From positions 192,001 through 256,000 of the IMG/VR virus record IMGVR_UViG_3300031555_003590: DNA of 64,000 bases; one strand, written 5' to 3'. Source of the DNA: a virus. Taxonomy: Duplodnaviria > Caudoviricetes. Of the stretch, positions 1-64,000 are shown one piece after another; position 1 is the first letter of the stretch; every line of letters begins with the position of its first letter. The notes under the pieces were generated by a model that was not told the DNA's origin, ran no database searches, and was given only the letters and a program-made list of their open reading frames with translations. The translations under genes and the position numbers were made by a program.

Positions 1-723
1 TACGGTAACAATTATATCACTTTTCTTACCACAATCAAATCTAATAACTTTATCTGTTTTAGGATATTCTTTATTTTTATTTTCAACATGTATAAATCTA
101 TCTACTTCCATAAAATTTAAACATTTAGAAATAGTTAAATTAGAATAAATCATTAATACATTAATTGCCGATTTGAAGATTTGAATATTATAAATTGGAA
201 TTGTATATTCATTACCATTTAAATCTGTAAAATTTTCTTTTGTTGTTTTAACACATATTGGCATTAATGATTTAATTGTTACTGCTCCAAATGATGGATA
301 TAACATTTTATCTACCATCTGATATATTAAATAACATTTTTTTCCTTTTATATGGAGATATCCATGTTCATCTTCTATTGGTAGTATAATTGGTTTCTTT
401 AAATAGTGAACTTTCATTACACCATTTTTATCTAGACCAGATACTTCAACATCTAGATACATTACACCACATCTAGTTTCTGCAATGTTTTTAATTACTT
501 TATTTTTATTTGAATTACGTCTAATGACATGATCATTGATATCATATTTATCTTCATCTGGTACCCATTCATATCCTAATATTTTTATATTGGGTAATAT
601 TTCAAATCCTTTAAATGAATCAAATATATATTCCTCCAATGGTTTATCAAATGCTTTGTTCATTAAATCAACATTTAATTGATCAACATAATCATTTTGT
701 AAATCATTCAAATATTGTAACAT
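1..723 (-). CDS. rpoB: Multisubunit RNA polymerase beta subunit, N-terminal half (runs off the left edge; probably non-virion RNAP)
   Basis: Not in the ORF track. Manual translation from ATG 723 (RBS AAGGAGG; overlaps the upstream stop) is open to base 1: MLQYLNDLQNDYVDQLNVDLMNK...KKPIILPIEDEHGYLHIKGKKCYLIYQMVDK, resembling RpoB IPLMTxxGTFIINGxERVxVSQL. Confidence 0.8.
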   Translation of the reverse strand, partial: MLQYLNDLQNDYVDQLNVDLMNKAFDKPLEEYIFDSFKGFEILPNIKILGYEWVPDEDKYDINDHVIRRNSNKNKVIKNIAETRCGVMYLDVEVSGLDKNGVMKVHYLKKPIILPIEDEHGYLHIKGKKCYLIYQMVDKMLYPSFGAVTIKSLMPICVKTTKENFTDLNGNEYTIPIYNIQIFKSAINVLMIYSNLTISKCLNFMEVDRFIHVENKNKEYPKTDKVIRFDCGKKSDIIVTV

Positions 724-1031
724 TATTCGTCCTCCTTATTAAATTTTATTAAAATATTAATTGTGTCTGATTCGCTTATCTTTTCAGGAATACAACCAAA
801 TATTTTAATAATTTTTTGATTCAAATATTCTTCTGGTATTTTATGACCTTCTGATTTCCATAACATTTTGCTATGATGTTGATCCTCTTTACACCATAAT
901 GAAATAACTTCATTGTGTGAAATTAATGTGTCAATTAAATCTTTTACTTTACAAGGCAATGTTATTATTCGTTTATCTTCTTTCAATTGTTGTAATACAT
1001 TTACTAATTGATCTTTACTTATAACTTGCAT
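723..1031 (-). CDS. Hypothetical protein
   Basis: 102-aa ORF with RBS AAAAGGAGG; stop overlaps the RNAP beta start. Confidence 0.7.
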   Translation of the reverse strand: MQVISKDQLVNVLQQLKEDKRIITLPCKVKDLIDTLISHNEVISLWCKEDQHHSKMLWKSEGHKIPEEYLNQKIIKIFGCIPEKISESDTINILIKFNKEDE

Positions 1032-1056
1032 ATAAAATACCTCCTTTTCATTTTCA

Positions 1057-1067
1057 ATAATATATAA
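1057..1067 (-). promoter_or_regulatory. Putative early phage promoter TTATATATTAT
   Basis: Same motif sits upstream of several non-structural genes (see findings); resembles the phiKZ early consensus TATATTAC. Confidence 0.5.
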
Positions 1068-1114
1068 ATGTAAATCTGTTACTAAATGAAGTTTGTTTTC
1101 AATACTGAAATAAA

Positions 1115-1144
1115 ATAAGAAGGGGTAATATTACCCCTTCTTAT
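1115..1144. terminator. Palindromic intrinsic terminator downstream of dcd
   Basis: Perfect 30-bp palindrome ATAAGAAGGGGTAAT/ATTACCCCTTCTTAT with A/T flanks. Confidence 0.75.
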
Positions 1145-1147
1145 ATA

Positions 1148-1822
1148 TTATTTATTTAACTCAGGATCTTTATAAATACTACTTCCAGTTGCTACAATTT
1201 GATTTTGATATTTAGAATTATTTTTAATACCATATAATCTATCAGCATATTGTGCTTTAAAGAAATATACTTGAGCAATCCTCATTCCTTTATATAGATA
1301 AATTGGATATGAAGATTGATTAAAAACTTCTAATGTTATAGTACCTCTAAAGCCTGCATCAATTAGACCAGCTTGTTCGGTCTGAATACCTAATCTAGCA
1401 ATTGAACTTCTACCTTGTACAAATGATAAAATTCCATTTGGAATATTTAAAATTTCTTGAGATGCCATTAATACAAATTCATTGGGCATTAATTTATAAT
1501 ATTCCATTCCACTTTCTTCATCCTTTTGAAATAGACCGGTATCATATTGAATCTCTTTACGGGTATCGATAGATTTATGTGTAGTAAAAATAGTAGCATT
1601 ATTATTAAATTTAATTTCTTTATTTGTAAAATCTAAAGTATCAATACGATTATGTTTAATCTTTTTCCAAGTATTACCTAATGTTAGATCAATACTATTT
1701 GGTTGAATTTGCGCTTCAGTTAATTCACCTTCAATTAGTAAATTCTTTGCATTATATTTTAGAATAGTTCTATCACTTAATACTGGTTTAAATAAATCTT
1801 TAATATTTTTAATAAATTCCAT
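1148..1822 (-). CDS. dcd: dCTP deaminase
   Basis: LSDR, QIQPNSIDLTL, GRSSIARLG, AGLIDAGFRGTITLE, GMRIAQ and KYQNQ motifs. Confidence 0.95.
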   Translation of the reverse strand: MEFIKNIKDLFKPVLSDRTILKYNAKNLLIEGELTEAQIQPNSIDLTLGNTWKKIKHNRIDTLDFTNKEIKFNNNATIFTTHKSIDTRKEIQYDTGLFQKDEESGMEYYKLMPNEFVLMASQEILNIPNGILSFVQGRSSIARLGIQTEQAGLIDAGFRGTITLEVFNQSSYPIYLYKGMRIAQVYFFKAQYADRLYGIKNNSKYQNQIVATGSSIYKDPELNK

Positions 1823-1920
1823 AAATTATAAAACACTCCTTTTCTAAATAAATTTTTATTTTATACTATTTCGATAATATATTATTAAAAAGAATAGTAA
1901 AGATTTTATGGAGGTATTAT

Positions 1921-3045
1921 ATGAGAATATTATTATTTGCTGATATTCATATTGGTAGTATAAAAGATACTACCTATGTGTATAATGTTATTACTGATAT
2001 AATTGAAAAAGAAGTTGTATTGAAGAAGACTGATATGGTTGTAATATTAGGAGATTATTTTCATCGATTATTTAAAGTGAATGAAGAATATGTATCATGT
2101 GCAATTAATGTAATGACATATTTAATTAGAGCATGTAAACGATCAAATACTAAAATTCGAATTATATATGGAACCGAATCTCATGAGATGAATCAGTATA
2201 AATTATTTAATTATCATTTTACCAGTAGTAATTTAGATATTAAATTATTTGATACTTGTACTGAAGAAACTATTGATGGAAAGAATATTTTGTATGTTCC
2301 AGAAGAATATATTTTAGACAAAAAGAAATTTTATAAAAAGACTTTGTATTCAGGTAAAAAATATGACTATATCTTTGGTCATGGAACTATTTTAGATGGA
2401 ATGCCAGCAGCAATGTCCTTTAGTAAACCTAATCCAGATGAGAAACAAGTTCCTAGATTTAAATCAGGTGAATTTAGCGAAATATGTACTATTGGAGTAT
2501 TTGGACATGAGCATCGACATAAACATATGGAAGGTGAAATATATTATTTAGGATCATTATTTAGAGATTCTTTTGGAGAAGAAGATCCTAAAGGATATGG
2601 TATTATTGAAGATGACAAATTTACATTTGTTGAAAATATACAAGCATATGTATTTAAAACATATGAATTTAATTCTGAATCAAATGTATATAATAGTAAT
2701 GATGATATTATAAGAGAAATTGAAAAAATTAAACAAGAAAATCAAAATGTATTTAATGGTAATCAACATGGTAAAATTAGAATAATATTTAATACGCCAG
2801 AAAATATAGATTCTACTTTTAAAGAAAATTTAAAAACAATTTTATTCAATGATAAATTTATTGCTCCATTAATAAAAGAATCTAATACTGAATTAATAAA
2901 TGATGCTAAAGATGAAGTTGATGATGAGTTTGAATTTCTATTAGATTCATCATTACCAATTAATGATAAAATTTATAGATATTTAAATAAAATATATGAA
3001 AATCCAATGAGTATGGAAGAATTGATAATGTATCTAAATGAATAA
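1921..3045 (+). CDS. sbcD: SbcD/Mre11-like metallophosphoesterase nuclease
   Basis: ADIHIG, LGDYFH, GTESHE, FGH, GHEH and YLGS motifs. Confidence 0.85.
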   Translation: MRILLFADIHIGSIKDTTYVYNVITDIIEKEVVLKKTDMVVILGDYFHRLFKVNEEYVSCAINVMTYLIRACKRSNTKIRIIYGTESHEMNQYKLFNYHFTSSNLDIKLFDTCTEETIDGKNILYVPEEYILDKKKFYKKTLYSGKKYDYIFGHGTILDGMPAAMSFSKPNPDEKQVPRFKSGEFSEICTIGVFGHEHRHKHMEGEIYYLGSLFRDSFGEEDPKGYGIIEDDKFTFVENIQAYVFKTYEFNSESNVYNSNDDIIREIEKIKQENQNVFNGNQHGKIRIIFNTPENIDSTFKENLKTILFNDKFIAPLIKESNTELINDAKDEVDDEFEFLLDSSLPINDKIYRYLNKIYENPMSMEELIMYLNE

Positions 3046-3048
3046 AAT

Positions 3049-3073
3049 ATAGGGAGAGTTCAACTCTCCCTAT
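3049..3073. terminator. Bidirectional terminator between convergent genes
   Basis: ATAGGGAGAGTT-C-AACTCTCCCTAT hairpin. Confidence 0.75.
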
Positions 3074-3077
3074 TATT

Positions 3078-3371
3078 CTATCTAAAATCAGGATCTTTTA
3101 ACTTATCTTCTAAATCTTTTATTGTTTTTTGATATATTGATCTTTCTTTATTACTGAGAACTTTACAAGTTGTATCAAATAAGAATATTACAATAAGTAT
3201 TATTGAGTAAAACCACCATTTGTATCCAATTGCCATTTGAAACCATAATAGAATTAACCCGTATCTCCAATAATAATCATGTTTTAATAATGTAAATATA
3301 ATTATTAATTGCCAAAAATTATCTCTTATTAATAACAATATTGATGAAATATTATTTAATAAAAATTCCAT
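3078..3371 (-). CDS. Small membrane protein
   Basis: 97 aa with hydrophobic segments and a basic/coiled C-tail; RBS GAAAGGAG. Confidence 0.65.
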   Translation of the reverse strand: MEFLLNNISSILLLIRDNFWQLIIIFTLLKHDYYWRYGLILLWFQMAIGYKWWFYSIILIVIFLFDTTCKVLSNKERSIYQKTIKDLEDKLKDPDFR

Positions 3372-3389
3372 ATAAATACTCCTTTCTAA

Positions 3390-3980
3390 TTAAAATGGAT
3401 CTATTGATTGTTGTGGAATATGAACATTTTCTTCAATCTGTTGATTTACATTACCAGTAGATTTTTTATTAATACCACTAGTAAATGTAACACTAGGAGT
3501 ATTAGAATTATATTTATAATCATATCCTCTTTGAATATAATCATGATATGTTATTAATGCCCATTTAGCATCTATAGATAAACTTAGTATCATATTTAAT
3601 AATTCTAATAAAGTAATTTTTTCAGATAGCCATTCTAATTCTGAATGAGTAGAAGCATAATCATCAGCTATATTAATAGCATCATTTAATTTATTTAATT
3701 CAGTCCATGGACTACCATAGCCATTATTAAATGAATTAGATGATGTAAATAATCCATCATTTAATGAATTCATATTATTACAATCAGATTCAATTCCAGT
3801 AATCGATTCTTTAATTGGAGTTATAAAATCAGATGAATTACGTTTTACTTCTTTTTCTCTTGAATCAATAATATTAATTCTATATGATGATACATTAGAT
3901 AATGATTTAATACATTCAATAGTAGCATCTTTAACAGAATTAATTCCAGCTAATATTCTTTCTACATCCGGACCCATCAT
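3390..3980 (-). CDS. Hypothetical protein
   Basis: 196-aa ORF directly downstream of rusA; RBS GGAGG. Confidence 0.7.
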   Translation of the reverse strand: MMGPDVERILAGINSVKDATIECIKSLSNVSSYRINIIDSREKEVKRNSSDFITPIKESITGIESDCNNMNSLNDGLFTSSNSFNNGYGSPWTELNKLNDAINIADDYASTHSELEWLSEKITLLELLNMILSLSIDAKWALITYHDYIQRGYDYKYNSNTPSVTFTSGINKKSTGNVNQQIEENVHIPQQSIDPF

Positions 3981-3985
3981 AATAT

Positions 3986-4603
3986 TTATTTACCTCCTTT
4001 ATTTGGAAATATAATTTCATCTGGATGTTTATTATAATAAATTACAGATACATCAGTTCTAGGTTTAATGCTATAAAATATACGAATTGTAGAATCAATA
4101 ACTAAACAGTCATCAGCTAACATTCCATGTTGAATAGAATCAGCTACAGATTTAGCATAGTTATCAAAATCTCCTGTACGTCTCCATGGTCTAATTAATC
4201 CTAATTCTGCTAATACTTTATTCTTGATACTAAATGATGAAGGAGTTTTTTCATATACAGTAATATTTAGAGTACATGGTGTATCAATAAATGGAAGATT
4301 ATTTTCTTTAGCAAACTCTTCAAACCAATCACCATTTTCTTTTGCCCTAGGTACATATGTTTTTATATATGCGCCTCTTCTATTAAATCTTGGACGAGCA
4401 GATGGTCTAACAATCTTCCACATTGTAAATTCTAATTTAGTAGTTTTTAATCGTTTTATTTTTCTTGCTTCTGCAGCAATCATATCATTAAATTTTTTAT
4501 TATCAGCTTTCTTTCCTAATATATAAGTAATACGATCTAATTGATCATTTGGTATATGACCAAATTCTTGTTCATATAATTTATCTTCTCTCTTTTTTGA
4601 CAT
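3986..4603 (-). CDS. rusA: RusA-family Holliday junction resolvase
   Basis: PSARPR, GDFDNYAKSVADS and ADDCLV catalytic Asp motifs. Confidence 0.85.
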   Translation of the reverse strand: MSKKREDKLYEQEFGHIPNDQLDRITYILGKKADNKKFNDMIAAEARKIKRLKTTKLEFTMWKIVRPSARPRFNRRGAYIKTYVPRAKENGDWFEEFAKENNLPFIDTPCTLNITVYEKTPSSFSIKNKVLAELGLIRPWRRTGDFDNYAKSVADSIQHGMLADDCLVIDSTIRIFYSIKPRTDVSVIYYNKHPDEIIFPNKGGK

Positions 4604-4694
4604 TTAATTCACCTCCTTAAATAATTAAACTACTTGTAACGACTTTACTTGTATATTAATATTTTTATATTATAAATTAGAAAGGAATGTTATT

Positions 4695-6602
4695 ATGAGC
4701 TTTTTAGAGTATTCAAACAAAACACAATCTAATATTATTCCTCAGGAAGAATTTGAGGGATTAATTGGTGAGGTATTTGGAGTTATCTCAGATAATTTAA
4801 GTAAATCATTAGGTCCACTTGGATCTTCTGCTACTATTCTTGATGGAATGATGACTGAAGCAACTAAAGATGGTCATGCTATTTTAATGAAATATTGTTT
4901 CCATAATCGTTACAAAAAGATGATATATAATTTAATTAAAGCACCTTGTATTCGCATGAATAATACTGTAGGAGATGGTACAACAACTGCTATTGTACTA
5001 ACTAATGCATTATTTAAACAATATAATGGTGCTCCTGGTGTTAATGGACGTAAGAATGCATTTAATACTTTATATAGGCTTCCTCGTCAGTTTACTAAAG
5101 CATGGGATGAAGTTATTAATGATCTAAGAGAAAGAGTAATGAAAGCAGCTACTCCAATTGAACCAAATGATTATGATACTATTTATAATATTGCATATGT
5201 TACTAGCAATGGCAATCATGATATTTCTACAGCTATTGCTGAAACATATAAAACAGCTAAGTCTCCTTCTATAAAGCAAAAAGATTCTCCTACTAATAAA
5301 TCTTATATTAGTCCTATTAATGGATTTGATTTTCCTGCTAATCTAATTAGTGATGCATTTGTTCGTAATCAAGATCTCAGTGCTACTGAAAAAGATATTC
5401 GTATAATGATTTTTGATCATAAAATTGAAACTGATATGTTTAATAAAGTTATTGCACCCATTAATGATGTAATAAGAGCAATGGGTTATAAACTATTAGT
5501 ATTAGCTCCATATTATGATGTATATATGTGCGATACAGTAGTTGATCAATATTTAACATATGAAATGCGTACTAAAGGTAGTATTAATCTTATTATGGGT
5601 CAGTATAGTATAGGTAAACTTGAACCTCATCAGTTAGTTGATCTTGCTACTATACTTAGGGCAAAAGTTATTACTCAAGAAATGTTTACAGGATTATCTA
5701 ATACTATTGCAGGTGGTATCAATATTGATTCTTTAGTAGAAGATATTATAGAAAATGATTCATTTGAATTTTATAGATTAATTGGTCAAGCATCTGAGGC
5801 TATTCTATCTTGTAATACTGGATCTATTTTTAGAGTTACTGATATTGAAAATGATCAAAAGTATATTGATACTCTTAATCGTGCACGTAAAGATTTAGAA
5901 GATATTATATCTAAAACTGATTATGAAAAGCATTCATATTCTGCTAAGATTTATGAAGCTAATGCAAGAGTACTTCAATTAGAAATGAAAAATTATATCT
6001 ATTACATTGGTGCTGACAGTGATTTACAAAAACAAATTATTTGGGATTCAGTTGAAGATGTAATTAAGTGTGTACGTTCTGCTATCAAATATGGTGTTGT
6101 TCCTGGTTGCCAAATTACTATTGCACGTTCATGTGTAGATGCAATGAGAGAACTAGTTCCTATTGGTATTGAAAATCCTCAAGAATTTTTGGATTCTTTA
6201 TCTGATGATATTCGTCTAAAATATGGTATTTTAGATATGATCTATGATTCAGTTACTATGGTATATGCTCAAGTATTACATGGTGCTAGTGGCCAGGGTA
6301 TGGTTAAGCTGGTTGATAGATGGCAATATACTGCCAATACTCCTGAAGCTATCAAGGCATTAGAAACTGCTGCTATTCAAAAGGGTCTTGAAATTATTAA
6401 TACTAGTTTTAATGAAAATAAAACATTTGATCTAGAAACTCTTGAATATAGTGAAAATATTATTACTTCTGCAGAGACTGATAGTATGGTATTATCTGTT
6501 GCATCTGAATTAATTAAAATTTTAATTAGTGGAAATCAATGCATTTTCTTAGATAGTGAAATTAATGAAAGCCATCAAGAAACTAAAGAATTTTATGTAT
6601 AA
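4695..6602 (+). CDS. groEL: Phage GroEL-like chaperonin
   Basis: SLGPLG, TKDGHAIL, VGDGTTT and GVVPG motifs; 635 aa. Confidence 0.9.
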   Translation: MSFLEYSNKTQSNIIPQEEFEGLIGEVFGVISDNLSKSLGPLGSSATILDGMMTEATKDGHAILMKYCFHNRYKKMIYNLIKAPCIRMNNTVGDGTTTAIVLTNALFKQYNGAPGVNGRKNAFNTLYRLPRQFTKAWDEVINDLRERVMKAATPIEPNDYDTIYNIAYVTSNGNHDISTAIAETYKTAKSPSIKQKDSPTNKSYISPINGFDFPANLISDAFVRNQDLSATEKDIRIMIFDHKIETDMFNKVIAPINDVIRAMGYKLLVLAPYYDVYMCDTVVDQYLTYEMRTKGSINLIMGQYSIGKLEPHQLVDLATILRAKVITQEMFTGLSNTIAGGINIDSLVEDIIENDSFEFYRLIGQASEAILSCNTGSIFRVTDIENDQKYIDTLNRARKDLEDIISKTDYEKHSYSAKIYEANARVLQLEMKNYIYYIGADSDLQKQIIWDSVEDVIKCVRSAIKYGVVPGCQITIARSCVDAMRELVPIGIENPQEFLDSLSDDIRLKYGILDMIYDSVTMVYAQVLHGASGQGMVKLVDRWQYTANTPEAIKALETAAIQKGLEIINTSFNENKTFDLETLEYSENIITSAETDSMVLSVASELIKILISGNQCIFLDSEINESHQETKEFYV

Positions 6603-6610
6603 TTAAGTAA

Positions 6611-6642
6611 TAATAGAGGGAGCATTATAGCTCCCTCTATTA
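6611..6642. terminator. Bidirectional terminator with ATTATA loop
   Basis: TAATAGAGGGAGC-ATTATA-GCTCCCTCTATTA between convergent genes. Confidence 0.8.
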
Positions 6643-6644
6643 TA

Positions 6645-6809
6645 TTATTTATTATTAGTAACTTGATTAGTTTTCATATCTTCTCTAAGAGGAAGAGTTA
6701 CAGATAGATTCATTACTTCAGAATGAATATTTTCAGGAACATCAGATTCTTTTCGTTCACCTTTTTGAATCAATCTAGCCCAATATTTAATTAGATGACG
6801 TTTAGCCAT
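6645..6809 (-). CDS. CD1375-like small protein (54 aa, not in ORF track)
   Basis: Manual translation MAKRHLIKYWARLIQKGERKESDVPENIHSEVMNL...; RBS GGAGG; fits the CD1375 pattern Y/WxxLIxxGxxxxxDVP. Confidence 0.7.
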   Translation of the reverse strand: MAKRHLIKYWARLIQKGERKESDVPENIHSEVMNLSVTLPLREDMKTNQVTNNK

Positions 6810-6810
6810 A

Positions 6811-6993
6811 TTAATTACCTCCTTTATATTGTTTTAATGCTTTACGCTCATGACCAGTAGATCTATCATTTTTAATATCATCTTCAATCATTTTAATTAA
6901 TTCATCACGCAATCTACTATCATCAATATCTTTTAAAGATTTTGATCCATTACGAATATATTTTAAATATTCATCTAAAATTTCATTTCTCAT
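6811..6993 (-). CDS. CD1375-like small protein
   Basis: YLKYIRNGSKSLKDI...LRDEL pattern; RBS AAGGAGG. Confidence 0.6.
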   Translation of the reverse strand: MRNEILDEYLKYIRNGSKSLKDIDDSRLRDELIKMIEDDIKNDRSTGHERKALKQYKGGN

Positions 6994-7027
6994 ATATTAA
7001 CCTCCTTTATACATGATTAATTTTGAG

Positions 7028-8164
7028 TTAACTATTAGGGGGAGGTAGTATAAATCCTTGACCCATTCGTAAAGTTAGATTCTTAATATCATCAATTGAA
7101 TTAATATTCATTCGTTCAAACATTGAACGTTTTTTACAGGTATAATTAAATTCATCATCTACAGGAATATATAATCCATCAATATAATGATATTCAGAAG
7201 TTCTACTAAATGCTTTTTCTTTTGCAATACCGCCAAATGCAATCATATTACGATTATCCATTTGATCTTTAGTTTTAGTTTCACTAAGTACAGGATGATC
7301 AATAACAAATTTAGAATATTTATCAGTCAAAAAAATATATGGCCTATCCATATGACGAATAATATCCATCTCATCTAAAGAAAATCCAATATCGCCATAA
7401 TTTAAATGATAATCTTTATTATTATCATTGAATTCTTTAATAATTATGCGGAATTTTTTAGAAATATTATAATAATCTTCTTTATAATTAGGAGATACAG
7501 TCATTCCATCTGGATGTACAATGTTAGCCATTAATTCTAAATCTTCTTTAAAAATATCCCAATTCTTAGGATCTTGACCATTAAACATTGCTACCAAATC
7601 ACAATTAACATATAAACCATGTTTTTGGAATTCGTGTACAATCTCAGCTAATCTTTCAGGACTAACATGAATTCTATTTTGTCCTTTACATGCTTCTTTA
7701 TTGAATGATTGAATACCAATACTAATATGATGATATTTCATTGTATGAATCATAAAATCCATTCTTTCATCAGTCATATCAATAGGATGAATTTCTGTAC
7801 GTCTAATTCCAAATTTATCATAGTTAGGAAATATTTCAGTCATTCTTTTTAATGAATCTAATGTCCATAAACTAGGAGTTCCTCCACCAAAAAACATTTC
7901 AGATATATTTAATTTTCCTATAATTGGAGACATTCTTTCCATCATACGTAGAACAGCATTTTCATATGGAACAATTAAATGTTTATGATCATCATATTTT
8001 AATGCACCAAAAATGCAAAATTTACATACAGAACGACACCATGGATAATGTATATAAATACTTACATCTTCTCCTGCTTTCATTTCATGTTCTTCAAAAT
8101 ATTCTTTCCAAAATTGAACAAAATCATCTTCAGTTAAATATACTGGATATGTATCAAATTTCAA
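7028..8164 (-). CDS. HemN-like (class C) radical SAM enzyme
   Basis: IYIHYPWCRSVCKFC (CxxxCxxC), FGGGTPS, SIGIQSF and NCDL motifs. Confidence 0.9.
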   Translation of the reverse strand: MKFDTYPVYLTEDDFVQFWKEYFEEHEMKAGEDVSIYIHYPWCRSVCKFCIFGALKYDDHKHLIVPYENAVLRMMERMSPIIGKLNISEMFFGGGTPSLWTLDSLKRMTEIFPNYDKFGIRRTEIHPIDMTDERMDFMIHTMKYHHISIGIQSFNKEACKGQNRIHVSPERLAEIVHEFQKHGLYVNCDLVAMFNGQDPKNWDIFKEDLELMANIVHPDGMTVSPNYKEDYYNISKKFRIIIKEFNDNNKDYHLNYGDIGFSLDEMDIIRHMDRPYIFLTDKYSKFVIDHPVLSETKTKDQMDNRNMIAFGGIAKEKAFSRTSEYHYIDGLYIPVDDEFNYTCKKRSMFERMNINSIDDIKNLTLRMGQGFILPPPNS

Positions 8165-8166
8165 AT

Positions 8167-8985
8167 TTATTTATCTCCTTTCATTTCATTTACTAATTTA
8201 GCAAACTTTTTTGGAAATGAGCAATGATGTTGAAGTATGCATGGTTTACAAATACTAGCTCTTTCACATGTATAACATTCCATAACCATAGCAGGTTTTA
8301 CATCATGAGGACATTTATGAGTTAATGTCCCATCAGGATTTAATGTATAAACTCCACTACAATCAAAGTACCAATGATTTATTCTATCTGCAATTTCATT
8401 TGGAATATCTGATCTCCATTTAGTATATAATTCACATAAAAAATCGTCTACTCTTTCAAAATATTTTGAATCCATATTTCCATTATAATGTTCTAATTTA
8501 ATACGTTTAAACATTGAAGCATTCCATTGATCAACTATTTTTAAAAAATTATCTACTCCAAAATTAAGAAGATCATCATCCATTGTAATTAATAATGAAG
8601 GTTTTACTTTAGTTATTCCGCTTAATTGTTTGCAATTATTATACCAAACATCATATTGAATTTTAGTAAATCTATTAGGATTCCATGATGTAGCAACACT
8701 ACCTAATTTATTATAATATTCAATTAATTTATCATTCAATATCATTAAATTGGTAGAAATAGATGAAATCTTTTTATTATTAATTTCACATTCATTTATA
8801 ATATCAAACATTCTATCTTGATAGATAGTAGGTTCTCCACCAAATAGAATTATTCTTCCATCAAATGATAATAATTTTTCTAAGAATTTTTCTTTATTAA
8901 AATCATCTTCAAGTTTATATACATCACAATGAGGACAGGATAAATTGCATTGTCTAGTTATTAATGCATATAAAGTTTTTCCCAT
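8167..8985 (-). CDS. Radical SAM enzyme with Cys-rich SPASM-like C-terminus
   Basis: CNLSCPHC, FGGEP; C-terminal DC...LNPDG...CP...CYTCERASICKPC...C. Confidence 0.9.
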   Translation of the reverse strand: MGKTLYALITRQCNLSCPHCDVYKLEDDFNKEKFLEKLLSFDGRIILFGGEPTIYQDRMFDIINECEINNKKISSISTNLMILNDKLIEYYNKLGSVATSWNPNRFTKIQYDVWYNNCKQLSGITKVKPSLLITMDDDLLNFGVDNFLKIVDQWNASMFKRIKLEHYNGNMDSKYFERVDDFLCELYTKWRSDIPNEIADRINHWYFDCSGVYTLNPDGTLTHKCPHDVKPAMVMECYTCERASICKPCILQHHCSFPKKFAKLVNEMKGDK

Positions 8986-9001
8986 ATAATAATACCTCCT
9001 A

Positions 9002-9982
9002 TTATAAAATCCATCCAGATTTAAGGATTCTAGATTCTAATTTTTTCATTTCAGTACAATAATTAGGATCTAATTTTGCTTCAATACGATTAACTTCACA
9101 TCCATTACATAAATTAAATAGTTCACAATATGCGCATTCTTTTGTAATAAAATCATTATAATTAATATGCTCATATTTAGGAATATAATCTGGATTAATT
9201 AATTCATCTTTAGGAATTTCAATACCCATTGATAATTTTTCATCGCATGTTCCAACATGCATAATATCATTATTATCAATATATACACATCTGATTGTAG
9301 AATTGCAAGAATGTTGAATATTATATGGACAAGTCCCCTTATGTCTATATTTACAATTCCATTCATAATCTTCAAGTCCAGCATCAATAATATCTAAATA
9401 ATGTTTCATCATTTTATATCGTTGATAGCCGATAGACTGATAACCAACTCCAACAGCTCTATTCAATTTACAAATAGTACCTAAACGTTTTGCTAATAAA
9501 ATATGATCCATGACAGTATTTTCATTGTCATCATCAATTACTGCAATAAACATTGGAACTCCTTTATCAGGTACATATTTTTTAAAACGTTCAATTACAT
9601 CAATGAACATTTCTTCAGTAAATATAGTATCTTTATTCCATCGTCTAGTATTACCATAATTAAATGAAGTAGTAATTTTAAACCATTTTTCATTAAATAA
9701 TGGAGCCCATTTTTCAGGATGAAGATAAAAATCTTTCAAGTTAGTAGTAGGACTAATATTTACATTAGGCATTAATTCATGTAATTCATAATAATAATCA
9801 GGTTGCATTAATAAAGGTTCTCCACCAGTAATAATAATTGTGGTAGGATTCATTTGTTTAATTAATTCTTTAATCTTATTAGGAACTTTTTCATCTTTAG
9901 GATGTTGAATTGTCATATCACCAGCAGAACAAAATGTACATGAAAAATTACATCTGCCAGTTGGTTTAATAATTAATTCCAT
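9002..9982 (-). CDS. Radical SAM/SPASM peptide-maturase-like enzyme
   Basis: IIKPTGRCNFSCTFC, TGGEPL; SPASM-like CP...C...GTC...CAYCELFNLCNGC...C. Confidence 0.92.
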   Translation of the reverse strand: MELIIKPTGRCNFSCTFCSAGDMTIQHPKDEKVPNKIKELIKQMNPTTIIITGGEPLLMQPDYYYELHELMPNVNISPTTNLKDFYLHPEKWAPLFNEKWFKITTSFNYGNTRRWNKDTIFTEEMFIDVIERFKKYVPDKGVPMFIAVIDDDNENTVMDHILLAKRLGTICKLNRAVGVGYQSIGYQRYKMMKHYLDIIDAGLEDYEWNCKYRHKGTCPYNIQHSCNSTIRCVYIDNNDIMHVGTCDEKLSMGIEIPKDELINPDYIPKYEHINYNDFITKECAYCELFNLCNGCEVNRIEAKLDPNYCTEMKKLESRILKSGWIL

Positions 9983-10034
9983 ATATTAATATCCTCCAAT
10001 TAATTCAATATTTTACATAAAATGTTAAAACGAT

Positions 10035-10074
10035 TGATATAGATTATATCCCAAATGGGATATAATCTATATCA
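10035..10074. terminator. Long hairpin between accessory genes and radical SAM genes (terminator or processing site)
   Basis: TGATATAGATTATATCCC-AAAT-GGGATATAATCTATATCA. Confidence 0.6.
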
Positions 10075-10080
10075 TTAATA

Positions 10081-11316
10081 TTATTGAATCATTGATAAAC
10101 GTTTTAATGCATCAGCAATATCTGCATCAATTTGATTCTGAACTTCTTGATGTAATTTAGTATGAAGTTCTTCCGGTGATAAATTTTCATCATCATTTAT
10201 TTCAGATATCGTATTATTTGTAATATAAAAATCCATCGAAGTTTCATTATTTTTAATATAATTATAAATAGGACCTGAATAATTTTCAGAATATTCAGAT
10301 GGATTTTGTACAGATGATTCTAATTTATCTTTTTCAGCTGAATTAGTAAAAATAAAATATGGATTACAAATATTATTGATTATTTTATACATGTTATCAT
10401 CGGTATTTAAATCAGAAATATGAGCATTAATTATATCACAAGGCCTCATACTAATAAGCATATCACTTTCAATATTATTCTTCATTAAATAAATTACTGC
10501 AGGAATTACAGGTAATTTTAAAAATTGAGCAATGATTAATTTGATATAATCATCATCCGACGCAGATGTAATTTTACCTTGAGAAATTCTAAAATATAGC
10601 GGTGCAGTTAATCCATTTTTACAAATAGATTCAAACATTTCAAATACTTCATCAGTAGTTCTACCTGCAAATCCTAATTCTTTTTTATTAATATCCCAAT
10701 AAAAAATATTTTCAGGGATATCTTGTTTAGAATAATATTCATAAGGAAGATTTACACATAAAGCTGGAAATTTATACATATATTTATTAATTTTAATATC
10801 ATCATAATATACACTTTCTGTAAACATTGCATATTTAATTTCATCTGAAATTGTTCCAAAAGGAAGTGAATCATTATATACTTCAATATCTTTTTCACTT
10901 TGAATTTTAATTTTATCTAATACTTGTCTAAATGGAATTTTACAATTATTTCCATTATAAATGTTTAAAATCATATCAATATTACCAAACTTAACTGCTC
11001 TAAAATAATCAAAAGTAGGAATAAATATATCTGCATTACTAAAATATTCAGATACTTGATATCCATCAACTAGATCTGTATATTTCGATGTATCTGATTC
11101 TTTTAGACCATCTTCATATTTTAATAAAAATTTAGGAAGATTAATTTCTTTTTCAGATAAAATTTGTTTTACTTCATCTGCAGTTAATTTAATTACTTGC
11201 TTTGTAGAACGATGACGAAGAATATCAGTGTTACATTTAGATACAAATGCTTTATCTAATGTCATAACTGGAAGTTTAATTTTAGATTTTAATTCAGAAT
11301 AAATAATATCATTCAT
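10081..11316 (-). CDS. Hypothetical protein with degenerate ParB/sulfiredoxin-like segment
   Basis: 411 aa; FESICKNGLTAPL...KLIIAQFLKLPVIPAVI resembles the ParB N-terminal fold but lacks the DGxHR motif. Confidence 0.6.
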   Translation of the reverse strand: MNDIIYSELKSKIKLPVMTLDKAFVSKCNTDILRHRSTKQVIKLTADEVKQILSEKEINLPKFLLKYEDGLKESDTSKYTDLVDGYQVSEYFSNADIFIPTFDYFRAVKFGNIDMILNIYNGNNCKIPFRQVLDKIKIQSEKDIEVYNDSLPFGTISDEIKYAMFTESVYYDDIKINKYMYKFPALCVNLPYEYYSKQDIPENIFYWDINKKELGFAGRTTDEVFEMFESICKNGLTAPLYFRISQGKITSASDDDYIKLIIAQFLKLPVIPAVIYLMKNNIESDMLISMRPCDIINAHISDLNTDDNMYKIINNICNPYFIFTNSAEKDKLESSVQNPSEYSENYSGPIYNYIKNNETSMDFYITNNTISEINDDENLSPEELHTKLHQEVQNQIDADIADALKRLSMIQ

Positions 11317-12055
11317 CTATATCTACCTCTTCTTCTTGTATTAATAAATTATTTATTTTATCAACAAAATCATTTTGAACATCTTCAGGAGCAAAGAAAA
11401 TATTTAAAAGATTAATAACTGGAAGATTTTTATTAATTCTAGCAATTGAAATTTGATCTTCTCCATCAAAATACTTACTATAAAATTTCATATTAGAAGT
11501 ATCTACATTTTGGAATATAATTCCAAAATATTTTGATATCGTTAAACGTGAGAAATTTTTAAAATTAATTTCATCATAATCAGTATTTTCAAATTCTTCA
11601 TCAAATTCAATCATATCAGATCCAGTCGCACCTGATTTAATATATTTATATATTCCCAATACTGTAAGTGATGCAATTAAATTATATATATTATTAATTA
11701 ATTCTATATTTCTAATTTTAAATAAATCAATTTCACTTGAATTTAAAATTCCAGTAATATCATTATCTAAATATTTAGATAATAAAATATCAATCCATGT
11801 ATCAATCATTTCTTTATTCATACTAGATATATCGCCAGTCATAAACATTAAAATGAATTTCTCTTTATCTTCATATGAACATTTACTGAAGTCTAAATTA
11901 AGATCAAGATCAATATTGCGTAAAAAAATAAATGTTGCTCTAATTTTTACATCATCGTTACAGGGGAATTGTAACTGACTCATATCAACAGGGATGCTTG
12001 TTATATCTGGTAAATCTAATAATGATAAATCAAATGGTAATGTTAAATATTCCAA
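11309..12055 (-). CDS. Hypothetical accessory protein of the radical SAM cluster
   Basis: 248-aa acidic ORF overlapping the next gene; immediately follows the Cys-repeat protein. Confidence 0.7.
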   Translation of the reverse strand: MEYLTLPFDLSLLDLPDITSIPVDMSQLQFPCNDDVKIRATFIFLRNIDLDLNLDFSKCSYEDKEKFILMFMTGDISSMNKEMIDTWIDILLSKYLDNDITGILNSSEIDLFKIRNIELINNIYNLIASLTVLGIYKYIKSGATGSDMIEFDEEFENTDYDEINFKNFSRLTISKYFGIIFQNVDTSNMKFYSKYFDGEDQISIARINKNLPVINLLNIFFAPEDVQNDFVDKINNLLIQEEEVDIDE

Positions 12056-12080
12056 TAGTGTTACCTCCTATAGAACTTTA

Positions 12081-13340
12081 TTAATCTGAATAACAATCAT
12101 CATGACAATCATCATGACAATCTCGATAACAATTATTATGACATACTGTATGACACATCTCATTAGTGTATTCATAATTATATTTACTAGTATTATTCCA
12201 TGCAGTTAAACATGCACTCAATAATTGAGTAATATTAGTGGCACTAATAACAGAACCAACTTTAATTGAATGAGATACTGCACTACCAGTACTAGTAACA
12301 GTAGTAGTACTATCATATGATGGATAAACACTAGATGGAATAGTATAATTATATACTTTAGTAACAGTAGTTCTAGTTATATAATAATTATAACTTCCTT
12401 TAGAAATAGCATTCCATTGAGTTTCAGTACCAGTATAATTTACAGTAGTTAACGATGAAGTATTATAGAATGATCTTACCCCAATACTAGTAATTGTATT
12501 TGGAATAGTTATTGTATTTAATGCTGTACAATAATAAAAAACATAAGTTCCAATTGTTTTTAATTTATTACCAAGAATTGCAGAAGTTAATGCAGTACAA
12601 TTATAGAATGCATTATTTCCAATAGTAGTAGTATTAGGAGAAAGAGTAATACTAGTTAAAGCAGTACATCCATAAAAAGCTCTATATCCAATACTATATA
12701 CAGTATCAGGCATAATAATAGACTGTAAATTAGTATATCCTTGAAATGCACTATCTGCTATACCCATTACTCTATAATTTCCAACAGTTTCAGGAATAAT
12801 AATTTTAGTTAAACTAAAACATGAATCTTTTACAGGAGTAATAAATCCAGTAGTAGCATCAATAGTAAAATAACTTTCTGGAGTTGTTGTAAAATTAGTT
12901 GTACTAGTTTTATATCCGATGTTACGTACATAATTATTGGTAAAAACAACTTTACCGCTTTTTGTAGCTTTTAGTATATACCTATCATAAATAACTTGTC
13001 CTTTAGTATATCCATTACTATCATGAGTACTTTCTGCAATATGACTTTCATGTAAATATCGTACATATGAAAATGTACCTACTCTAGTAAGATTTTTAGT
13101 AGTATTAATAATAGCATTAGCTAAAGTTGAAGCTGAAATTTTTTGACCAACTATACCAATTTCAGGTGTAGGAAGATTTGATATATCATCCATCATAGTA
13201 GAAGGAACACATTGATATTGACCTTCCATTGGAGGATTTCCTTTATGATATGCATTAGCTTTAATTGTATTTAAAACAGTTGAAGTAAATAAATTAATAA
13301 TATCAGCACGTTTAATAGCACTGCCAGCACTAACAGCCAT
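12081..13340 (-). CDS. Tail-associated protein with BspA-type (LRR_5) repeats and C-terminal (Cxxx)6 Cys repeat; candidate radical SAM substrate
   Basis: IGxxAFYxCTxLTSITLP-type repeats; C-terminus CHTVCHNNCYRDCHDDCHDDCYSD. Confidence 0.85.
   Translation of the reverse strand: MAVSAGSAIKRADIINLFTSTVLNTIKANAYHKGNPPMEGQYQCVPSTMMDDISNLPTPEIGIVGQKISASTLANAIINTTKNLTRVGTFSYVRYLHESHIAESTHDSNGYTKGQVIYDRYILKATKSGKVVFTNNYVRNIGYKTSTTNFTTTPESYFTIDATTGFITPVKDSCFSLTKIIIPETVGNYRVMGIADSAFQGYTNLQSIIMPDTVYSIGYRAFYGCTALTSITLSPNTTTIGNNAFYNCTALTSAILGNKLKTIGTYVFYYCTALNTITIPNTITSIGVRSFYNTSSLTTVNYTGTETQWNAISKGSYNYYITRTTVTKVYNYTIPSSVYPSYDSTTTVTSTGSAVSHSIKVGSVISATNITQLLSACLTAWNNTSKYNYEYTNEMCHTVCHNNCYRDCHDDCHDDCYSD
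12084..12155 (-). repeat. 12-nt tandem repeat encoding six CxxX units
   Basis: Plus strand: acaatcatcatg acaatcatcatg acaatctcgata acaattattatg acatactgtatg. Confidence 0.85.
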
Positions 13341-13383
13341 ATTTTACACTCCTTTTCTAAAATATATTTTATAAGCTTAGTAA

Positions 13384-13414
13384 TAATGGGTGGGATATAA
13401 TATCCCACCCATTA
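13384..13414 (-). terminator. Hairpin terminator with TATAAT centre
   Basis: TAATGGGTGGGA-TATAATA-TCCCACCCATTA. Confidence 0.7.
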
Positions 13415-13432
13415 ATTGCCTATTATTGTTTA

Positions 13433-13915
13433 TTAGGCAAAAACTGCATTAAATGCTACCCAAGCATTGCCAGTATAAACTTTAACAAGTTTATTAGCAG
13501 TATCAAACCATACATCTTTATTATTAGTTGGGCTGCTAGGTGCAGTAGCTCCTACAGTAAAACGAATACCACCAACAGTATCTGAATTACCACCACCAGC
13601 AATAAATGTTGTTGGGATACCAGATAGATCTGAATATTTACCAGTATGAGCTACAGTAGATAAACCGGTAATCATAGTATATGGGTGAGTTGCAGGGTGA
13701 GGATTGTTTAATGCTCCAGCTTCGATCCCTGCAAGTTTAGTTTTCTCATTAGTCGTATAATTATTGGTACTGAACCCAGGAGTAGAACCATTAGCCAATC
13801 TATGATTTGATGCACCACCAGAACCTAAATGGTTATCAAAGTCAGTTACAACTTTATCCCATTTATTACGTTCATCAACACTAATATGTTGTTTAATTTG
13901 AGAATTATCAGCCAT
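13433..13915 (-). CDS. Short tail-fibre-like protein
   Basis: HISVDERNKWD, EKTKLAGIEAGA, HPATHP, LSTVAHTGKYSDL, and C-terminal APSSP...VWFDT...VKVYTGNAW segments typical of phage fibres. Confidence 0.75.
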   Translation of the reverse strand: MADNSQIKQHISVDERNKWDKVVTDFDNHLGSGGASNHRLANGSTPGFSTNNYTTNEKTKLAGIEAGALNNPHPATHPYTMITGLSTVAHTGKYSDLSGIPTTFIAGGGNSDTVGGIRFTVGATAPSSPTNNKDVWFDTANKLVKVYTGNAWVAFNAVFA

Positions 13916-13980
13916 TATTAAATTCCTCCTTTAATTATTTATTAAATAAATTATTAATGAGTTTAAAATATCATTTATAA

Positions 13981-14009
13981 ATAGTGGGGAGACAATGTCT
14001 CCCCACTAT
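13981..14009 (-). terminator. Hairpin terminator
   Basis: ATAGTGGGGAGACA-A-TGTCTCCCCACTAT. Confidence 0.75.
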
Positions 14010-14019
14010 ATTGAGGATT

Positions 14020-17000
14020 TTATCTTACTGCAGTAATATTAATAATTAGATTTTTGCTACCCATACGGAATTCATATATATTATCAACATCAGTACTATT
14101 GATAATTACATTAAAGTCATCAGTACTAAAGTTAATTCCAGTAATAGTAGAATCAGTAATAGTAGCAGTTAAAGTTATAAGATCAGCTTCAAATGCAGCA
14201 TCTAAATCAGATTCAACTGTAACACCATCAATTTGATTAATAGTAATTGTATATTCACTATCTTCAGGTTCAGTTGTGGTTAATTTACGATAAGGAGGAG
14301 CAACAATATAATTTGAAGCCTTTCTCATAAAGATTCGAGCACCAGTACCAATTATTGGTACACCATTTGTAAACATATCAGAAGCACTATATACAGTTGA
14401 GAATGTCTGACCATTTGTACCAACATTGATAGCAGCTTGTTTATTAATTGTAACATTAGAAACCATTGAATTACAATCACGCATAAATAGATCCATACTA
14501 TTATCGCCAGTTATATTATCAGGAATTTTAATTGGTTTATTAAATGCATGGCATTCAGTCATAAAATTACGTAAACAAGCTTTTCCAGAAATTCCTTCAG
14601 GAATAGTAATAGATTGGTTAAATGATTTACAACACATCAAAAATCTTTCAAGACAACCATCACCAGTTACAACATCAGGAATTTTAATCGGTTTATTAAA
14701 GCTAGTACATCCATAAAGGAATCCATGTAAACAATTACTTCCATAAATATTTTCAGGAATAATTACATTAGAATTGAAACTAGTGCAATTTCTCATGAAA
14801 TATTTTAGACATCTATCTCCACCAACACTATCAGGAATAGTAATAGACTGATTGAAATTTGTACATCCCATTAGGAAGTTTCTTAAACAATCATCACCAT
14901 GCACAGTAGTTGGAATATGATTTAAAGATGTTAGATTAATGAAATTACGACCAAAATTTCGTAAAGAAGAAATATGAGGTTCATCTTCATTATATGCATC
15001 AACTAATATAATTTCACAAGAATTAGATATATTTCCACAAGTAACTGTAACTGTTAGAGTATTCCCAACAGACTCATTCATACCAATATAAAGTTCTGCA
15101 GATAATTTATCATCAGATGGAGTTATTTGAGTTCCACTAAAGAATAGGAATCCTTCATCAGTAGCACCTGATACAGACCATTCAATATTATCAATTGAAT
15201 CATTTACAATTGAATCATCAGTACCAAGTAATGATATGTTGAAGTTTACAGAAGTACTCGAGTAATCTTTGTAAATAGTTTTTGATACAGCATCCATATT
15301 AATAGCATAAATTTTACTTTCATAATCAGATGTATCTCCGACAGAAATTAACAGTTTCTTATTATAATCACTATTAATACCAAATCCATCATTAATAGTT
15401 GCATCAAGTATCATATATCCAGAATTATTACCTGCTAGAATTAAATAGGTTGAACTTGCATCACTTGTAGGAATATTAAGCAATTTAGTTCCATCAGGAA
15501 TCTCAGTTGCATCCCAAATAATAGTTTTATTAGTTGTATTAGTAGGAGTAATAGTAGTAATTTCAGATAAGTTTAGATATTTAGTATTATCAATTTCTCT
15601 TCCATATACATCAATTAATTTATTATCAGAAGTAAATATTGTACCATCTTCAAATAAAACATATCCATTTGGTAATCTAATATAATTTCTTACAGTTGCT
15701 ATAGAATTAACTTCTTCTAATACTTCTAATGAACTAATTTCATCAATATTAAATGTAATATCACTTAAAATACAGATTTGATTAGAAGAATCGATATATG
15801 CACCATAAGGAAGATTAATATTGACATCACCATCTTGGTTAGTTCCTAATTCAGTAATTCCGCTATCAATATTATATGTATATTCATCAGGAAGTTTAAT
15901 TGATGTTCCATTTTTAATTGTGGTTGTATCAGGAAGTAATACAATATCGTTTTTATAATCAATTACAATACCATGAGTTGTAATACGATATAATATTTCT
16001 CCATGAGTATAATCTATTTCAGGATCATAATCAAATATAATATTAGCATTAGTTAATGGATCATTACCAATGGTACCAATAGTAATATTATTCCATTCTT
16101 CTTCAGTACCAGTATATTTTATTGTAGTTAGATTAACACATTCTGCAAATGCATTGTCACTAATACCAGTAACAAGTATGCCTAAAATTACTTTTGGAAT
16201 AATAATTTCACTATATTCTTTAGCCTTTTTAATTACTCCGCTAATAGTACCGGATTCGTCAATAATTACAAGAATTTCTTCTCCAGTAGGAACAATTAAA
16301 TCACCATTTGTATCAAGAATAGTACCAATTGGAATTTCAACTAAACTATTATCATATCTAATAAATGTATCAGGGAATTGAATTAATTTAGGATCAACTG
16401 TAAATATAGTATCAGCATATTTTAGATTTAGAATTAAATCTTCTTCATCAGAATTATTATATCTAATTAATGTACCATCTGAATGCATAAATATATTATT
16501 AGGAAGAAAATGCATTCCATAAAATGAATTATCTGCATCTATAGATATACAACCATCTTGATTATCAGATGGAGTAACATCAGCAAATGAAGATTTTTCA
16601 ATTTCAGGTTCTATAAATTCATATGTTTCAATTTTATCATTAGATAAAGTAATATCTGTAACAGGTACAGTATTATCTTCATGAGTACTTTCAGTCCAGA
16701 ATTCAACTGCTGTAATTTGATCTTTACGGAAAGTTGTACCATCAATAGTAATTGTAGAATCTGAAGGTAGATCTGTACAAAGATTATTTAAATCAGCCAT
16801 ACTATATACTTTAACATTAGCTCCAGTGTTAAGAGTTAAAGTTAAAATAGGATTAGTATAAGTGGTATCTTGTGCAATTGCTCTTATAGTAAATAATTTA
16901 GTATAAGAATCACCAGCTTGACTTAAATCATACCAATCAATTGCATCACCTTGACCATTCTGTACAGATGCCTGAATAGTAAATTCGCCAGGATGATCAC

Positions 17001-19989
17001 AATAAATAATATTATTTGTATCTCCTTTTAATACTGCACCAGCATTATTAGGATATTGATCTTGATCAAAATGAACATCATCCATTCTCCAGATTAAATC
17101 AGTATAACTAGGAACTTCTTCATCCCAAGTAGGATTATGATACCCAATACCACCATTTGTTTCAAGTTCACCAGATATAATAAAATCTTTACCTACAGGA
17201 ATTTCTAATGGTACATTAGAAACATCTTTAATTGCAATGAATGGAGGAAGTGTTTCAATTGTATAATTTTGAGAATAATCTTCACCAGGACTAGGTCCAA
17301 GACCAAATGGAACTTTTAAAGTGATATTAATTTTACCAGGGTCATATGGGAATAAATAATTTTCTTCTCTAGCCCAATCAAAGAAATCACTTATAGCTTT
17401 ATGGCTAAATGTAGTTTTGGCAGGATTAAAGATAATGCTATCTGCTCCACCATATTCTTGAGCTCTAGAAGATCTCCACTGTAATGTTGGTGCAGAAGCA
17501 TTCCAAGGATATACCACAGATTGATCAAGTAAAACTGGATAATGACAACGCAATGGTTTAGGAAGTTTAAGTTCAACATTTGTAATAGGAACATAAACGT
17601 CTTTTGCTGCAGGAGGAATAATTTTAATACCTGCAGTTATACTGAAATCCTTTCCTTCATTATATCCATCAACAATAGTCAGTTTCATAACAACTAAAGG
17701 TTCCATATCAGAAGTCATGTTATGAGGATCGATTTGAATAGTATTATTAGAAGAATCAAATATAGCATTTGCAACACTAGCATCAATCATTTCCATAATA
17801 ACAGTAGTTTTAGTTGCATTAGATGGTGTTACTGTTGTACTTAAAGTAATAGGAGCACCATTAGTTGTATTTGGATCATATTCAGTAGGATTAAGTTCAA
17901 TATTTTCAACTGGAACCCATGCAGCTTCAACTTTAAAAGTGAAACTTTTAACAAAATTTTGTGAAGAACCTTTACCATTTAAAACTGTTGCAGTTAATGT
18001 AAATTCACCAGTTCCAGTAAAACTAATTACTCCATCATTAATAGCAGCACCTGTAGATCCTGGAGATGAAATATTAAAAATAATATCACGATTATCAGCA
18101 TCATCAGGTGAAACTTTACCAGATAGAATAATAGTATTATCTGCTCTAATAGTAGATGGAAAATTTACTAAAGTAATATCAGTTACAGGAACAAATGCTT
18201 TTGCAATAGTAACAACAAATTCTTTACTAAAATCAAGATTTGGAGAAATACCTTTAGCTACTGTAGCTTTAAGTTTTAAAGTACCAGCTGCTTCAGCTAA
18301 TAATTTATTTCCACTACTAATAGTAGCACCTGTACTACCTGCATCAATAATAGACCATGTAATAGTTTTAGCCGATGCAGTTGATGGTGAAACTGTACCA
18401 GTTAAAGTAGAAGTAACACCAGCAGTTGCATTTGTTAATAATCCAGTAATATCAGTTACTGATACATATGTTGGTACATTAATATCAATTGTATCTTCAT
18501 ATAAACCATCTATAGTAGTAGCAGTAATAGTAACATCACCTTCATGAATTGAAAGAGCATTACCATTTTCATCAATCTGAATTACATTAGAATCACTGGA
18601 TTTCCAAACTACTTTTGGTTTAGTTGCATTAGTAGGAGTAATACTAATATCAAATTTTTGTTCACTACCAAGTATCATAGAACTAATATTAGGTGTAATG
18701 GTAATTGATTTTAATTCAATATTAACAGTTACTTGAGACATAGTAGTTCGTACAGTAGTTGCACCAGGACTACTAACTTCACAATAGTAATAGTAAACTC
18801 CTGCTTCAATATTTGAAGGAATTTCATAAGTAGCTTTATTTCCATTAGCAACAGCAATAGCCCCGCTAAAAGAATTAACATGATTGCGATACCATTTATA
18901 TGATATGATACCATTATCCGATTTTGCACTAACATAAATAGATTGATCAATAGAACCGTGTACTAGTGCAACCTGCTCAGTAGGTTGTGCTATAATGCTA
19001 ATTGTATTTGGTTTTGCATAGATACTGAAGTCTTTACTAAAATTACCTCCTTCTTCACTAGCTCCACCAACAACAGTACCACGTAGTACAATATCACCAG
19101 TAGTATTAGCTGTTAAACTATCTCCATTAATTGTTGCATCTCCAGATACAATAGTCCATGTAATACCTTGTACAGTTGAATCAGTAGGAAATACAGTACA
19201 AGGAGATAGATCAACTTTAAGACCTGCAGTTATAGTTTCAGGAACATTAAGAATATCAGTTACTGGGACAAATTCAGGCTCTATAACAATTATTTTGATA
19301 TTAAAACTAGCATTAGCACTACGATAAACAATTATACATGGAGAGTTAGATGGATAAGGAGTTTCCATATCAAATTTAATTACTGCATTATCACTATTAG
19401 TAGCAACAACTTCAGGATTTTTAAGATTGATAATAGAACCATCGCCCATTCTAGCTCCCCAATGATCATCTCCTGCTGAAATAGTAAATTCAATATCAGC
19501 AAGTTGTAAAGGAAATGGAATAGTGGCAATTAAACGATCAACTAATCCATTTTCATATTTACCACCGTTATATCCTTCAGTAGTAAATGCAAAATGACCA
19601 CTTAATGTATTTTCACTAAATGGTCTTTCATCTCCTGTATGCTCTTTGATATTAAATGTTGCAGTATCACTTCTATATACAAGAGTACAAGGAGAATTAG
19701 CGGCATATGCTGTAGCCATATCAAATTCAACGATACTATTATCGCGATTCTGATATAATACTTTAGGATTGGAAAGGGGGATGATAGAACCATCCCCCAT
19801 TTGAGCACCCCAATCCTCGGCACCGCTAGAAATTATAAAATCTACATCAACATTTTGAAGTTGATATACTATAGAAAAAATGCATTTCTTAACACTACCG
19901 GTTGAATCACTTTTAATTCCATCTAAACCGTCTAGTGTAAATCCATAATAACCGGTACGTTGATTAATCAGTGCCATATTGGTACTCAC
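14020..19989 (-). CDS. Giant adhesin-like virion protein (Ig-like/Big_2 repeats, BspA remnant, 26-aa LRR-like repeats)
   Basis: About 7 xVPVTDI-initiated Ig-like repeats, a Big_2-like ITPTNATKPKVVWKSSD, and C-terminal CLxxFxxxCxxFNxxIxIP repeats; true start may be ATG 19977. Confidence 0.8.
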   Translation of the reverse strand: MSTNMALINQRTGYYGFTLDGLDGIKSDSTGSVKKCIFSIVYQLQNVDVDFIISSGAEDWGAQMGDGSIIPLSNPKVLYQNRDNSIVEFDMATAYAANSPCTLVYRSDTATFNIKEHTGDERPFSENTLSGHFAFTTEGYNGGKYENGLVDRLIATIPFPLQLADIEFTISAGDDHWGARMGDGSIINLKNPEVVATNSDNAVIKFDMETPYPSNSPCIIVYRSANASFNIKIIVIEPEFVPVTDILNVPETITAGLKVDLSPCTVFPTDSTVQGITWTIVSGDATINGDSLTANTTGDIVLRGTVVGGASEEGGNFSKDFSIYAKPNTISIIAQPTEQVALVHGSIDQSIYVSAKSDNGIISYKWYRNHVNSFSGAIAVANGNKATYEIPSNIEAGVYYYYCEVSSPGATTVRTTMSQVTVNIELKSITITPNISSMILGSEQKFDISITPTNATKPKVVWKSSDSNVIQIDENGNALSIHEGDVTITATTIDGLYEDTIDINVPTYVSVTDITGLLTNATAGVTSTLTGTVSPSTASAKTITWSIIDAGSTGATISSGNKLLAEAAGTLKLKATVAKGISPNLDFSKEFVVTIAKAFVPVTDITLVNFPSTIRADNTIILSGKVSPDDADNRDIIFNISSPGSTGAAINDGVISFTGTGEFTLTATVLNGKGSSQNFVKSFTFKVEAAWVPVENIELNPTEYDPNTTNGAPITLSTTVTPSNATKTTVIMEMIDASVANAIFDSSNNTIQIDPHNMTSDMEPLVVMKLTIVDGYNEGKDFSITAGIKIIPPAAKDVYVPITNVELKLPKPLRCHYPVLLDQSVVYPWNASAPTLQWRSSRAQEYGGADSIIFNPAKTTFSHKAISDFFDWAREENYLFPYDPGKINITLKVPFGLGPSPGEDYSQNYTIETLPPFIAIKDVSNVPLEIPVGKDFIISGELETNGGIGYHNPTWDEEVPSYTDLIWRMDDVHFDQDQYPNNAGAVLKGDTNNIIYCDHPGEFTIQASVQNGQGDAIDWYDLSQAGDSYTKLFTIRAIAQDTTYTNPILTLTLNTGANVKVYSMADLNNLCTDLPSDSTITIDGTTFRKDQITAVEFWTESTHEDNTVPVTDITLSNDKIETYEFIEPEIEKSSFADVTPSDNQDGCISIDADNSFYGMHFLPNNIFMHSDGTLIRYNNSDEEDLILNLKYADTIFTVDPKLIQFPDTFIRYDNSLVEIPIGTILDTNGDLIVPTGEEILVIIDESGTISGVIKKAKEYSEIIIPKVILGILVTGISDNAFAECVNLTTIKYTGTEEEWNNITIGTIGNDPLTNANIIFDYDPEIDYTHGEILYRITTHGIVIDYKNDIVLLPDTTTIKNGTSIKLPDEYTYNIDSGITELGTNQDGDVNINLPYGAYIDSSNQICILSDITFNIDEISSLEVLEEVNSIATVRNYIRLPNGYVLFEDGTIFTSDNKLIDVYGREIDNTKYLNLSEITTITPTNTTNKTIIWDATEIPDGTKLLNIPTSDASSTYLILAGNNSGYMILDATINDGFGINSDYNKKLLISVGDTSDYESKIYAINMDAVSKTIYKDYSSTSVNFNISLLGTDDSIVNDSIDNIEWSVSGATDEGFLFFSGTQITPSDDKLSAELYIGMNESVGNTLTVTVTCGNISNSCEIILVDAYNEDEPHISSLRNFGRNFINLTSLNHIPTTVHGDDCLRNFLMGCTNFNQSITIPDSVGGDRCLKYFMRNCTSFNSNVIIPENIYGSNCLHGFLYGCTSFNKPIKIPDVVTGDGCLERFLMCCKSFNQSITIPEGISGKACLRNFMTECHAFNKPIKIPDNITGDNSMDLFMRDCNSMVSNVTINKQAAINVGTNGQTFSTVYSASDMFTNGVPIIGTGARIFMRKASNYIVAPPYRKLTTTEPEDSEYTITINQIDGVTVESDLDAAFEADLITLTATITDSTITGINFSTDDFNVIINSTDVDNIYEFRMGSKNLIINITAVR

Positions 19990-19995
19990 CTCCTA

Positions 19996-22900
19996 TTAGA
20001 CTTCTTTAACATTAATCCATGCTTTATTAGTACGATATACTAGTTGGCAAGGAGAGTTTGCAGGGTATGGAGTTTCCATAATAAATTGTACGATTGCATT
20101 TGTATTAGTGATTTCAATGATAGTAGGATCGGATAAACGAATATAACTACCATCGCCCATACGTGCTGCCCAAGCTCCTTCAACTTCAGAAATAGTAACT
20201 TCAACATTACCAGACTTAGGAGTATAATTTATATTAAACCATACAGTATTTACTTGTCCATTTTCATCTGATACAGTTGAAACTCCATCAGAATTATTTA
20301 CAGTTGTACCACTATGACCAGATAGCTGATTAATTACCATTTCAGCAGTATCATCATCGCTACCATCACCAGTTGCAGGTTTACCAGGACCAATGTTAAT
20401 ACCATCAGGACCACCAATACCAGTTCCAGGTACAGGATTAATTAATCTCCAATATGTTCCATCAAAGGTAAACATATGAGTATGATTTTTACCAAGCATA
20501 CCAGTTGTTAGAGGGGCTCCTGCAAATAAAATTACTGCAGCACCAGTATCATTGACATTTAAAGTAGTATCAAGTTCACCACTACGATCTTCATTAGCAA
20601 ATGTAATTGCAACAGTAGTACCAATTTGTCTCATGAATACTACAGGATCCATATATGTAGAACGTAGAGTTGCAACCTTATTTGGATTACCACTTGCAGT
20701 GGCAGATTCACCATTACTTACACCAACTAAATTTCTACGTACCCATTCAGATGAAACAAATGCATTAGAATTATCATCATCTGGTAAAGTATGGGTACCA
20801 GAAGGATTCTCTAATCTCCAATTATTACCATCAAAGGTAAATGTGTAAGTATGATTTGCTTTAATCATACCATTTATAATTGGTTTACCACCATAAATAA
20901 TCATTGCATTACCGCTACCATGTACATTCATATACACATTTTCAGTAGCAAGATCATCTTCAGCGAAATTAACTACTACAGTACTACCAGTTTGTCTCAT
21001 GAATACTGGATTTTCCATAAAGTCAGATCTTAAAGTTACTACTTTAATATTATTAGCACTTTCAGTTTCACAATCACCAAATTGAACACCAACTGCATTT
21101 CGTCTAATCCATGCAGTAGTTGCAATGCGATTATCATTAGAATTATCAGGGGCAATTACAGCTCTAGGTTCTCCAGTTAATTCAGTAATATCATGAGTAG
21201 TATCAGGGAAATGAACAGGAGCACGAGTTTCATCAGTTGGATGTCTATGATCACCTCTAGCATATGTACCATCATCAGTGCCACGGAATACAGTTCCATC
21301 CATTAAAGGATCAATATCAGCTGCTTTAGTATGACCAAATAGACTAATAGTGGCTCTACCAAAAGTAGATGCAGAAGGTGAAGTATGAACTCTAGGTGCT
21401 TTAGTTAGCTCTAGCATACGACCCATATTCGCGGATAATGCAGCTAAAGAATTAGTAGATTCAAGATTATCAATAACATCTACAGATTCAAGGTCATTAA
21501 TAATCTCCATAATATCATTTACATCAACTTTATTCTGATTTAAAATTCTACCCATATTTGCAGATAGGGGTCTATCAGTTTCATAAGAAATTAAATTATC
21601 AACTACTTGTTTTCTTACAAATTCAGTAGTTGCAATACGAGTAGATTTATCAGTAACAGGTTGAGTAGTAGTAGTTGGAGAACCCGGTAAATTGGTAGAA
21701 GGTTTAATTTCATCTTCACTAATAGTACCAGGAAGAACAGATGCTTTGATACTATTATCATCAAGAACTTCAACTTGAACATTTTTACTCATACTACCAG
21801 TATAAACTTTAATCATAGAACTAATATCAATTCTATTTTCATTTCCATCAGGTAGTAGAATTACTAATTCACCTTCATTGGCATCAAAGGTAATATTTTT
21901 AAATACTTCAGTAATTGGAATTTGAATAGATTTTTCAGTACCATTTTTATATATGAAAGTAAGAGTAGTAGTTGAATCATTCCATTCAACATCATCAACA
22001 AAGTTGATTAAAGTAATATCACCTGTAACAGTACCAATTTTATCTAATAGATCATCTAATGCTTCCTGTACAGCGTTAGAAATAGGCTTATCCATATCAG
22101 AAGTATTATTAACATTTCCTAATCCAATTTGCTGAGCAGTAACATTATGAGGATTATAGAAATTCTGAGTATGATCAGTAAATGTGGCTACTGGAACTGC
22201 ACCAATTTGAGTAGCAGTAGTTCTATGAGGATTACTATAATCATTAATATGTTCATATAGATCTTCTTTAATTGAATCTATACCACCATTACCAGTAATC
22301 TTTTCAAGAATTTCAGTAACATTATCATTTACAATTTCAAATTGACGAGTGGCTGCTCTTTGAGTAATAAAACCATCTTCATTATCTCCAAGCTCATTAT
22401 ACCATTCAGGACGTCCTTTAATCATATCCCAACTGACAATTCCGGAAGGTAAACCATCTCCGCCAATAATTAAATCTCCAAGTACATCCATAATACCACG
22501 CCAAGTAGTATCATAATTGGAGTCTGTCATTTTAACTAAAACTTCACCAGTTAAACCACCAATTGGAACTCCTTGGCCATTAGTACCATCAAAATAGTCA
22601 ACCCCTTTAATTGGAGTATAACCATCTTTTCCTTTAATAATATAAGGACCAGGTGCAGTAGTTTCTTTAGATTTAACCCATGAAAGTTCACCAGTAGTTT
22701 CATCAAATACTGGACGCCACATCATATCACTATTACTAGAACCAGTATCAGTGTCTCCACTATTATCATTATTACCACCAGCAAATAGACCAGTAAATCT
22801 ACCCTGTACCCAAACATACATTGCAGTATCAGGATATCTAATTACTAAATCTCCTACTTTCATTGCTTGGAAACCAACCTCTTGCCAAACCATACCAGGA

Positions 22901-23769
22901 CGTTTAACATAAATAATACAATCCTGACTTTCATTATTTTGATAATCAGTTGCAGGTTTCAAAGCAAAATAAGTAATATCATCATTTTCAACAGTTGGTA
23001 ATACATCTCCATATTGAAGTACATAATTAGGATTCCAGTTAGTAGCATGATATTCAACTAACTCAGCTTTACTTTGTCTATCATCCCAATATATATTTAA
23101 ATAATTAAAGAAAGATTCTCTAAGATTAGTAAACATATCATCAATTTCTTGACGACTATATGTACCAACTTGATGTGCAGTAGTATGATGAGGATTATTT
23201 AAATCATAAATATGATCATCAACAGTTTTCTGATCAGCTTTATTATTCCATTTACCACGTTCTACTTCAGTAATATGCATTGCAGTATTACTAATATGAG
23301 AATGCAATGTACTCATTGGAGCCATAGAATTCCAACGGCTGCGTTCAACATCAGTTACATGAATAGAATTATCATTAACATGAGTACTAAACTGAGACAT
23401 TGGAACTTTTGTATCTAGAGCATCACCAATTGCTCTTTCGCTTACAACTTTTTGATGTGAACGTACAGTAGGATCAGAATTAATAGATTTCAATACTTCC
23501 ATTGATCCTACAGTACCTCGTACACCAGTCCAAGTCATAAGTTGATTAGGAACACCAGGTTCAATTGTAGATTGTTTTTCATTAATTAAACGATAAATAC
23601 TTTCCAATTCATCGAGTAGATTAGTGGATTCATCATCCATATTTCTCTTAATAGCTTCATATACGGAAATAGGATATGAATAATCATAATCATAATCAGG
23701 AATTGGGGTTGGATTTGGGTCATGCCAAATTCGAGATTGAATAATTCTTTTATCCTTTAGCTGTCCCAT
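19996..23769 (-). CDS. Long tail-fibre-like protein
   Basis: HxxDxxNPHxxTAxQIG repeats, GLGNVNNTSD, GKDGYTPIKGVDYF, LSANMGR x2, RIATT x2, and a duplicated C-terminal FTFDGxxWRLxNP domain. Confidence 0.8.
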   Translation of the reverse strand: MGQLKDKRIIQSRIWHDPNPTPIPDYDYDYSYPISVYEAIKRNMDDESTNLLDELESIYRLINEKQSTIEPGVPNQLMTWTGVRGTVGSMEVLKSINSDPTVRSHQKVVSERAIGDALDTKVPMSQFSTHVNDNSIHVTDVERSRWNSMAPMSTLHSHISNTAMHITEVERGKWNNKADQKTVDDHIYDLNNPHHTTAHQVGTYSRQEIDDMFTNLRESFFNYLNIYWDDRQSKAELVEYHATNWNPNYVLQYGDVLPTVENDDITYFALKPATDYQNNESQDCIIYVKRPGMVWQEVGFQAMKVGDLVIRYPDTAMYVWVQGRFTGLFAGGNNDNSGDTDTGSSNSDMMWRPVFDETTGELSWVKSKETTAPGPYIIKGKDGYTPIKGVDYFDGTNGQGVPIGGLTGEVLVKMTDSNYDTTWRGIMDVLGDLIIGGDGLPSGIVSWDMIKGRPEWYNELGDNEDGFITQRAATRQFEIVNDNVTEILEKITGNGGIDSIKEDLYEHINDYSNPHRTTATQIGAVPVATFTDHTQNFYNPHNVTAQQIGLGNVNNTSDMDKPISNAVQEALDDLLDKIGTVTGDITLINFVDDVEWNDSTTTLTFIYKNGTEKSIQIPITEVFKNITFDANEGELVILLPDGNENRIDISSMIKVYTGSMSKNVQVEVLDDNSIKASVLPGTISEDEIKPSTNLPGSPTTTTQPVTDKSTRIATTEFVRKQVVDNLISYETDRPLSANMGRILNQNKVDVNDIMEIINDLESVDVIDNLESTNSLAALSANMGRMLELTKAPRVHTSPSASTFGRATISLFGHTKAADIDPLMDGTVFRGTDDGTYARGDHRHPTDETRAPVHFPDTTHDITELTGEPRAVIAPDNSNDNRIATTAWIRRNAVGVQFGDCETESANNIKVVTLRSDFMENPVFMRQTGSTVVVNFAEDDLATENVYMNVHGSGNAMIIYGGKPIINGMIKANHTYTFTFDGNNWRLENPSGTHTLPDDDNSNAFVSSEWVRRNLVGVSNGESATASGNPNKVATLRSTYMDPVVFMRQIGTTVAITFANEDRSGELDTTLNVNDTGAAVILFAGAPLTTGMLGKNHTHMFTFDGTYWRLINPVPGTGIGGPDGINIGPGKPATGDGSDDDTAEMVINQLSGHSGTTVNNSDGVSTVSDENGQVNTVWFNINYTPKSGNVEVTISEVEGAWAARMGDGSYIRLSDPTIIEITNTNAIVQFIMETPYPANSPCQLVYRTNKAWINVKEV

Positions 23770-23840
23770 AACTTTATATCACTCCTTTACTTAAAATTAA
23801 CTTTAATGATTTTATATAGATTTTATTAGGAGGTTCTAAT

Positions 23841-25760
23841 ATGGATGTTAGTGTAGGTGATAGAGTACAAATCCGAGATGGTGGAATAGATGTTACTAAT
23901 GGAAATAAAGCTAGATCAGGAAGATATTATGGTGAAGGTGGTCCATTGTGGGCAACAGTTGATGCAATCGTTGAAGATTGGTATACTGGCGGACTTTTTG
24001 GACTTCCTACTAGAGTTACAAAAGTTAGATGCTCTAATAGCGGTGTAGTTGTTTGGCAAGTACAACCAGAAGATATTGTAGGCCAAGTTATTAAAGCATC
24101 AGAACCTGAAATTGTTCAACGTACATTTCCTGAACGAACTTATAGAATTCTTCCAACATTTGAAGGTTATGAAGATCTTACTGTAAGAACCTCAGTATCA
24201 AGTTCTGATATTAATGTTAATCATAATGAAAAGCCATATGTTATGACATCAGATCAATATGACTGGGGTAATGGTGTTTCTCCAGAAACTATTATTACTG
24301 GAGAATTTCCAGAAACATTTAAACCATCTACAAAATTAATTAATGACCGATCTTTTACAACACAAGGAAATTATAGTTATGAAAATAGAGGTACCAGAAC
24401 TCTAAGAAAATTAAATAGTAAAGAAAAGGCTAGTATAGGTACCAATAATATCAAAATCGATGATACAATTAAACCTTTAAAACAACAAACAGCATGGCAA
24501 AATTCTTCTAAGAAAAGACAAATGTTGAATAATGATATTGAAAATATTCAAAATAATCATTCATTTCCAGCTCTTTCTAAACCATCTAGTGGATTACTTT
24601 CATCAAAATATGATTATCAAATAATATTAGATGATTATAGATATAAAAAGAATTCAACCAAAAGTCTTGAAGATAGTTTAATGGAAGCTAGAGCTTCTCT
24701 TGGTATACCTGTTCATGGAAGTAATAATATTGCTAAAGCAATGAAATATTATATGTATAATAGATTTAAAGTTCCTGATACTAATCTTGCACATAATAAA
24801 TCTGTAACATATGTATTTTTTACTAGACCAGATTTAAATATTTTAACTAAAGAAGAAGGTAAAAACACATATGTTGCAACTAATCAAGTTATAAATCATA
24901 GTGAGTCATCATTAATATGGAAACGTAATCCAGAATTATTTAAACTTTTAACTGACTATAGAAGATGTGATGATGAAAATAATTTTAATATGTTGCTGTC
25001 TAACCAAGTTCAATCATTTGATATTAAAGATGAAGAAATTAGTACTGTCAAAGATGGTTCATCTTGGAATGAATATGAGATGGTTTATGGTGATGCATAT
25101 ACCGGTAGAGCTGCTGGTACATTTAGCTGTGATTTTGTAGAAACATCTGATTATTCAATTATCAACTTAATCAAATTGTGGATCACTTATATTGATAATG
25201 TTGCTAGAGGTGCATGGAGTCCTTCATATAAATTAAAAGATCTAGCTGATAATAAACCAAATTTAGGTATGAGTCATGTATTTACAAAAACTCTTGATTA
25301 TGCATCATCTGCATATGTTTTTAAATGTGGCCCAGATGGAGAAACTGTACTCTATTGGTCTAAATATTATGGAGTATTTCCTACAAATACTGGTGCTAGT
25401 GCATTAAGATGGGATATATCCACACCTATTGGAGATGTTCCTAGATTAAATATTACATTTAATTATTCATTTAAAAAAGATTTATCTCCAATTTCATTAT
25501 TAGAATTTAATCATATTGCAAATATAACTGATAAAGATGTAATATCTGAAGATTCATTTAATCCTAAATATGGTCATTCCTCAAGACCATATGTTGGTGC
25601 TCCATTTATTCAAATGAAACTAAATCAAAATCCAACAGTAAGTGGAAATGGTGTAGATTATAATCGTAATGAATCTTATATTAAATTAAAATTCCGTAAT
25701 ACTGGTGATAGTAGATTAGAAGATAGAATACTATATAGAGCATCATTAGATAGATTATAA
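23841..25760 (+). CDS. Virion structural protein (baseplate/tube-initiator-like)
   Basis: YVFFTRPDLN and YWSKYYGVFP segments of jumbo-phage tube-like baseplate proteins; adjacent to the wedge-like gene. Confidence 0.55.
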   Translation: MDVSVGDRVQIRDGGIDVTNGNKARSGRYYGEGGPLWATVDAIVEDWYTGGLFGLPTRVTKVRCSNSGVVVWQVQPEDIVGQVIKASEPEIVQRTFPERTYRILPTFEGYEDLTVRTSVSSSDINVNHNEKPYVMTSDQYDWGNGVSPETIITGEFPETFKPSTKLINDRSFTTQGNYSYENRGTRTLRKLNSKEKASIGTNNIKIDDTIKPLKQQTAWQNSSKKRQMLNNDIENIQNNHSFPALSKPSSGLLSSKYDYQIILDDYRYKKNSTKSLEDSLMEARASLGIPVHGSNNIAKAMKYYMYNRFKVPDTNLAHNKSVTYVFFTRPDLNILTKEEGKNTYVATNQVINHSESSLIWKRNPELFKLLTDYRRCDDENNFNMLLSNQVQSFDIKDEEISTVKDGSSWNEYEMVYGDAYTGRAAGTFSCDFVETSDYSIINLIKLWITYIDNVARGAWSPSYKLKDLADNKPNLGMSHVFTKTLDYASSAYVFKCGPDGETVLYWSKYYGVFPTNTGASALRWDISTPIGDVPRLNITFNYSFKKDLSPISLLEFNHIANITDKDVISEDSFNPKYGHSSRPYVGAPFIQMKLNQNPTVSGNGVDYNRNESYIKLKFRNTGDSRLEDRILYRASLDRL

Positions 25761-25803
25761 AATATCATATTATACAACTCATATGAAAGAAAGGAGTTGA
25801 TGC

Positions 25804-28566
25804 TTGATGATTGAAAAGGTTGGCAATAAAGATGTAGTAGTAAGAAATTATACCAGTAATTTTGATATTAAAGAATTCATACAAGAAGTGCTTATTCCAA
25901 AAGCATTTCCTAATATTCCAATGAATAAATTAAATCTTGGATTTACTGGTATTACATCTGAAATGATTTCTCAAGCAATTGAAGATGCTCATGGTACTGC
26001 GTCATTAATGATGAATGAATCATTTATTACTAGAGCTATACTTCCAAATTCTATTTATTCTGAAGCATCTTTATTTGATCTTGGATATACATTTGCAACC
26101 CCATCTAGGTGCAATTTTGCATTACAATTATGGCTTCCTGATATAATCAAATATTCAACTGCAGTAAAAAATAGTAATACATTACGATATATTCTTGATA
26201 AAGATACTAAACTAATTCTAGGTGATAATACATATCGTTTAGATTATGATATCATTATCGATCATCAATTTATTGATGGTAAAAGAGTATTTAATATTTA
26301 TTATGATATGGAAGAAACTAATTCAATTTCCATTGTTAATAATAAATATGTAAAACATCAAGTTACATCAATCGATTGGTTAGTATTATTTGTTGAATTA
26401 CAAGAGTTTGAACGAAAAGTAGAAACTAATTCTATTACTGATAATTTAGTAACTACAAATAGTGATATTGAATTAAAATGGAATCGTCAAATAGCTGGAT
26501 TGGATTTGATTTATATTACTCCATATGGAGAACGTCGTTCCATGAAATTAAAAACCCAATACACTAAAGAAGATATTGATCCTTTTGTATGGTATTCTTT
26601 TTATAATGATAATAAAATTTTATTATCATTTTCTAATAATAAAGGTTATTTTACACCTGATTTCAATAGTAAAATTGAATCTACTATTTATACTTGTAGA
26701 GGTAAATCAGCTAATTTTGACTCATATGATCGTCAAACTGGTATACCTGTTCAAAAGACTGGAGAACGATTCTCATATAATGCAAATACTAAAATGGTAG
26801 CTTTGTGTTATAGTGGATCAGTTGGAGGTCTAGATAAAGGTGATATTGAATTATTACGTGATGATGTAATTATGGCATATAATACTGCAAATGTATTAAC
26901 TACTGATTATGATCTACAATTATGGTTTAATAATTATGCAAAACGATATGATACTCGTGCAGAATTTTTTAAACGTAGAGATGATCCATCTGGTAGATTA
27001 TTTTCTCAATTCATTGCAATAAATGATAATACATATACTTATCCAACTAATACATTGACTATTGATGTTAAACAAGATCAATTTGATTTTATCAATAGTG
27101 ATGCAGATGGTATAAATCAAGAATTTATTATTAAACCTGGTCATCTATGGGAGTATGCTGATTCAGATAACGAAATAGTTAGAGATAGAGTAAGAATGAT
27201 TACTGGTACAAATGGAATGGCAATGATTACAGATGAAGCAATTCCTAGTATAAATGAAAATCGTCCATTTATGTTTGTAAATCCATTCTACATTAAAATT
27301 TATAGAGATCCAACTATTTCTGCTAATTATAATTATTTAATCAATGATACTAGTTGGCCTGAAGATGTTCATGTGAATACTGAATGTTTTTATCAATTTC
27401 AACTTGCTACATTCTCAATTGAACGTTCTATTTCTAAAAAGAATAATAATACATATAAATTGAATGTTATATGTGTTCCAGTTGTAACTACTGATACTAA
27501 TATAAAATACATTGAGGGAATTGGAGATCAGTATCCAGTAGAAAATAATAATTTAAGATTAGTATTAATTACTAGATCATCTATAGATGGTGAAACAGGT
27601 TATATTGAAATGACACCTGTTGAAAAACGTTCTGCTGGATCATATGTATTTGAAACTGAAATTGCTGTATATGATAATATTAGTTCTGATATGATGTTAG
27701 AAATTGATCTAGAAAAAACTCCTGGAATGATTTCATTAATTTCAACTGGTCCTCGTAAAGGTAAAGTATTTATTGATGCTCAAGAAACTAGTTTTCATTT
27801 TGCTTGTATGATGAAAGACTTTGCTGGAACATTAACTACTAATTTATTTGGAAATAATTCTTTCAATGGTTATGTAATGGCAAATAGATTTGCTAATAGT
27901 CATAGAGATTTATCTTTATATAAACCTATGAATATGATGAAATCTGTTATAATTTTTAATGGAGAAAATAATAATTATAACATACAAGCATCTATGATTC
28001 CATTTTTAAAATATGATATTCCATTAGATGAAGAAAAAATGAATTATTTTATTAGAGCTTTTGATGAGCAATATAATGCAATGGAACCAGTTCTTGATAA
28101 ATTAGATGGAAATTCAAGTATTGATTTTAAATTATTCAATACATATGGCAGATCTAGTAACTATTATATTGGTCCTGAAGATGGAGTAGAAAACTTATGG
28201 GATTCTAATATTCTGCTTGATAATATATATGTTAAAATTAAATTCCGTATGTCTGTATATGATAGATCCATTTATACACAAACAGTTGAATCTGTAATTA
28301 ATGAAATTAAAGTTTTCTTTGATTCATTAAATAGTGGAACAAAAGTTGATATACATGTATCTGATCTAATTCATTTAATTATTAATAATCATCCTAATGT
28401 TCGTTATATTCGATTTATAGGATTTAATAATTATGATGCTAATAAACAATCTATTTTTGTAAAATATTCTGATATTAGTGAATTGAAAAAAGATCAGTTA
28501 CAACCTCATGTACCTGAAATGATTAGAGTAGATGCTAATAGTATCGAAATAATTGAAGAAGTATAA
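25804..28566 (+). CDS. Baseplate wedge-like structural protein
   Basis: 920 aa; NESFITRAILPNSIY, GSVGGLD, TTDYDLQ and FFKRRDD resemble T4 gp6-like wedge proteins. Confidence 0.6.
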   Translation: MMIEKVGNKDVVVRNYTSNFDIKEFIQEVLIPKAFPNIPMNKLNLGFTGITSEMISQAIEDAHGTASLMMNESFITRAILPNSIYSEASLFDLGYTFATPSRCNFALQLWLPDIIKYSTAVKNSNTLRYILDKDTKLILGDNTYRLDYDIIIDHQFIDGKRVFNIYYDMEETNSISIVNNKYVKHQVTSIDWLVLFVELQEFERKVETNSITDNLVTTNSDIELKWNRQIAGLDLIYITPYGERRSMKLKTQYTKEDIDPFVWYSFYNDNKILLSFSNNKGYFTPDFNSKIESTIYTCRGKSANFDSYDRQTGIPVQKTGERFSYNANTKMVALCYSGSVGGLDKGDIELLRDDVIMAYNTANVLTTDYDLQLWFNNYAKRYDTRAEFFKRRDDPSGRLFSQFIAINDNTYTYPTNTLTIDVKQDQFDFINSDADGINQEFIIKPGHLWEYADSDNEIVRDRVRMITGTNGMAMITDEAIPSINENRPFMFVNPFYIKIYRDPTISANYNYLINDTSWPEDVHVNTECFYQFQLATFSIERSISKKNNNTYKLNVICVPVVTTDTNIKYIEGIGDQYPVENNNLRLVLITRSSIDGETGYIEMTPVEKRSAGSYVFETEIAVYDNISSDMMLEIDLEKTPGMISLISTGPRKGKVFIDAQETSFHFACMMKDFAGTLTTNLFGNNSFNGYVMANRFANSHRDLSLYKPMNMMKSVIIFNGENNNYNIQASMIPFLKYDIPLDEEKMNYFIRAFDEQYNAMEPVLDKLDGNSSIDFKLFNTYGRSSNYYIGPEDGVENLWDSNILLDNIYVKIKFRMSVYDRSIYTQTVESVINEIKVFFDSLNSGTKVDIHVSDLIHLIINNHPNVRYIRFIGFNNYDANKQSIFVKYSDISELKKDQLQPHVPEMIRVDANSIEIIEEV

Positions 28567-28627
28567 AGATAAATATTATATCACCAAAATATTAAAGAAT
28601 AATCATAAAATATAATATAAAGATGAG

Positions 28628-29548
28628 GTGGTTAATTTGAGTACTAATCTTACACAATTTTATGACGATTTGAAACAAAAATTAAATAATGATAATATGC
28701 CTACTACTCCTGTTATGAAAGTAGGCATGCAACCAGGTGGTTTTAATGCATCTCCTAATGCACTAGCTTGGCGCAATAAAGCTGCTCATCATGCACATCA
28801 TCTAAAAGATGATTGTTGTAAACAGTTGTTAGTTAATCTTTATTGCAAAATTCTTCCTCTTGATAAAGAATTTATTGATGGTCATCAAGGTATGATGAAG
28901 AATGATATTGATTGTATGTTGGCTAATAAAGGTATGACTGCAACTCAATATCTAACTTCTTGTTATGAATCTACTAAAGCTCCTTTATTAGAATATATTC
29001 TAAGATCAGTAAATAATATTGGCAAACTTTATATGGAAGAAGCTGAAGAAGTTTTAAAAGATGCTCAAGCTAATGATGAAGCAATTCCTGAACCAGAAGT
29101 TCCTTCTACTGAGGATGAACCTATAAAGAGTCAACTAGTTGAAGTTGAAAGTGATACTGAATATGATAATTTTGTTGAAGAATTAAAGAAAAGAACTATC
29201 GATAAAATAGTTGATGATGTAACTAAAATTATTAATGATAAAAAAGAAGAAAGTGATATGACCTTTGATACCACTCCAATTGCTGATGTAGAAGAAAAGA
29301 TGGAATCTACTACTTCTATTGCATTGAATTATATTCAGAAGAAATTAATGAAAGAAAATACCGAAATTACTTCTGATACGTATAATGAATTAATTGCAAT
29401 GGCTATTAGAGAATCTACTCTTAATCAGTTTGATATTGTATTTAGGCAACCAGATGGTCAATTTAGAGAATTTGCCAGTAGAATTCGTTTTGGTAAAGGT
29501 AATATAATTAATGAATCTGCTGTAAATTATTTTAAAGAATCTAAATAA
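28628..29548 (+). CDS. Probable head/virion protein
   Basis: 306 aa, acidic, with repeated hydrophobic-x-ES motifs (CYES, KMES, IRES, INES, FKES). Confidence 0.6.
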   Translation: MVNLSTNLTQFYDDLKQKLNNDNMPTTPVMKVGMQPGGFNASPNALAWRNKAAHHAHHLKDDCCKQLLVNLYCKILPLDKEFIDGHQGMMKNDIDCMLANKGMTATQYLTSCYESTKAPLLEYILRSVNNIGKLYMEEAEEVLKDAQANDEAIPEPEVPSTEDEPIKSQLVEVESDTEYDNFVEELKKRTIDKIVDDVTKIINDKKEESDMTFDTTPIADVEEKMESTTSIALNYIQKKLMKENTEITSDTYNELIAMAIRESTLNQFDIVFRQPDGQFREFASRIRFGKGNIINESAVNYFKESK

Positions 29549-29555
29549 TTAAAAA

Positions 29556-29588
29556 TAAATGGAGGGGAATTAATTCCCCTCCATTTAT
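29556..29588 (+). terminator. Hairpin terminator
   Basis: ATAAATGGAGGGGAATT/AATTCCCCTCCATTTAT. Confidence 0.7.
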
Positions 29589-29652
29589 GTATTATAATTA
29601 TCTAATAACTATTTAGTTAATTTACATAAATTTGTAATATCTCAACTAGGAG

Positions 29653-31413
29653 GTGAAATATATGGCAGAAGAAAATGTATTTACTAATTTTTTACAAAGT
29701 GAACTTGAATCATATGAAGGTAATAATACAAGTCAAAGTAAAGGAACTGGTTTGGTATCAGGCAAATCATTTTTAGGTGAATATAGTAATAGATTATTTG
29801 GAGCTCCATTTCAATTATTAGATTCAGTAGATATGAGATTTGATGAAATAAATCCATATTTAGGAAATGAATATTTACGTAATTTTATTCTTAATAGTCC
29901 AATTTTATATATTCGACCAGGAATGCCACAATATACTGGTGATATTAAAGGTAATAGCTTTTTTCAATTATTTAAAAATATTTATAAAGATTCAAATTCA
30001 GCAGTAATGGATGATATATCAACATGGGATTCAATTATTAACGGAATATCAGCAGCAACAATGTTTGGTGCTGGTGCTAAATTACAAAATAGAATGTTTG
30101 GATTTAGAGAAACTTATTATGAATATATTCAACATGTAAATTATATGTGTAGAAGTATGGCTATATATATGAGTTTAGTTGGCGATTTAGATGCTGATAC
30201 TGGTGAAATATATTCACAATATCCAAATGGATGTTTTGTTGCTGGAGGAAAAGATGATAATGGAAAATCTCTTGGCACTGAATGGGTTACTTTTGATAAT
30301 ATAGACTGGCAAGATTATCGAATGTTGGCTGAAACAAATGTAACAAACCCAAGTGAACAAATAGCAGAATACGGTGGTGTTATAATAGATAATCTTAAAA
30401 GTTTAGGTACAGGAATATTATCAATTCCTGATGCAATATCAGGAGCTGTAGAAGGAGTAACAACTGATGCTACAGTATCTGAAAAAGTAGGTGAAGCATT
30501 TAATGAATCAATTACATTAGGTTCTTCATCTTTATTAGGTGTAATAAAAAGTAAAATTTCTACAGTAGAATTTATGGTAGATCCAATACAATTTACTGAA
30601 ACATTAAGCAATACCACTCAACCTTCTTTTATTGAATCTGCTATTGAAGGAATTCAACAAGGTGTTGGTACTGAAATTGCATGGATTACTAATTCTAATG
30701 CCGATGTTGGAATAATTGATAATTTAACAAGTTTTTTAGGAGATGGCATGGCATCAGTTAGTGAATCAATATCTAAATTAGTATCTCCTGTAACTGGTGG
30801 ATGGACACACAATCTTTTTAGTGGAGCAATTGCATCATTAAAAGGACAAAAAATGATTTATCCAAAAATATATCAAAAATCAGATAGTGCAATGAATTAT
30901 CATTTTTCTGTTACATTAACTACTCCATATGGAGATCCGTATAATTATTATATGAATATCATAGTTCCATTAATGCATTTAATTGCATTAGCAGCACCTA
31001 GAATGGTATCTGCAAATACTATGAGTTCTCCATTCTTAGTTCAAGCATATATTCCAGGTATGTGTACTTGTCAATTGGGTATTATTCAAAATATGACAAT
31101 TACCAAAAATCCATCTACTAAACATGTATCTGTTAATGGATATCCATTAACAGTAAAAGTAGAATTTGATATTGAAGAATTATATAATGCAATGAGTATA
31201 TCTCCTGCTAATGATCCTGTATCATTTTTATATAATGAAACATTAAATGATTATCTGTGTAATTTAGCAGGATTAGTTCCTTCTCAAGATACATATGCAA
31301 TGCAACGCAAATCTAAGTATCAAGCATTAGGAGCATATTTTGATAAAGCTCAATATGCTCAAGATTTTCTTAATGTTGGTGTAGAACGAGTTGAAAATGC
31401 ATTCATAAGATAA
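29653..31413 (+). CDS. Virion structural protein (baseplate/tail-tube-like)
   Basis: GQKMIYPKIYQKS...LTTPYG...SPFLVQAY...GII..MTITK...GYPL.V.V.F.IEELY tube-like signature. Confidence 0.55.
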   Translation: MKYMAEENVFTNFLQSELESYEGNNTSQSKGTGLVSGKSFLGEYSNRLFGAPFQLLDSVDMRFDEINPYLGNEYLRNFILNSPILYIRPGMPQYTGDIKGNSFFQLFKNIYKDSNSAVMDDISTWDSIINGISAATMFGAGAKLQNRMFGFRETYYEYIQHVNYMCRSMAIYMSLVGDLDADTGEIYSQYPNGCFVAGGKDDNGKSLGTEWVTFDNIDWQDYRMLAETNVTNPSEQIAEYGGVIIDNLKSLGTGILSIPDAISGAVEGVTTDATVSEKVGEAFNESITLGSSSLLGVIKSKISTVEFMVDPIQFTETLSNTTQPSFIESAIEGIQQGVGTEIAWITNSNADVGIIDNLTSFLGDGMASVSESISKLVSPVTGGWTHNLFSGAIASLKGQKMIYPKIYQKSDSAMNYHFSVTLTTPYGDPYNYYMNIIVPLMHLIALAAPRMVSANTMSSPFLVQAYIPGMCTCQLGIIQNMTITKNPSTKHVSVNGYPLTVKVEFDIEELYNAMSISPANDPVSFLYNETLNDYLCNLAGLVPSQDTYAMQRKSKYQALGAYFDKAQYAQDFLNVGVERVENAFIR

Positions 31414-31418
31414 AAATA

Positions 31419-31444
31419 AGAGGGAGCATTATAGCTCCCTCTAT
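31419..31444. terminator. Bidirectional terminator, identical core to 6615-6640
   Basis: AGAGGGAGC-ATTATA-GCTCCCTCTAT. Confidence 0.8.
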
Positions 31445-31453
31445 TTATTTTAC

Positions 31454-31738
31454 TTAACATCTAGAAAGATTCTTATCACAATATTGATGTAATAGTAACA
31501 TTACTTCATCATTCTGCATATGCATTCTATAAATTTCTTCAAGTATTTTCTGATCAGGAATTATAAATTTAGAATCATCATCCTTAAATATAATTTCCAT
31601 CTTATTTCGTTTATTAGAATTATGAGTAATATCAATTTTAGGACGAAGAGCTACAGTTGTAATTCCATCAGGATCCATCATAACTCCTAAAGTTCCAGGA
31701 ATATTATTTGATATCCAAACAAATTTCATTTGATCCAT
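31454..31738 (-). CDS. Hypothetical protein
   Basis: 94 aa; RBS AAGGAGG. Confidence 0.7.
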   Translation of the reverse strand: MDQMKFVWISNNIPGTLGVMMDPDGITTVALRPKIDITHNSNKRNKMEIIFKDDDSKFIIPDQKILEEIYRMHMQNDEVMLLLHQYCDKNLSRC

Positions 31739-31764
31739 TTAGATCCCTCCTTATAATTAATATA

Positions 31765-32004
31765 TTAATTATTTTGTGATTCAGGGATCCATTCAATATA
31801 TGGATATACTTTAGGAAGATGCATTACTTTACCACATTTAGTACAATGATGTTTAAATAATTTAGGACCTTCAATTGCTAGTTCTACCATTAATGGTTCA
31901 TTAGCATCATGAATCATTTCACCTTCATTACAAAATTCGCATATATATTTGATACCAATTGGTTTTAAGTTAAATATTTCTTCATGAGGTTTTAATTCTA
32001 TCAT
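31765..32004 (-). CDS. Small zinc-ribbon protein
   Basis: CEFC...CTKC. Confidence 0.7.
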   Translation of the reverse strand: MIELKPHEEIFNLKPIGIKYICEFCNEGEMIHDANEPLMVELAIEGPKLFKHHCTKCGKVMHLPKVYPYIEWIPESQNN

Positions 32005-32008
32005 TATA

Positions 32009-33085
32009 TTATTCTCCTATTACTGTAGTTAGATATGATTGATCTTCAAATACATTTCTATAGTATTCATTGTCTATTAATTCAGATAATAAAGGAACTG
32101 CAACTTCTCTCATTTGAGGATGTGCACTAGTAGGACAACGCATATTAAAGAAATGCCTAAATTCATATAAATTAGCAGTCATAATTAATTCAGCCTTTAA
32201 TGAATTAGGAAGTACACTTCTTGCCTGCTGAGGGGTAGCTCCCATTTCTAATAATTTAAAATAATGACGTTCAGAGGATTCGCAAGAAGTTTTCCATTCA
32301 TTATATACTAAACTATTAGACATTTCTCCCATTCCTGTATCAAAGAAACTAGGAAGAATTACTGTAATTTCATTTCCAAATTTACCTTGAGAATAGTTAC
32401 AATATCTCGTACTCTCTTGAGCATATGATGCTGGTCTATGTCTTACTACTTCATGAGTAATTCCACGATCAATTGTAAACTTCACACTCATAAAATCATG
32501 AACTTCTCTAATCCATTTAGGCAGAGTTTTCATTTCTTCTCTAGAAACAAATTCAATTTCATCATGATTAAATGCTTTATTTCTTTCTCTGGCAGTTCTC
32601 GCAGGAATAATCAATTCAGGATAATAATATCGCATAAATCTAATTAAAGTGGAAATTCCATGGTTATCATCAAATATATTACAATTATAAAGATAATTAA
32701 GACTGGTAATAGAAAATGAAACTAAATATTGATATTTTTCTTCACTATAATTGCCCCAGCAAGTACTATTGATAAATCGCAATTTATTAATAGCTTCAGA
32801 ATCTTCATATAATGATACTTCTTCAATAGATTCCTGAATATCTCGATATATCCATTCAGGAACACTTACTGTGAAAATATAATGTTCTAACATAGCCCAA
32901 TGTTTATGGTTACGAATATTCTGTAGAAATTTATTAGCACTACCAAGAGTAATTTTATCTTCACTTTTATAACAAGTGCGACCAATCTTTTCTAGATGCA
33001 TTAATACACCATCACGGTCAGTAGGTTCAGGAATGTCGTACATTTCAAAACTCGGTTCAATAATTTTCATAATATTTACCTCCAT
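32009..33085 (-). CDS. thyX: Flavin-dependent thymidylate synthase
   Basis: GRTCYKS, HWAMLEH, THEVVRHRPASYAQESTRY (RHRx7S), ARSVLP and AHPQMR. Confidence 0.95.
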   Translation of the reverse strand: MEVNIMKIIEPSFEMYDIPEPTDRDGVLMHLEKIGRTCYKSEDKITLGSANKFLQNIRNHKHWAMLEHYIFTVSVPEWIYRDIQESIEEVSLYEDSEAINKLRFINSTCWGNYSEEKYQYLVSFSITSLNYLYNCNIFDDNHGISTLIRFMRYYYPELIIPARTARERNKAFNHDEIEFVSREEMKTLPKWIREVHDFMSVKFTIDRGITHEVVRHRPASYAQESTRYCNYSQGKFGNEITVILPSFFDTGMGEMSNSLVYNEWKTSCESSERHYFKLLEMGATPQQARSVLPNSLKAELIMTANLYEFRHFFNMRCPTSAHPQMREVAVPLLSELIDNEYYRNVFEDQSYLTTVIGE

Positions 33086-33089
33086 TAAA

Positions 33090-33761
33090 TTATTTATTTA
33101 ACATATTAAATACATGATAAGAAATATCTTCTTGAATATCTTCAATAGATCTATTACCATCTACCATAACAATATTTTCATTAAATCTTTCTCTAAGAAT
33201 ATTAATTGCTAAATTATAAGTTTTATGAATTCGAAGAAGTTTTTCCGCAGTCTCATATACACTAGGATCTTCTTTAACTAAATTCAATCTATTCTTTAAT
33301 CTAGTCAATGCTTCTGCTGGATCAAGATTAATATAAATAGTAAGATCTGGTTTCAATATATCCATTACATATTTATTCATTATTATAGTATGATTAATCA
33401 TATTAATTACTTCTTGTTTAGTATCCATCATATATGCATTATATGCCATACTAGATAAATAATATCTATCACTAATAACATTAATTCCATTATTTAAATA
33501 ATTAATCATACCATCTTCTTTATTAGTAATATGATCCAATCTATCCGCAACATATAACATATTAATTATTCTTTCATCACATTCCCTAAGACCAGCTAAA
33601 TATGTGTATCTCAATAATTTACCAATAGGACCATCAGTTGCTTCTCTAGTAAAATAAATATTATTATTTTTATATTTTTCTTTTAATAAATTTACCTGAC
33701 TAGTCTTTCCACTTCCATCTATACCTTCAATTACAATAAATTTTCCTCTTTTATTTTCCAT
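33090..33761 (-). CDS. tmk: Thymidylate kinase
   Basis: FIVIEGIDGSGKT, ADR, SDRY..S..AY and PDL motifs. Confidence 0.93.
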   Translation of the reverse strand: MENKRGKFIVIEGIDGSGKTSQVNLLKEKYKNNNIYFTREATDGPIGKLLRYTYLAGLRECDERIINMLYVADRLDHITNKEDGMINYLNNGINVISDRYYLSSMAYNAYMMDTKQEVINMINHTIIMNKYVMDILKPDLTIYINLDPAEALTRLKNRLNLVKEDPSVYETAEKLLRIHKTYNLAINILRERFNENIVMVDGNRSIEDIQEDISYHVFNMLNK

Positions 33762-33804
33762 AATACCATTACTCCTTTATAAATGATTATTATATTTCAT
33801 TATT

Positions 33805-33815
33805 ATAATATATAT
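33805..33815 (-). promoter_or_regulatory. Putative early promoter upstream of tmk-thyX
   Basis: ATATATATTAT on the minus strand. Confidence 0.45.
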
Positions 33816-33826
33816 TTCTAAGAGAG

Positions 33827-36133
33827 GTGAATTTTATTATGGGTAGAACTATTCTTCCTAGTGGTGAAGAGTTGTTAGTAACTCCAGAAGAAATATTAAG
33901 ATATATTAATCCAGATGGACTTAGGCAGCTACTTCGCCAAGAACGTTTAAGATGGAATTTAAAACCAAATAAAGATGCTGATTATTATGATAATCAATTA
34001 TTATTTAAATTTAGTGGTGAATTACATAATAATGCATCTTATCAAAGAATGGAAATTCGTACATTTCCTGATAATAATGCATATCCAGGTTATGCTGGAA
34101 TTTTTAACGATAGTGGAGTATTTGGAATTGTTCATAATTTAGATAAATGGGATAAAACTTTATCAGAAGAATCACTGAATCATGTTGTTAATCGTACTAT
34201 GATTAGTGCATTAGCTAAGATTCCAAATAAATTTGGATATGGATTAGATGACAATGGTGATATGGTCACTAAAACAGAAAATAGAATTGCTGCTATTGTA
34301 CTTGATCCATATGATGGACGTGGATATTTATATTCTAATGATGATCCAAATTATGTTAATAATGAAACTAGAGCTTTAGATGAACGAATTCCTGAAAGAG
34401 CAATTGCTCGTATTGGCGATATTCCTACTAGAATTACTCAATTACAAAATGATATTGGAGTAATTACTGATCCTGATTATCATCATACTGATAATAATTT
34501 TACTAACTCTAATCGGTTTATATTAGATAATTTAGATGACAGAACATTTGTGTATCCAGAAATTGCAAAAGATAAAAGTGGAAACTATATTGAAAATTAT
34601 AGAATTGGATTAAATGGTGAACCTGGATATGGTGAATGTGATGGATCTGATGATAAAAATACACAACCAGATTTGGGTTTAAATCCTGACTTAGGAGATT
34701 ATGGTGATAGATTTGCTGAAGCAGTATCATCATATAATCATAATAAACGATTTAGTGGTGTAGATCATAGAGCTGGTTATTTACCAGGAATATTTAGATC
34801 TATTGAAGAATTGGAAAGAGTAGATTTAGTAGATCAAATTCAAACTCCGTTAACACATAAAGATACTCCAGGAAGTAGAAGAAAACACAATTATTATCTA
34901 TTTGATGGTAAATGGTCTCCTAATTGGTTTGATCGTTATGCATATAATGATTCTTATCTTGCTCAATCATTGAATCCAAATAATATGGAACTTGCTGTTA
35001 TTGATAGAGAGCCTACTCCATATAGTAGATTAGATCAAACTAATGAAGATACTTTTAATATCAGTAAATTGTATCAATGGAGATATAATCGAGTAAGTTT
35101 AAAATATTATTCTAAAGATATTACTATCAATATTATTGAAAGCGGAGAGCAATATCGTAAAGGAGATATACTAAGATGGATATTTGGCGATGATGTATTC
35201 ACATTTGAAGTAACCCAAGTTGGTTCAAATGGTCAAATTCAAAAAGGTGAATATATTAAATCTGAAGATAAAATTTATGAGCAAGATCCATCTACTCATG
35301 GTATTGGAGTTGAATTTACTAACACTTCTGGTGTTGGTCATAGTGCTAAGTTAGAAATTATTAGTAAAGCAACTATTGAAACTCATGCAACTCAAATAAA
35401 AAATAATCTATATGCATATGTAGATGTAACTCCTACTGTAAGATCAGATAATTCAACTCCATGGTCGGATAATAAATCTCCAGATACTCAAAATGGTTTA
35501 GTTAATATTAGAAGTACTGCTGCAGGTATTGGTTATACTGGTATTAACTCTGGTAGAGGAGGTCCTGCTCCTAGTCAATATACTTCTGGTGTTACATTCC
35601 ATGAGCATGGTGGTAATGCTACTGCAGGAGTTCATGTTCATTTATTTAGATATGTAATAAATACACAAAATCCTACATGGGTTATTCGTGATGGTATTCA
35701 AGTATTTACTGGTAGATGGGTTGATCAAGGTCCTATGGGTGTTGAAAGACCTTGTGATATTAAAGCATTATTCTTATCTAATTATGATACAAATAATTTT
35801 AATAATTATTATAAATTTATGCTAGATTCATTATTTGATAATATGAATCGAACTCCTGATTCTGTTGTATCAAATAATAAAAATGCAGTATCACAAGCAT
35901 ATCTTCATGTAACTCAAGTTGATCCTGAACCTAATCAAAGATTTACTGAAACTAGAATTGATCCTGAAACATCCAATGTAGTTGATGTTGATATAACTGA
36001 TAAAGTTATTTATGTTAATGCTGCTACTGGTGTTACATTTTTATATAATTCTTCATATAAGAATGATCCTACATTTGGATATGGAATGAGAGCTCCAGGT
36101 TGGCATGCATTATCAGGAGCAGTAAGTAGATAA
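33827..36133 (+). CDS. Large hypothetical, probably virion structural protein
   Basis: 768 aa, Gly/Asn/Tyr-rich, with IPTRITQLQND and TDNNFT fibre-like segments; likely start ATG 33839 after GAGG. Confidence 0.6.
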   Translation: MNFIMGRTILPSGEELLVTPEEILRYINPDGLRQLLRQERLRWNLKPNKDADYYDNQLLFKFSGELHNNASYQRMEIRTFPDNNAYPGYAGIFNDSGVFGIVHNLDKWDKTLSEESLNHVVNRTMISALAKIPNKFGYGLDDNGDMVTKTENRIAAIVLDPYDGRGYLYSNDDPNYVNNETRALDERIPERAIARIGDIPTRITQLQNDIGVITDPDYHHTDNNFTNSNRFILDNLDDRTFVYPEIAKDKSGNYIENYRIGLNGEPGYGECDGSDDKNTQPDLGLNPDLGDYGDRFAEAVSSYNHNKRFSGVDHRAGYLPGIFRSIEELERVDLVDQIQTPLTHKDTPGSRRKHNYYLFDGKWSPNWFDRYAYNDSYLAQSLNPNNMELAVIDREPTPYSRLDQTNEDTFNISKLYQWRYNRVSLKYYSKDITINIIESGEQYRKGDILRWIFGDDVFTFEVTQVGSNGQIQKGEYIKSEDKIYEQDPSTHGIGVEFTNTSGVGHSAKLEIISKATIETHATQIKNNLYAYVDVTPTVRSDNSTPWSDNKSPDTQNGLVNIRSTAAGIGYTGINSGRGGPAPSQYTSGVTFHEHGGNATAGVHVHLFRYVINTQNPTWVIRDGIQVFTGRWVDQGPMGVERPCDIKALFLSNYDTNNFNNYYKFMLDSLFDNMNRTPDSVVSNNKNAVSQAYLHVTQVDPEPNQRFTETRIDPETSNVVDVDITDKVIYVNAATGVTFLYNSSYKNDPTFGYGMRAPGWHALSGAVSR

Positions 36134-36139
36134 TTAATA

Positions 36140-36180
36140 AAAAAAGAAATGGTGGGAACAAAACCCACCATTTCTTTTTT
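36140..36180. terminator. Bidirectional terminator
   Basis: AAAAAAGAAATGGTGGG-AACAAAA-CCCACCATTTCTTTTTT. Confidence 0.8.
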
Positions 36181-36259
36181 AATTTTTAATAATTGTTTCT
36201 TCCATTTCTTCTACTTCTTCAATAACTATTTCAGTATCATAATAATCTCTATCACCCAT
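36179..36259 (-). CDS. 26-aa acidic micro-protein
   Basis: MGDRDYYDTEIVIEEVEEMEETIIKN; RBS AAGAAAGGAGG, upstream TTATATATTAT motif at 36326-36336, downstream terminator. Confidence 0.6.
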   Translation of the reverse strand: MGDRDYYDTEIVIEEVEEMEETIIKN

Positions 36260-36403
36260 TAATATCAATCCTCCTTTCTTATTCAGTATATAGAAAGATT
36301 ATCAATTACCTTTCTATATACTAATATAATATATAAATCAATATAGTTTATATACGGTATAATATGAGGAATGGTCCTTAATCAGGACCTCCTCATATTA
36401 TTT

Positions 36404-36538
36404 TTATAATCCTATTGTAAATGTATTTAATATAATTTTATCCATTCGATGTTTAATTTTTAAAATTTTTAAATTTCTACAAATAACATTAATAACCATA
36501 ATTACAAGTAATGAAAATATTAACAAAAACTCTAGCAT
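36404..36538 (-). CDS. 44-aa single-TM micro-protein
   Basis: MLEFLLIFSLLVIMVINVICRNLKILKIKHRMDKIILNTFTIGL followed by a hairpin at 36360-36400; weak RBS. Confidence 0.45.
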   Translation of the reverse strand: MLEFLLIFSLLVIMVINVICRNLKILKIKHRMDKIILNTFTIGL

Positions 36539-36849
36539 CCCATTTTCACCAACCCCTATCAAAAATATTAAAATATTATAAAATTAATAATATCTTATCA
36601 CTATGTAAATTTTATTAAAAAGTATAACATATATCTAATCGTGATTATAAAAATATAGGAATGTTTAGGAATATTAAAAATATTGATTGTAAACTATAAT
36701 CTGGGTTAAATAAAAACCCAGTTAATATAGATGGCGAAAGCCACCAAACTCCTTTTTAACCCAGATTATATGGGATTACATAAAATATTAAACTTTATTC
36801 CATTTTGACAACCTCATTTCTTTTGTTTCATGTGAACCATCCTTTCTGT

Positions 36850-36891
36850 GATATAATACATTGGTCCAAAAATGGACCAATGTATTATATC
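36850..36891 (-). terminator. Hairpin terminator
   Basis: GATATAATACATTGGTCCA-AAAA-TGGACCAATGTATTATATC. Confidence 0.75.
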
Positions 36892-36898
36892 CATTTAT

Positions 36899-39712
36899 TT
36901 ACCAAATAAAATTATTATAAAAATTTACTGATTCTTCAATTGGACCATTTAGAATATCACCTTTATTAATCATATTTTGAATATAAATATCAAATGTATC
37001 TCCTAACATTTCATGAAGTTGAATAGTTCCACCTTCATCAGTACCTCTATAAACTTTTTTATCTTTCTTATTGAATACTCGTAAATCAGTTGGAGTAGCA
37101 GCAAATATCATCATTTCATCTAATTGTTTATTTTTAGAATTGATTTTTGTTAATTCTGCTACTGGGAAGAAGGTTAAATCTCCTGCTAATACACATAACA
37201 TTGGATTAGCTAATCTATAAAAATACCTCATTTCATCAGCTACAAATGGATATGTAACTTTAAAAGCATCTTTATCAAAAATACTACCAAAAGTATTTCT
37301 ACTATTATATTCTTTGCACCATTCAATGAATGCAATATAAAGTTTCTTTCTTCTAACTCCATTTTTATCTGATTCTAATCTATCAACTTGTTTAGGACGA
37401 GATTCAATTTCAGGAGGAGTTTCTTGTTTAACAGGTTCTTCTTTAACCTCTTCTTGTGGTATTTCTTTATTTTCAATAGATTGATCTTCTAATGGAATAT
37501 TTTCTTCTGGTGGAGCTTCTAATTCAGGAGGTTCATCAGTATCAACTTCATCTTCTATAGGTTGAGTTTCTTCAGATGGGTTCTCTTGATCAGAGATTTC
37601 TTCTGGATTAGGAAGTTCTGGAGGTTCATCATCAAAAGATTCTTCAGCTTCTTTATAATAAAATTTTTCTTCAAATACACTTTCATAGAAATTAGTAGGT
37701 AAATTATTAATATCTAATTGCTTTTGGCTATGTGCATAATCAAGATACTGTTGACATGTAATTCCATATATAGGAGGATTATGTAACCATGATACATATA
37801 CAGGAGATGTTTTATCATTACATTCAGCTTGATGTTTTAATACTACATCAATAATCAATGATCTTAAATCATCATATTTACGAATACCTTGTTGATTTCC
37901 CCATGCATTTTCAAACCACCAATATGCATCATTCATATGATATGCTAAAAATGTATGAGTAGGAGTAGCAGCCCCATCTTGTAGTTCAATATAAAATACT
38001 CCATGTTCAATACCATGTTTACCAAACCATTGACGTTGCAATTCAACTTGATCCCAACATGTACCTACTCTAGTTTGAGTTAATCTAGTAGGAGATTGTA
38101 ATCTAAAATATTGATAAAAATATTGAGCATCATCATTAGATCCAGTACCATGAGTTTTATTATCCTCACTAGATTTCCATCCATATCTAATATTACTACG
38201 CATCCAAGTTAATAATTCATATGGAGTTTTTAAATCAATCATAGTATTATAAGCACTTTCACGAAATTCTTCATCATGAACGAACCTATCAATCCAATCT
38301 AAGGATTCTTTAATATATTCAGATATTGATTCATTATAAATAGGAGAATTTCTTAAAGTTGGATCTTTTAATGCTCTAGATCTACGAATAGTCTCACTAT
38401 TTAAAATAATATTTAATTTTTTTAATTTATCAATCATTTCACTTTCTGAAACTTTCTTTTTCTTACGTTTTTCATATTCATCTAATTTACCTTTCTTTTC
38501 TAACTTAATTTTCAAATTTTTATTATATGCTTCTATTTGATCATTTCGTAATTTAGTAAATGTTTTTAATTTACCTGCATTTTTCATTATTTCAATAATA
38601 GCTTTTCTTAAATCTTTTTCAGAAGTTCTATTAGCAGCATATCTATCAGCTTCAATTTCATCAAAAGTTAGATGAGTATTTTTAGGATCTTTTCCTTTAA
38701 GATATTTATCAGCAGCTATTTCTGCATCTTTTCTATGAAGTGATATATTTTTAGAATCTGTATTATCAATCATTTGATCAATAATACTAAGCAGATCATT
38801 AGCATCTTTAGCAGCACTAAGTTGTTTGCTAATTACATCAGATCGTTGTTTATCATCATTCATAAATTTCATATTAAATAATTTTGATTTATCAAAATCT
38901 TCTTGTCGATGCATTTTTAGATGACCAATTTCATGTTGTAATATAGCATCTCTACGTTTTTGATTTTTTGTTTTAAAGAAATCATTACCAGTAATGAGCA
39001 TATCATCCCCAACAATAGTAGACATAGTTGCTCTAGGAGTATACTCACCATCTAATTGAATTAATCTACTATTACCAATATCAACTTTTATTCTTTTACC
39101 ATCTACTTCGATAGTACTATCTTTTGGATCATATTTATATTTCTTTTTAAATTTTTCTCTAGCATATTGCTCTCTTGTTTTCTTTTCTTCAAACACTTCA
39201 GAATTAAATAAATTAATTCCAGTTCTTTCCATTATAAATTCATAAATATCATCAAAATTATTTTCAATAGTTTCTTGAAAATTAACTAATTCACCCAGAT
39301 CTTTTATATGGCGTTCTAAATGAGATTTAATTTCTCCACTATATACTCCTTGTTGTTTAGCTCTAGCATATGCAGCTTTAACACCAGGAACTGATAAAAC
39401 TAATTTATTATTTCGAATTTCATGATGAGGATATTTACATCCAGATCTACTGAATGGAGTAACTCCATATGGACTATTTTTAATATCTTTAATTGGAGCA
39501 ATTAAATATGCTTCTTTTAAGAAATCATTCCATTGTAAATATTTTCCGCTTTTAATTTTCTTTTCTAATTCTTTAGCATCTTCTGGTACATTATCTTTAC
39601 AATAGAAACTATTCAATAGTTTATCATAAAAAGAAGCACCAGGATTACTCCATTTACCACTTTTAATAGCACTATCAATACTATTATCAATTTCTAAATG
39701 ATGTAAACTCAT
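36899..39712 (-). CDS. Modular head/internal virion protein with HExxH zincin-like and transglutaminase/papain-like domains
   Basis: ILQHEIGH...EIEADRYA; GTCWDQVE...THTFL...WWFENAW; acidic Pro-rich linker; many hydrophobic-x-E[SA] sites. Confidence 0.7.
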   Translation of the reverse strand: MSLHHLEIDNSIDSAIKSGKWSNPGASFYDKLLNSFYCKDNVPEDAKELEKKIKSGKYLQWNDFLKEAYLIAPIKDIKNSPYGVTPFSRSGCKYPHHEIRNNKLVLSVPGVKAAYARAKQQGVYSGEIKSHLERHIKDLGELVNFQETIENNFDDIYEFIMERTGINLFNSEVFEEKKTREQYAREKFKKKYKYDPKDSTIEVDGKRIKVDIGNSRLIQLDGEYTPRATMSTIVGDDMLITGNDFFKTKNQKRRDAILQHEIGHLKMHRQEDFDKSKLFNMKFMNDDKQRSDVISKQLSAAKDANDLLSIIDQMIDNTDSKNISLHRKDAEIAADKYLKGKDPKNTHLTFDEIEADRYAANRTSEKDLRKAIIEIMKNAGKLKTFTKLRNDQIEAYNKNLKIKLEKKGKLDEYEKRKKKKVSESEMIDKLKKLNIILNSETIRRSRALKDPTLRNSPIYNESISEYIKESLDWIDRFVHDEEFRESAYNTMIDLKTPYELLTWMRSNIRYGWKSSEDNKTHGTGSNDDAQYFYQYFRLQSPTRLTQTRVGTCWDQVELQRQWFGKHGIEHGVFYIELQDGAATPTHTFLAYHMNDAYWWFENAWGNQQGIRKYDDLRSLIIDVVLKHQAECNDKTSPVYVSWLHNPPIYGITCQQYLDYAHSQKQLDINNLPTNFYESVFEEKFYYKEAEESFDDEPPELPNPEEISDQENPSEETQPIEDEVDTDEPPELEAPPEENIPLEDQSIENKEIPQEEVKEEPVKQETPPEIESRPKQVDRLESDKNGVRRKKLYIAFIEWCKEYNSRNTFGSIFDKDAFKVTYPFVADEMRYFYRLANPMLCVLAGDLTFFPVAELTKINSKNKQLDEMMIFAATPTDLRVFNKKDKKVYRGTDEGGTIQLHEMLGDTFDIYIQNMINKGDILNGPIEESVNFYNNFIW

Positions 39713-39923
39713 TTAACATATTCTCCTTTCTATATCAAATATTGTAAATAATTTTTAATATGCGGTACCAATATTACTAAGGTTATATTTAATTACATTA
39801 TATTAATCTATATTATTAATTATATTATAAAGGGGAATTATAATTAATTAATAATTATAGAATTTATATTTATTACCTCCTATTTTATTCCATGGCTCAC
39901 TCCACAATCCCTCCTTTTGGAAA

Positions 39924-39961
39924 GTATTAATAGGTGACCTTAATTGGTCACCTATTAATAC
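39924..39961. terminator. Hairpin in divergent intergenic region
   Basis: GTATTAATAGGTGACC-TTAATT-GGTCACCTATTAATAC. Confidence 0.55.
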
Positions 39962-40047
39962 CGTTTTATTTAAATAATCATCAAACGTTTGATTAATAAT
40001 GGTGTATATAAAATAAATAATCTTGAGTAAGGGAGTGTTTATATAAT

Positions 40048-41928
40048 ATGAAAATAATTAAAGAACGAACACGTTTAATGTTTACTGAATATAATGAAAC
40101 AGAAGAAAGAATGTTAGATGATTTAGTTGGTACAATGGATAAAGTATTTGCATATAAAGACCCTGATGGAAAAATGATTGGATTTCCTACTGGAATGGAA
40201 GATAGTGTTAAACGATTATTTCCTAAAATTCCTATTGAAGATAGATCTAAACAATATTGGGATTATGCTGCTATTACTCCAGTGCAACATAATGCACAAC
40301 CTAGAAATCAATTACAAATTGACTTCATTAAATTTACTTTAGAAGAAGCTAATAAAAAGAGAAATGTTGCAGGAATCCTTTCACCTGGTACCGGTAAAGC
40401 AAATCCATTATCTACTAAAATTAAAACTGAACATGGATTTATTAGAATGGGTGATATTAAAATTGGTGATTCTATCATTGGTACTAATGGAAATACTATT
40501 GTAACTGGTGTATATCCTCAAGGAGTTAAAGATATATTTAAAGTAACTTTAATTGATGGACGAACAACATTATGTACTGCAGAACACTTATGGCAAGTAA
40601 AAAATATTATTACAGATAAAATTGAAATAATTAGTCTAGCAAGATTGATGAGAAGGCATTATAGTCTATATGCTATTCCAGTAGGATATAATATAATTCA
40701 TTATGTGCCTATTAAAAGTATATCATATTCTCATCAAGAAGAAGCTCAATGTATTATGGTAGATGCAGATGATCATCTATATATGATAGATAATGATATT
40801 TATACTCATAATACATTTATGGCTTGTTATTGTGCTATTAAAGTTGGATTAAAAACTTTAATTATTACCCCAACTAGCAGTATTAAAGGTCAATGGGCTG
40901 AAACTCTAATTAAAATGTTTAATGTTCCAGAAGAAAAAGTTAAATTAATTAATTCACCTAAAGACTTTATTAATAGTAAAGCTGATTTTGTTATTACCAC
41001 TCAAGCATCTTTGGCATCATTAAATAAAACTTATGATTTAGAAAAAATTATGAAAGCTAATAAGTTTGGAATTAAAGTCACTGATGAAGTACAAATGTGG
41101 TTTCAGAATATTATCAATGTAGATGCTAATTGTAATATTGCAAATAACTGGTATCTTACTGGTACATTTGGTAGATCTGGTGATGATGAAAATAAATTAT
41201 TCCAAGAAATGTTTAGTGATTTGGCAATATTTAGAGAAAAAGAAAAAGAACCTACATTACTTAATAGAAAGCCTGGTAATGTATATGGAATGAAACCTCA
41301 TATGCATGTGAAAATGATGTGGACTCATTCTGGATTATCTAAAAAAGAAATAGCATCTGTTAGTTCTACTATGAGATATGCTGAAAGAGCTGGTAAATGG
41401 ATGAGGTATGGTATTAGTATACCTGCATATACAGAATTGGTTATTCCTTCAGATGGCACTATGACTAAATTTCTTAAAAATGTTCTTACAGTTATTAAAT
41501 CAGCTGAAAAAGAAGTTAAATATGGTAGAACTTTAATTTTGACATCTACTGTAGCTTCTTGTAATGTGTTACTTGATTATGTATCTAAAATGTTTCCAGA
41601 TAAAACTGTAGGAACAGTTAATTCTAAAAATAGTAAAGATCATAATGATAAAGTAAAGGCTGAATATGATATTATAATTTCAACTGATAAATCTGCTGGT
41701 ACTGGATTTGATGCTAAAGGTTTAGCTAAACTAATTGTAGTAACACAATATAAATCATGGATTTTAGCAGACCAGATTTCAGGTAGGCTACGAAGAAGAG
41801 ACGATGGCCGCGATACATATATGTGGGATATAGTTGATGCTCAAGTTCCACAGTTACGAGCTTGGGCAAATGCTAGAGCAGATGTATTGCGTAGAAAATC
41901 AAAATCATTTAAAGTAGTTGATTTATAA
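40048..41928 (+). CDS. SF2 (UvsW-like) DNA helicase containing an intein
   Basis: Walker A SPGTGK|T split by the intein, TDEVQ (motif II), LTGT, GTGFD and QISGRLRR. Confidence 0.9.
   Translation: MKIIKERTRLMFTEYNETEERMLDDLVGTMDKVFAYKDPDGKMIGFPTGMEDSVKRLFPKIPIEDRSKQYWDYAAITPVQHNAQPRNQLQIDFIKFTLEEANKKRNVAGILSPGTGKANPLSTKIKTEHGFIRMGDIKIGDSIIGTNGNTIVTGVYPQGVKDIFKVTLIDGRTTLCTAEHLWQVKNIITDKIEIISLARLMRRHYSLYAIPVGYNIIHYVPIKSISYSHQEEAQCIMVDADDHLYMIDNDIYTHNTFMACYCAIKVGLKTLIITPTSSIKGQWAETLIKMFNVPEEKVKLINSPKDFINSKADFVITTQASLASLNKTYDLEKIMKANKFGIKVTDEVQMWFQNIINVDANCNIANNWYLTGTFGRSGDDENKLFQEMFSDLAIFREKEKEPTLLNRKPGNVYGMKPHMHVKMMWTHSGLSKKEIASVSSTMRYAERAGKWMRYGISIPAYTELVIPSDGTMTKFLKNVLTVIKSAEKEVKYGRTLILTSTVASCNVLLDYVSKMFPDKTVGTVNSKNSKDHNDKVKAEYDIIISTDKSAGTGFDAKGLAKLIVVTQYKSWILADQISGRLRRRDDGRDTYMWDIVDAQVPQLRAWANARADVLRRKSKSFKVVDL
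40399..40812 (+). mobile_element. Class 3 mini-intein (138 aa, no endonuclease)
   Basis: Starts with Ala (ANPLS); block B CTAEHLW; block F EAQCIMVD; ends YTHN followed by Thr; W-C-T triplet present. Confidence 0.9.
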
Positions 41929-41965
41929 TTTATATATTCTATTTGTATAGAAAGGAGTTGTTTAT

Positions 41966-42265
41966 ATGCATGAACAAGATGGAAAAATTCCACTAGGATT
42001 ATGTAAACAAGCGGTAATGAAACTAGATTCATTCATTACAGATGTAAAAGAAATTATTGAAGATCCTGATTTAGAAACTGATGATAAACAAGATTTTGAA
42101 ACTATGGCAGAAATGGCTGGTACAATGTTAGCAACTATTGTTAATATTGTAAATAAAGAATGTGAAGAACATGTTTTCTTAGGTGAAAAAATTCCAATGG
42201 ATGGAATTGATGCATATCCTGATGAAATAGATGATACTGATTTATTAGATACTCCAATTGAATAA
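41966..42265 (+). CDS. Acidic hypothetical protein
   Basis: 99 aa; RBS GAAAGGAG; TTATATATTCT at 41930-41940. Confidence 0.7.
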   Translation: MHEQDGKIPLGLCKQAVMKLDSFITDVKEIIEDPDLETDDKQDFETMAEMAGTMLATIVNIVNKECEEHVFLGEKIPMDGIDAYPDEIDDTDLLDTPIE

Positions 42266-42302
42266 AAAATAATGGGGTGGATTATACCACCCCATTATTT
42301 TT
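42266..42302. terminator. Bidirectional terminator with ATTATA loop
   Basis: AAAATAATGGGGTGG-ATTATA-CCACCCCATTATTTT. Confidence 0.8.
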
Positions 42303-42308
42303 GTTTTG

Positions 42309-42749
42309 TTACGGCATATCACAATAATATGCTTTAATCAATCCACAAAGATATTGTAGATCAACTTCACTAATATTAAAACGCTTATTAATTTTTTCTT
42401 TCAATAAATGGATGAAAATTGTATCAATACCTTTGCAAATATTACCATAATACTTCCTATATAACTCTACCATTTTCTCTCCATTAGTTTCAGTAGAGAT
42501 TCTAAGATCATGGTATACTTTATCGAAGAAATGCCAAGTTTTAATATACATAGTATTTTCATCAATTTCAGGAATTTTATATGTACTATTATCAGTCTGA
42601 TGAACATCTAGCATATCCAGCAAAGCAAAGTATACTGCTGAACGAAGCTTATTATAAAAGTAACGTTCATCAATTTCTTCGCCATCATTGGATTTAATAT
42701 AACTTAGATTTTCAAAAGTTTTATACACCTCTAGCGTATCAACAATCAT
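42309..42749 (-). CDS. Hypothetical protein; in-frame continuation of the upstream PemK-like gene
   Basis: Frame is open for 34 more codons upstream, up to the TAA of 42852..43853; weak RBS. Confidence 0.6.
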   Translation of the reverse strand: MIVDTLEVYKTFENLSYIKSNDGEEIDERYFYNKLRSAVYFALLDMLDVHQTDNSTYKIPEIDENTMYIKTWHFFDKVYHDLRISTETNGEKMVELYRKYYGNICKGIDTIFIHLLKEKINKRFNISEVDLQYLCGLIKAYYCDMP

Positions 42750-42851
42750 ATTTCCAACTTTAGAAATAGATTGTTGAATATCTTTTGTTGTTGGAATAGA
42801 AAATTTTGGAAGTTCAACATTATCTTTATCATGTTGAACTTCACTATCAAC

Positions 42852-43853
42852 TTATTGTTTTTCTTTCATCTTAAAATATTTCTCAATTTTATAAAATTTA
42901 GAAACTACACTAGAAATTGTCAAATCATATTCTTTTGCAGTAGCAACTTTTCCATTAGTCTTATAGAATTCAAGGAACTTTATTTTTTCTTCATCAGAAT
43001 ATCTCCTGCCTTTCTTTTTATCAGTCATTTCAGTAGACTTTTTCATTTTAATTGGTTTTGAATCTGGTATAACTGACTCAGCATTAGTTAAATTAGAAGG
43101 TTTAAATGCCCAGTCAACAAACTCAATCTTTCTCAGATTAGTAACATTGCCAGAATATTTTTGTTTAAGAATCAATTGATTGACCAGATCAATGAATTCC
43201 ATATCTTTAAGATAGGATTCCATATCATGATCTTTACAGTATTTATCATATGCACATTTTAGATCATAACCAGTTATCCTACTACCATTTTCTTTATATA
43301 CACATTGAGTAATAAAATCTCTAATATTAGAAATTTCATCATATGCATAAGTTTGACAGTTATTATTACTAGTATCAGATTCTGTTTTTGATTCAGTTGA
43401 TTCATTGGTATCAACTTTATTATCAAGATCAATACCAGTAATATTTTTTATGTCATGATGATTAACCATCTCTACAATAGTAGGAGTTAATAGTTTCATG
43501 ACTTCTGCTTCAATTTTTAACATAGATTCTTCAGATAGTGTACAGATATATCTGGTTAAAGATTTTGGATTTGCTGGGAATATAGAACGAATTTTTGCAT
43601 ATGAATAATTTTCATTAAACAGATGCATGAGATGAATTTTAACATCATTTGGATCATTGTTAGTAGAAGAGCAAGGAATAACAAGGATCATATTATTTGT
43701 AATCGTTTTTGTTGTTTGTGCAATGATGCAATATCGATTATATCTCATATTTACATCATTATTTGGTACATTAATACCAAATTCTTTTTTGCCACAGATT
43801 GGATCTTCCCAGTACCATACTTGACCACGAATAAACATAGTCGAACGTTCCAT
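42852..43853 (-). CDS. PemK/MazF-like domain fused to winged-helix and HTH DNA-binding domains
   Basis: RGQVWY...RYCIIAQ...ILVIPCSS (PemK-like); IRDFITQC...LKCAYDKYC (D5-like wHTH); RRYSDEEK...ATAKEYDL (HTH). Confidence 0.65.
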   Translation of the reverse strand: MERSTMFIRGQVWYWEDPICGKKEFGINVPNNDVNMRYNRYCIIAQTTKTITNNMILVIPCSSTNNDPNDVKIHLMHLFNENYSYAKIRSIFPANPKSLTRYICTLSEESMLKIEAEVMKLLTPTIVEMVNHHDIKNITGIDLDNKVDTNESTESKTESDTSNNNCQTYAYDEISNIRDFITQCVYKENGSRITGYDLKCAYDKYCKDHDMESYLKDMEFIDLVNQLILKQKYSGNVTNLRKIEFVDWAFKPSNLTNAESVIPDSKPIKMKKSTEMTDKKKGRRYSDEEKIKFLEFYKTNGKVATAKEYDLTISSVVSKFYKIEKYFKMKEKQ

Positions 43854-43950
43854 TGATTCAAATCACTGCCTTTCATAAATTATTAATTTTGCTATGTAAT
43901 TTGCTCTTCTATTATAATAATATATAAATAAAAATAAATAATATACTAAA

Positions 43951-43987
43951 AATAATGATGAGAGGTATAATACCTCTCATCATTATT
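43951..43987 (-). terminator. Terminator of dnaB, TATAAT centre
   Basis: AATAATGATGAGAGG-TATAATA-CCTCTCATCATTATT. Confidence 0.8.
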
Positions 43988-44320
43988 AAATCATATCATC
44001 TTCATCATACTCCATAAAATCTTGTTGTTCCATAGATTTTAATCTTGGAACTGCATTAGCTTTTTCTTTACCAACAACATCAATATCTGAAGATAAACTT
44101 TGTAATGATAATACTTTATTTAAATTAATATCATCAATTAATCTTAAACCATTATTTTTTGCAAATGGATGGGCTAGATAAGTATATTTAGCAAACTCAG
44201 CTTCTGCCATATCAATACGTCTTCTTTTAACTACATTAAATGTCATATATTTTTCATCACTACCAGGTTTATATTCACTATTTATTACTGCAATCCAATC
44301 TCCACCTTCTATAACATTCC
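43986..44320 (-). CDS. dnaB: DnaB-like replicative helicase, exon 2
   Basis: After splicing, T|GG makes Trp: ...VGDS-W-NVIEGGDWIAVINSEY...YMTFNVVKRRR, completing DnaB motif H4 and the Arg finger. Confidence 0.88.
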
Positions 44321-45182
44321 CTTAGATATATTACTATATATCTTGGACTATATCATCAATTAAATTCTATTAATAGAATTTAATTGTTTCGCACTTCACA
44401 TTACCATGTAAACATTCCACTTTTACATACCTAAACATATTAGGAGTTACTCTACTGACTATTAGTATCATATTTCTCGAATACTATAGTTGGTCGATAG
44501 TCTCTGAACATTTTAAGTGACTATTATTATTTTAAATTAGATTTTTCCATTTTCTTAAATAATCTTCTACGGAATAATCCAACATATTCTCGTTCATGTT
44601 CAGTATCTGGTAAACCTACTAGTTGAACGATTTCTCGATCCTTATGCCCTTCAAATATTAATTTAGTTATATGATCTTTTAATTCTTGTGATCGTATACG
44701 ATTTATTGGCTTTGGAATATTATAGTTGATTGCAATATCTTTCCATAATCTTCCTTCTTTAATTCCTTGAATAACATGGTCTGTTACTCCAACTATATTA
44801 ATTATTTCACTTTAGATCATATAAATATTTATCCAATAAATCTAACTCAGCAATTTGTAATTCATGCACAGGTTTATCAAATAATTCTAATGATCTTTTA
44901 TTACGTTCTTCTTGAAGAGATTCTAATACTTTCTCTTCTAAATTAGTAAGTTTTTACTCATAACTTACACCTCCTTTCATATTATGATATATAATTATTT
45001 TACCAGATATAATTTTTAGTCACTTAACTTGCTGCGGATTGTCTTATATACTAAACGATTTTACCATCCATAATCCATTACGATTACTGCTACATATTAT
45101 ATTACTATAATACTGCGGTTGTTTAGTACTTCAAGAGTTTCCCGCAATTCACGAAATTTTAGATTCGCAGAACGTTATGTTT
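44321..45182 (-). mobile_element. Group I intron (862 nt) in dnaB
   Basis: P1: exon GATTCGU pairs with intron GCGAATC, ending in a U.G pair. P AATTGCGGGAAAC, Q GACAATCCGCAGCAAG, R GTTCAGAGACTAT, S GATATAGTCC; omega-G at 44321; splicing restores the frame. Confidence 0.93.
44527..44961 (-). pseudogene. Decayed intron-encoded homing endonuclease
   Basis: RBS AAAGGAGGTG and ATG, then frameshifts/stops; surviving frame EIINIVGVTDHVIQGIKEGRLWKDI...REIVQLVG resembles the C-terminal HTH of HNH homing endonucleases; no catalytic motif seen. Confidence 0.7.
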
Positions 45183-46587
45183 ACGAATCACCAACATTTT
45201 CTCTTCCAACTAATTTATTAGTATCTCCTTTTCCTTGACGTGCAGCAGCATCAACAGTAGCAGCAGCCGATCTATTCATTTGATGAGCAGTAATAACTGG
45301 AATATCATTAATAACTGATAATGCTTTAAGTTCATCTATTATTCTGCCTAGTTCTAGTCTAGGATTATCAACTATGGGAATTGATGGTTCAATGCGTTTA
45401 ATATAATCGAATACTAATGCACACACTTCTAAATTTTCATCTTTAAGATCTTGAATAATAGTAAATAAATCATCAGTATTAATAGATCGATAAGGATAAT
45501 ATTGCATTACAATTTCAATATTAGTTTTTTCATTATCTTTATCTTCATTAATTAATGAACTTAAATCAGATTTATTATATTCATTAATATTTTCATTTTT
45601 TAATAAATCAATTCCTAATTCTTTACATAATTTTTCAATTGCTTCTTCTTCAGAATAATTTACAATAGGCTCATCAAATGACATACTCCAAATACGTTCA
45701 ATAGTTTCAGTAAATGTATTTTCCATAGTAATATAAAGAACTGCAGGTTTCATACCAGGAGTTTTAGGTTTAAAGTCTGGATTATATTTTCTGATATCTA
45801 AAGCGGATTTTAAAAGTATTAGACTTTTGCCGGAACCAGGTAGACCAAGATATATGTAAATTCTACCATTCATATATCCTGGAGACAAAAGTGTATTTAA
45901 TCTTCTAATACCAGTTTTGAAAATATTATTTGATGATTTTAAAGAGTCTATTGTTTGACTTATGGATTCTTTAACAGAATCCATATCAGCTGTATTGAAT
46001 TCTACTTTATTTGCAACCATATTAGTACTATGCTTAATATCTAATAATGATTGTGATACTAAGAATAATCTATCTACTAATGTTCTAAATGCTCCAGGTT
46101 CATCTAAACTAATATCATCTAGTAGATTAATATATTCTTCTTTCATTGCAGTTACATATCCATATTGCAATGCTTCACTAATTAAATCAAATATCATCTT
46201 TGCTTCAATAGATGTGATAATATTTGGATCATTCATACACGTTGTAATAATGTCACCTTTTATATTATCATAATCAGGTTGACGTTTAGCCATTTCTACA
46301 ATTATTTCTGGATCAATCACTCCTGATAACCATTGTTTTGAAATGTAATTTATACACCAAATGTATGATAACAATTCATGATTATTTTGATATTTCGTTG
46401 TATCAATATTTGAAAACAATCTGTTTATATTTTTAACTGATTTGAATGTTCTAAAACCAGCATGTTCCATTGTAAGAATCTTAACAATAGATTTTAATAT
46501 GGACTTTTTAAAGAATACTCCAATCTTACCAGTATTTATATCTTTGATTTTAGTTAATTCAGATTTTTTCTTATTTTGTTTTGCCAT
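45183..46587 (-). CDS. dnaB: DnaB-like replicative helicase, exon 1 (spliced product 579 aa)
   Basis: GLPGSGKS, YITMEN, FDYIKRI and PVITAHQMNR motifs. Confidence 0.92.
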
Positions 46588-46661
46588 TTATGTTACTCTC
46601 CTTCACACCAACTAATAATCTTGTAATTAAAATCTTTTTAGAAAAGAGGTTAGAATGAGTT

Positions 46662-49600
46662 ATGAAAGATATTAAATCTTTATATCTCACTGCTAAATCC
46701 AGTGGGAGAAAAGCAGATATTACTGCTTACACTGAAGCCATTCAGGATTTAATTGAAAATAATCCTATTGGTTATATGACACAATTAGAATATATCATTC
46801 AATCTGATATTGGATTAAAAACAGTAAAACTATTTATTGAAAAGAATGGATTTCCAATTGCATGCTATGATCAAATGATTGATACTCTAAATGAGTGTAT
46901 TCGTAAATGTGAAGTATATAATAAAGATAATTCTTTATATACTGAAATGATTGAATACTTTGAATCATTTAGAAAAAATCATATTCATTGTTTTATGATG
47001 TTTGAAAATTATAATTTAGAATTAGATAAAGATAATTATATTAAAACTTATTATGGAAAGACAGATGGCACTCATCAAAATCGTAAAATTATTTCTGGTA
47101 TGATTAAAACATTTGGTGAAGCTGCTATTCCGGATGCATTAATTACTGCAAAATCAATTAATGAAGATGCAGTACATACGGTATTAGAATTTATTTCTAA
47201 TAATTATAATGAAAATAATAATGTAATCTATGAATGGATGCTCACAGCTTGTAAAGATATTTCATATGGAGAAAAATCTAATAATATTATTAATCATATG
47301 ACAGAAAATTGTTTATCTACTATTGTAAAAAATGTTAAAAATAGGGAGCATCAATTATATCGTGAAGCAGTAATCATGGATCGAAATGATTTAATGATGG
47401 AATATTCTGAAGATGAAATTAATGCTATTCAAGAAATGATTTCATTTAAAGAATATCAAATGACTTGGATGGATGAATTAAATGAATCATCTAATAATTT
47501 ACAATCTGATATTTATGATCTATATGAAATGTTAGATGGTGTTATTGAAGAAGATGTAGCTAATAGTGTTATACCAATGCTACCTAGTATTCATAATACA
47601 AAATTTGTTAAAGAAGCTATGTGGATGGTAAATACTAGAAATAAGAAGACTGGTGAAATTCCTAGATATATTTCTGCTAATCATGATCTTGATTATGGTG
47701 AAGAAGATTCTAATAAAAAGAAAAATGATGATAAAGAACCTACATTAGATGATTATCGGCGTCCTTCTGCTTCTAATAATGATGATGAAAAACCTGCATC
47801 ACCATTATTCCCATCTGCATATAATAATTCCGATGACAAACCTGAAGTAAGTAAATCTAATGATACTGGATTATCCGATCATGATAAGGCTGTCATTAAT
47901 AATTACTATTATAATTATACGAATTCTATGAATAAAAATCATAATATAAATTCTTATAATAAAAATAGTAGTCTTAGTGATGATCATCATACAGATAATT
48001 CAAAAGTAACTCATATTAATAGTCATAATAAAAACAATGGATACAGTTTAATTCCTGATGAAAAAGTTGAAGAAGAATCTACTGAAGAAAATGTAAATGA
48101 TGAATTAATTAAAGAAGAATCTTCTAAACCTTGGGAATTAAATATTTTTGATTCTAATAATCAGATATTTGAGGAGGGCCTTAAAGATTTTTTTAAGAAA
48201 GTCGCCAATAAAGTTAGAGGATTTATTGGCGTCAAAAAATCATTAGCCAATTTACAGAATATGGGAACTCCTGCAAATATTACAAAAAATATTCCAATGA
48301 CTGTTATTGGTACTAATATTCCTCTTAATCTAAATAATACTAAAACAGAATCAGTTGAAGAGAATGATGATTTAATTGAAGAATCAATTAAGCCTATTAA
48401 GACTATTAAATCAATTAAATCATTTTTTAAAGGTCCTTTAAGTGAAAAGGATATCATTCATACAATTGAAAAATTAAGATCTAAATTTAATGCTGATATT
48501 ATTTTTGTAAATCCATATGGAGATAATCAATTGATTATTCAACAGATTGGTCCTGCTTCTTGTGTTAGAACTGATAGATCTATTATCAAGAAACTACAAG
48601 CTGGAGAATCAATTGATAGATTTACTAGTGATTTATATGGTGATAGTGGTGAATTCCAAACTGTTATTTTAGTCAATTCATCCATTTTGGAATCTTATCA
48701 GATTAAAAATAAAGATGATCTTGAATTGATTATTTCTCATGAACATGGTCATGCTTTAACATATGATCAATTATCACTCAATGATTGGTTAGAATATTCT
48801 ATTAAACGTCAAGTAATAACTTCATTAGTTTCAGAAATCTATAGTATGTTCGATCAGCAAGCTATTGCTGAAGCTAACTTTGCATATTATAAATTAAAAC
48901 CAGAAAGACTAGCTAATGAAGCTGCTCATATTGATCCTATGAAATTAGCAAAAGCAGTATTTAAAACTAAACCTACTGGTCATTTAGATAAAATCGATCT
49001 TAATATTATTTTGAATTGGAGTGTTCCTCCTGTAATTATGCAAATGACTGAAAAGGCCGCTAAAGGAAATACTAATTTTACAAATGCTGAAATGATTGCT
49101 AATCTAACATTAAGCTTAGATCTCTATAAGAAGTGTATTAAAGATCAAGAGTATCTAAAGAAAACTACAGAAATAATGGAAACAAGTATTAATATTTATA
49201 AGACTAGAGGAGAGACAACTTTTGCTGAAGCTGTTGGGGATGCCGATGATAATAAACCTAAATCAGATCATCCTGTTAAAGATATCTTAACTGATATTGA
49301 TCGTAAGACCACTAAAAAACAGCAAGAGACAAAAAGAAAAGTTCAGAATATTCAAAATGTTGGTAGAGCTGCAATGAAACCAATTAATAGAACTAAAGGT
49401 TGGCTAACTAAAATGTTAGTTGACTGGAAAGATGCAGATGAAAATAAAATTAAAGAAAGAATGACTGATCCCAATGTTCGTAATAATTTATTTGCAGCTA
49501 TTAAAGAATTTATTGTTGCTGGATCATTATTTAAAGCTGGTATTTTACTAAATCCTGTTTTCTTATTCTTATCACTTGCTAGAGGATATGGTAAAAATAA

Positions 49601-49793
49601 ACAACAGTTCCGTCTTAGAAATGAGATAATTGGTGAGCTTAAAACTGAAATGGAAGTCATTGATGAGAAAATTAGAGATGCTGATTATAAAGGTGATAAA
49701 TCTGAGAAATATAAGCTCATGAGATTTAAGAACGAATTAAATAAGAAGCTAATTCGTGTTGGTGGAACTAGAGCTATGAAAAAGATGATCTAA
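46662..49793 (+). CDS. Large head/virion protein with embedded HExxH domain
   Basis: 1043 aa upstream of the capsid gene; Asn-rich linker; IISHEHGH...PERLANEAA; many hydrophobic-x-E[SA] sites. Confidence 0.65.
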   Translation: MKDIKSLYLTAKSSGRKADITAYTEAIQDLIENNPIGYMTQLEYIIQSDIGLKTVKLFIEKNGFPIACYDQMIDTLNECIRKCEVYNKDNSLYTEMIEYFESFRKNHIHCFMMFENYNLELDKDNYIKTYYGKTDGTHQNRKIISGMIKTFGEAAIPDALITAKSINEDAVHTVLEFISNNYNENNNVIYEWMLTACKDISYGEKSNNIINHMTENCLSTIVKNVKNREHQLYREAVIMDRNDLMMEYSEDEINAIQEMISFKEYQMTWMDELNESSNNLQSDIYDLYEMLDGVIEEDVANSVIPMLPSIHNTKFVKEAMWMVNTRNKKTGEIPRYISANHDLDYGEEDSNKKKNDDKEPTLDDYRRPSASNNDDEKPASPLFPSAYNNSDDKPEVSKSNDTGLSDHDKAVINNYYYNYTNSMNKNHNINSYNKNSSLSDDHHTDNSKVTHINSHNKNNGYSLIPDEKVEEESTEENVNDELIKEESSKPWELNIFDSNNQIFEEGLKDFFKKVANKVRGFIGVKKSLANLQNMGTPANITKNIPMTVIGTNIPLNLNNTKTESVEENDDLIEESIKPIKTIKSIKSFFKGPLSEKDIIHTIEKLRSKFNADIIFVNPYGDNQLIIQQIGPASCVRTDRSIIKKLQAGESIDRFTSDLYGDSGEFQTVILVNSSILESYQIKNKDDLELIISHEHGHALTYDQLSLNDWLEYSIKRQVITSLVSEIYSMFDQQAIAEANFAYYKLKPERLANEAAHIDPMKLAKAVFKTKPTGHLDKIDLNIILNWSVPPVIMQMTEKAAKGNTNFTNAEMIANLTLSLDLYKKCIKDQEYLKKTTEIMETSINIYKTRGETTFAEAVGDADDNKPKSDHPVKDILTDIDRKTTKKQQETKRKVQNIQNVGRAAMKPINRTKGWLTKMLVDWKDADENKIKERMTDPNVRNNLFAAIKEFIVAGSLFKAGILLNPVFLFLSLARGYGKNKQQFRLRNEIIGELKTEMEVIDEKIRDADYKGDKSEKYKLMRFKNELNKKLIRVGGTRAMKKMI

Positions 49794-49833
49794 AGCTTCT
49801 TTAGTTCAATGGAAAGGAGGCATCTATTAGTGG

Positions 49834-50436
49834 ATGATGAATAAACCAAATATATTTGAACAATTTTTATTTGAAGCACCAGGGGATGAAGTTCCACCAG
49901 ATATGGTTAATAACCAACCTGAAGTTCCAGTTGGTGCAGAAAATGATAATGGGCCCCCTGATCTTCCAGAAAATCTTGGAACTGATACAGATAGTGATCA
50001 AACAACTGACGATGGACCTCCAGATATGCCTGAAGAATTTGGTGAAGATGAATTTGGTATGGAAGATGATATGGGAACTGATGGAGCTGAAAATCCAGAT
50101 GATCCAATGCAAAATCTAGGACTAGATGATAAGATATCTGCAATCATGAATATGAATCTATATCAACGATATCTTGCACTTCTAAATACTATCGGTGGTC
50201 AACTTACTATGATAAAAAATAATAGTGATATGTTATATACACTATCTGCAGAATCATTAGAGATTATAGAATCTCTGAAAAAATTAGATGAAAATATTCG
50301 TCTATATATTAAAAATTCTTTTCTTAATGAGAACTACAGTAAAAACCTACTATTCTTTAATAAGTGCTTGAATTTACTGAAGTTGCTTAATGATGTTTTT
50401 GATAGTGAAATTAAGAAAGGACTTAAAGCAATATAG
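49834..50436 (+). CDS. Acidic head-assembly (scaffold-like) protein
   Basis: LFEA followed by PPD-rich acidic repeats and a helical C-terminus; directly upstream of the capsid gene. Confidence 0.55.
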   Translation: MMNKPNIFEQFLFEAPGDEVPPDMVNNQPEVPVGAENDNGPPDLPENLGTDTDSDQTTDDGPPDMPEEFGEDEFGMEDDMGTDGAENPDDPMQNLGLDDKISAIMNMNLYQRYLALLNTIGGQLTMIKNNSDMLYTLSAESLEIIESLKKLDENIRLYIKNSFLNENYSKNLLFFNKCLNLLKLLNDVFDSEIKKGLKAI

Positions 50437-50514
50437 TAACCATCAAGTAAATCTACAAATACTATTTATCAAATGTAGAAATTAAAAATTATAAAGTAAA
50501 GGAGATATGCTACT

Positions 50515-52365
50515 ATGGCTAGAAACAATGTTAGCTGGTTCTATGAGTCAGCCAGCGAACGCAAAAACACTGGGTATCAGCCCCAAAGAAGTTCTTTTGG
50601 AGTCTATCGTGAGGATAATACTAAGAGCTTTGATGAACGGTTTAATGATCTTTATGAGTCTTATAAGGAATTACATGGTATTGACATTAAACGTGATATG
50701 AAAGCTATGATGGGTGACCGTTCTTTCATGGAGCAGTATAAGGCTGACCTGATGGAGCCTGTATTTGAAGCTTTCCGTGAAATGTCTCCTAATGATCCTC
50801 ATATCCAGGGTGTAATTGATAATGTCAATACTTTCTGGGATACTAAGGTTAAATCTTATACTGAGTCTGCTTCTCTTGCTGGATTCCTTCCTATTGCAAC
50901 TCTTGAATTCCCTGTTCTTGTTAAGCAGTTCTTTAGCTCTATCCTTAAAGATATTATTGAGGTAGAGGCTGTTAAAACTCCTAATATCACCAAGCATATT
51001 CGTACTACCTATATGGTAGATAATCAGACTGGTGATGAATATGAGTATCCTAAGTGTCTATTTGATGGTACTTGGGAGAAACTCTGGAATGCTTCTAAGG
51101 GTCATAAGATCCGTGAGCAGGTAGTTGATTTCACTGATGGTCGTCTTTGGAAATATGATATCATTGGCGGTCTCACTGATGGTACTCCTGGTGTTGATAA
51201 ACTTTCCTTCCAGTTTAAGATTATTGGCGTTAAGGTTGGTGCTGAGGTTATTCGTCTACCTGGCAATGGTATCACTGTTGAGTTCTCCACCAATGGCACT
51301 CTTGTAAATGGTGATCTTAATTTCACCACTGAGCAGGGTACTGTAGTTGAGGATACTCTTTCTGGTCAGGTTGACTTTAAGAATGGTACTATCTCCATGT
51401 CTTCTGCTTCTGGCCAGGTTGAGGGTGTTGTATTCTCTGGTTATCTCTCTAATGAGAAGAACCTTCGTAGTATTTCCGTTCGTGAGAAGCGCGACATTCT
51501 TCGTTTCGTAATCGAAGATGGTGCTCGTTGGAATATGCCTTTCTCTATTGAAGAGATTGAAGATGCTGCTGCTCTACTTGATATGAACTACTACAACCGC
51601 ATGGTTGATGAAATTGTTCGTACTCAGGAAATGCAGGAGTGTATGACTGTTATTAAGTTCCTGAATGATGAGTTTGCTAAGTATAATGGTATCCAGACTG
51701 ATATTTATAAGCTCGAGTCTACTGCTCAGACTTATACTGTTGATCTTAATCCTCCTGCTTACTTTGCTGGTGACCCCTTCAAGTATGTAAGCACTGCTAT
51801 TCAGTTCCGTCTGAAGAGTATTGTTCATCAGATCCTTGAGCTCACTAAGTTGGAAGATCTGTCCTTCGTAATCGTTGGTAACCCAATGGCTACTCAGCTA
51901 ATTTCTGAGTTTGTTAATTGGAAGGCACAGAATGGTGCTAGCATTGGTGGTATTTCTGTAAACAACTCTTATGGTTTTGCTACTGATCTTGGTGCAAATG
52001 TTCGTGTTGTTGCTACTAACCTTTATGATGCTTACACTGTTGATCCAATGGATGCTACTGGTGTACGTGAGCTTATTCTCCATATTTATGGATATCCTAC
52101 TTCTGCTGAGCATATTTCTTATCGTCATCTGAAGTATACTTCTCATCTACTCACTAGCCAGTCTCAGACTGCTTATCAGTCTACTACTGCTCCTGGTGGT
52201 GCTTACAACATCGTAACTGCCACTAGCCGTTTCCATACTATGGCAGTTCAGGGTATTCAGGCTAACCTTATTATGCTTAATTCTAATCGTGTATACGGTG
52301 ATGCTCCTGTTCGTCCTCCTGTAACTGGTGCTCCTTGGTCTACTCCTGTATTCCCTGAGCCCTAA
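50515..52365 (+). CDS. Major capsid protein precursor
   Basis: 616 aa; strong high-expression codon bias (CGT, GAG, CAG, TTC); N-terminal propeptide with FYES/YTES sites; position and features match AR9/PBS1-like capsid genes. Confidence 0.8.
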   Translation: MARNNVSWFYESASERKNTGYQPQRSSFGVYREDNTKSFDERFNDLYESYKELHGIDIKRDMKAMMGDRSFMEQYKADLMEPVFEAFREMSPNDPHIQGVIDNVNTFWDTKVKSYTESASLAGFLPIATLEFPVLVKQFFSSILKDIIEVEAVKTPNITKHIRTTYMVDNQTGDEYEYPKCLFDGTWEKLWNASKGHKIREQVVDFTDGRLWKYDIIGGLTDGTPGVDKLSFQFKIIGVKVGAEVIRLPGNGITVEFSTNGTLVNGDLNFTTEQGTVVEDTLSGQVDFKNGTISMSSASGQVEGVVFSGYLSNEKNLRSISVREKRDILRFVIEDGARWNMPFSIEEIEDAAALLDMNYYNRMVDEIVRTQEMQECMTVIKFLNDEFAKYNGIQTDIYKLESTAQTYTVDLNPPAYFAGDPFKYVSTAIQFRLKSIVHQILELTKLEDLSFVIVGNPMATQLISEFVNWKAQNGASIGGISVNNSYGFATDLGANVRVVATNLYDAYTVDPMDATGVRELILHIYGYPTSAEHISYRHLKYTSHLLTSQSQTAYQSTTAPGGAYNIVTATSRFHTMAVQGIQANLIMLNSNRVYGDAPVRPPVTGAPWSTPVFPEP

Positions 52366-52454
52366 TAATTAATTAATATTTTATAATCCATCTTGTAGCA
52401 GCATTGGATATATAAATGTATCCTATGTATCCAATGTCTTATTATGAAATCTAT

Positions 52455-52499
52455 ATGGATAATAGTAGCTGGGTATAATACCCAGCTACTATTATCCAT
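52455..52499 (+). terminator. Terminator after the capsid gene, TATAAT centre
   Basis: ATGGATAATAGTAGCTGGG-TATAATA-CCCAGCTACTATTATCCAT followed by a T-run. Confidence 0.85.
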
Positions 52500-52562
52500 T
52501 TTTGATGACTAGTTAATAACGTGTATTGATAAATTATTATTCGAATGGAGATGAAATAGATT

Positions 52563-54341
52563 ATGGCTAAAAATAAATCTTTAGTTAGAGATGGATTCTT
52601 AGGTGATTTACCTGAAGAGCTTCGTCTTAAAATTATGAATATTCATAAGATGGTAGTAACTACTTGTGATGAAGTATGGAAAGATTCTGCTTATGATCCT
52701 ATTCGTGAACAAGAATGGGCTAAAACTGCTATTGAAGAATTTTGTACTGAACCTACTGACAATAGTCAAATCGGTTCAGTAAGAGTATATCAACAAGGAA
52801 AACGTTATAGTTGTATGATTCAGCTTACTGGTCATTTTATGAATCATCGTAATGATATCGATCATGAATTATTACATGATTTCATTCGTCATGTTCATTA
52901 TGATATGAAAACTAAAGTACGTAAACAATATGACATGAGACTAACTTGTGAAAGTGAACATGGTGAACCATTTGAAGGTTTTGATGTATGGCCATCTTCT
53001 AAAGTTGCTAAAGTAGTTTGGGAATTATTTGAAGATAAGAAAACAAAACCAATCAAACCTATGAAAGAAAGTATTAATAATGATAATCAAATCATATTTG
53101 ATCCTTTCATGGAAGCTAATAATGAAAAGCCTGAATATAATACTGATATGAGTGAAGCAGAAGCTAAACGTACTCTTAGAGCTTTATCTCAGGATATTAT
53201 TACTTCTATTAAAGAAGATGAAAATTATAAAGTAACTCAATATAAAGCAAATACATATGCTAATATTATTACTAAGAATTTACTTCCATTATGGAGTAAT
53301 GGCTTCCGTAAAGTAACTATTACTTTAGATTCTTATCAATCTTTTAATACTTTTGAATTTAAAATTCCTAAGATGACTCAAGATTTTGTATATCGTTTTA
53401 TTAATGGTAGAGAAACTATTAATGGACTAATTCATCGTACTCCTGAAATTAATATTAAAATGTCTCCTAGAATTTTCCATACCATGAATAATCCTGATGA
53501 TGCTTTCAATTTCTTTAGAGCTGCTATTAAATATTATAATTCTGGATTAGAAAAATATAGTCATAAATTAATGGCCGAAACTATGAGATTAAATAAAGAA
53601 ATGAAACATCTAATTTCTACTACTAAACTCAGCGGTGTTGTAACTTTACCTATGCAACTATTATTTGTTTTTGATGATGTTAAGATGGATAACAAAGATA
53701 CATTTAAAATTTCTACATCTGATATCAAAACAGTAAATCAATTCATTAGAAATATTTATACACGATATGCTGCTCCTGAAAAAGAAAAGAAACAAATTGT
53801 AGATGATGTAAATGAAATGATTAAAGAATTAAGAGAAGCTTGTGATATTACTGATGAAAATATTCGTGAACTTTCATATTTACCTGAAGCAGTTGATAAA
53901 TATTTAAATAATGGCTTTGATAATGAAATTAATCAGTTTAATGAAAGATGGATGATGGAACAGTTTGATATGGATTGGATTCATAAACAAAAGAATCCTG
54001 AAATAAAATATTTACAAGAAAAATTTGGAGTAAAGAAACTCAAGAAAATTCCATCTGATCTTGTAGCATATATTACTATTGAAACTGAAGCTATTAGAGA
54101 TGCTAATGATAAAATGATGATTGCTTCATATACTATTGGTAAAATAGAAATTGTAGAATGGTATCTCGAATTATTAACTGTTGGAAGTAAAAAATATATT
54201 GTTCCTCATACTAAGCCTTATTTAGAAACATTAAGAACTCAACTTCTTCAATGTTTAGATAATATTATGAAAGTTAAAATTGTTAATCCTACTACCCGTC
54301 CAATTATTGATATTCAGTATCCTAAGGGTTATGAAGGTTAA
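52563..54341 (+). CDS. Virion structural (head) protein
   Basis: 592 aa downstream of the capsid gene; MKES/FMEA/LREA sites; C-terminal YPKGYEG. Confidence 0.6.
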   Translation: MAKNKSLVRDGFLGDLPEELRLKIMNIHKMVVTTCDEVWKDSAYDPIREQEWAKTAIEEFCTEPTDNSQIGSVRVYQQGKRYSCMIQLTGHFMNHRNDIDHELLHDFIRHVHYDMKTKVRKQYDMRLTCESEHGEPFEGFDVWPSSKVAKVVWELFEDKKTKPIKPMKESINNDNQIIFDPFMEANNEKPEYNTDMSEAEAKRTLRALSQDIITSIKEDENYKVTQYKANTYANIITKNLLPLWSNGFRKVTITLDSYQSFNTFEFKIPKMTQDFVYRFINGRETINGLIHRTPEINIKMSPRIFHTMNNPDDAFNFFRAAIKYYNSGLEKYSHKLMAETMRLNKEMKHLISTTKLSGVVTLPMQLLFVFDDVKMDNKDTFKISTSDIKTVNQFIRNIYTRYAAPEKEKKQIVDDVNEMIKELREACDITDENIRELSYLPEAVDKYLNNGFDNEINQFNERWMMEQFDMDWIHKQKNPEIKYLQEKFGVKKLKKIPSDLVAYITIETEAIRDANDKMMIASYTIGKIEIVEWYLELLTVGSKKYIVPHTKPYLETLRTQLLQCLDNIMKVKIVNPTTRPIIDIQYPKGYEG

Positions 54342-54351
54342 ATGAATAAAA

Positions 54352-54384
54352 AATAACAGGAGGGATATAATCCCTCCTGTTATT
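54352..54384. terminator. Bidirectional terminator, TATAAT centre
   Basis: AATAACAGGAGGGA-TATAA-TCCCTCCTGTTATT. Confidence 0.8.
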
Positions 54385-54801
54385 TCATTCTATATATTCG
54401 TAAACATAGCCATCATCACCAGTGTAATATACATGTCTAATACCGAGATCTTTTATTAGTTTCATACATGAATTACATGGTTTAGCCATACCAAATGGAC
54501 GATCTTTAAGTTTACGATAAATATAAACTGATACTTTTCTCCAATCTATATCAAGATCAATAATATGACGAATAGCATCAGTTTCTGCATGAAGTTTATG
54601 AGGACTCCAATCAGGAATTTGTCTAGCTTCATTATAAGTTTTTTGAAGTGGATGAGTTTGATCTTTATTGCATCCAGTAGAAATAATCTTATTATGGTAT
54701 ACAATCACACAGCCAACTTTTTGTCTTTTATATGTAGCTAAATTAGCCATATGTGCTGCTGCATTAAAGAACCTTTTATCTCGACGAGTTATCATATTCA
54801 T
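54385..54801 (-). CDS. Cytidine/dCMP deaminase-family protein
   Basis: VGCVIV, LHAE and AKPCNSC zinc motifs. Confidence 0.88.
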   Translation of the reverse strand: MNMITRRDKRFFNAAAHMANLATYKRQKVGCVIVYHNKIISTGCNKDQTHPLQKTYNEARQIPDWSPHKLHAETDAIRHIIDLDIDWRKVSVYIYRKLKDRPFGMAKPCNSCMKLIKDLGIRHVYYTGDDGYVYEYIE

Positions 54802-55828
54802 ATCCTTTATTCATATGATTAATAAGAATATCAATGATTTGATCTCTTAATTCATCAGGAAGTGGAGCTCCTGAACTTTTTGCGTGTCCGCCTCCTCCTA
54901 TAGGTAGTGCAACATCTCTACCAATATCAAGATCATCTCTAATAGCTCTAAAACTAAAAGTACCACCACTCCAGAAATCAAAGATAGCAAACATATCAAA
55001 TTCAGGATATTTTTTAAGAAATTGATATGCTAATTCTGATCCATTAACACCAAATCCTCCGATACTAAATGCAGTATTTAAACCTCTAACATTAATATGA
55101 TATACATCATCAGGAGTAACAGTATCAATGATATTTTGTTCTCTTTCAAGTTTAGCATCAACAAACTTAAGATCTTCAAGGAGAATAATATCATCAGATT
55201 TAATGTTACTAAGTCTCTTTACATACTGATCACAAAATCTTTCCATTCCTAATAAACTAAATAAAGTTTGCAACTTTTTAGCATTCAAATTATTTGTACT
55301 TTTCCACTCATATGTATCATATGACCGAATAGTATCAACAAACTCTGCTAAGAATCTTTGACTAGTATCTGTTCCAGAAACAAATTTGGCTCTAGGATCA
55401 TCAGGAAAATCAATTGCTAATGCACAATAATGTTGATAAATTAAACTAGTACCAGACTGCATTATTCCAAGTTCATTTTCAGGAATAATAACTGCACTAG
55501 GAACTATATGTGTTGCAAAGAAATTTGTACGATGATGATCCCAAATTCTAGGAGTATTAAAATTCTTAACAATGTATTCCAATGTTTCTCTACTAGCCAC
55601 AATATCAGCAAAACAAATCTCAGTATCTTTATTAACAATACCTGATTTTAATACTTCCATAACTTCATTATCAATACCAGAATTTGTACAATTAATAACT
55701 TTATATTCAACATTTTTTTCCAAATGTTGATGTGCTAATTCATACACAATTCTGCTACCTGCTCCGTCCAAATCATCATGTGTAAACAAAATTGTTTTAA
55801 GACTCATTAATTTTACCTCCATTTTCAA
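54776..55828 (-). CDS. DHH/DHHA1 phosphoesterase (NrnB-like)
   Basis: THDDLDG, FAD, WDHH, SGT, YDT, SFR and GGGGH motifs. Confidence 0.9.
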   Translation of the reverse strand: MKMEVKLMSLKTILFTHDDLDGAGSRIVYELAHQHLEKNVEYKVINCTNSGIDNEVMEVLKSGIVNKDTEICFADIVASRETLEYIVKNFNTPRIWDHHRTNFFATHIVPSAVIIPENELGIMQSGTSLIYQHYCALAIDFPDDPRAKFVSGTDTSQRFLAEFVDTIRSYDTYEWKSTNNLNAKKLQTLFSLLGMERFCDQYVKRLSNIKSDDIILLEDLKFVDAKLEREQNIIDTVTPDDVYHINVRGLNTAFSIGGFGVNGSELAYQFLKKYPEFDMFAIFDFWSGGTFSFRAIRDDLDIGRDVALPIGGGGHAKSSGAPLPDELRDQIIDILINHMNKGYEYDNSSR

Positions 55829-55952
55829 GTAATAATTTTCAATTTTAGTTTATTCGTTCATTATATAAATAATATATAATTTTATATCATGATATATACG
55901 AACTTTCTTAGTAAAATTTATATTACTAAAATAAAGGAGGTGATATGGGTTT

Positions 55953-58109
55953 ATGGCAGATATAAAACAAATTAATGGCCGTTTTTATGATTTTACTCCA
56001 ACAAAAAATCCAAGTTTCTTATTGACAGCTAAAGAACTTAAAACTCTAGGTATTAAGAATTATTATTTTATGTTAAGAATTAACAATCCTAGAGTTGCTG
56101 ACATTGACCCATTTAAACCAGATATAACTCCTCAAGAAGTTAATGCATTATTACATGAATATCGTAATAATATGTGGTATTTTGCTCGCACAGCTGTACG
56201 TATGCGTACTGATAAAGGTGTTGTACCTTATGGACTTCATAGAGGATTAGCAGCTGCATTATGGTGTTTTGAAAGATCTCAAGATTTTTGTTTAAATGAA
56301 CCACGTCAGACATGGAAAACAACTGGTACTATTGGTGGTCCTGTATGTTGGGCTGTGCAATTATCTAAAAACTTACATGTTCATTTCTTTGGTAAAGAAA
56401 CTGATAATACAAAACGAAACTTAGCTCATTTAAAAAATAATATTGAATTATTACCTGAATGGCTTCAGTTTCGTAAATATATGGCTGAAGATGGTAAGAT
56501 TAAGAAATCAAGACAAGCAACTGAAAAATTAGAAAATAATTTACTTCATAATAGTGTTGAAATTCATCCTAAACCAACTAGTTTGTCTCATGCTCAAGGT
56601 ATGGGACGTGGTGGATCTGGTGCTATTTTATATTTTGATGAGATTGAACATACTCCATTCTTTGGTGAAATACTTTCAAACTCTGCTCCTTTATATAAAA
56701 CTGCATCTGAAAACGCAGCAGCAGCTGGTCGCCCACATTGCCGAATATTTACGACTACGCCTGGAAATTTAGATACTCGAGAAGGACGTGATGCACTTCC
56801 GATAATTCAATCGATGATTCCATGGACTGAAAAAATTTATGATATGACTGAAGAAGAAATTACTAATTATAAATCAGCATTTCAAGAAGAATATCACAAC
56901 AGTGAAGAAAAACGAACTCGTGAAGTTGTTGATATTTTTTATATGGAGTATCAATATTTTCAAGTCCGAAAAACATATGATTGGGTATTAGAACAGTATA
57001 AACTATCTGGTGATAAGATGGCTATTAGAAGAGAAATCTTATTACAAAGATTACGTGGTTCTAATGCATCTCCATTTAGTCCAGAAGATATTGAATATCT
57101 AATTTCCAATATGAAAAAATCTACAAGAGAACTTTTAGTATGTGGAAAATGGTTATTCCGTTTGTATGATCATGGGGCTGGATTTCAATTTGGTAAACCA
57201 AAAGATTTAGATGAAAATATTCCATACTTAGTTGGCATTGATCCTGCATCAGGCGGCGGTGGAGATAATTTTGCTATCACGATTGTAAATCCATTTAATT
57301 TACAAATTGCAGCTGAATTTAAATCTCCATATATTTCTGGACCAAATGCAGTTAAAATGTTAATTGAATTAGTAAGTAATTATATTCCTCATGCAGTATT
57401 AATTCCTGAAAAGAATAGTATGGGTATTTATCTAATTCAAATGTTATTAGAAACTTCTATTAGAGATAATTTATATTGGTCTGAATCAGCTAGACAGTTG
57501 GAAGAAATGGTTGAAGAATCAGCTGAAGATAATCAACTTAAATCAATGGCTGCTCAATATAAAAAGTATGGAACTTATCTATCTAAAAAAGTTCGAGATG
57601 CAATGTTTGAATTATTATTCCAACATGTAGATGGACATAAAGAATTACTTAATACTGAATATTTAGTAGATGATATGTGTAAACTAATTAAAACGTCTAC
57701 TGGTAAAATTCAAGCTGATCAAGGTGAACATGATGACTGTGTAATGAGTTATCTTCATACTATTTATATTTACTATACTGGAGATAATTTAGAACATTTT
57801 GGAATTATTAAAGAATTACATCCAATTGCTGGAACTATTACTACATTAGAAGATAATACTGATCAGAAGTTATTGGAAAAAGATAATATGAGTAGCTACT
57901 TCACACAAAGTGAAGCAACTAGATCATATGATGAAATAGTAATAGAAGATGCAATTAGAATTGAAGGTGAAATTAAAGAATTAGTAAATACATTTAAATT
58001 TATGCATGATGATGTATATTCTAGAATTAGAGATAATTCTACTGGTCAAAATGATGAAAATATTTCTATAGGTGCTCATTTTTTTGATACAATAAATAGT
58101 GTATATTGA
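55953..58109 (+). CDS. terL: Terminase large subunit
   Basis: PRQTWKT Walker A-like, GRG, YFDE, TTTPG; RNase H-like GIDPA, PEKN and HDD. Confidence 0.92.
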   Translation: MADIKQINGRFYDFTPTKNPSFLLTAKELKTLGIKNYYFMLRINNPRVADIDPFKPDITPQEVNALLHEYRNNMWYFARTAVRMRTDKGVVPYGLHRGLAAALWCFERSQDFCLNEPRQTWKTTGTIGGPVCWAVQLSKNLHVHFFGKETDNTKRNLAHLKNNIELLPEWLQFRKYMAEDGKIKKSRQATEKLENNLLHNSVEIHPKPTSLSHAQGMGRGGSGAILYFDEIEHTPFFGEILSNSAPLYKTASENAAAAGRPHCRIFTTTPGNLDTREGRDALPIIQSMIPWTEKIYDMTEEEITNYKSAFQEEYHNSEEKRTREVVDIFYMEYQYFQVRKTYDWVLEQYKLSGDKMAIRREILLQRLRGSNASPFSPEDIEYLISNMKKSTRELLVCGKWLFRLYDHGAGFQFGKPKDLDENIPYLVGIDPASGGGGDNFAITIVNPFNLQIAAEFKSPYISGPNAVKMLIELVSNYIPHAVLIPEKNSMGIYLIQMLLETSIRDNLYWSESARQLEEMVEESAEDNQLKSMAAQYKKYGTYLSKKVRDAMFELLFQHVDGHKELLNTEYLVDDMCKLIKTSTGKIQADQGEHDDCVMSYLHTIYIYYTGDNLEHFGIIKELHPIAGTITTLEDNTDQKLLEKDNMSSYFTQSEATRSYDEIVIEDAIRIEGEIKELVNTFKFMHDDVYSRIRDNSTGQNDENISIGAHFFDTINSVY

Positions 58110-58176
58110 AGTATAATTAATTAATGATAACCCAAATGTAATCAGCTTCAATAAAGATTGGAGGGATAAATAATAA

Positions 58177-58890
58177 ATGGGAGTTTTATATGCAAATAAA
58201 GGTAAAATTTATTGCAATGAATATATGGAAATTTATATTCCAATGGAATATTTCAATAATAAAATTGCAATTAATAAGGGATCTATGATTGAAACACTTG
58301 GACTTGTATATGTAAGATCATTTAAGAATGGTGAGGAAGGACCATTACAATTAATGAATCTTCCTACTGTAGTACATTTTATGGTTTATGAATTTAAACA
58401 AGAATCAATTAAAATTAATAATGATATTATCGATGTTATGACTCTTGAATATTTAAAAGATTCATATGTATTACATCAAACAATTGCTAAAGGTAGAGAT
58501 GTTGCTAATGCGTTCCTCAATATGATGTTAGCAGGTAAACTTCCTACTACATTAAATTATACTAAAATTATTGATATCTGGTGGAAGAATTTGGAGATTT
58601 CTGGTGTTTCTTATAAAGTACCATCTAAAATTTTTGAAATGATTATTGCTACCATATATAGAAATTCTCATAATACAAAAGAACGTTATGGTCAATATTA
58701 TGGCAAACAAACCAATCCATCAGGATATGACTATACTACTGGTAATGTTAGAGATGTTGTAAAAGATTTGTCAACATTCAGTGGTATGGTATTTGAGGAT
58801 ATTGGTACAATGATTTCTAATGGTATTAATAATTCAATTGACAATATTGATGAACCTATATCTCCTTTAGAAAAAATTATTCACTACTAG
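58177..58890 (+). CDS. Probable RNA polymerase beta' extreme C-terminal fragment
   Basis: GVSYKVPSKIFEMII and STFSGMVFEDIGTMISNG...SPLEKII align by eye with RpoC GVKINDKHIEVIV and SFISAASFQETTRVLTEA...GLKENVI. Confidence 0.55.
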   Translation: MGVLYANKGKIYCNEYMEIYIPMEYFNNKIAINKGSMIETLGLVYVRSFKNGEEGPLQLMNLPTVVHFMVYEFKQESIKINNDIIDVMTLEYLKDSYVLHQTIAKGRDVANAFLNMMLAGKLPTTLNYTKIIDIWWKNLEISGVSYKVPSKIFEMIIATIYRNSHNTKERYGQYYGKQTNPSGYDYTTGNVRDVVKDLSTFSGMVFEDIGTMISNGINNSIDNIDEPISPLEKIIHY

Positions 58891-58966
58891 TACGCTATTG
58901 TTTAGTAACACTCTATTAAAGAGGTAATCCCTTCTGATTTTACAATTAAAAATAACTAGTAAAGGA

Positions 58967-61459
58967 GTGTCTGAAAATATGGATAATATGGAATCCACTG
59001 TTCAAATCATACCTTATTATGCTCATCCTCATGTTCATACAGTTATTCAGGATAATACTTGGTATGATGAAACCGTTGCTACTCCTGTCAGTGCTGATGA
59101 TATGCCATTTGCAACTTGTGTTGTAACTGGTGCTGATCAGGGTATCGACAACACCTTTGTCCGTTTAAATGATCTTGCTACTAAGGAAGCTTTATTCGGC
59201 AAAGGTAATTTCCAGAAGTATGGACAGCCTTCTATCCAAGCAGATGTACTTTTTAATGGAAGTACTAATGTTTGGTTCTGTCGTGTACTTCCTGACAATG
59301 CTACATATTCAAATGTAGTAATTCTAGCTCATTATCGTAAAGGTAATATTCTTGATGATCTTGGTCAAGAAACTGGTAAGGTTCGTCTTGAAGTTAAATA
59401 TTCTCTTGCATATGCTAACAAACCTTATCTTACTGAGGGTGCTAAGAGTGAAGATGATATCGAGGAGTTTGCTCGTAGTCTAGCTTCTTCTACTGCTGAT
59501 CCTCAAACTGGTTATATGACCGTACCTCTTTGCTATATCAGAAGCATTGGTCGTGGCCAGTATGGTAATAATTATTCTATTTCTATTACTAGAGATACTG
59601 ATGCTGAGAAAGAATATGATCTCAAGATGTATCGTTTTAATCTTATCAGCAATAGTACAGTTACTCGTGTAATCAATATGTTCTCTGGTTCTCTACATCA
59701 GACTGTGCGTTATGATATGTCTACAATGATATCTGACGTAATTGATCAATTCTCTACTGGTTCTTCACCTATTCGTATTCAGTCCTTTGAAGATAGTTTC
59801 CAGACTATTTATAATTTCTATAAGAATAATATTGTTGCAGCTAATAAAGAGTATGTTATGAACTCTGGTATGAATGCTGATGATGTGGCTGAACTAGAAG
59901 AAGCTCTTAAAGTTGTTGAGGATTCTTTCGATCCCATTTTTGGTATGAAACTTAATACTCGTACTAGTGAACAAATTCCTTATTACCGTAACTATACTGT
60001 CAAGTCTACTGGTGCTTATGTTGCTCCAGATCTTGAAGTACCTAATACTGGCGGTGCATCTAAGCCTCTGAATATTGCTGATTGGAGTACTGCTTATGTA
60101 GGTGCTCGTGTTCTTGTAGTTGCTGATCCTCTCAATGATGGTTATCGTTGGATGTATAATGTTACTAATATTGATCCTGATACTGGTAATATTATTTATG
60201 ACGAAGGTGTTGAGTGTGCTATCGATGATGATCAGTATGATGGTGTAAATCTTGGTATTTCTACTGGTAATATGCTCAGCGGTGGTCATGATGGTGACTT
60301 CGAAGAAATTACTGTAAATGGTGAAACTCGTGCTCCTAATGAGAGTGAAATGAAGGTTCTATTATCTCGTGAATTCGTAAAGGCATTCCGTGGTACAAAG
60401 GACCGTAAGATTTTATCTCCTGCTCGTGTAAATCTTGACTTTATTTTTGATGCCAACTATAATATGACTAATGATCTTGATACTAGTGGTATTCAGGATA
60501 GTACTATTACTATGTACAATAATTCTACCATTCTTACTGATAAGGATGCTCAGAAGTTAGCTGTTCTTGGTACTAGTGGTCTTGGTCTTGACTTTGCTGA
60601 TCTTAATGTTAAGAAAGCAATGTATGATCTTAATGAGTTCCGTAATCGTAATGGTATGACTATTAATCCTGACATGGGTGCTGGTTGTAGTTTATATCTT
60701 GATTGTGGACTTGTTGGAATGAAGAACGTTGGTCTCAATTATGAACTCATGGATGTCATTAATATGATGGAAGAGTTTGAAGGTAGAGCTTGTTCTGTTG
60801 ATCTTGGTTATTATGAGATCTTTGATCCTACTTCTCGTAAGCGTATCAAGGTTACTGTAGGTTATTATCTTGCTAAGAATCTAATTCCTCATATTATGAT
60901 GTATGGTCTTAATAAACCTTTCGTTTATAACTTTGCTACTCTTAGGGCTATTCAACGCGATGCTTCTATGGTAACTAGTGGTGATATGATTCGTGATACT
61001 TTTATGCCTGACATCGATCTTATTGATTGGGATGTTAAGGAGATGCTTTATAACTCTCGTATTAACTACTATCTTACTACAGATGAAGGTCGTCAGGTTC
61101 AACGTGCTACTCAGAATACACGTCAAATGGATGCTTCTGCTCTACTTGAAGAGAATAATGTTCGTGTTCTTAATACTCTTAAGAAGGGCCTTGAGAAAGC
61201 TTGTCGTGGTTATCTATATGAGTGGAATGAACCTGAAGTTCGTAAAGGTTATACCCAAGCTCAGATGGAAGTATATCGTCCATGGATTGGTACTATGGTA
61301 CAGGATCTTGACATCAAGTTCACTGCCAATGAGTGGGAACAGGAGCGTATGATTATGCACTGCTATGTTGAAGTCAAGTTCCGTGATATTGTTAAGAGAA
61401 TTATTCTGGAGATTAATATCCAAAGACCTACTTATTCTACTACAGGAGGTGAAGAATAA
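58967..61459 (+). CDS. Tail sheath protein
   Basis: 830 aa; FGKGNFQKYGQP, VWFCRVLPDNA, LSGGHDG, DANY, RINY, EENNVRVL; high-expression codon bias; likely start ATG 58979. Confidence 0.9.
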   Translation: MSENMDNMESTVQIIPYYAHPHVHTVIQDNTWYDETVATPVSADDMPFATCVVTGADQGIDNTFVRLNDLATKEALFGKGNFQKYGQPSIQADVLFNGSTNVWFCRVLPDNATYSNVVILAHYRKGNILDDLGQETGKVRLEVKYSLAYANKPYLTEGAKSEDDIEEFARSLASSTADPQTGYMTVPLCYIRSIGRGQYGNNYSISITRDTDAEKEYDLKMYRFNLISNSTVTRVINMFSGSLHQTVRYDMSTMISDVIDQFSTGSSPIRIQSFEDSFQTIYNFYKNNIVAANKEYVMNSGMNADDVAELEEALKVVEDSFDPIFGMKLNTRTSEQIPYYRNYTVKSTGAYVAPDLEVPNTGGASKPLNIADWSTAYVGARVLVVADPLNDGYRWMYNVTNIDPDTGNIIYDEGVECAIDDDQYDGVNLGISTGNMLSGGHDGDFEEITVNGETRAPNESEMKVLLSREFVKAFRGTKDRKILSPARVNLDFIFDANYNMTNDLDTSGIQDSTITMYNNSTILTDKDAQKLAVLGTSGLGLDFADLNVKKAMYDLNEFRNRNGMTINPDMGAGCSLYLDCGLVGMKNVGLNYELMDVINMMEEFEGRACSVDLGYYEIFDPTSRKRIKVTVGYYLAKNLIPHIMMYGLNKPFVYNFATLRAIQRDASMVTSGDMIRDTFMPDIDLIDWDVKEMLYNSRINYYLTTDEGRQVQRATQNTRQMDASALLEENNVRVLNTLKKGLEKACRGYLYEWNEPEVRKGYTQAQMEVYRPWIGTMVQDLDIKFTANEWEQERMIMHCYVEVKFRDIVKRIILEINIQRPTYSTTGGEE

Positions 61460-62541
61460 TGGCTATTCCTGGCGTAATTACTGCTCAGACTGGCGGTAGA
61501 CAATTTGATGCTCCTGATCTGACTAAGTATTCTATGTTTGTCGGTGGTACCAATGCAACTCATCATGCATTGCGTAACTATTCTCCGATGCTAAATGGGT
61601 TTGGACGTCTATTTATGGTTCGCCCTCCTTATGCTATTCTAAAAATGTTTGCAGGTACAGATGATAAGCTTTATAGCTCTGACTCTTTATTTATTCAATT
61701 TAAGCATATGCTTGAATACATGAATAGATCTGTAAGTGGATTCGCTGAAAAGACTCTTGAGAATGCTAGTACTGCAATTCAAGGTGGTTTTGCTGGTCGT
61801 TCATTTAATACTCCTACTGTTACTAAGGAAACTACTAATGAAATTACTATTGGTTTATATGAAATGGTAGGTGCTCCTGTTTATACAGTTATTGATGGTT
61901 GGATGAATGCCATTGGCGATGAGAACTCTGGTTTAGCTACTTATGGTGGCTATATTTCTGGTGGCTATGATGAAGTTACTAAGAAAGAAAAACGTCTATA
62001 TATGCGTGCTGGTGAATCTGAAGATGGTATTCCTTTTAATGAGGCAAATCATACTGCAGAATTTATTTATGTAATGCATGATCGTTCCGGTTCTCAAGTT
62101 GAGCGTGCAGTTCTATTAGCTGACTGCTATCCTAAGGGTATTGCTCAAGGTAATATTCTTAATATGGAAGCTGGAGGCGGCCATGATAATGTTACTTATG
62201 ATATTACATTTAACTGTGTCATGTATCGCTCTCCTATTATTACTGCAATTGCTAATGATTTACTGAAACAGTATCGTATTGTATCTAATTCACTGAACTT
62301 CAATCCTGAACTTGGTGACGCTGTTTACGCAGATAATAATACTAACCTATTCCAGAGATCTCTTGGTCCAGTTCCTGTTGATAGTGCTACTGGTACTAAC
62401 ATTGGCAACGTTCCTGTATTCCATCCTTCTAATAGTCCTAAGACTGTTCTTACTCAAGAGAAGGATATGAATATAGCTAAACTTTCTGGTCAGGCTGGTT
62501 ATAAAGCTTCTCCTAGCTGGAATGGATTTGCTAGTGAATAA
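61459..62541 (+). CDS. Tail tube / major virion structural protein
   Basis: Start overlaps the sheath stop; high-expression codon bias; tube-like ANHTAEFIY...LADCYP. Confidence 0.75.
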   Translation: MAIPGVITAQTGGRQFDAPDLTKYSMFVGGTNATHHALRNYSPMLNGFGRLFMVRPPYAILKMFAGTDDKLYSSDSLFIQFKHMLEYMNRSVSGFAEKTLENASTAIQGGFAGRSFNTPTVTKETTNEITIGLYEMVGAPVYTVIDGWMNAIGDENSGLATYGGYISGGYDEVTKKEKRLYMRAGESEDGIPFNEANHTAEFIYVMHDRSGSQVERAVLLADCYPKGIAQGNILNMEAGGGHDNVTYDITFNCVMYRSPIITAIANDLLKQYRIVSNSLNFNPELGDAVYADNNTNLFQRSLGPVPVDSATGTNIGNVPVFHPSNSPKTVLTQEKDMNIAKLSGQAGYKASPSWNGFASE

Positions 62542-62577
62542 TTTATAATTTACTCCTTTACTTCTTTTCATATTAAT

Positions 62578-62614
62578 ATGATATGCAGGGGAGTTAAACT
62601 CCCCTGTATATCAT
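62578..62614 (+). terminator. Hairpin terminator
   Basis: ATGATATGCAGGGGAGTT-A-AACTCCCCTGTATATCAT. Confidence 0.75.
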
Positions 62615-62690
62615 TATCGTATATTTTTATAAAATATTTATATATTATTTATTTGAATAGAAGATTGAAATATATCTGACATTTAAAAAA

Positions 62691-63164
62691 TTGATTGTAA
62701 AACGGAGGAATTACAAAATGGAGAAATATACTTACAATGATTTAGTGAAAGCTGTATCCACAATAAAATCAATTGTCACTGATATAAAGTACAATGGTGA
62801 AGTTACTGATGATTTAGCTTTTGAATTTAGATGCAGTATACGCCGTATTGAACAGGTAATGAAAAAGAAAGAAATTTTGGATTCCAAGCTAAAAGATCTT
62901 GAAATCCTGGCAAAGTTGAAGTTGGATATCATCCAAAATGGTAAAATTCGTCAAGAAGATATAAATGATCCTGATGGAATTGAATATCCTTATCCTTGTA
63001 AACAAGATCAAGATAGAGTCAAAGCTTTGGAATCTATTCAAGAAAAATATACCTATGGATGGTACATTGCAACAGAAACTCTTGAAGAACAACTATCCAG
63101 TATTACCAAGTTCGAGCAATATATCCTGGACTACAATGGAGATAAGGAGAGGAGTGGTACTTAA
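62691..63164 (+). CDS. Hypothetical protein (likely start ATG 62718)
   Basis: RBS GGAGG before MEKYTY; upstream TTATATATTAT at 62638-62648. Confidence 0.7.
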   Translation: MIVKRRNYKMEKYTYNDLVKAVSTIKSIVTDIKYNGEVTDDLAFEFRCSIRRIEQVMKKKEILDSKLKDLEILAKLKLDIIQNGKIRQEDINDPDGIEYPYPCKQDQDRVKALESIQEKYTYGWYIATETLEEQLSSITKFEQYILDYNGDKERSGT

Positions 63165-63185
63165 TTGTACCACTCCTCTTTTTTA
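63149..63185 (+). terminator. Hairpin terminator overlapping the stop
   Basis: GAGGAGTGGTAC-TTAATT-GTACCACTCCTC followed by a T-run. Confidence 0.8.
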
Positions 63186-63279
63186 TTTTTTTATTTTAAA
63201 AAATACTTATATATTCTTGAAGTAACATGTAATCAAAGGATTTTCATGTTTAAGATTATATTAAATAGGAGGTAATTAG

Positions 63280-64000
63280 ATGCGTGAAAAATATAATCTA
63301 ATACAAGAATTACAAAAGAAAAGTGAAGAATTAAAAGGTAAAAAGAAATTATCATTAGTAGGACAAGGTGACTTCGCTGGCGGTAATAACGTAATGCGTG
63401 GTACAATGAATATTAAACATCATATTCAACATTTAGCAATTGATAATCCAGAATTTCCATTCTTCTATGATGGTAAAGAGAATTTAACAGGTGAACATTC
63501 TTCTGCATATAGTAGAACGAATAAAGAATATAAAGTAATTAATATAATAAAGAAATACAATGAGTTATTAAAAGGAAAATGTAATACTGCATTATATTTT
63601 CTATACTGTAAAGAAGATGATTCTTATACAGTAATAGAACGTAAAGAAGTAGAAAATTTAACTGAACATTTTGGTTTCAATTACAAAAATGATTATTTAG
63701 ATAATGCTGAAATTGGAGAAATAATTCCTAAAAATACAGTATTATATTCTTCTACATCATATGATGATAATATGAATGTATCAATTGGCGTTAATGGTAG
63801 AATATTATATGCAGTACATCCTGGTGTACAAGATGATGCTATTATTGTGTCTGAATCATTTGCAAAAAGAATGGTAGCTGCTAATATTACATCAAAAACT
63901 ATTCCAATTAATGAAAATACTATTTTGTTAAATTTATATGGAAAAGATGGAGAATATAAAGGATTACCTGATATTGGTGATGTAATTCATGATGGTATAT
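63280..64000 (+). CDS. rpoB: Multisubunit RNA polymerase beta subunit, C-terminal half (runs off the right edge)
   Basis: Not in the ORF track. Manual translation MREKYNL...NNVMRGTMNIKHHIQHL...GVNGRILY...QDDAIIVSESFAKRM...LLNLYG...LPDIGD resembles RpoB RALMGANMQRQ and NFEDAILISERL; RBS AGGAGG. Confidence 0.85.
   Translation, partial: MREKYNLIQELQKKSEELKGKKKLSLVGQGDFAGGNNVMRGTMNIKHHIQHLAIDNPEFPFFYDGKENLTGEHSSAYSRTNKEYKVINIIKKYNELLKGKCNTALYFLYCKEDDSYTVIERKEVENLTEHFGFNYKNDYLDNAEIGEIIPKNTVLYSSTSYDDNMNVSIGVNGRILYAVHPGVQDDAIIVSESFAKRMVAANITSKTIPINENTILLNLYGKDGEYKGLPDIGDVIHDGI

Follow-up and report, generated by a model that had tools for sequence, protein, structure and literature searches.

A comparison of phage genomes suggests that the giant gut phage under study probably modifies the C-terminal tail of a virion protein with a 326-aa radical SAM enzyme and a 248-aa partner protein, through a route that has not been described. 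The proposal starts from established homology, gene coupling, the class of the enzyme and the presence of one homologue in virions; the links between tail and enzymes are all genomic, and modification of any member of the family is proposed from these. The analysed stretch of 64,000 nt is referred to here as the window, and the gene run described below lies on its minus strand.

The genes form one co-oriented run with intergenic gaps of -8 to 98 nt. Re-checking the window confirmed all the ORF positions of the first-pass annotation, as well as the order it had given: fibre, adhesin, 160-aa mini-fibre, a 419-aa protein ending in Cys repeats, two unknowns and three radical SAM genes. The run opens with a 1257-aa tail fibre (19996-23769), which matches several tail-fibre PHROGs as well as Pfam Phage_fiber_rpt (46 bits, cut-off 27), and has similarly placed homologues in four other loci (L016, L017, L022 and L024). 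It is followed by a large Ig-like fibre/adhesin of 1989 aa (14020-19989; Pfam Big_2, 44.6 bits; PHROG 215, 'structural protein with Ig domain'), whose gene is syntenic in relatives, and by the mini-fibre (13433-13915), with weak tail-fibre PHROG matches. The mini-fibre gene is directly upstream of the gene of the Cys-His-tail protein and is conserved within the clade, homologues of 49-65% identity occupying the matching position in L015-L017, L022, L024 and L283-L285.

The 419-aa Cys-His-tail protein (12081-13340) ends in CHTVCHNNCYRDCHDDCHDDCYSD. It consists of a family body (residues 1-141 and 360-395), an inserted LRR domain and a tail of six C-[H/Y]-x-x units, (C[H/Y]xx)6, ending CYSD (residues 396-419; 12084-12155), which is the proposed modification site. 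Sequence comparison places it, as a divergent member, in a large family whose proteins normally end in (CHxS)3-RGRR, tails to which the six-unit tail is homologous: an iterative HMM search with the tail masked (seed residues 1-165), run on 10,168 ORFs, retrieved 114 matches, 108 of them Cys-His-tail proteins. The locus is a six-unit, RGRR-less variant, with an LRR insert, of the canonical cassette. The insert (approximately residues 155-315; 12396-12878) is a BspA/TpLRR-type LRR_5 domain (Pfam E 5e-33) that aligns with T. pallidum TpLRR 6mlx (VIA-align Z 21.1, rmsd 2.3 over 170 residues), and it is missing from the 210-213-aa orthologues in L283-L285. As had been suggested, the 'precursor' is a full-size protein rather than a short peptide, and it is folded. 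In the AF2 model (mean pLDDT 80.6) the body is confident; the tail, below 50, is predicted to be disordered and therefore accessible. Five distinct orthologues, every one ending CYSD, retain each of the six Cys and each of the six aromatic residues of the tail, and in the L017 orthologue the tail is degenerate and the enzyme retained. Since a regular expression for at least 4 Cxxx units found only this and one other protein in the whole 292-kb genome, the tail is not a chance pattern.

A family member is indeed a real virion protein, as had been supposed. Purified virions of the Agrobacterium phage Atu_ph07 contained its protein gp170 (31.89 kDa), identified by 8 peptides at 35% coverage; gp165, gp168, gp169 and gp171, the neighbouring enzymes among them, are not listed among the virion proteins of this phage. 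Moreover, gp170 was most abundant in the top gel slice despite its size of 32 kDa, a position that could reflect SDS-stable oligomers rather than covalent links. It is a distant homologue of the 419-aa protein, and the virion preparation was PEG-purified.

The co-occurrence of the radical SAM family and Cys-His-tail proteins across phage genomes was examined in both directions. Searching forward from the 326-aa family, 25 of the 33 loci that have complete 10-kb flanks encode a protein with Cys-His repeats at its end; counting an extended tail or the 248-aa partner as well raises this to 32 of the 33. In the reverse search, a DNA pattern of the tail alone retrieved at least 120 stretches from IMG/VR; among those with at least 8 kb downstream, 19/25 carry the 326-aa enzyme, 3/5 apparent misses have it elsewhere on the fragment, and in 35/36 enzyme-carrying loci it is on the strand of the tail gene. 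The association thus runs both ways in phages only 30-35% identical, and it upholds the earlier view that the Cys-repeat protein is functionally tied to the adjacent radical SAM genes. The pairing was also observed on megabase-size Bdellovibrionota contigs; as judged from homology, the coupled system is present in hundreds of phages and in Bdellovibrionota chromosomes.

All three radical SAM proteins of the run match PF04055 above the cut-off and carry CX3CX2C, as annotated. The 326-aa enzyme (9002-9982; PF04055, 60 bits) has 299 relatives in IMG/VR and, on the sequences compared, is the universal enzyme of the system. In its family C11, C15 and C18 are invariant together with nine further Cys. 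Its AF2 model (pLDDT 94) finds its best folds in anSMEcpe 4k39 (TMq 0.70), ChlB, SuiB and CteB, and no leader-binding (RRE) domain is present, as in anSME; fold and Cys pattern agree with the assignment to SPASM-type protein/peptide maturases. The 272-aa enzyme (8167-8985; PF04055, 37.6 bits), with a Cys-rich C-terminus that is a partial SPASM or a twitch, shares PHROG 1802 with the 326-aa enzyme, and its gene comes after the 326-aa homologue in L015-L027. It is related (E 2e-10) to ORF070 of RSF1, a gene directly upstream of the RSF1 tail gene. The third enzyme, of 378 aa (7028-8164; PF04055, 50 bits), was rightly called HemN-like (class C type), as it matches E. coli HemN 1OLT at E 6e-13 and contains GGGTP, its HemN-family NCBIfam matches (60-77 bits) being all under their cut-offs. 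It occurs in only 8/252 loci and is a clade-specific accessory. None of the three reaches the cut-off of any curated family. Membership in TIGR04115 was considered and rejected, with no significant match to the TIGR04115 or PapB models.

The 248-aa protein (11309-12055) had been regarded as a mere accessory; instead, it is the most tightly coupled partner. The family, with 730 representative clusters, is present in 196/252 loci, usually encoded directly after the tail gene, on the same strand in 173/174 loci and at a median distance of 1 nt. Searches of Pfam and PDB gave no relatives, and the protein is a candidate chaperone or substrate adaptor for the tail protein. The neighbouring 411-aa protein (10081-11316) is a clade-restricted accessory with homologues in 14 loci only and no Pfam, NCBIfam or PDB match; a weak ParB/sulfiredoxin-like lead came from the protein atlas (score 0.85).

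To explain these data, we suggest that the 326-aa SPASM enzyme would modify the Cys-His tail in the infected cell before assembly, probably helped by the 248-aa protein, encoded directly downstream of the substrate, as chaperone or adaptor. Further steps would fall to the 272-aa paralogue and the HemN-like enzyme, the latter possibly adding a one-carbon unit, and the modified product would be mounted in the tail-fibre module. If true, a receptor-binding accessory protein would carry a tip that is rigid and protease-resistant and that may cross-link or bind metal. Both the role of the tail as substrate and its chemistry are inferred. In the wider family the conserved unit is C-H-x-[S/N/D], with Cys and His equally invariant, Tyr as the sole substitute for His, and S, N or D at position 4 in 448/469 units (96%). 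The analogy with Cys-periodic thioether systems (SCIFF, CXXX repeats) drawn in the first-pass annotation is therefore a poor fit, His being conserved like Cys; the pattern fits, instead, the aromatic-X-X motif of triceptides and the S-H-x-S-S motif of HxsA. A conserved hydrophobic residue stands just before canonical tails, which end in the basic RGRR; since the tail of this clade lacks RGRR, near-invariant elsewhere, its recognition may differ. Our guess is one small intrachain ring per unit. By analogy with triceptides and probably HXS, this ring may tentatively be drawn as an aromatic-to-C-beta link from His/Tyr to the residue two positions on; a Cys thioether is almost as probable, and the remaining probability goes to different chemistries, for instance formylglycine or an assembled metal centre.

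The earlier statement that no characterised system of this kind exists needs softening: a literature search found no paper describing this system, but anSME, QhpD and, since 2026, HXS are radical SAM maturations of whole proteins. The anSME structures (PDB 4K36-4K39) match the 326-aa enzyme best among known structures (TMq 0.67-0.70). Like it, anSME is a minimal SPASM enzyme whose conserved Cys suffice to ligate two auxiliary clusters fully, and each acts, as proposed for the phage enzyme, on Cys in a whole protein. By contrast, sequence identity is 17-19%, no TIGR03942 match is above cut-off, and the anSME target motif C-x-P/A-x-R was not found here; in canonical tails only the final unit (C-H-S-S-R) resembles it, and in the tails of this clade no unit does. 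In the QhpD/QhpC system a SPASM radical SAM enzyme staples a complex subunit, the quinohemoprotein amine dehydrogenase gamma, by several intrachain Cys cross-links. No sequence relationship of QhpD to the window enzymes was found, TIGR03906 matching only a distal 759-aa enzyme of the same genome.

The HXS antiphage system comprises HxsA with HxsB, HxsC and HxsD (Li et al., Nat Commun 2026, PMC13128918). In it a full-size protein with tandem His-x-Ser-type repeats, not a short peptide, is matured by two radical SAM enzymes and a small partner that binds one of them, which parallels the route proposed here, and the essential S-H-x-S-S of HxsA resembles the C-H-x-S-C of the tail (PMC13128918). 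The top NCBIfam match of the 326-aa enzyme is HxsC, at 31 bits versus a cut-off of 268; the window enzymes are thus not HxsC members. Unlike the phage locus, HXS is a bacterial defence whose effector goes to the periplasm by export, and its repeats have period 3 and no Cys; here the partner is a 248-aa protein of an unrelated family, and the substrate would be the attacker's virion protein rather than a bacterial defence effector. Triceptides are three-residue cyclophane RiPPs made by the SPASM 3-CyFEs HaaB, HtkB and ChlB (PMC11499958), the last among the best folds of the 326-aa enzyme. Every H/Y-x-S/N/D of the tail units fits their aromatic-X-X motif, in which His-C2 is joined to the C-beta of residue three, and Tyr as the only replacement of His is what this chemistry predicts. 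Triceptide precursors, however, are short leader-core peptides whose enzymes use leader recognition (PMC11499958) and lack the invariant Cys that starts each unit here, and the 326-aa enzyme is far below the cut-offs of the YhhB, FxsB and AmcB models.

Alternative explanations were weighed against modification by the neighbouring enzyme. The invariant Cys and His are classic metal ligands, metal ions bound by His serve in the fibres of other phages, and some relatives have as many as seven radical-SAM-like genes around one tail gene, recalling cofactor assembly lines; the tail could then be a metal or Fe-S site, for example holding a trimer, and the enzymes could have another job or build the metal centre. 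This is unlikely, as metal binding does not explain the Tyr-only swap or S/N/D at position 4, the two-way coupling, which holds at 30%-identity distances, points to a direct link in function, and the enzyme is closest in fold to modifiers of protein side chains, NifB and MoaA-type matches being much weaker (TMq 0.44-0.47). Quite unlikely is that the six-unit tail serves as second substrate, forming thioethers, of a TIGR04115-like maturase, the adjacent trio doing other or partial work. The same genome does encode such a near-threshold enzyme, which could act on a Cxxx-periodic tail: a 759-aa protein (genome 281339-283618; TIGR04115 domain 334 bits, cut-off 350), about 70 kb away, next to which its own target is encoded, an 892-aa protein with dozens of CXXX units. 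Ranthipeptide/CXXX systems (PapB; TIGR04115 with TIGR04114 targets) have Cys at fixed spacing in a C-terminal core, like this tail, and Asp often stands three residues after Cys in this clade, as in the Cys-Xn-Asp (n = 0-6) accepted by PapB of freyrasin (PMC9413430). In the wider tail family, however, His is invariant and Asp at position 4 rare (9/469), and the tail keeps the family C-[H/Y] signature that is missing from the 892-aa protein. Records with non-RGRR extended tails (L022, L024 and this phage) carry the TIGR04115-like enzyme and those with RGRR tails (L020, L026) do not, a correlation resting on five records; the closest LRR-type orthologue, on a 100-kb fragment 37% complete, has no TIGR04115 match there, and every orthologue keeps the 326-, 272- and 248-aa genes in tight linkage with its tail gene.

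In this clade a peptidase-U32-like gene (weak match) accompanies the system; here it neighbours the CXXX maturase, and in L016, L017 and L022 the 326-aa enzyme. These two positions could speak for the distal maturase, and a peptidase would suit a true RiPP, in which the body is an oversized leader and the modified C-terminal peptide is cut off as toxin, signal or metallophore; the tail resembles a core peptide in its shortness, disorder and C-terminal position, and the residues flanking canonical tails would suit the same reading. Characterised U32-family proteins, however, are mostly Fe-S hydroxylases rather than peptidases, and no conserved protease or exporter was found in the cassette among the loci compared. 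The RiPP explanation is very unlikely, since the whole Atu_ph07 protein is in virions and a discarded-leader role makes no sense for conserved bodies, one with a receptor-binding-type LRR. Jumbo phages often modify nucleotides, and weak N-terminal matches to viperin, QueE, MoaA and NrdG models might suggest auxiliary metabolic or DNA/nucleotide-modifying enzymes unrelated to their structural neighbours. These matches cover the shared cluster-binding region only, far below cut-offs, whereas the full-length fold matches are protein/peptide maturases and the coupling with the tail gene is specific and holds in both directions, which makes this explanation highly improbable.

Modification of the tail by the 326-aa enzyme is thus the reading we prefer, and minor features of the run complete the locus. 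Its last two ORFs, of 60 aa (6811-6993) and 54 aa (6645-6809), are retained in the closest relatives only (4-5 loci). They had been described as two CD1375-like proteins; the 54-aa ORF keeps a weak resemblance (CD1375_fam 12.5 bits, below the cut-off of 22.5; PHROG 1382, 6e-6), and the 60-aa ORF has no match. Finally, a perfect hairpin with an 18-bp stem (10035-10074; z -4.5) separates the structural half of the run from the enzyme half, and recurs in four orthologous gaps with compensatory changes.

The genes described here lie in a 292,119-bp IMG/VR virus record of about 28% G+C, complete by CheckV, and near-identical DNA occurs in seven or more metagenomes of animal faeces, with no RNA run among those listed as carrying it; a blastn search of the region against GenBank phages matched nothing. 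In the contigs of four faecal runs, zero variants were observed over positions 11300–13400, so no population-level test of selection was possible. The minus strand carries a tight run of genes encoding, in this order, a tail fibre of 1257 aa (Phage_fiber_rpt), a Big_2 protein of 1989 aa, a mini-fibre of 160 aa, a 419-aa protein (12081–13340; hereafter the tail protein) with a BspA-type LRR_5 domain and the C-terminal end CHTVCHNNCYRDCHDDCHDDCYSD, two proteins of 248 aa (11309–12055) and 411 aa (10081–11316), both without a Pfam or NCBIfam match, three radical SAM proteins of 326 aa (9002–9982), 272 aa (8167–8985) and 378 aa (7028–8164) and, at the end, two small ORFs of 60 and 54 aa. On the strand of the tail gene, 25 nt separate it from the 248-aa gene and 2.1 kb from that of the 326-aa enzyme, both lying downstream. 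The first-pass annotation of this region was confirmed, since all the ORFs are real and form a single run, and at least four consecutive Cxxx units occur in just two proteins of the whole genome. Its naming of the two small ORFs as CD1375-like did not hold: the 54-aa ORF reached 12.5 bits (E 0.09) against NF040910, whose cut-off is 22.5 bits, and the 60-aa ORF had no match.

For the 326-aa enzyme, the protein collection contains 278 homologues, some on contigs as long as 563 kb, and IMG/VR 299 relatives. These relatives were recovered by an alignment-based scan; a single-sequence search for related loci gave none for the 326-aa enzyme and only generic LRR matches for the tail protein. In close relatives the gene order is fibre, adhesin, mini-fibre, tail protein, 248-aa, 411-aa, 326-aa and 272-aa. 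Marine and freshwater phages whose enzymes are only 30–35% identical also encode, within 10 kb, a protein of 126–290 aa ending in (C-H-x-S)3-R-G-R-R. The first-pass annotation had suggested looking in phage genomes for co-occurrence of these radical SAM families with Cys-repeat proteins next to tail genes, and such co-occurrence was found from both sides. Starting from the enzyme, a Cys-His-repeat protein was present at 25 of the 33 loci with full flanks, and seven more of the 33 had the 248-aa partner or an extended tail, the tail gene lying probably just past the flank. In the reverse test, the DNA pattern of the tail alone retrieved at least 120 stretches, and the enzyme was found in 19 of the 25 having at least 8 kb downstream; in three of five apparent misses it was elsewhere on the fragment. 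Enzyme and tail gene shared a strand in 35 of the 36 loci carrying both, and the chance occurrence of C-H-x-x-C-H-x-x-C-H is negligible.

The likeness of these proteins extends beyond their tails. When the tails were masked, an iterative profile built on residues 1–165 gave 114 matches in 10,168 ORFs, 108 of them tail-bearing, indicating that the bodies are homologous; a homologue search with residues 325–419 of the tail protein returned only itself. On these grounds we define here, as it is not in the literature, a family of Cys-His-tail virion proteins, characterised by a homologous body, C-terminal C-H-x-[S/N/D] repeats, the 248-aa partner directly downstream and an enzyme of the 326-aa family nearby on the same strand. 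The tail protein of the window belongs to it, with body homology, six repeat units, the partner gene and the enzyme on the same strand. Among cultured phages, carriers include Ralstonia phages RSF1 and RSL2, Burkholderia phages FLC6 and FLC8, Pseudomonas phage pPa_SNUABM_DT01, Sinorhizobium phage Phosso and Agrobacterium phage Atu_ph07, which have three or four radical SAM genes around the tail gene, to which RSF1 adds a cupin and two 2OG oxygenases. Enzyme-tail pairs were also found in Bdellovibrionota, where the contigs reach 2.4 Mb.

Two related loci with canonical tails, i.e. three C-H-x-S units followed by RGRR (L026:10001-19294 and L020:4993-11748), show up to seven radical-SAM-like genes, several weakly recognised by Pfam, in one co-directional operon with a single tail gene. 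A further observation concerns the assembly of Dysosmobacter segnis BX15, a gut Oscillospiraceae isolate, in which a 4,268-bp contig (L246) holds a gene of the 326-aa family and a protein with six CHxS units and RGRR; this contig may come from a phage carried by the culture or contaminating it, and may thus hint at the host of the gut members.

The 248-aa protein is found almost as a constant companion of the tail. An iterative profile detected its family at 196 of 252 loci. In 173 of 174 cases it shares the strand of the tail gene, the median distance between the two being 1 nt, and in 105 they are direct neighbours; in the same set, the 411-aa gene occurred in 14 loci and the HemN-like gene of the 378-aa type in 8. 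These linkage counts place the 248-aa partner in the core of the system as much as the enzyme. The family counts 730 representative clusters in 1.84 billion proteins; profile searches of Pfam and PDB gave no significant match, and the protein atlas no usable match for either the 248-aa protein or a family representative. Its position directly after a fibre-module gene and its absence from the virion list of Atu_ph07 fit a chaperone or substrate adaptor, possibly comparable, by analogy, to HxsD or PqqD. In four proteins of the representative library (P0184, P0189, P0191 and P0209) the 248-aa family is fused to N-terminal extensions of 130–340 residues, which are acidic and variable, with a conserved MSEQEKK start and no Cys-His motif.

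All three window enzymes exceed the PF04055 cut-off of 29.5 bits (60.0, 37.6 and 50.2 bits for the 326-, 272- and 378-aa proteins, respectively) and carry the CX3CX2C cluster motif, at C11/C15/C18, C13/C17/C20 and C43/C47/C50 in the same order. The 326-aa enzyme had been annotated at first pass as a SPASM protein, and both its auxiliary-cluster cysteines and its full-length fold matches agree with this assignment. Nine further Cys are invariant in 25 homologues, including C283-x2-C286-x5-C292-x2-C295, and its AlphaFold model (pLDDT 94) matched anSME, ChlB, SuiB and CteB over the full length in a Foldseek search of the PDB (E 2e-8 to 3e-7, TMq 0.59–0.70). In the fold ranking anSMEcpe was at the top (TMq up to 0.70), followed by the triceptide synthase ChlB, SuiB, CteB and SkfB, while MoaA, NifB and viperin were far poorer matches. 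The enzyme has no N-terminal leader-binding domain and scores above the cut-off of no curated family, the best being HxsC (30.8 vs 267.9 bits). The 272-aa protein is a shorter paralogue, both being assigned to PHROG 1802, and has C-x2-C-x5-C-x2-C close to its C-terminus. The core of the 378-aa protein matched HemN 1OLT (E 6e-13, residues 18–212) and contains the GGGTP second-SAM motif; the NCBIfam models of HemN, HemW and ChuW gave 60–77 bits against cut-offs of 205–504, and the HemN_C Pfam domain was not found.

To describe the tail motif, we collected 469 four-residue units from 157 proteins, a sample partly pattern-selected, for which the enzyme-seeded subset gives the same picture. Cys fills position 1 without exception; position 2 holds His in 464 units and Tyr in 5, position 3 a small residue, and position 4 Ser in 378, Asn in 61 and Asp in 9. 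About 145 of the 157 members end in R-[GSNA]-R-R, though the sample was partly selected by that pattern. The window tail departs from the form with three units and R-[GSNA]-R-R, as it has six units and ends in CYSD. This arrangement is shared by five distinct orthologues (the window and the related loci L015, L283, L284 and L285), in which all 12 Cys and aromatic positions are retained. The likeness to SCIFF and CXXX-repeat peptides claimed at first pass was not upheld: the signature of the unit is different, and the 892-aa CXXX protein of this same genome has no Cys-His pairing.

Two known motifs offer a parallel. In triceptides, His-C2 is joined to the C-beta of the third residue within an aromatic-X-X motif (PMC11499958), and HxsA is a whole protein with an essential S-H-x-S-S motif, matured by two radical SAM enzymes (PMC13128918). 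The H/Y-x-S/N/D of the tail fits both motifs, the aromatic-X-X pattern being present in all six window units and in 469 of 469 units across the family. On the enzyme side, matches to the triceptide 3-CyFE models YhhB, FxsB and AmcB were at E 5e-6 to 0.02, far below the cut-off, and among the HXS models (TIGR03976-03979) HxsC gave 30.8 bits for the 326-aa and 24.0 bits for the 272-aa enzyme, against 267.9, and HxsB 17–19 bits against 370, although the tail units do contain H-x-S/N/D. With anSME only the fold is in common; its substrate motif C/S-x-P/A-x-R is missing from the window tail, which has no C-x-P/A-x-R, and TIGR03942 was absent among the matches listed for the window enzymes (for the 326-aa enzyme, the best 25 of 36). 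Neither the triceptide nor the HxsA motif accounts for the invariant Cys, and this suggests a second reaction or a role of the Cys in auxiliary-cluster binding. In a predicted complex, in which the 326-aa enzyme was combined with the C-terminal 69 residues of the tail protein, SAM and three 4Fe-4S clusters, the ipSAE values were 0.00 and 0.01, which speaks neither for nor against an interaction.

Evidence at the protein level comes from Atu_ph07. Its protein gp170 is the tail protein of this phage, with 296 aa, the end CHSSCHASCHNSRSRR and a computed mass of 31.89 kDa, equal to that in the published table. In PEG-purified virions gp170 was identified by 8 unique peptides, with 35% coverage (PMC6102473, Table S5), and the list does not include the radical SAM proteins gp165, gp168 and gp171 or the partner gp169 (PMC6102473). 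The family is thus virion-associated and the enzymes are not. Moreover, gp170 was detected in gel fragments 1–9 of boiled virion proteins, with its peak in the topmost fragment 1, where proteins of 87–127 kDa are found, whereas for proteins near 30 kDa the maximum lies in fragments 7–8 of the same gel (PMC6102473). This high position is compatible with a covalent species of high mass; alternatively, SDS-stable oligomers could be present.

The tail protein of the window contains an LRR_5 domain (PF13306, 114 bits vs a cut-off of 27.7; Z 21.1 to TpLRR 6mlx). Three of the five CYSD orthologues have 210–213 aa and no LRR, so the domain was inserted recently into a body loop; this suggests that the tail protein is exposed at the surface and serves in binding the host. 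In the structure model the tail follows a helix and a strand and is predicted to be disordered. Fold searches with the 419-aa model were swamped by LRR proteins and barely probed the family body; the one exception, at rank 35 in BFVD, was an Atu_ph07 protein of 296 aa, as long as gp170. The LRR-coding positions 12501–12626 had 20–50x the depth of their surroundings in faecal metagenome contigs; the excess came from diverged contigs of other organisms, so the repeat is widely shared in this habitat.

The best explanation of these data is that radical SAM enzymes mature a flexible tail carried by a virion protein of the fibre module; the core would consist of the 326-aa enzyme and its 248-aa partner, and the other enzymes would be add-ons. 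Four other readings are less well supported. The tail could simply bind metal; a peptide could be released from the tail protein, a reading to be weighed against the presence of the Atu_ph07 member in virions; or the radical SAM genes could serve an unrelated metabolism, a reading to be set against their coupling with the tail gene in both directions of search. Lastly, the tail could be the substrate of a distal CXXX maturase, as a second Cys-repeat system is encoded on the minus strand about 70 kb away, outside the window (genome 277588–283618, L014:5588-11618). It consists of a 759-aa TIGR04115-domain protein (genome 281339–283618; 334 bits vs the cut-off of 350), the sole match of a genome-wide TIGR04115 search, a U32-like 316-aa protein and the 892-aa protein, which has eight runs of CXXX units. 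Of four other records, the two whose tails lack RGRR encode a TIGR04115-like enzyme and the two whose tails have it do not, and the TIGR04115 model was absent among the matches listed for the three window enzymes (for the 326-aa enzyme, the best 25 of 36). The models for a CXXX target (TIGR04114) and its associated protein (TIGR04116) had no match in the genome, but their controls were silent too, making this result uninformative. The U32-like gene instead adjoins the 326-aa enzyme in three related loci (L016, L017 and L022), and cross-talk between the distal and the tail system may occur in this clade. The 759-aa protein also shows a short Hint/intein-like match at residues 198–231, and its homologue in L024 has 1083 aa.

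Beyond maturation of the tail, a broader scenario can be put forward only tentatively, and we consider it rather unlikely as a whole. Phages and predatory Bdellovibrionota might share a radical-chemistry "curing" of their prey-gripping apparatus. The C-H-x-S units that end a fibre-module protein would become a new type of covalent cross-link, made by a dedicated SPASM enzyme to which a novel 245-aa adaptor shows the way; some of the cross-links might be intermolecular, and this would explain why a 32-kDa member stays at the top of an SDS gel. For the gut-phage clade, where the module has grown to six units and gained an LRR receptor-binding domain by fusion, the modification would directly equip a host-recognition protein.

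Maturation by radical SAM enzymes is known for peptides (RiPPs) and for a few proteins, such as sulfatases and QhpC. To these HxsA was added in 2026 (PMC13128918). Our search of the literature on radical SAM enzymes with CXXX repeats, on jumbo phages and on phage RiPP, SPASM and structural proteins found no description of the system, nor any report of radical SAM maturation finishing the proteins of a virus particle; a marine-virus paper gave only a count, as many as 12 radical SAM genes for a T4-like genome (PMC5332604). If maturation of the tail is correct, hundreds of phages of gut, soil and sea, and predatory bacteria, devote from one to more than seven Fe-S enzymes to one short stretch of a structural protein, 16 residues in the canonical form and 24 here, probably with new cross-link chemistry on a Cys-His motif. 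So many enzymes for so short a stretch would imply an important property, e.g., stability, attachment, metal binding or covalent assembly, and the cultured carriers Atu_ph07, RSF1, RSL2, FLC6 and FLC8 make the system directly testable. The window adds a naturally occurring variant that doubles the motif, has lost the basic end and uses an LRR receptor-binding scaffold; it identifies the 248-aa protein, without a known family, as the most tightly coupled partner, and the co-resident CXXX-repeat system makes this a good genome for asking how two maturation systems separate their substrates.

Some minor features of the run were also observed. The 411-aa protein is confined to this clade and has no sequence match; the protein atlas gave a weak lead to a ParB/sulfiredoxin fold (score 0.85). 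A Cpn60/GroEL-like phage gene on the plus strand (4695–6602) converges on the radical SAM run, from whose end it is separated by a 14-bp two-way terminator hairpin (6610–6643), and it holds the same position in the relatives L015, L017 and L283-L285. The gap that separates the 411-aa gene from the first radical SAM gene contains a perfect hairpin (10035–10074, minus strand), found as well in the orthologous gaps L015:9900-10000, L283:5344-5436, L284:4603-4694 and L285:3309-3407. Across the five sequences its stem measures 17–19 bp, with z from -4.5 to -6.6, and both stem and apex show compensatory changes; after the hairpin come a run rich in U and a conserved AACAUUUUAUGUAAAAAU box. This element may be an attenuator, a terminator or a processing site setting the ratio of structural to enzyme transcripts.
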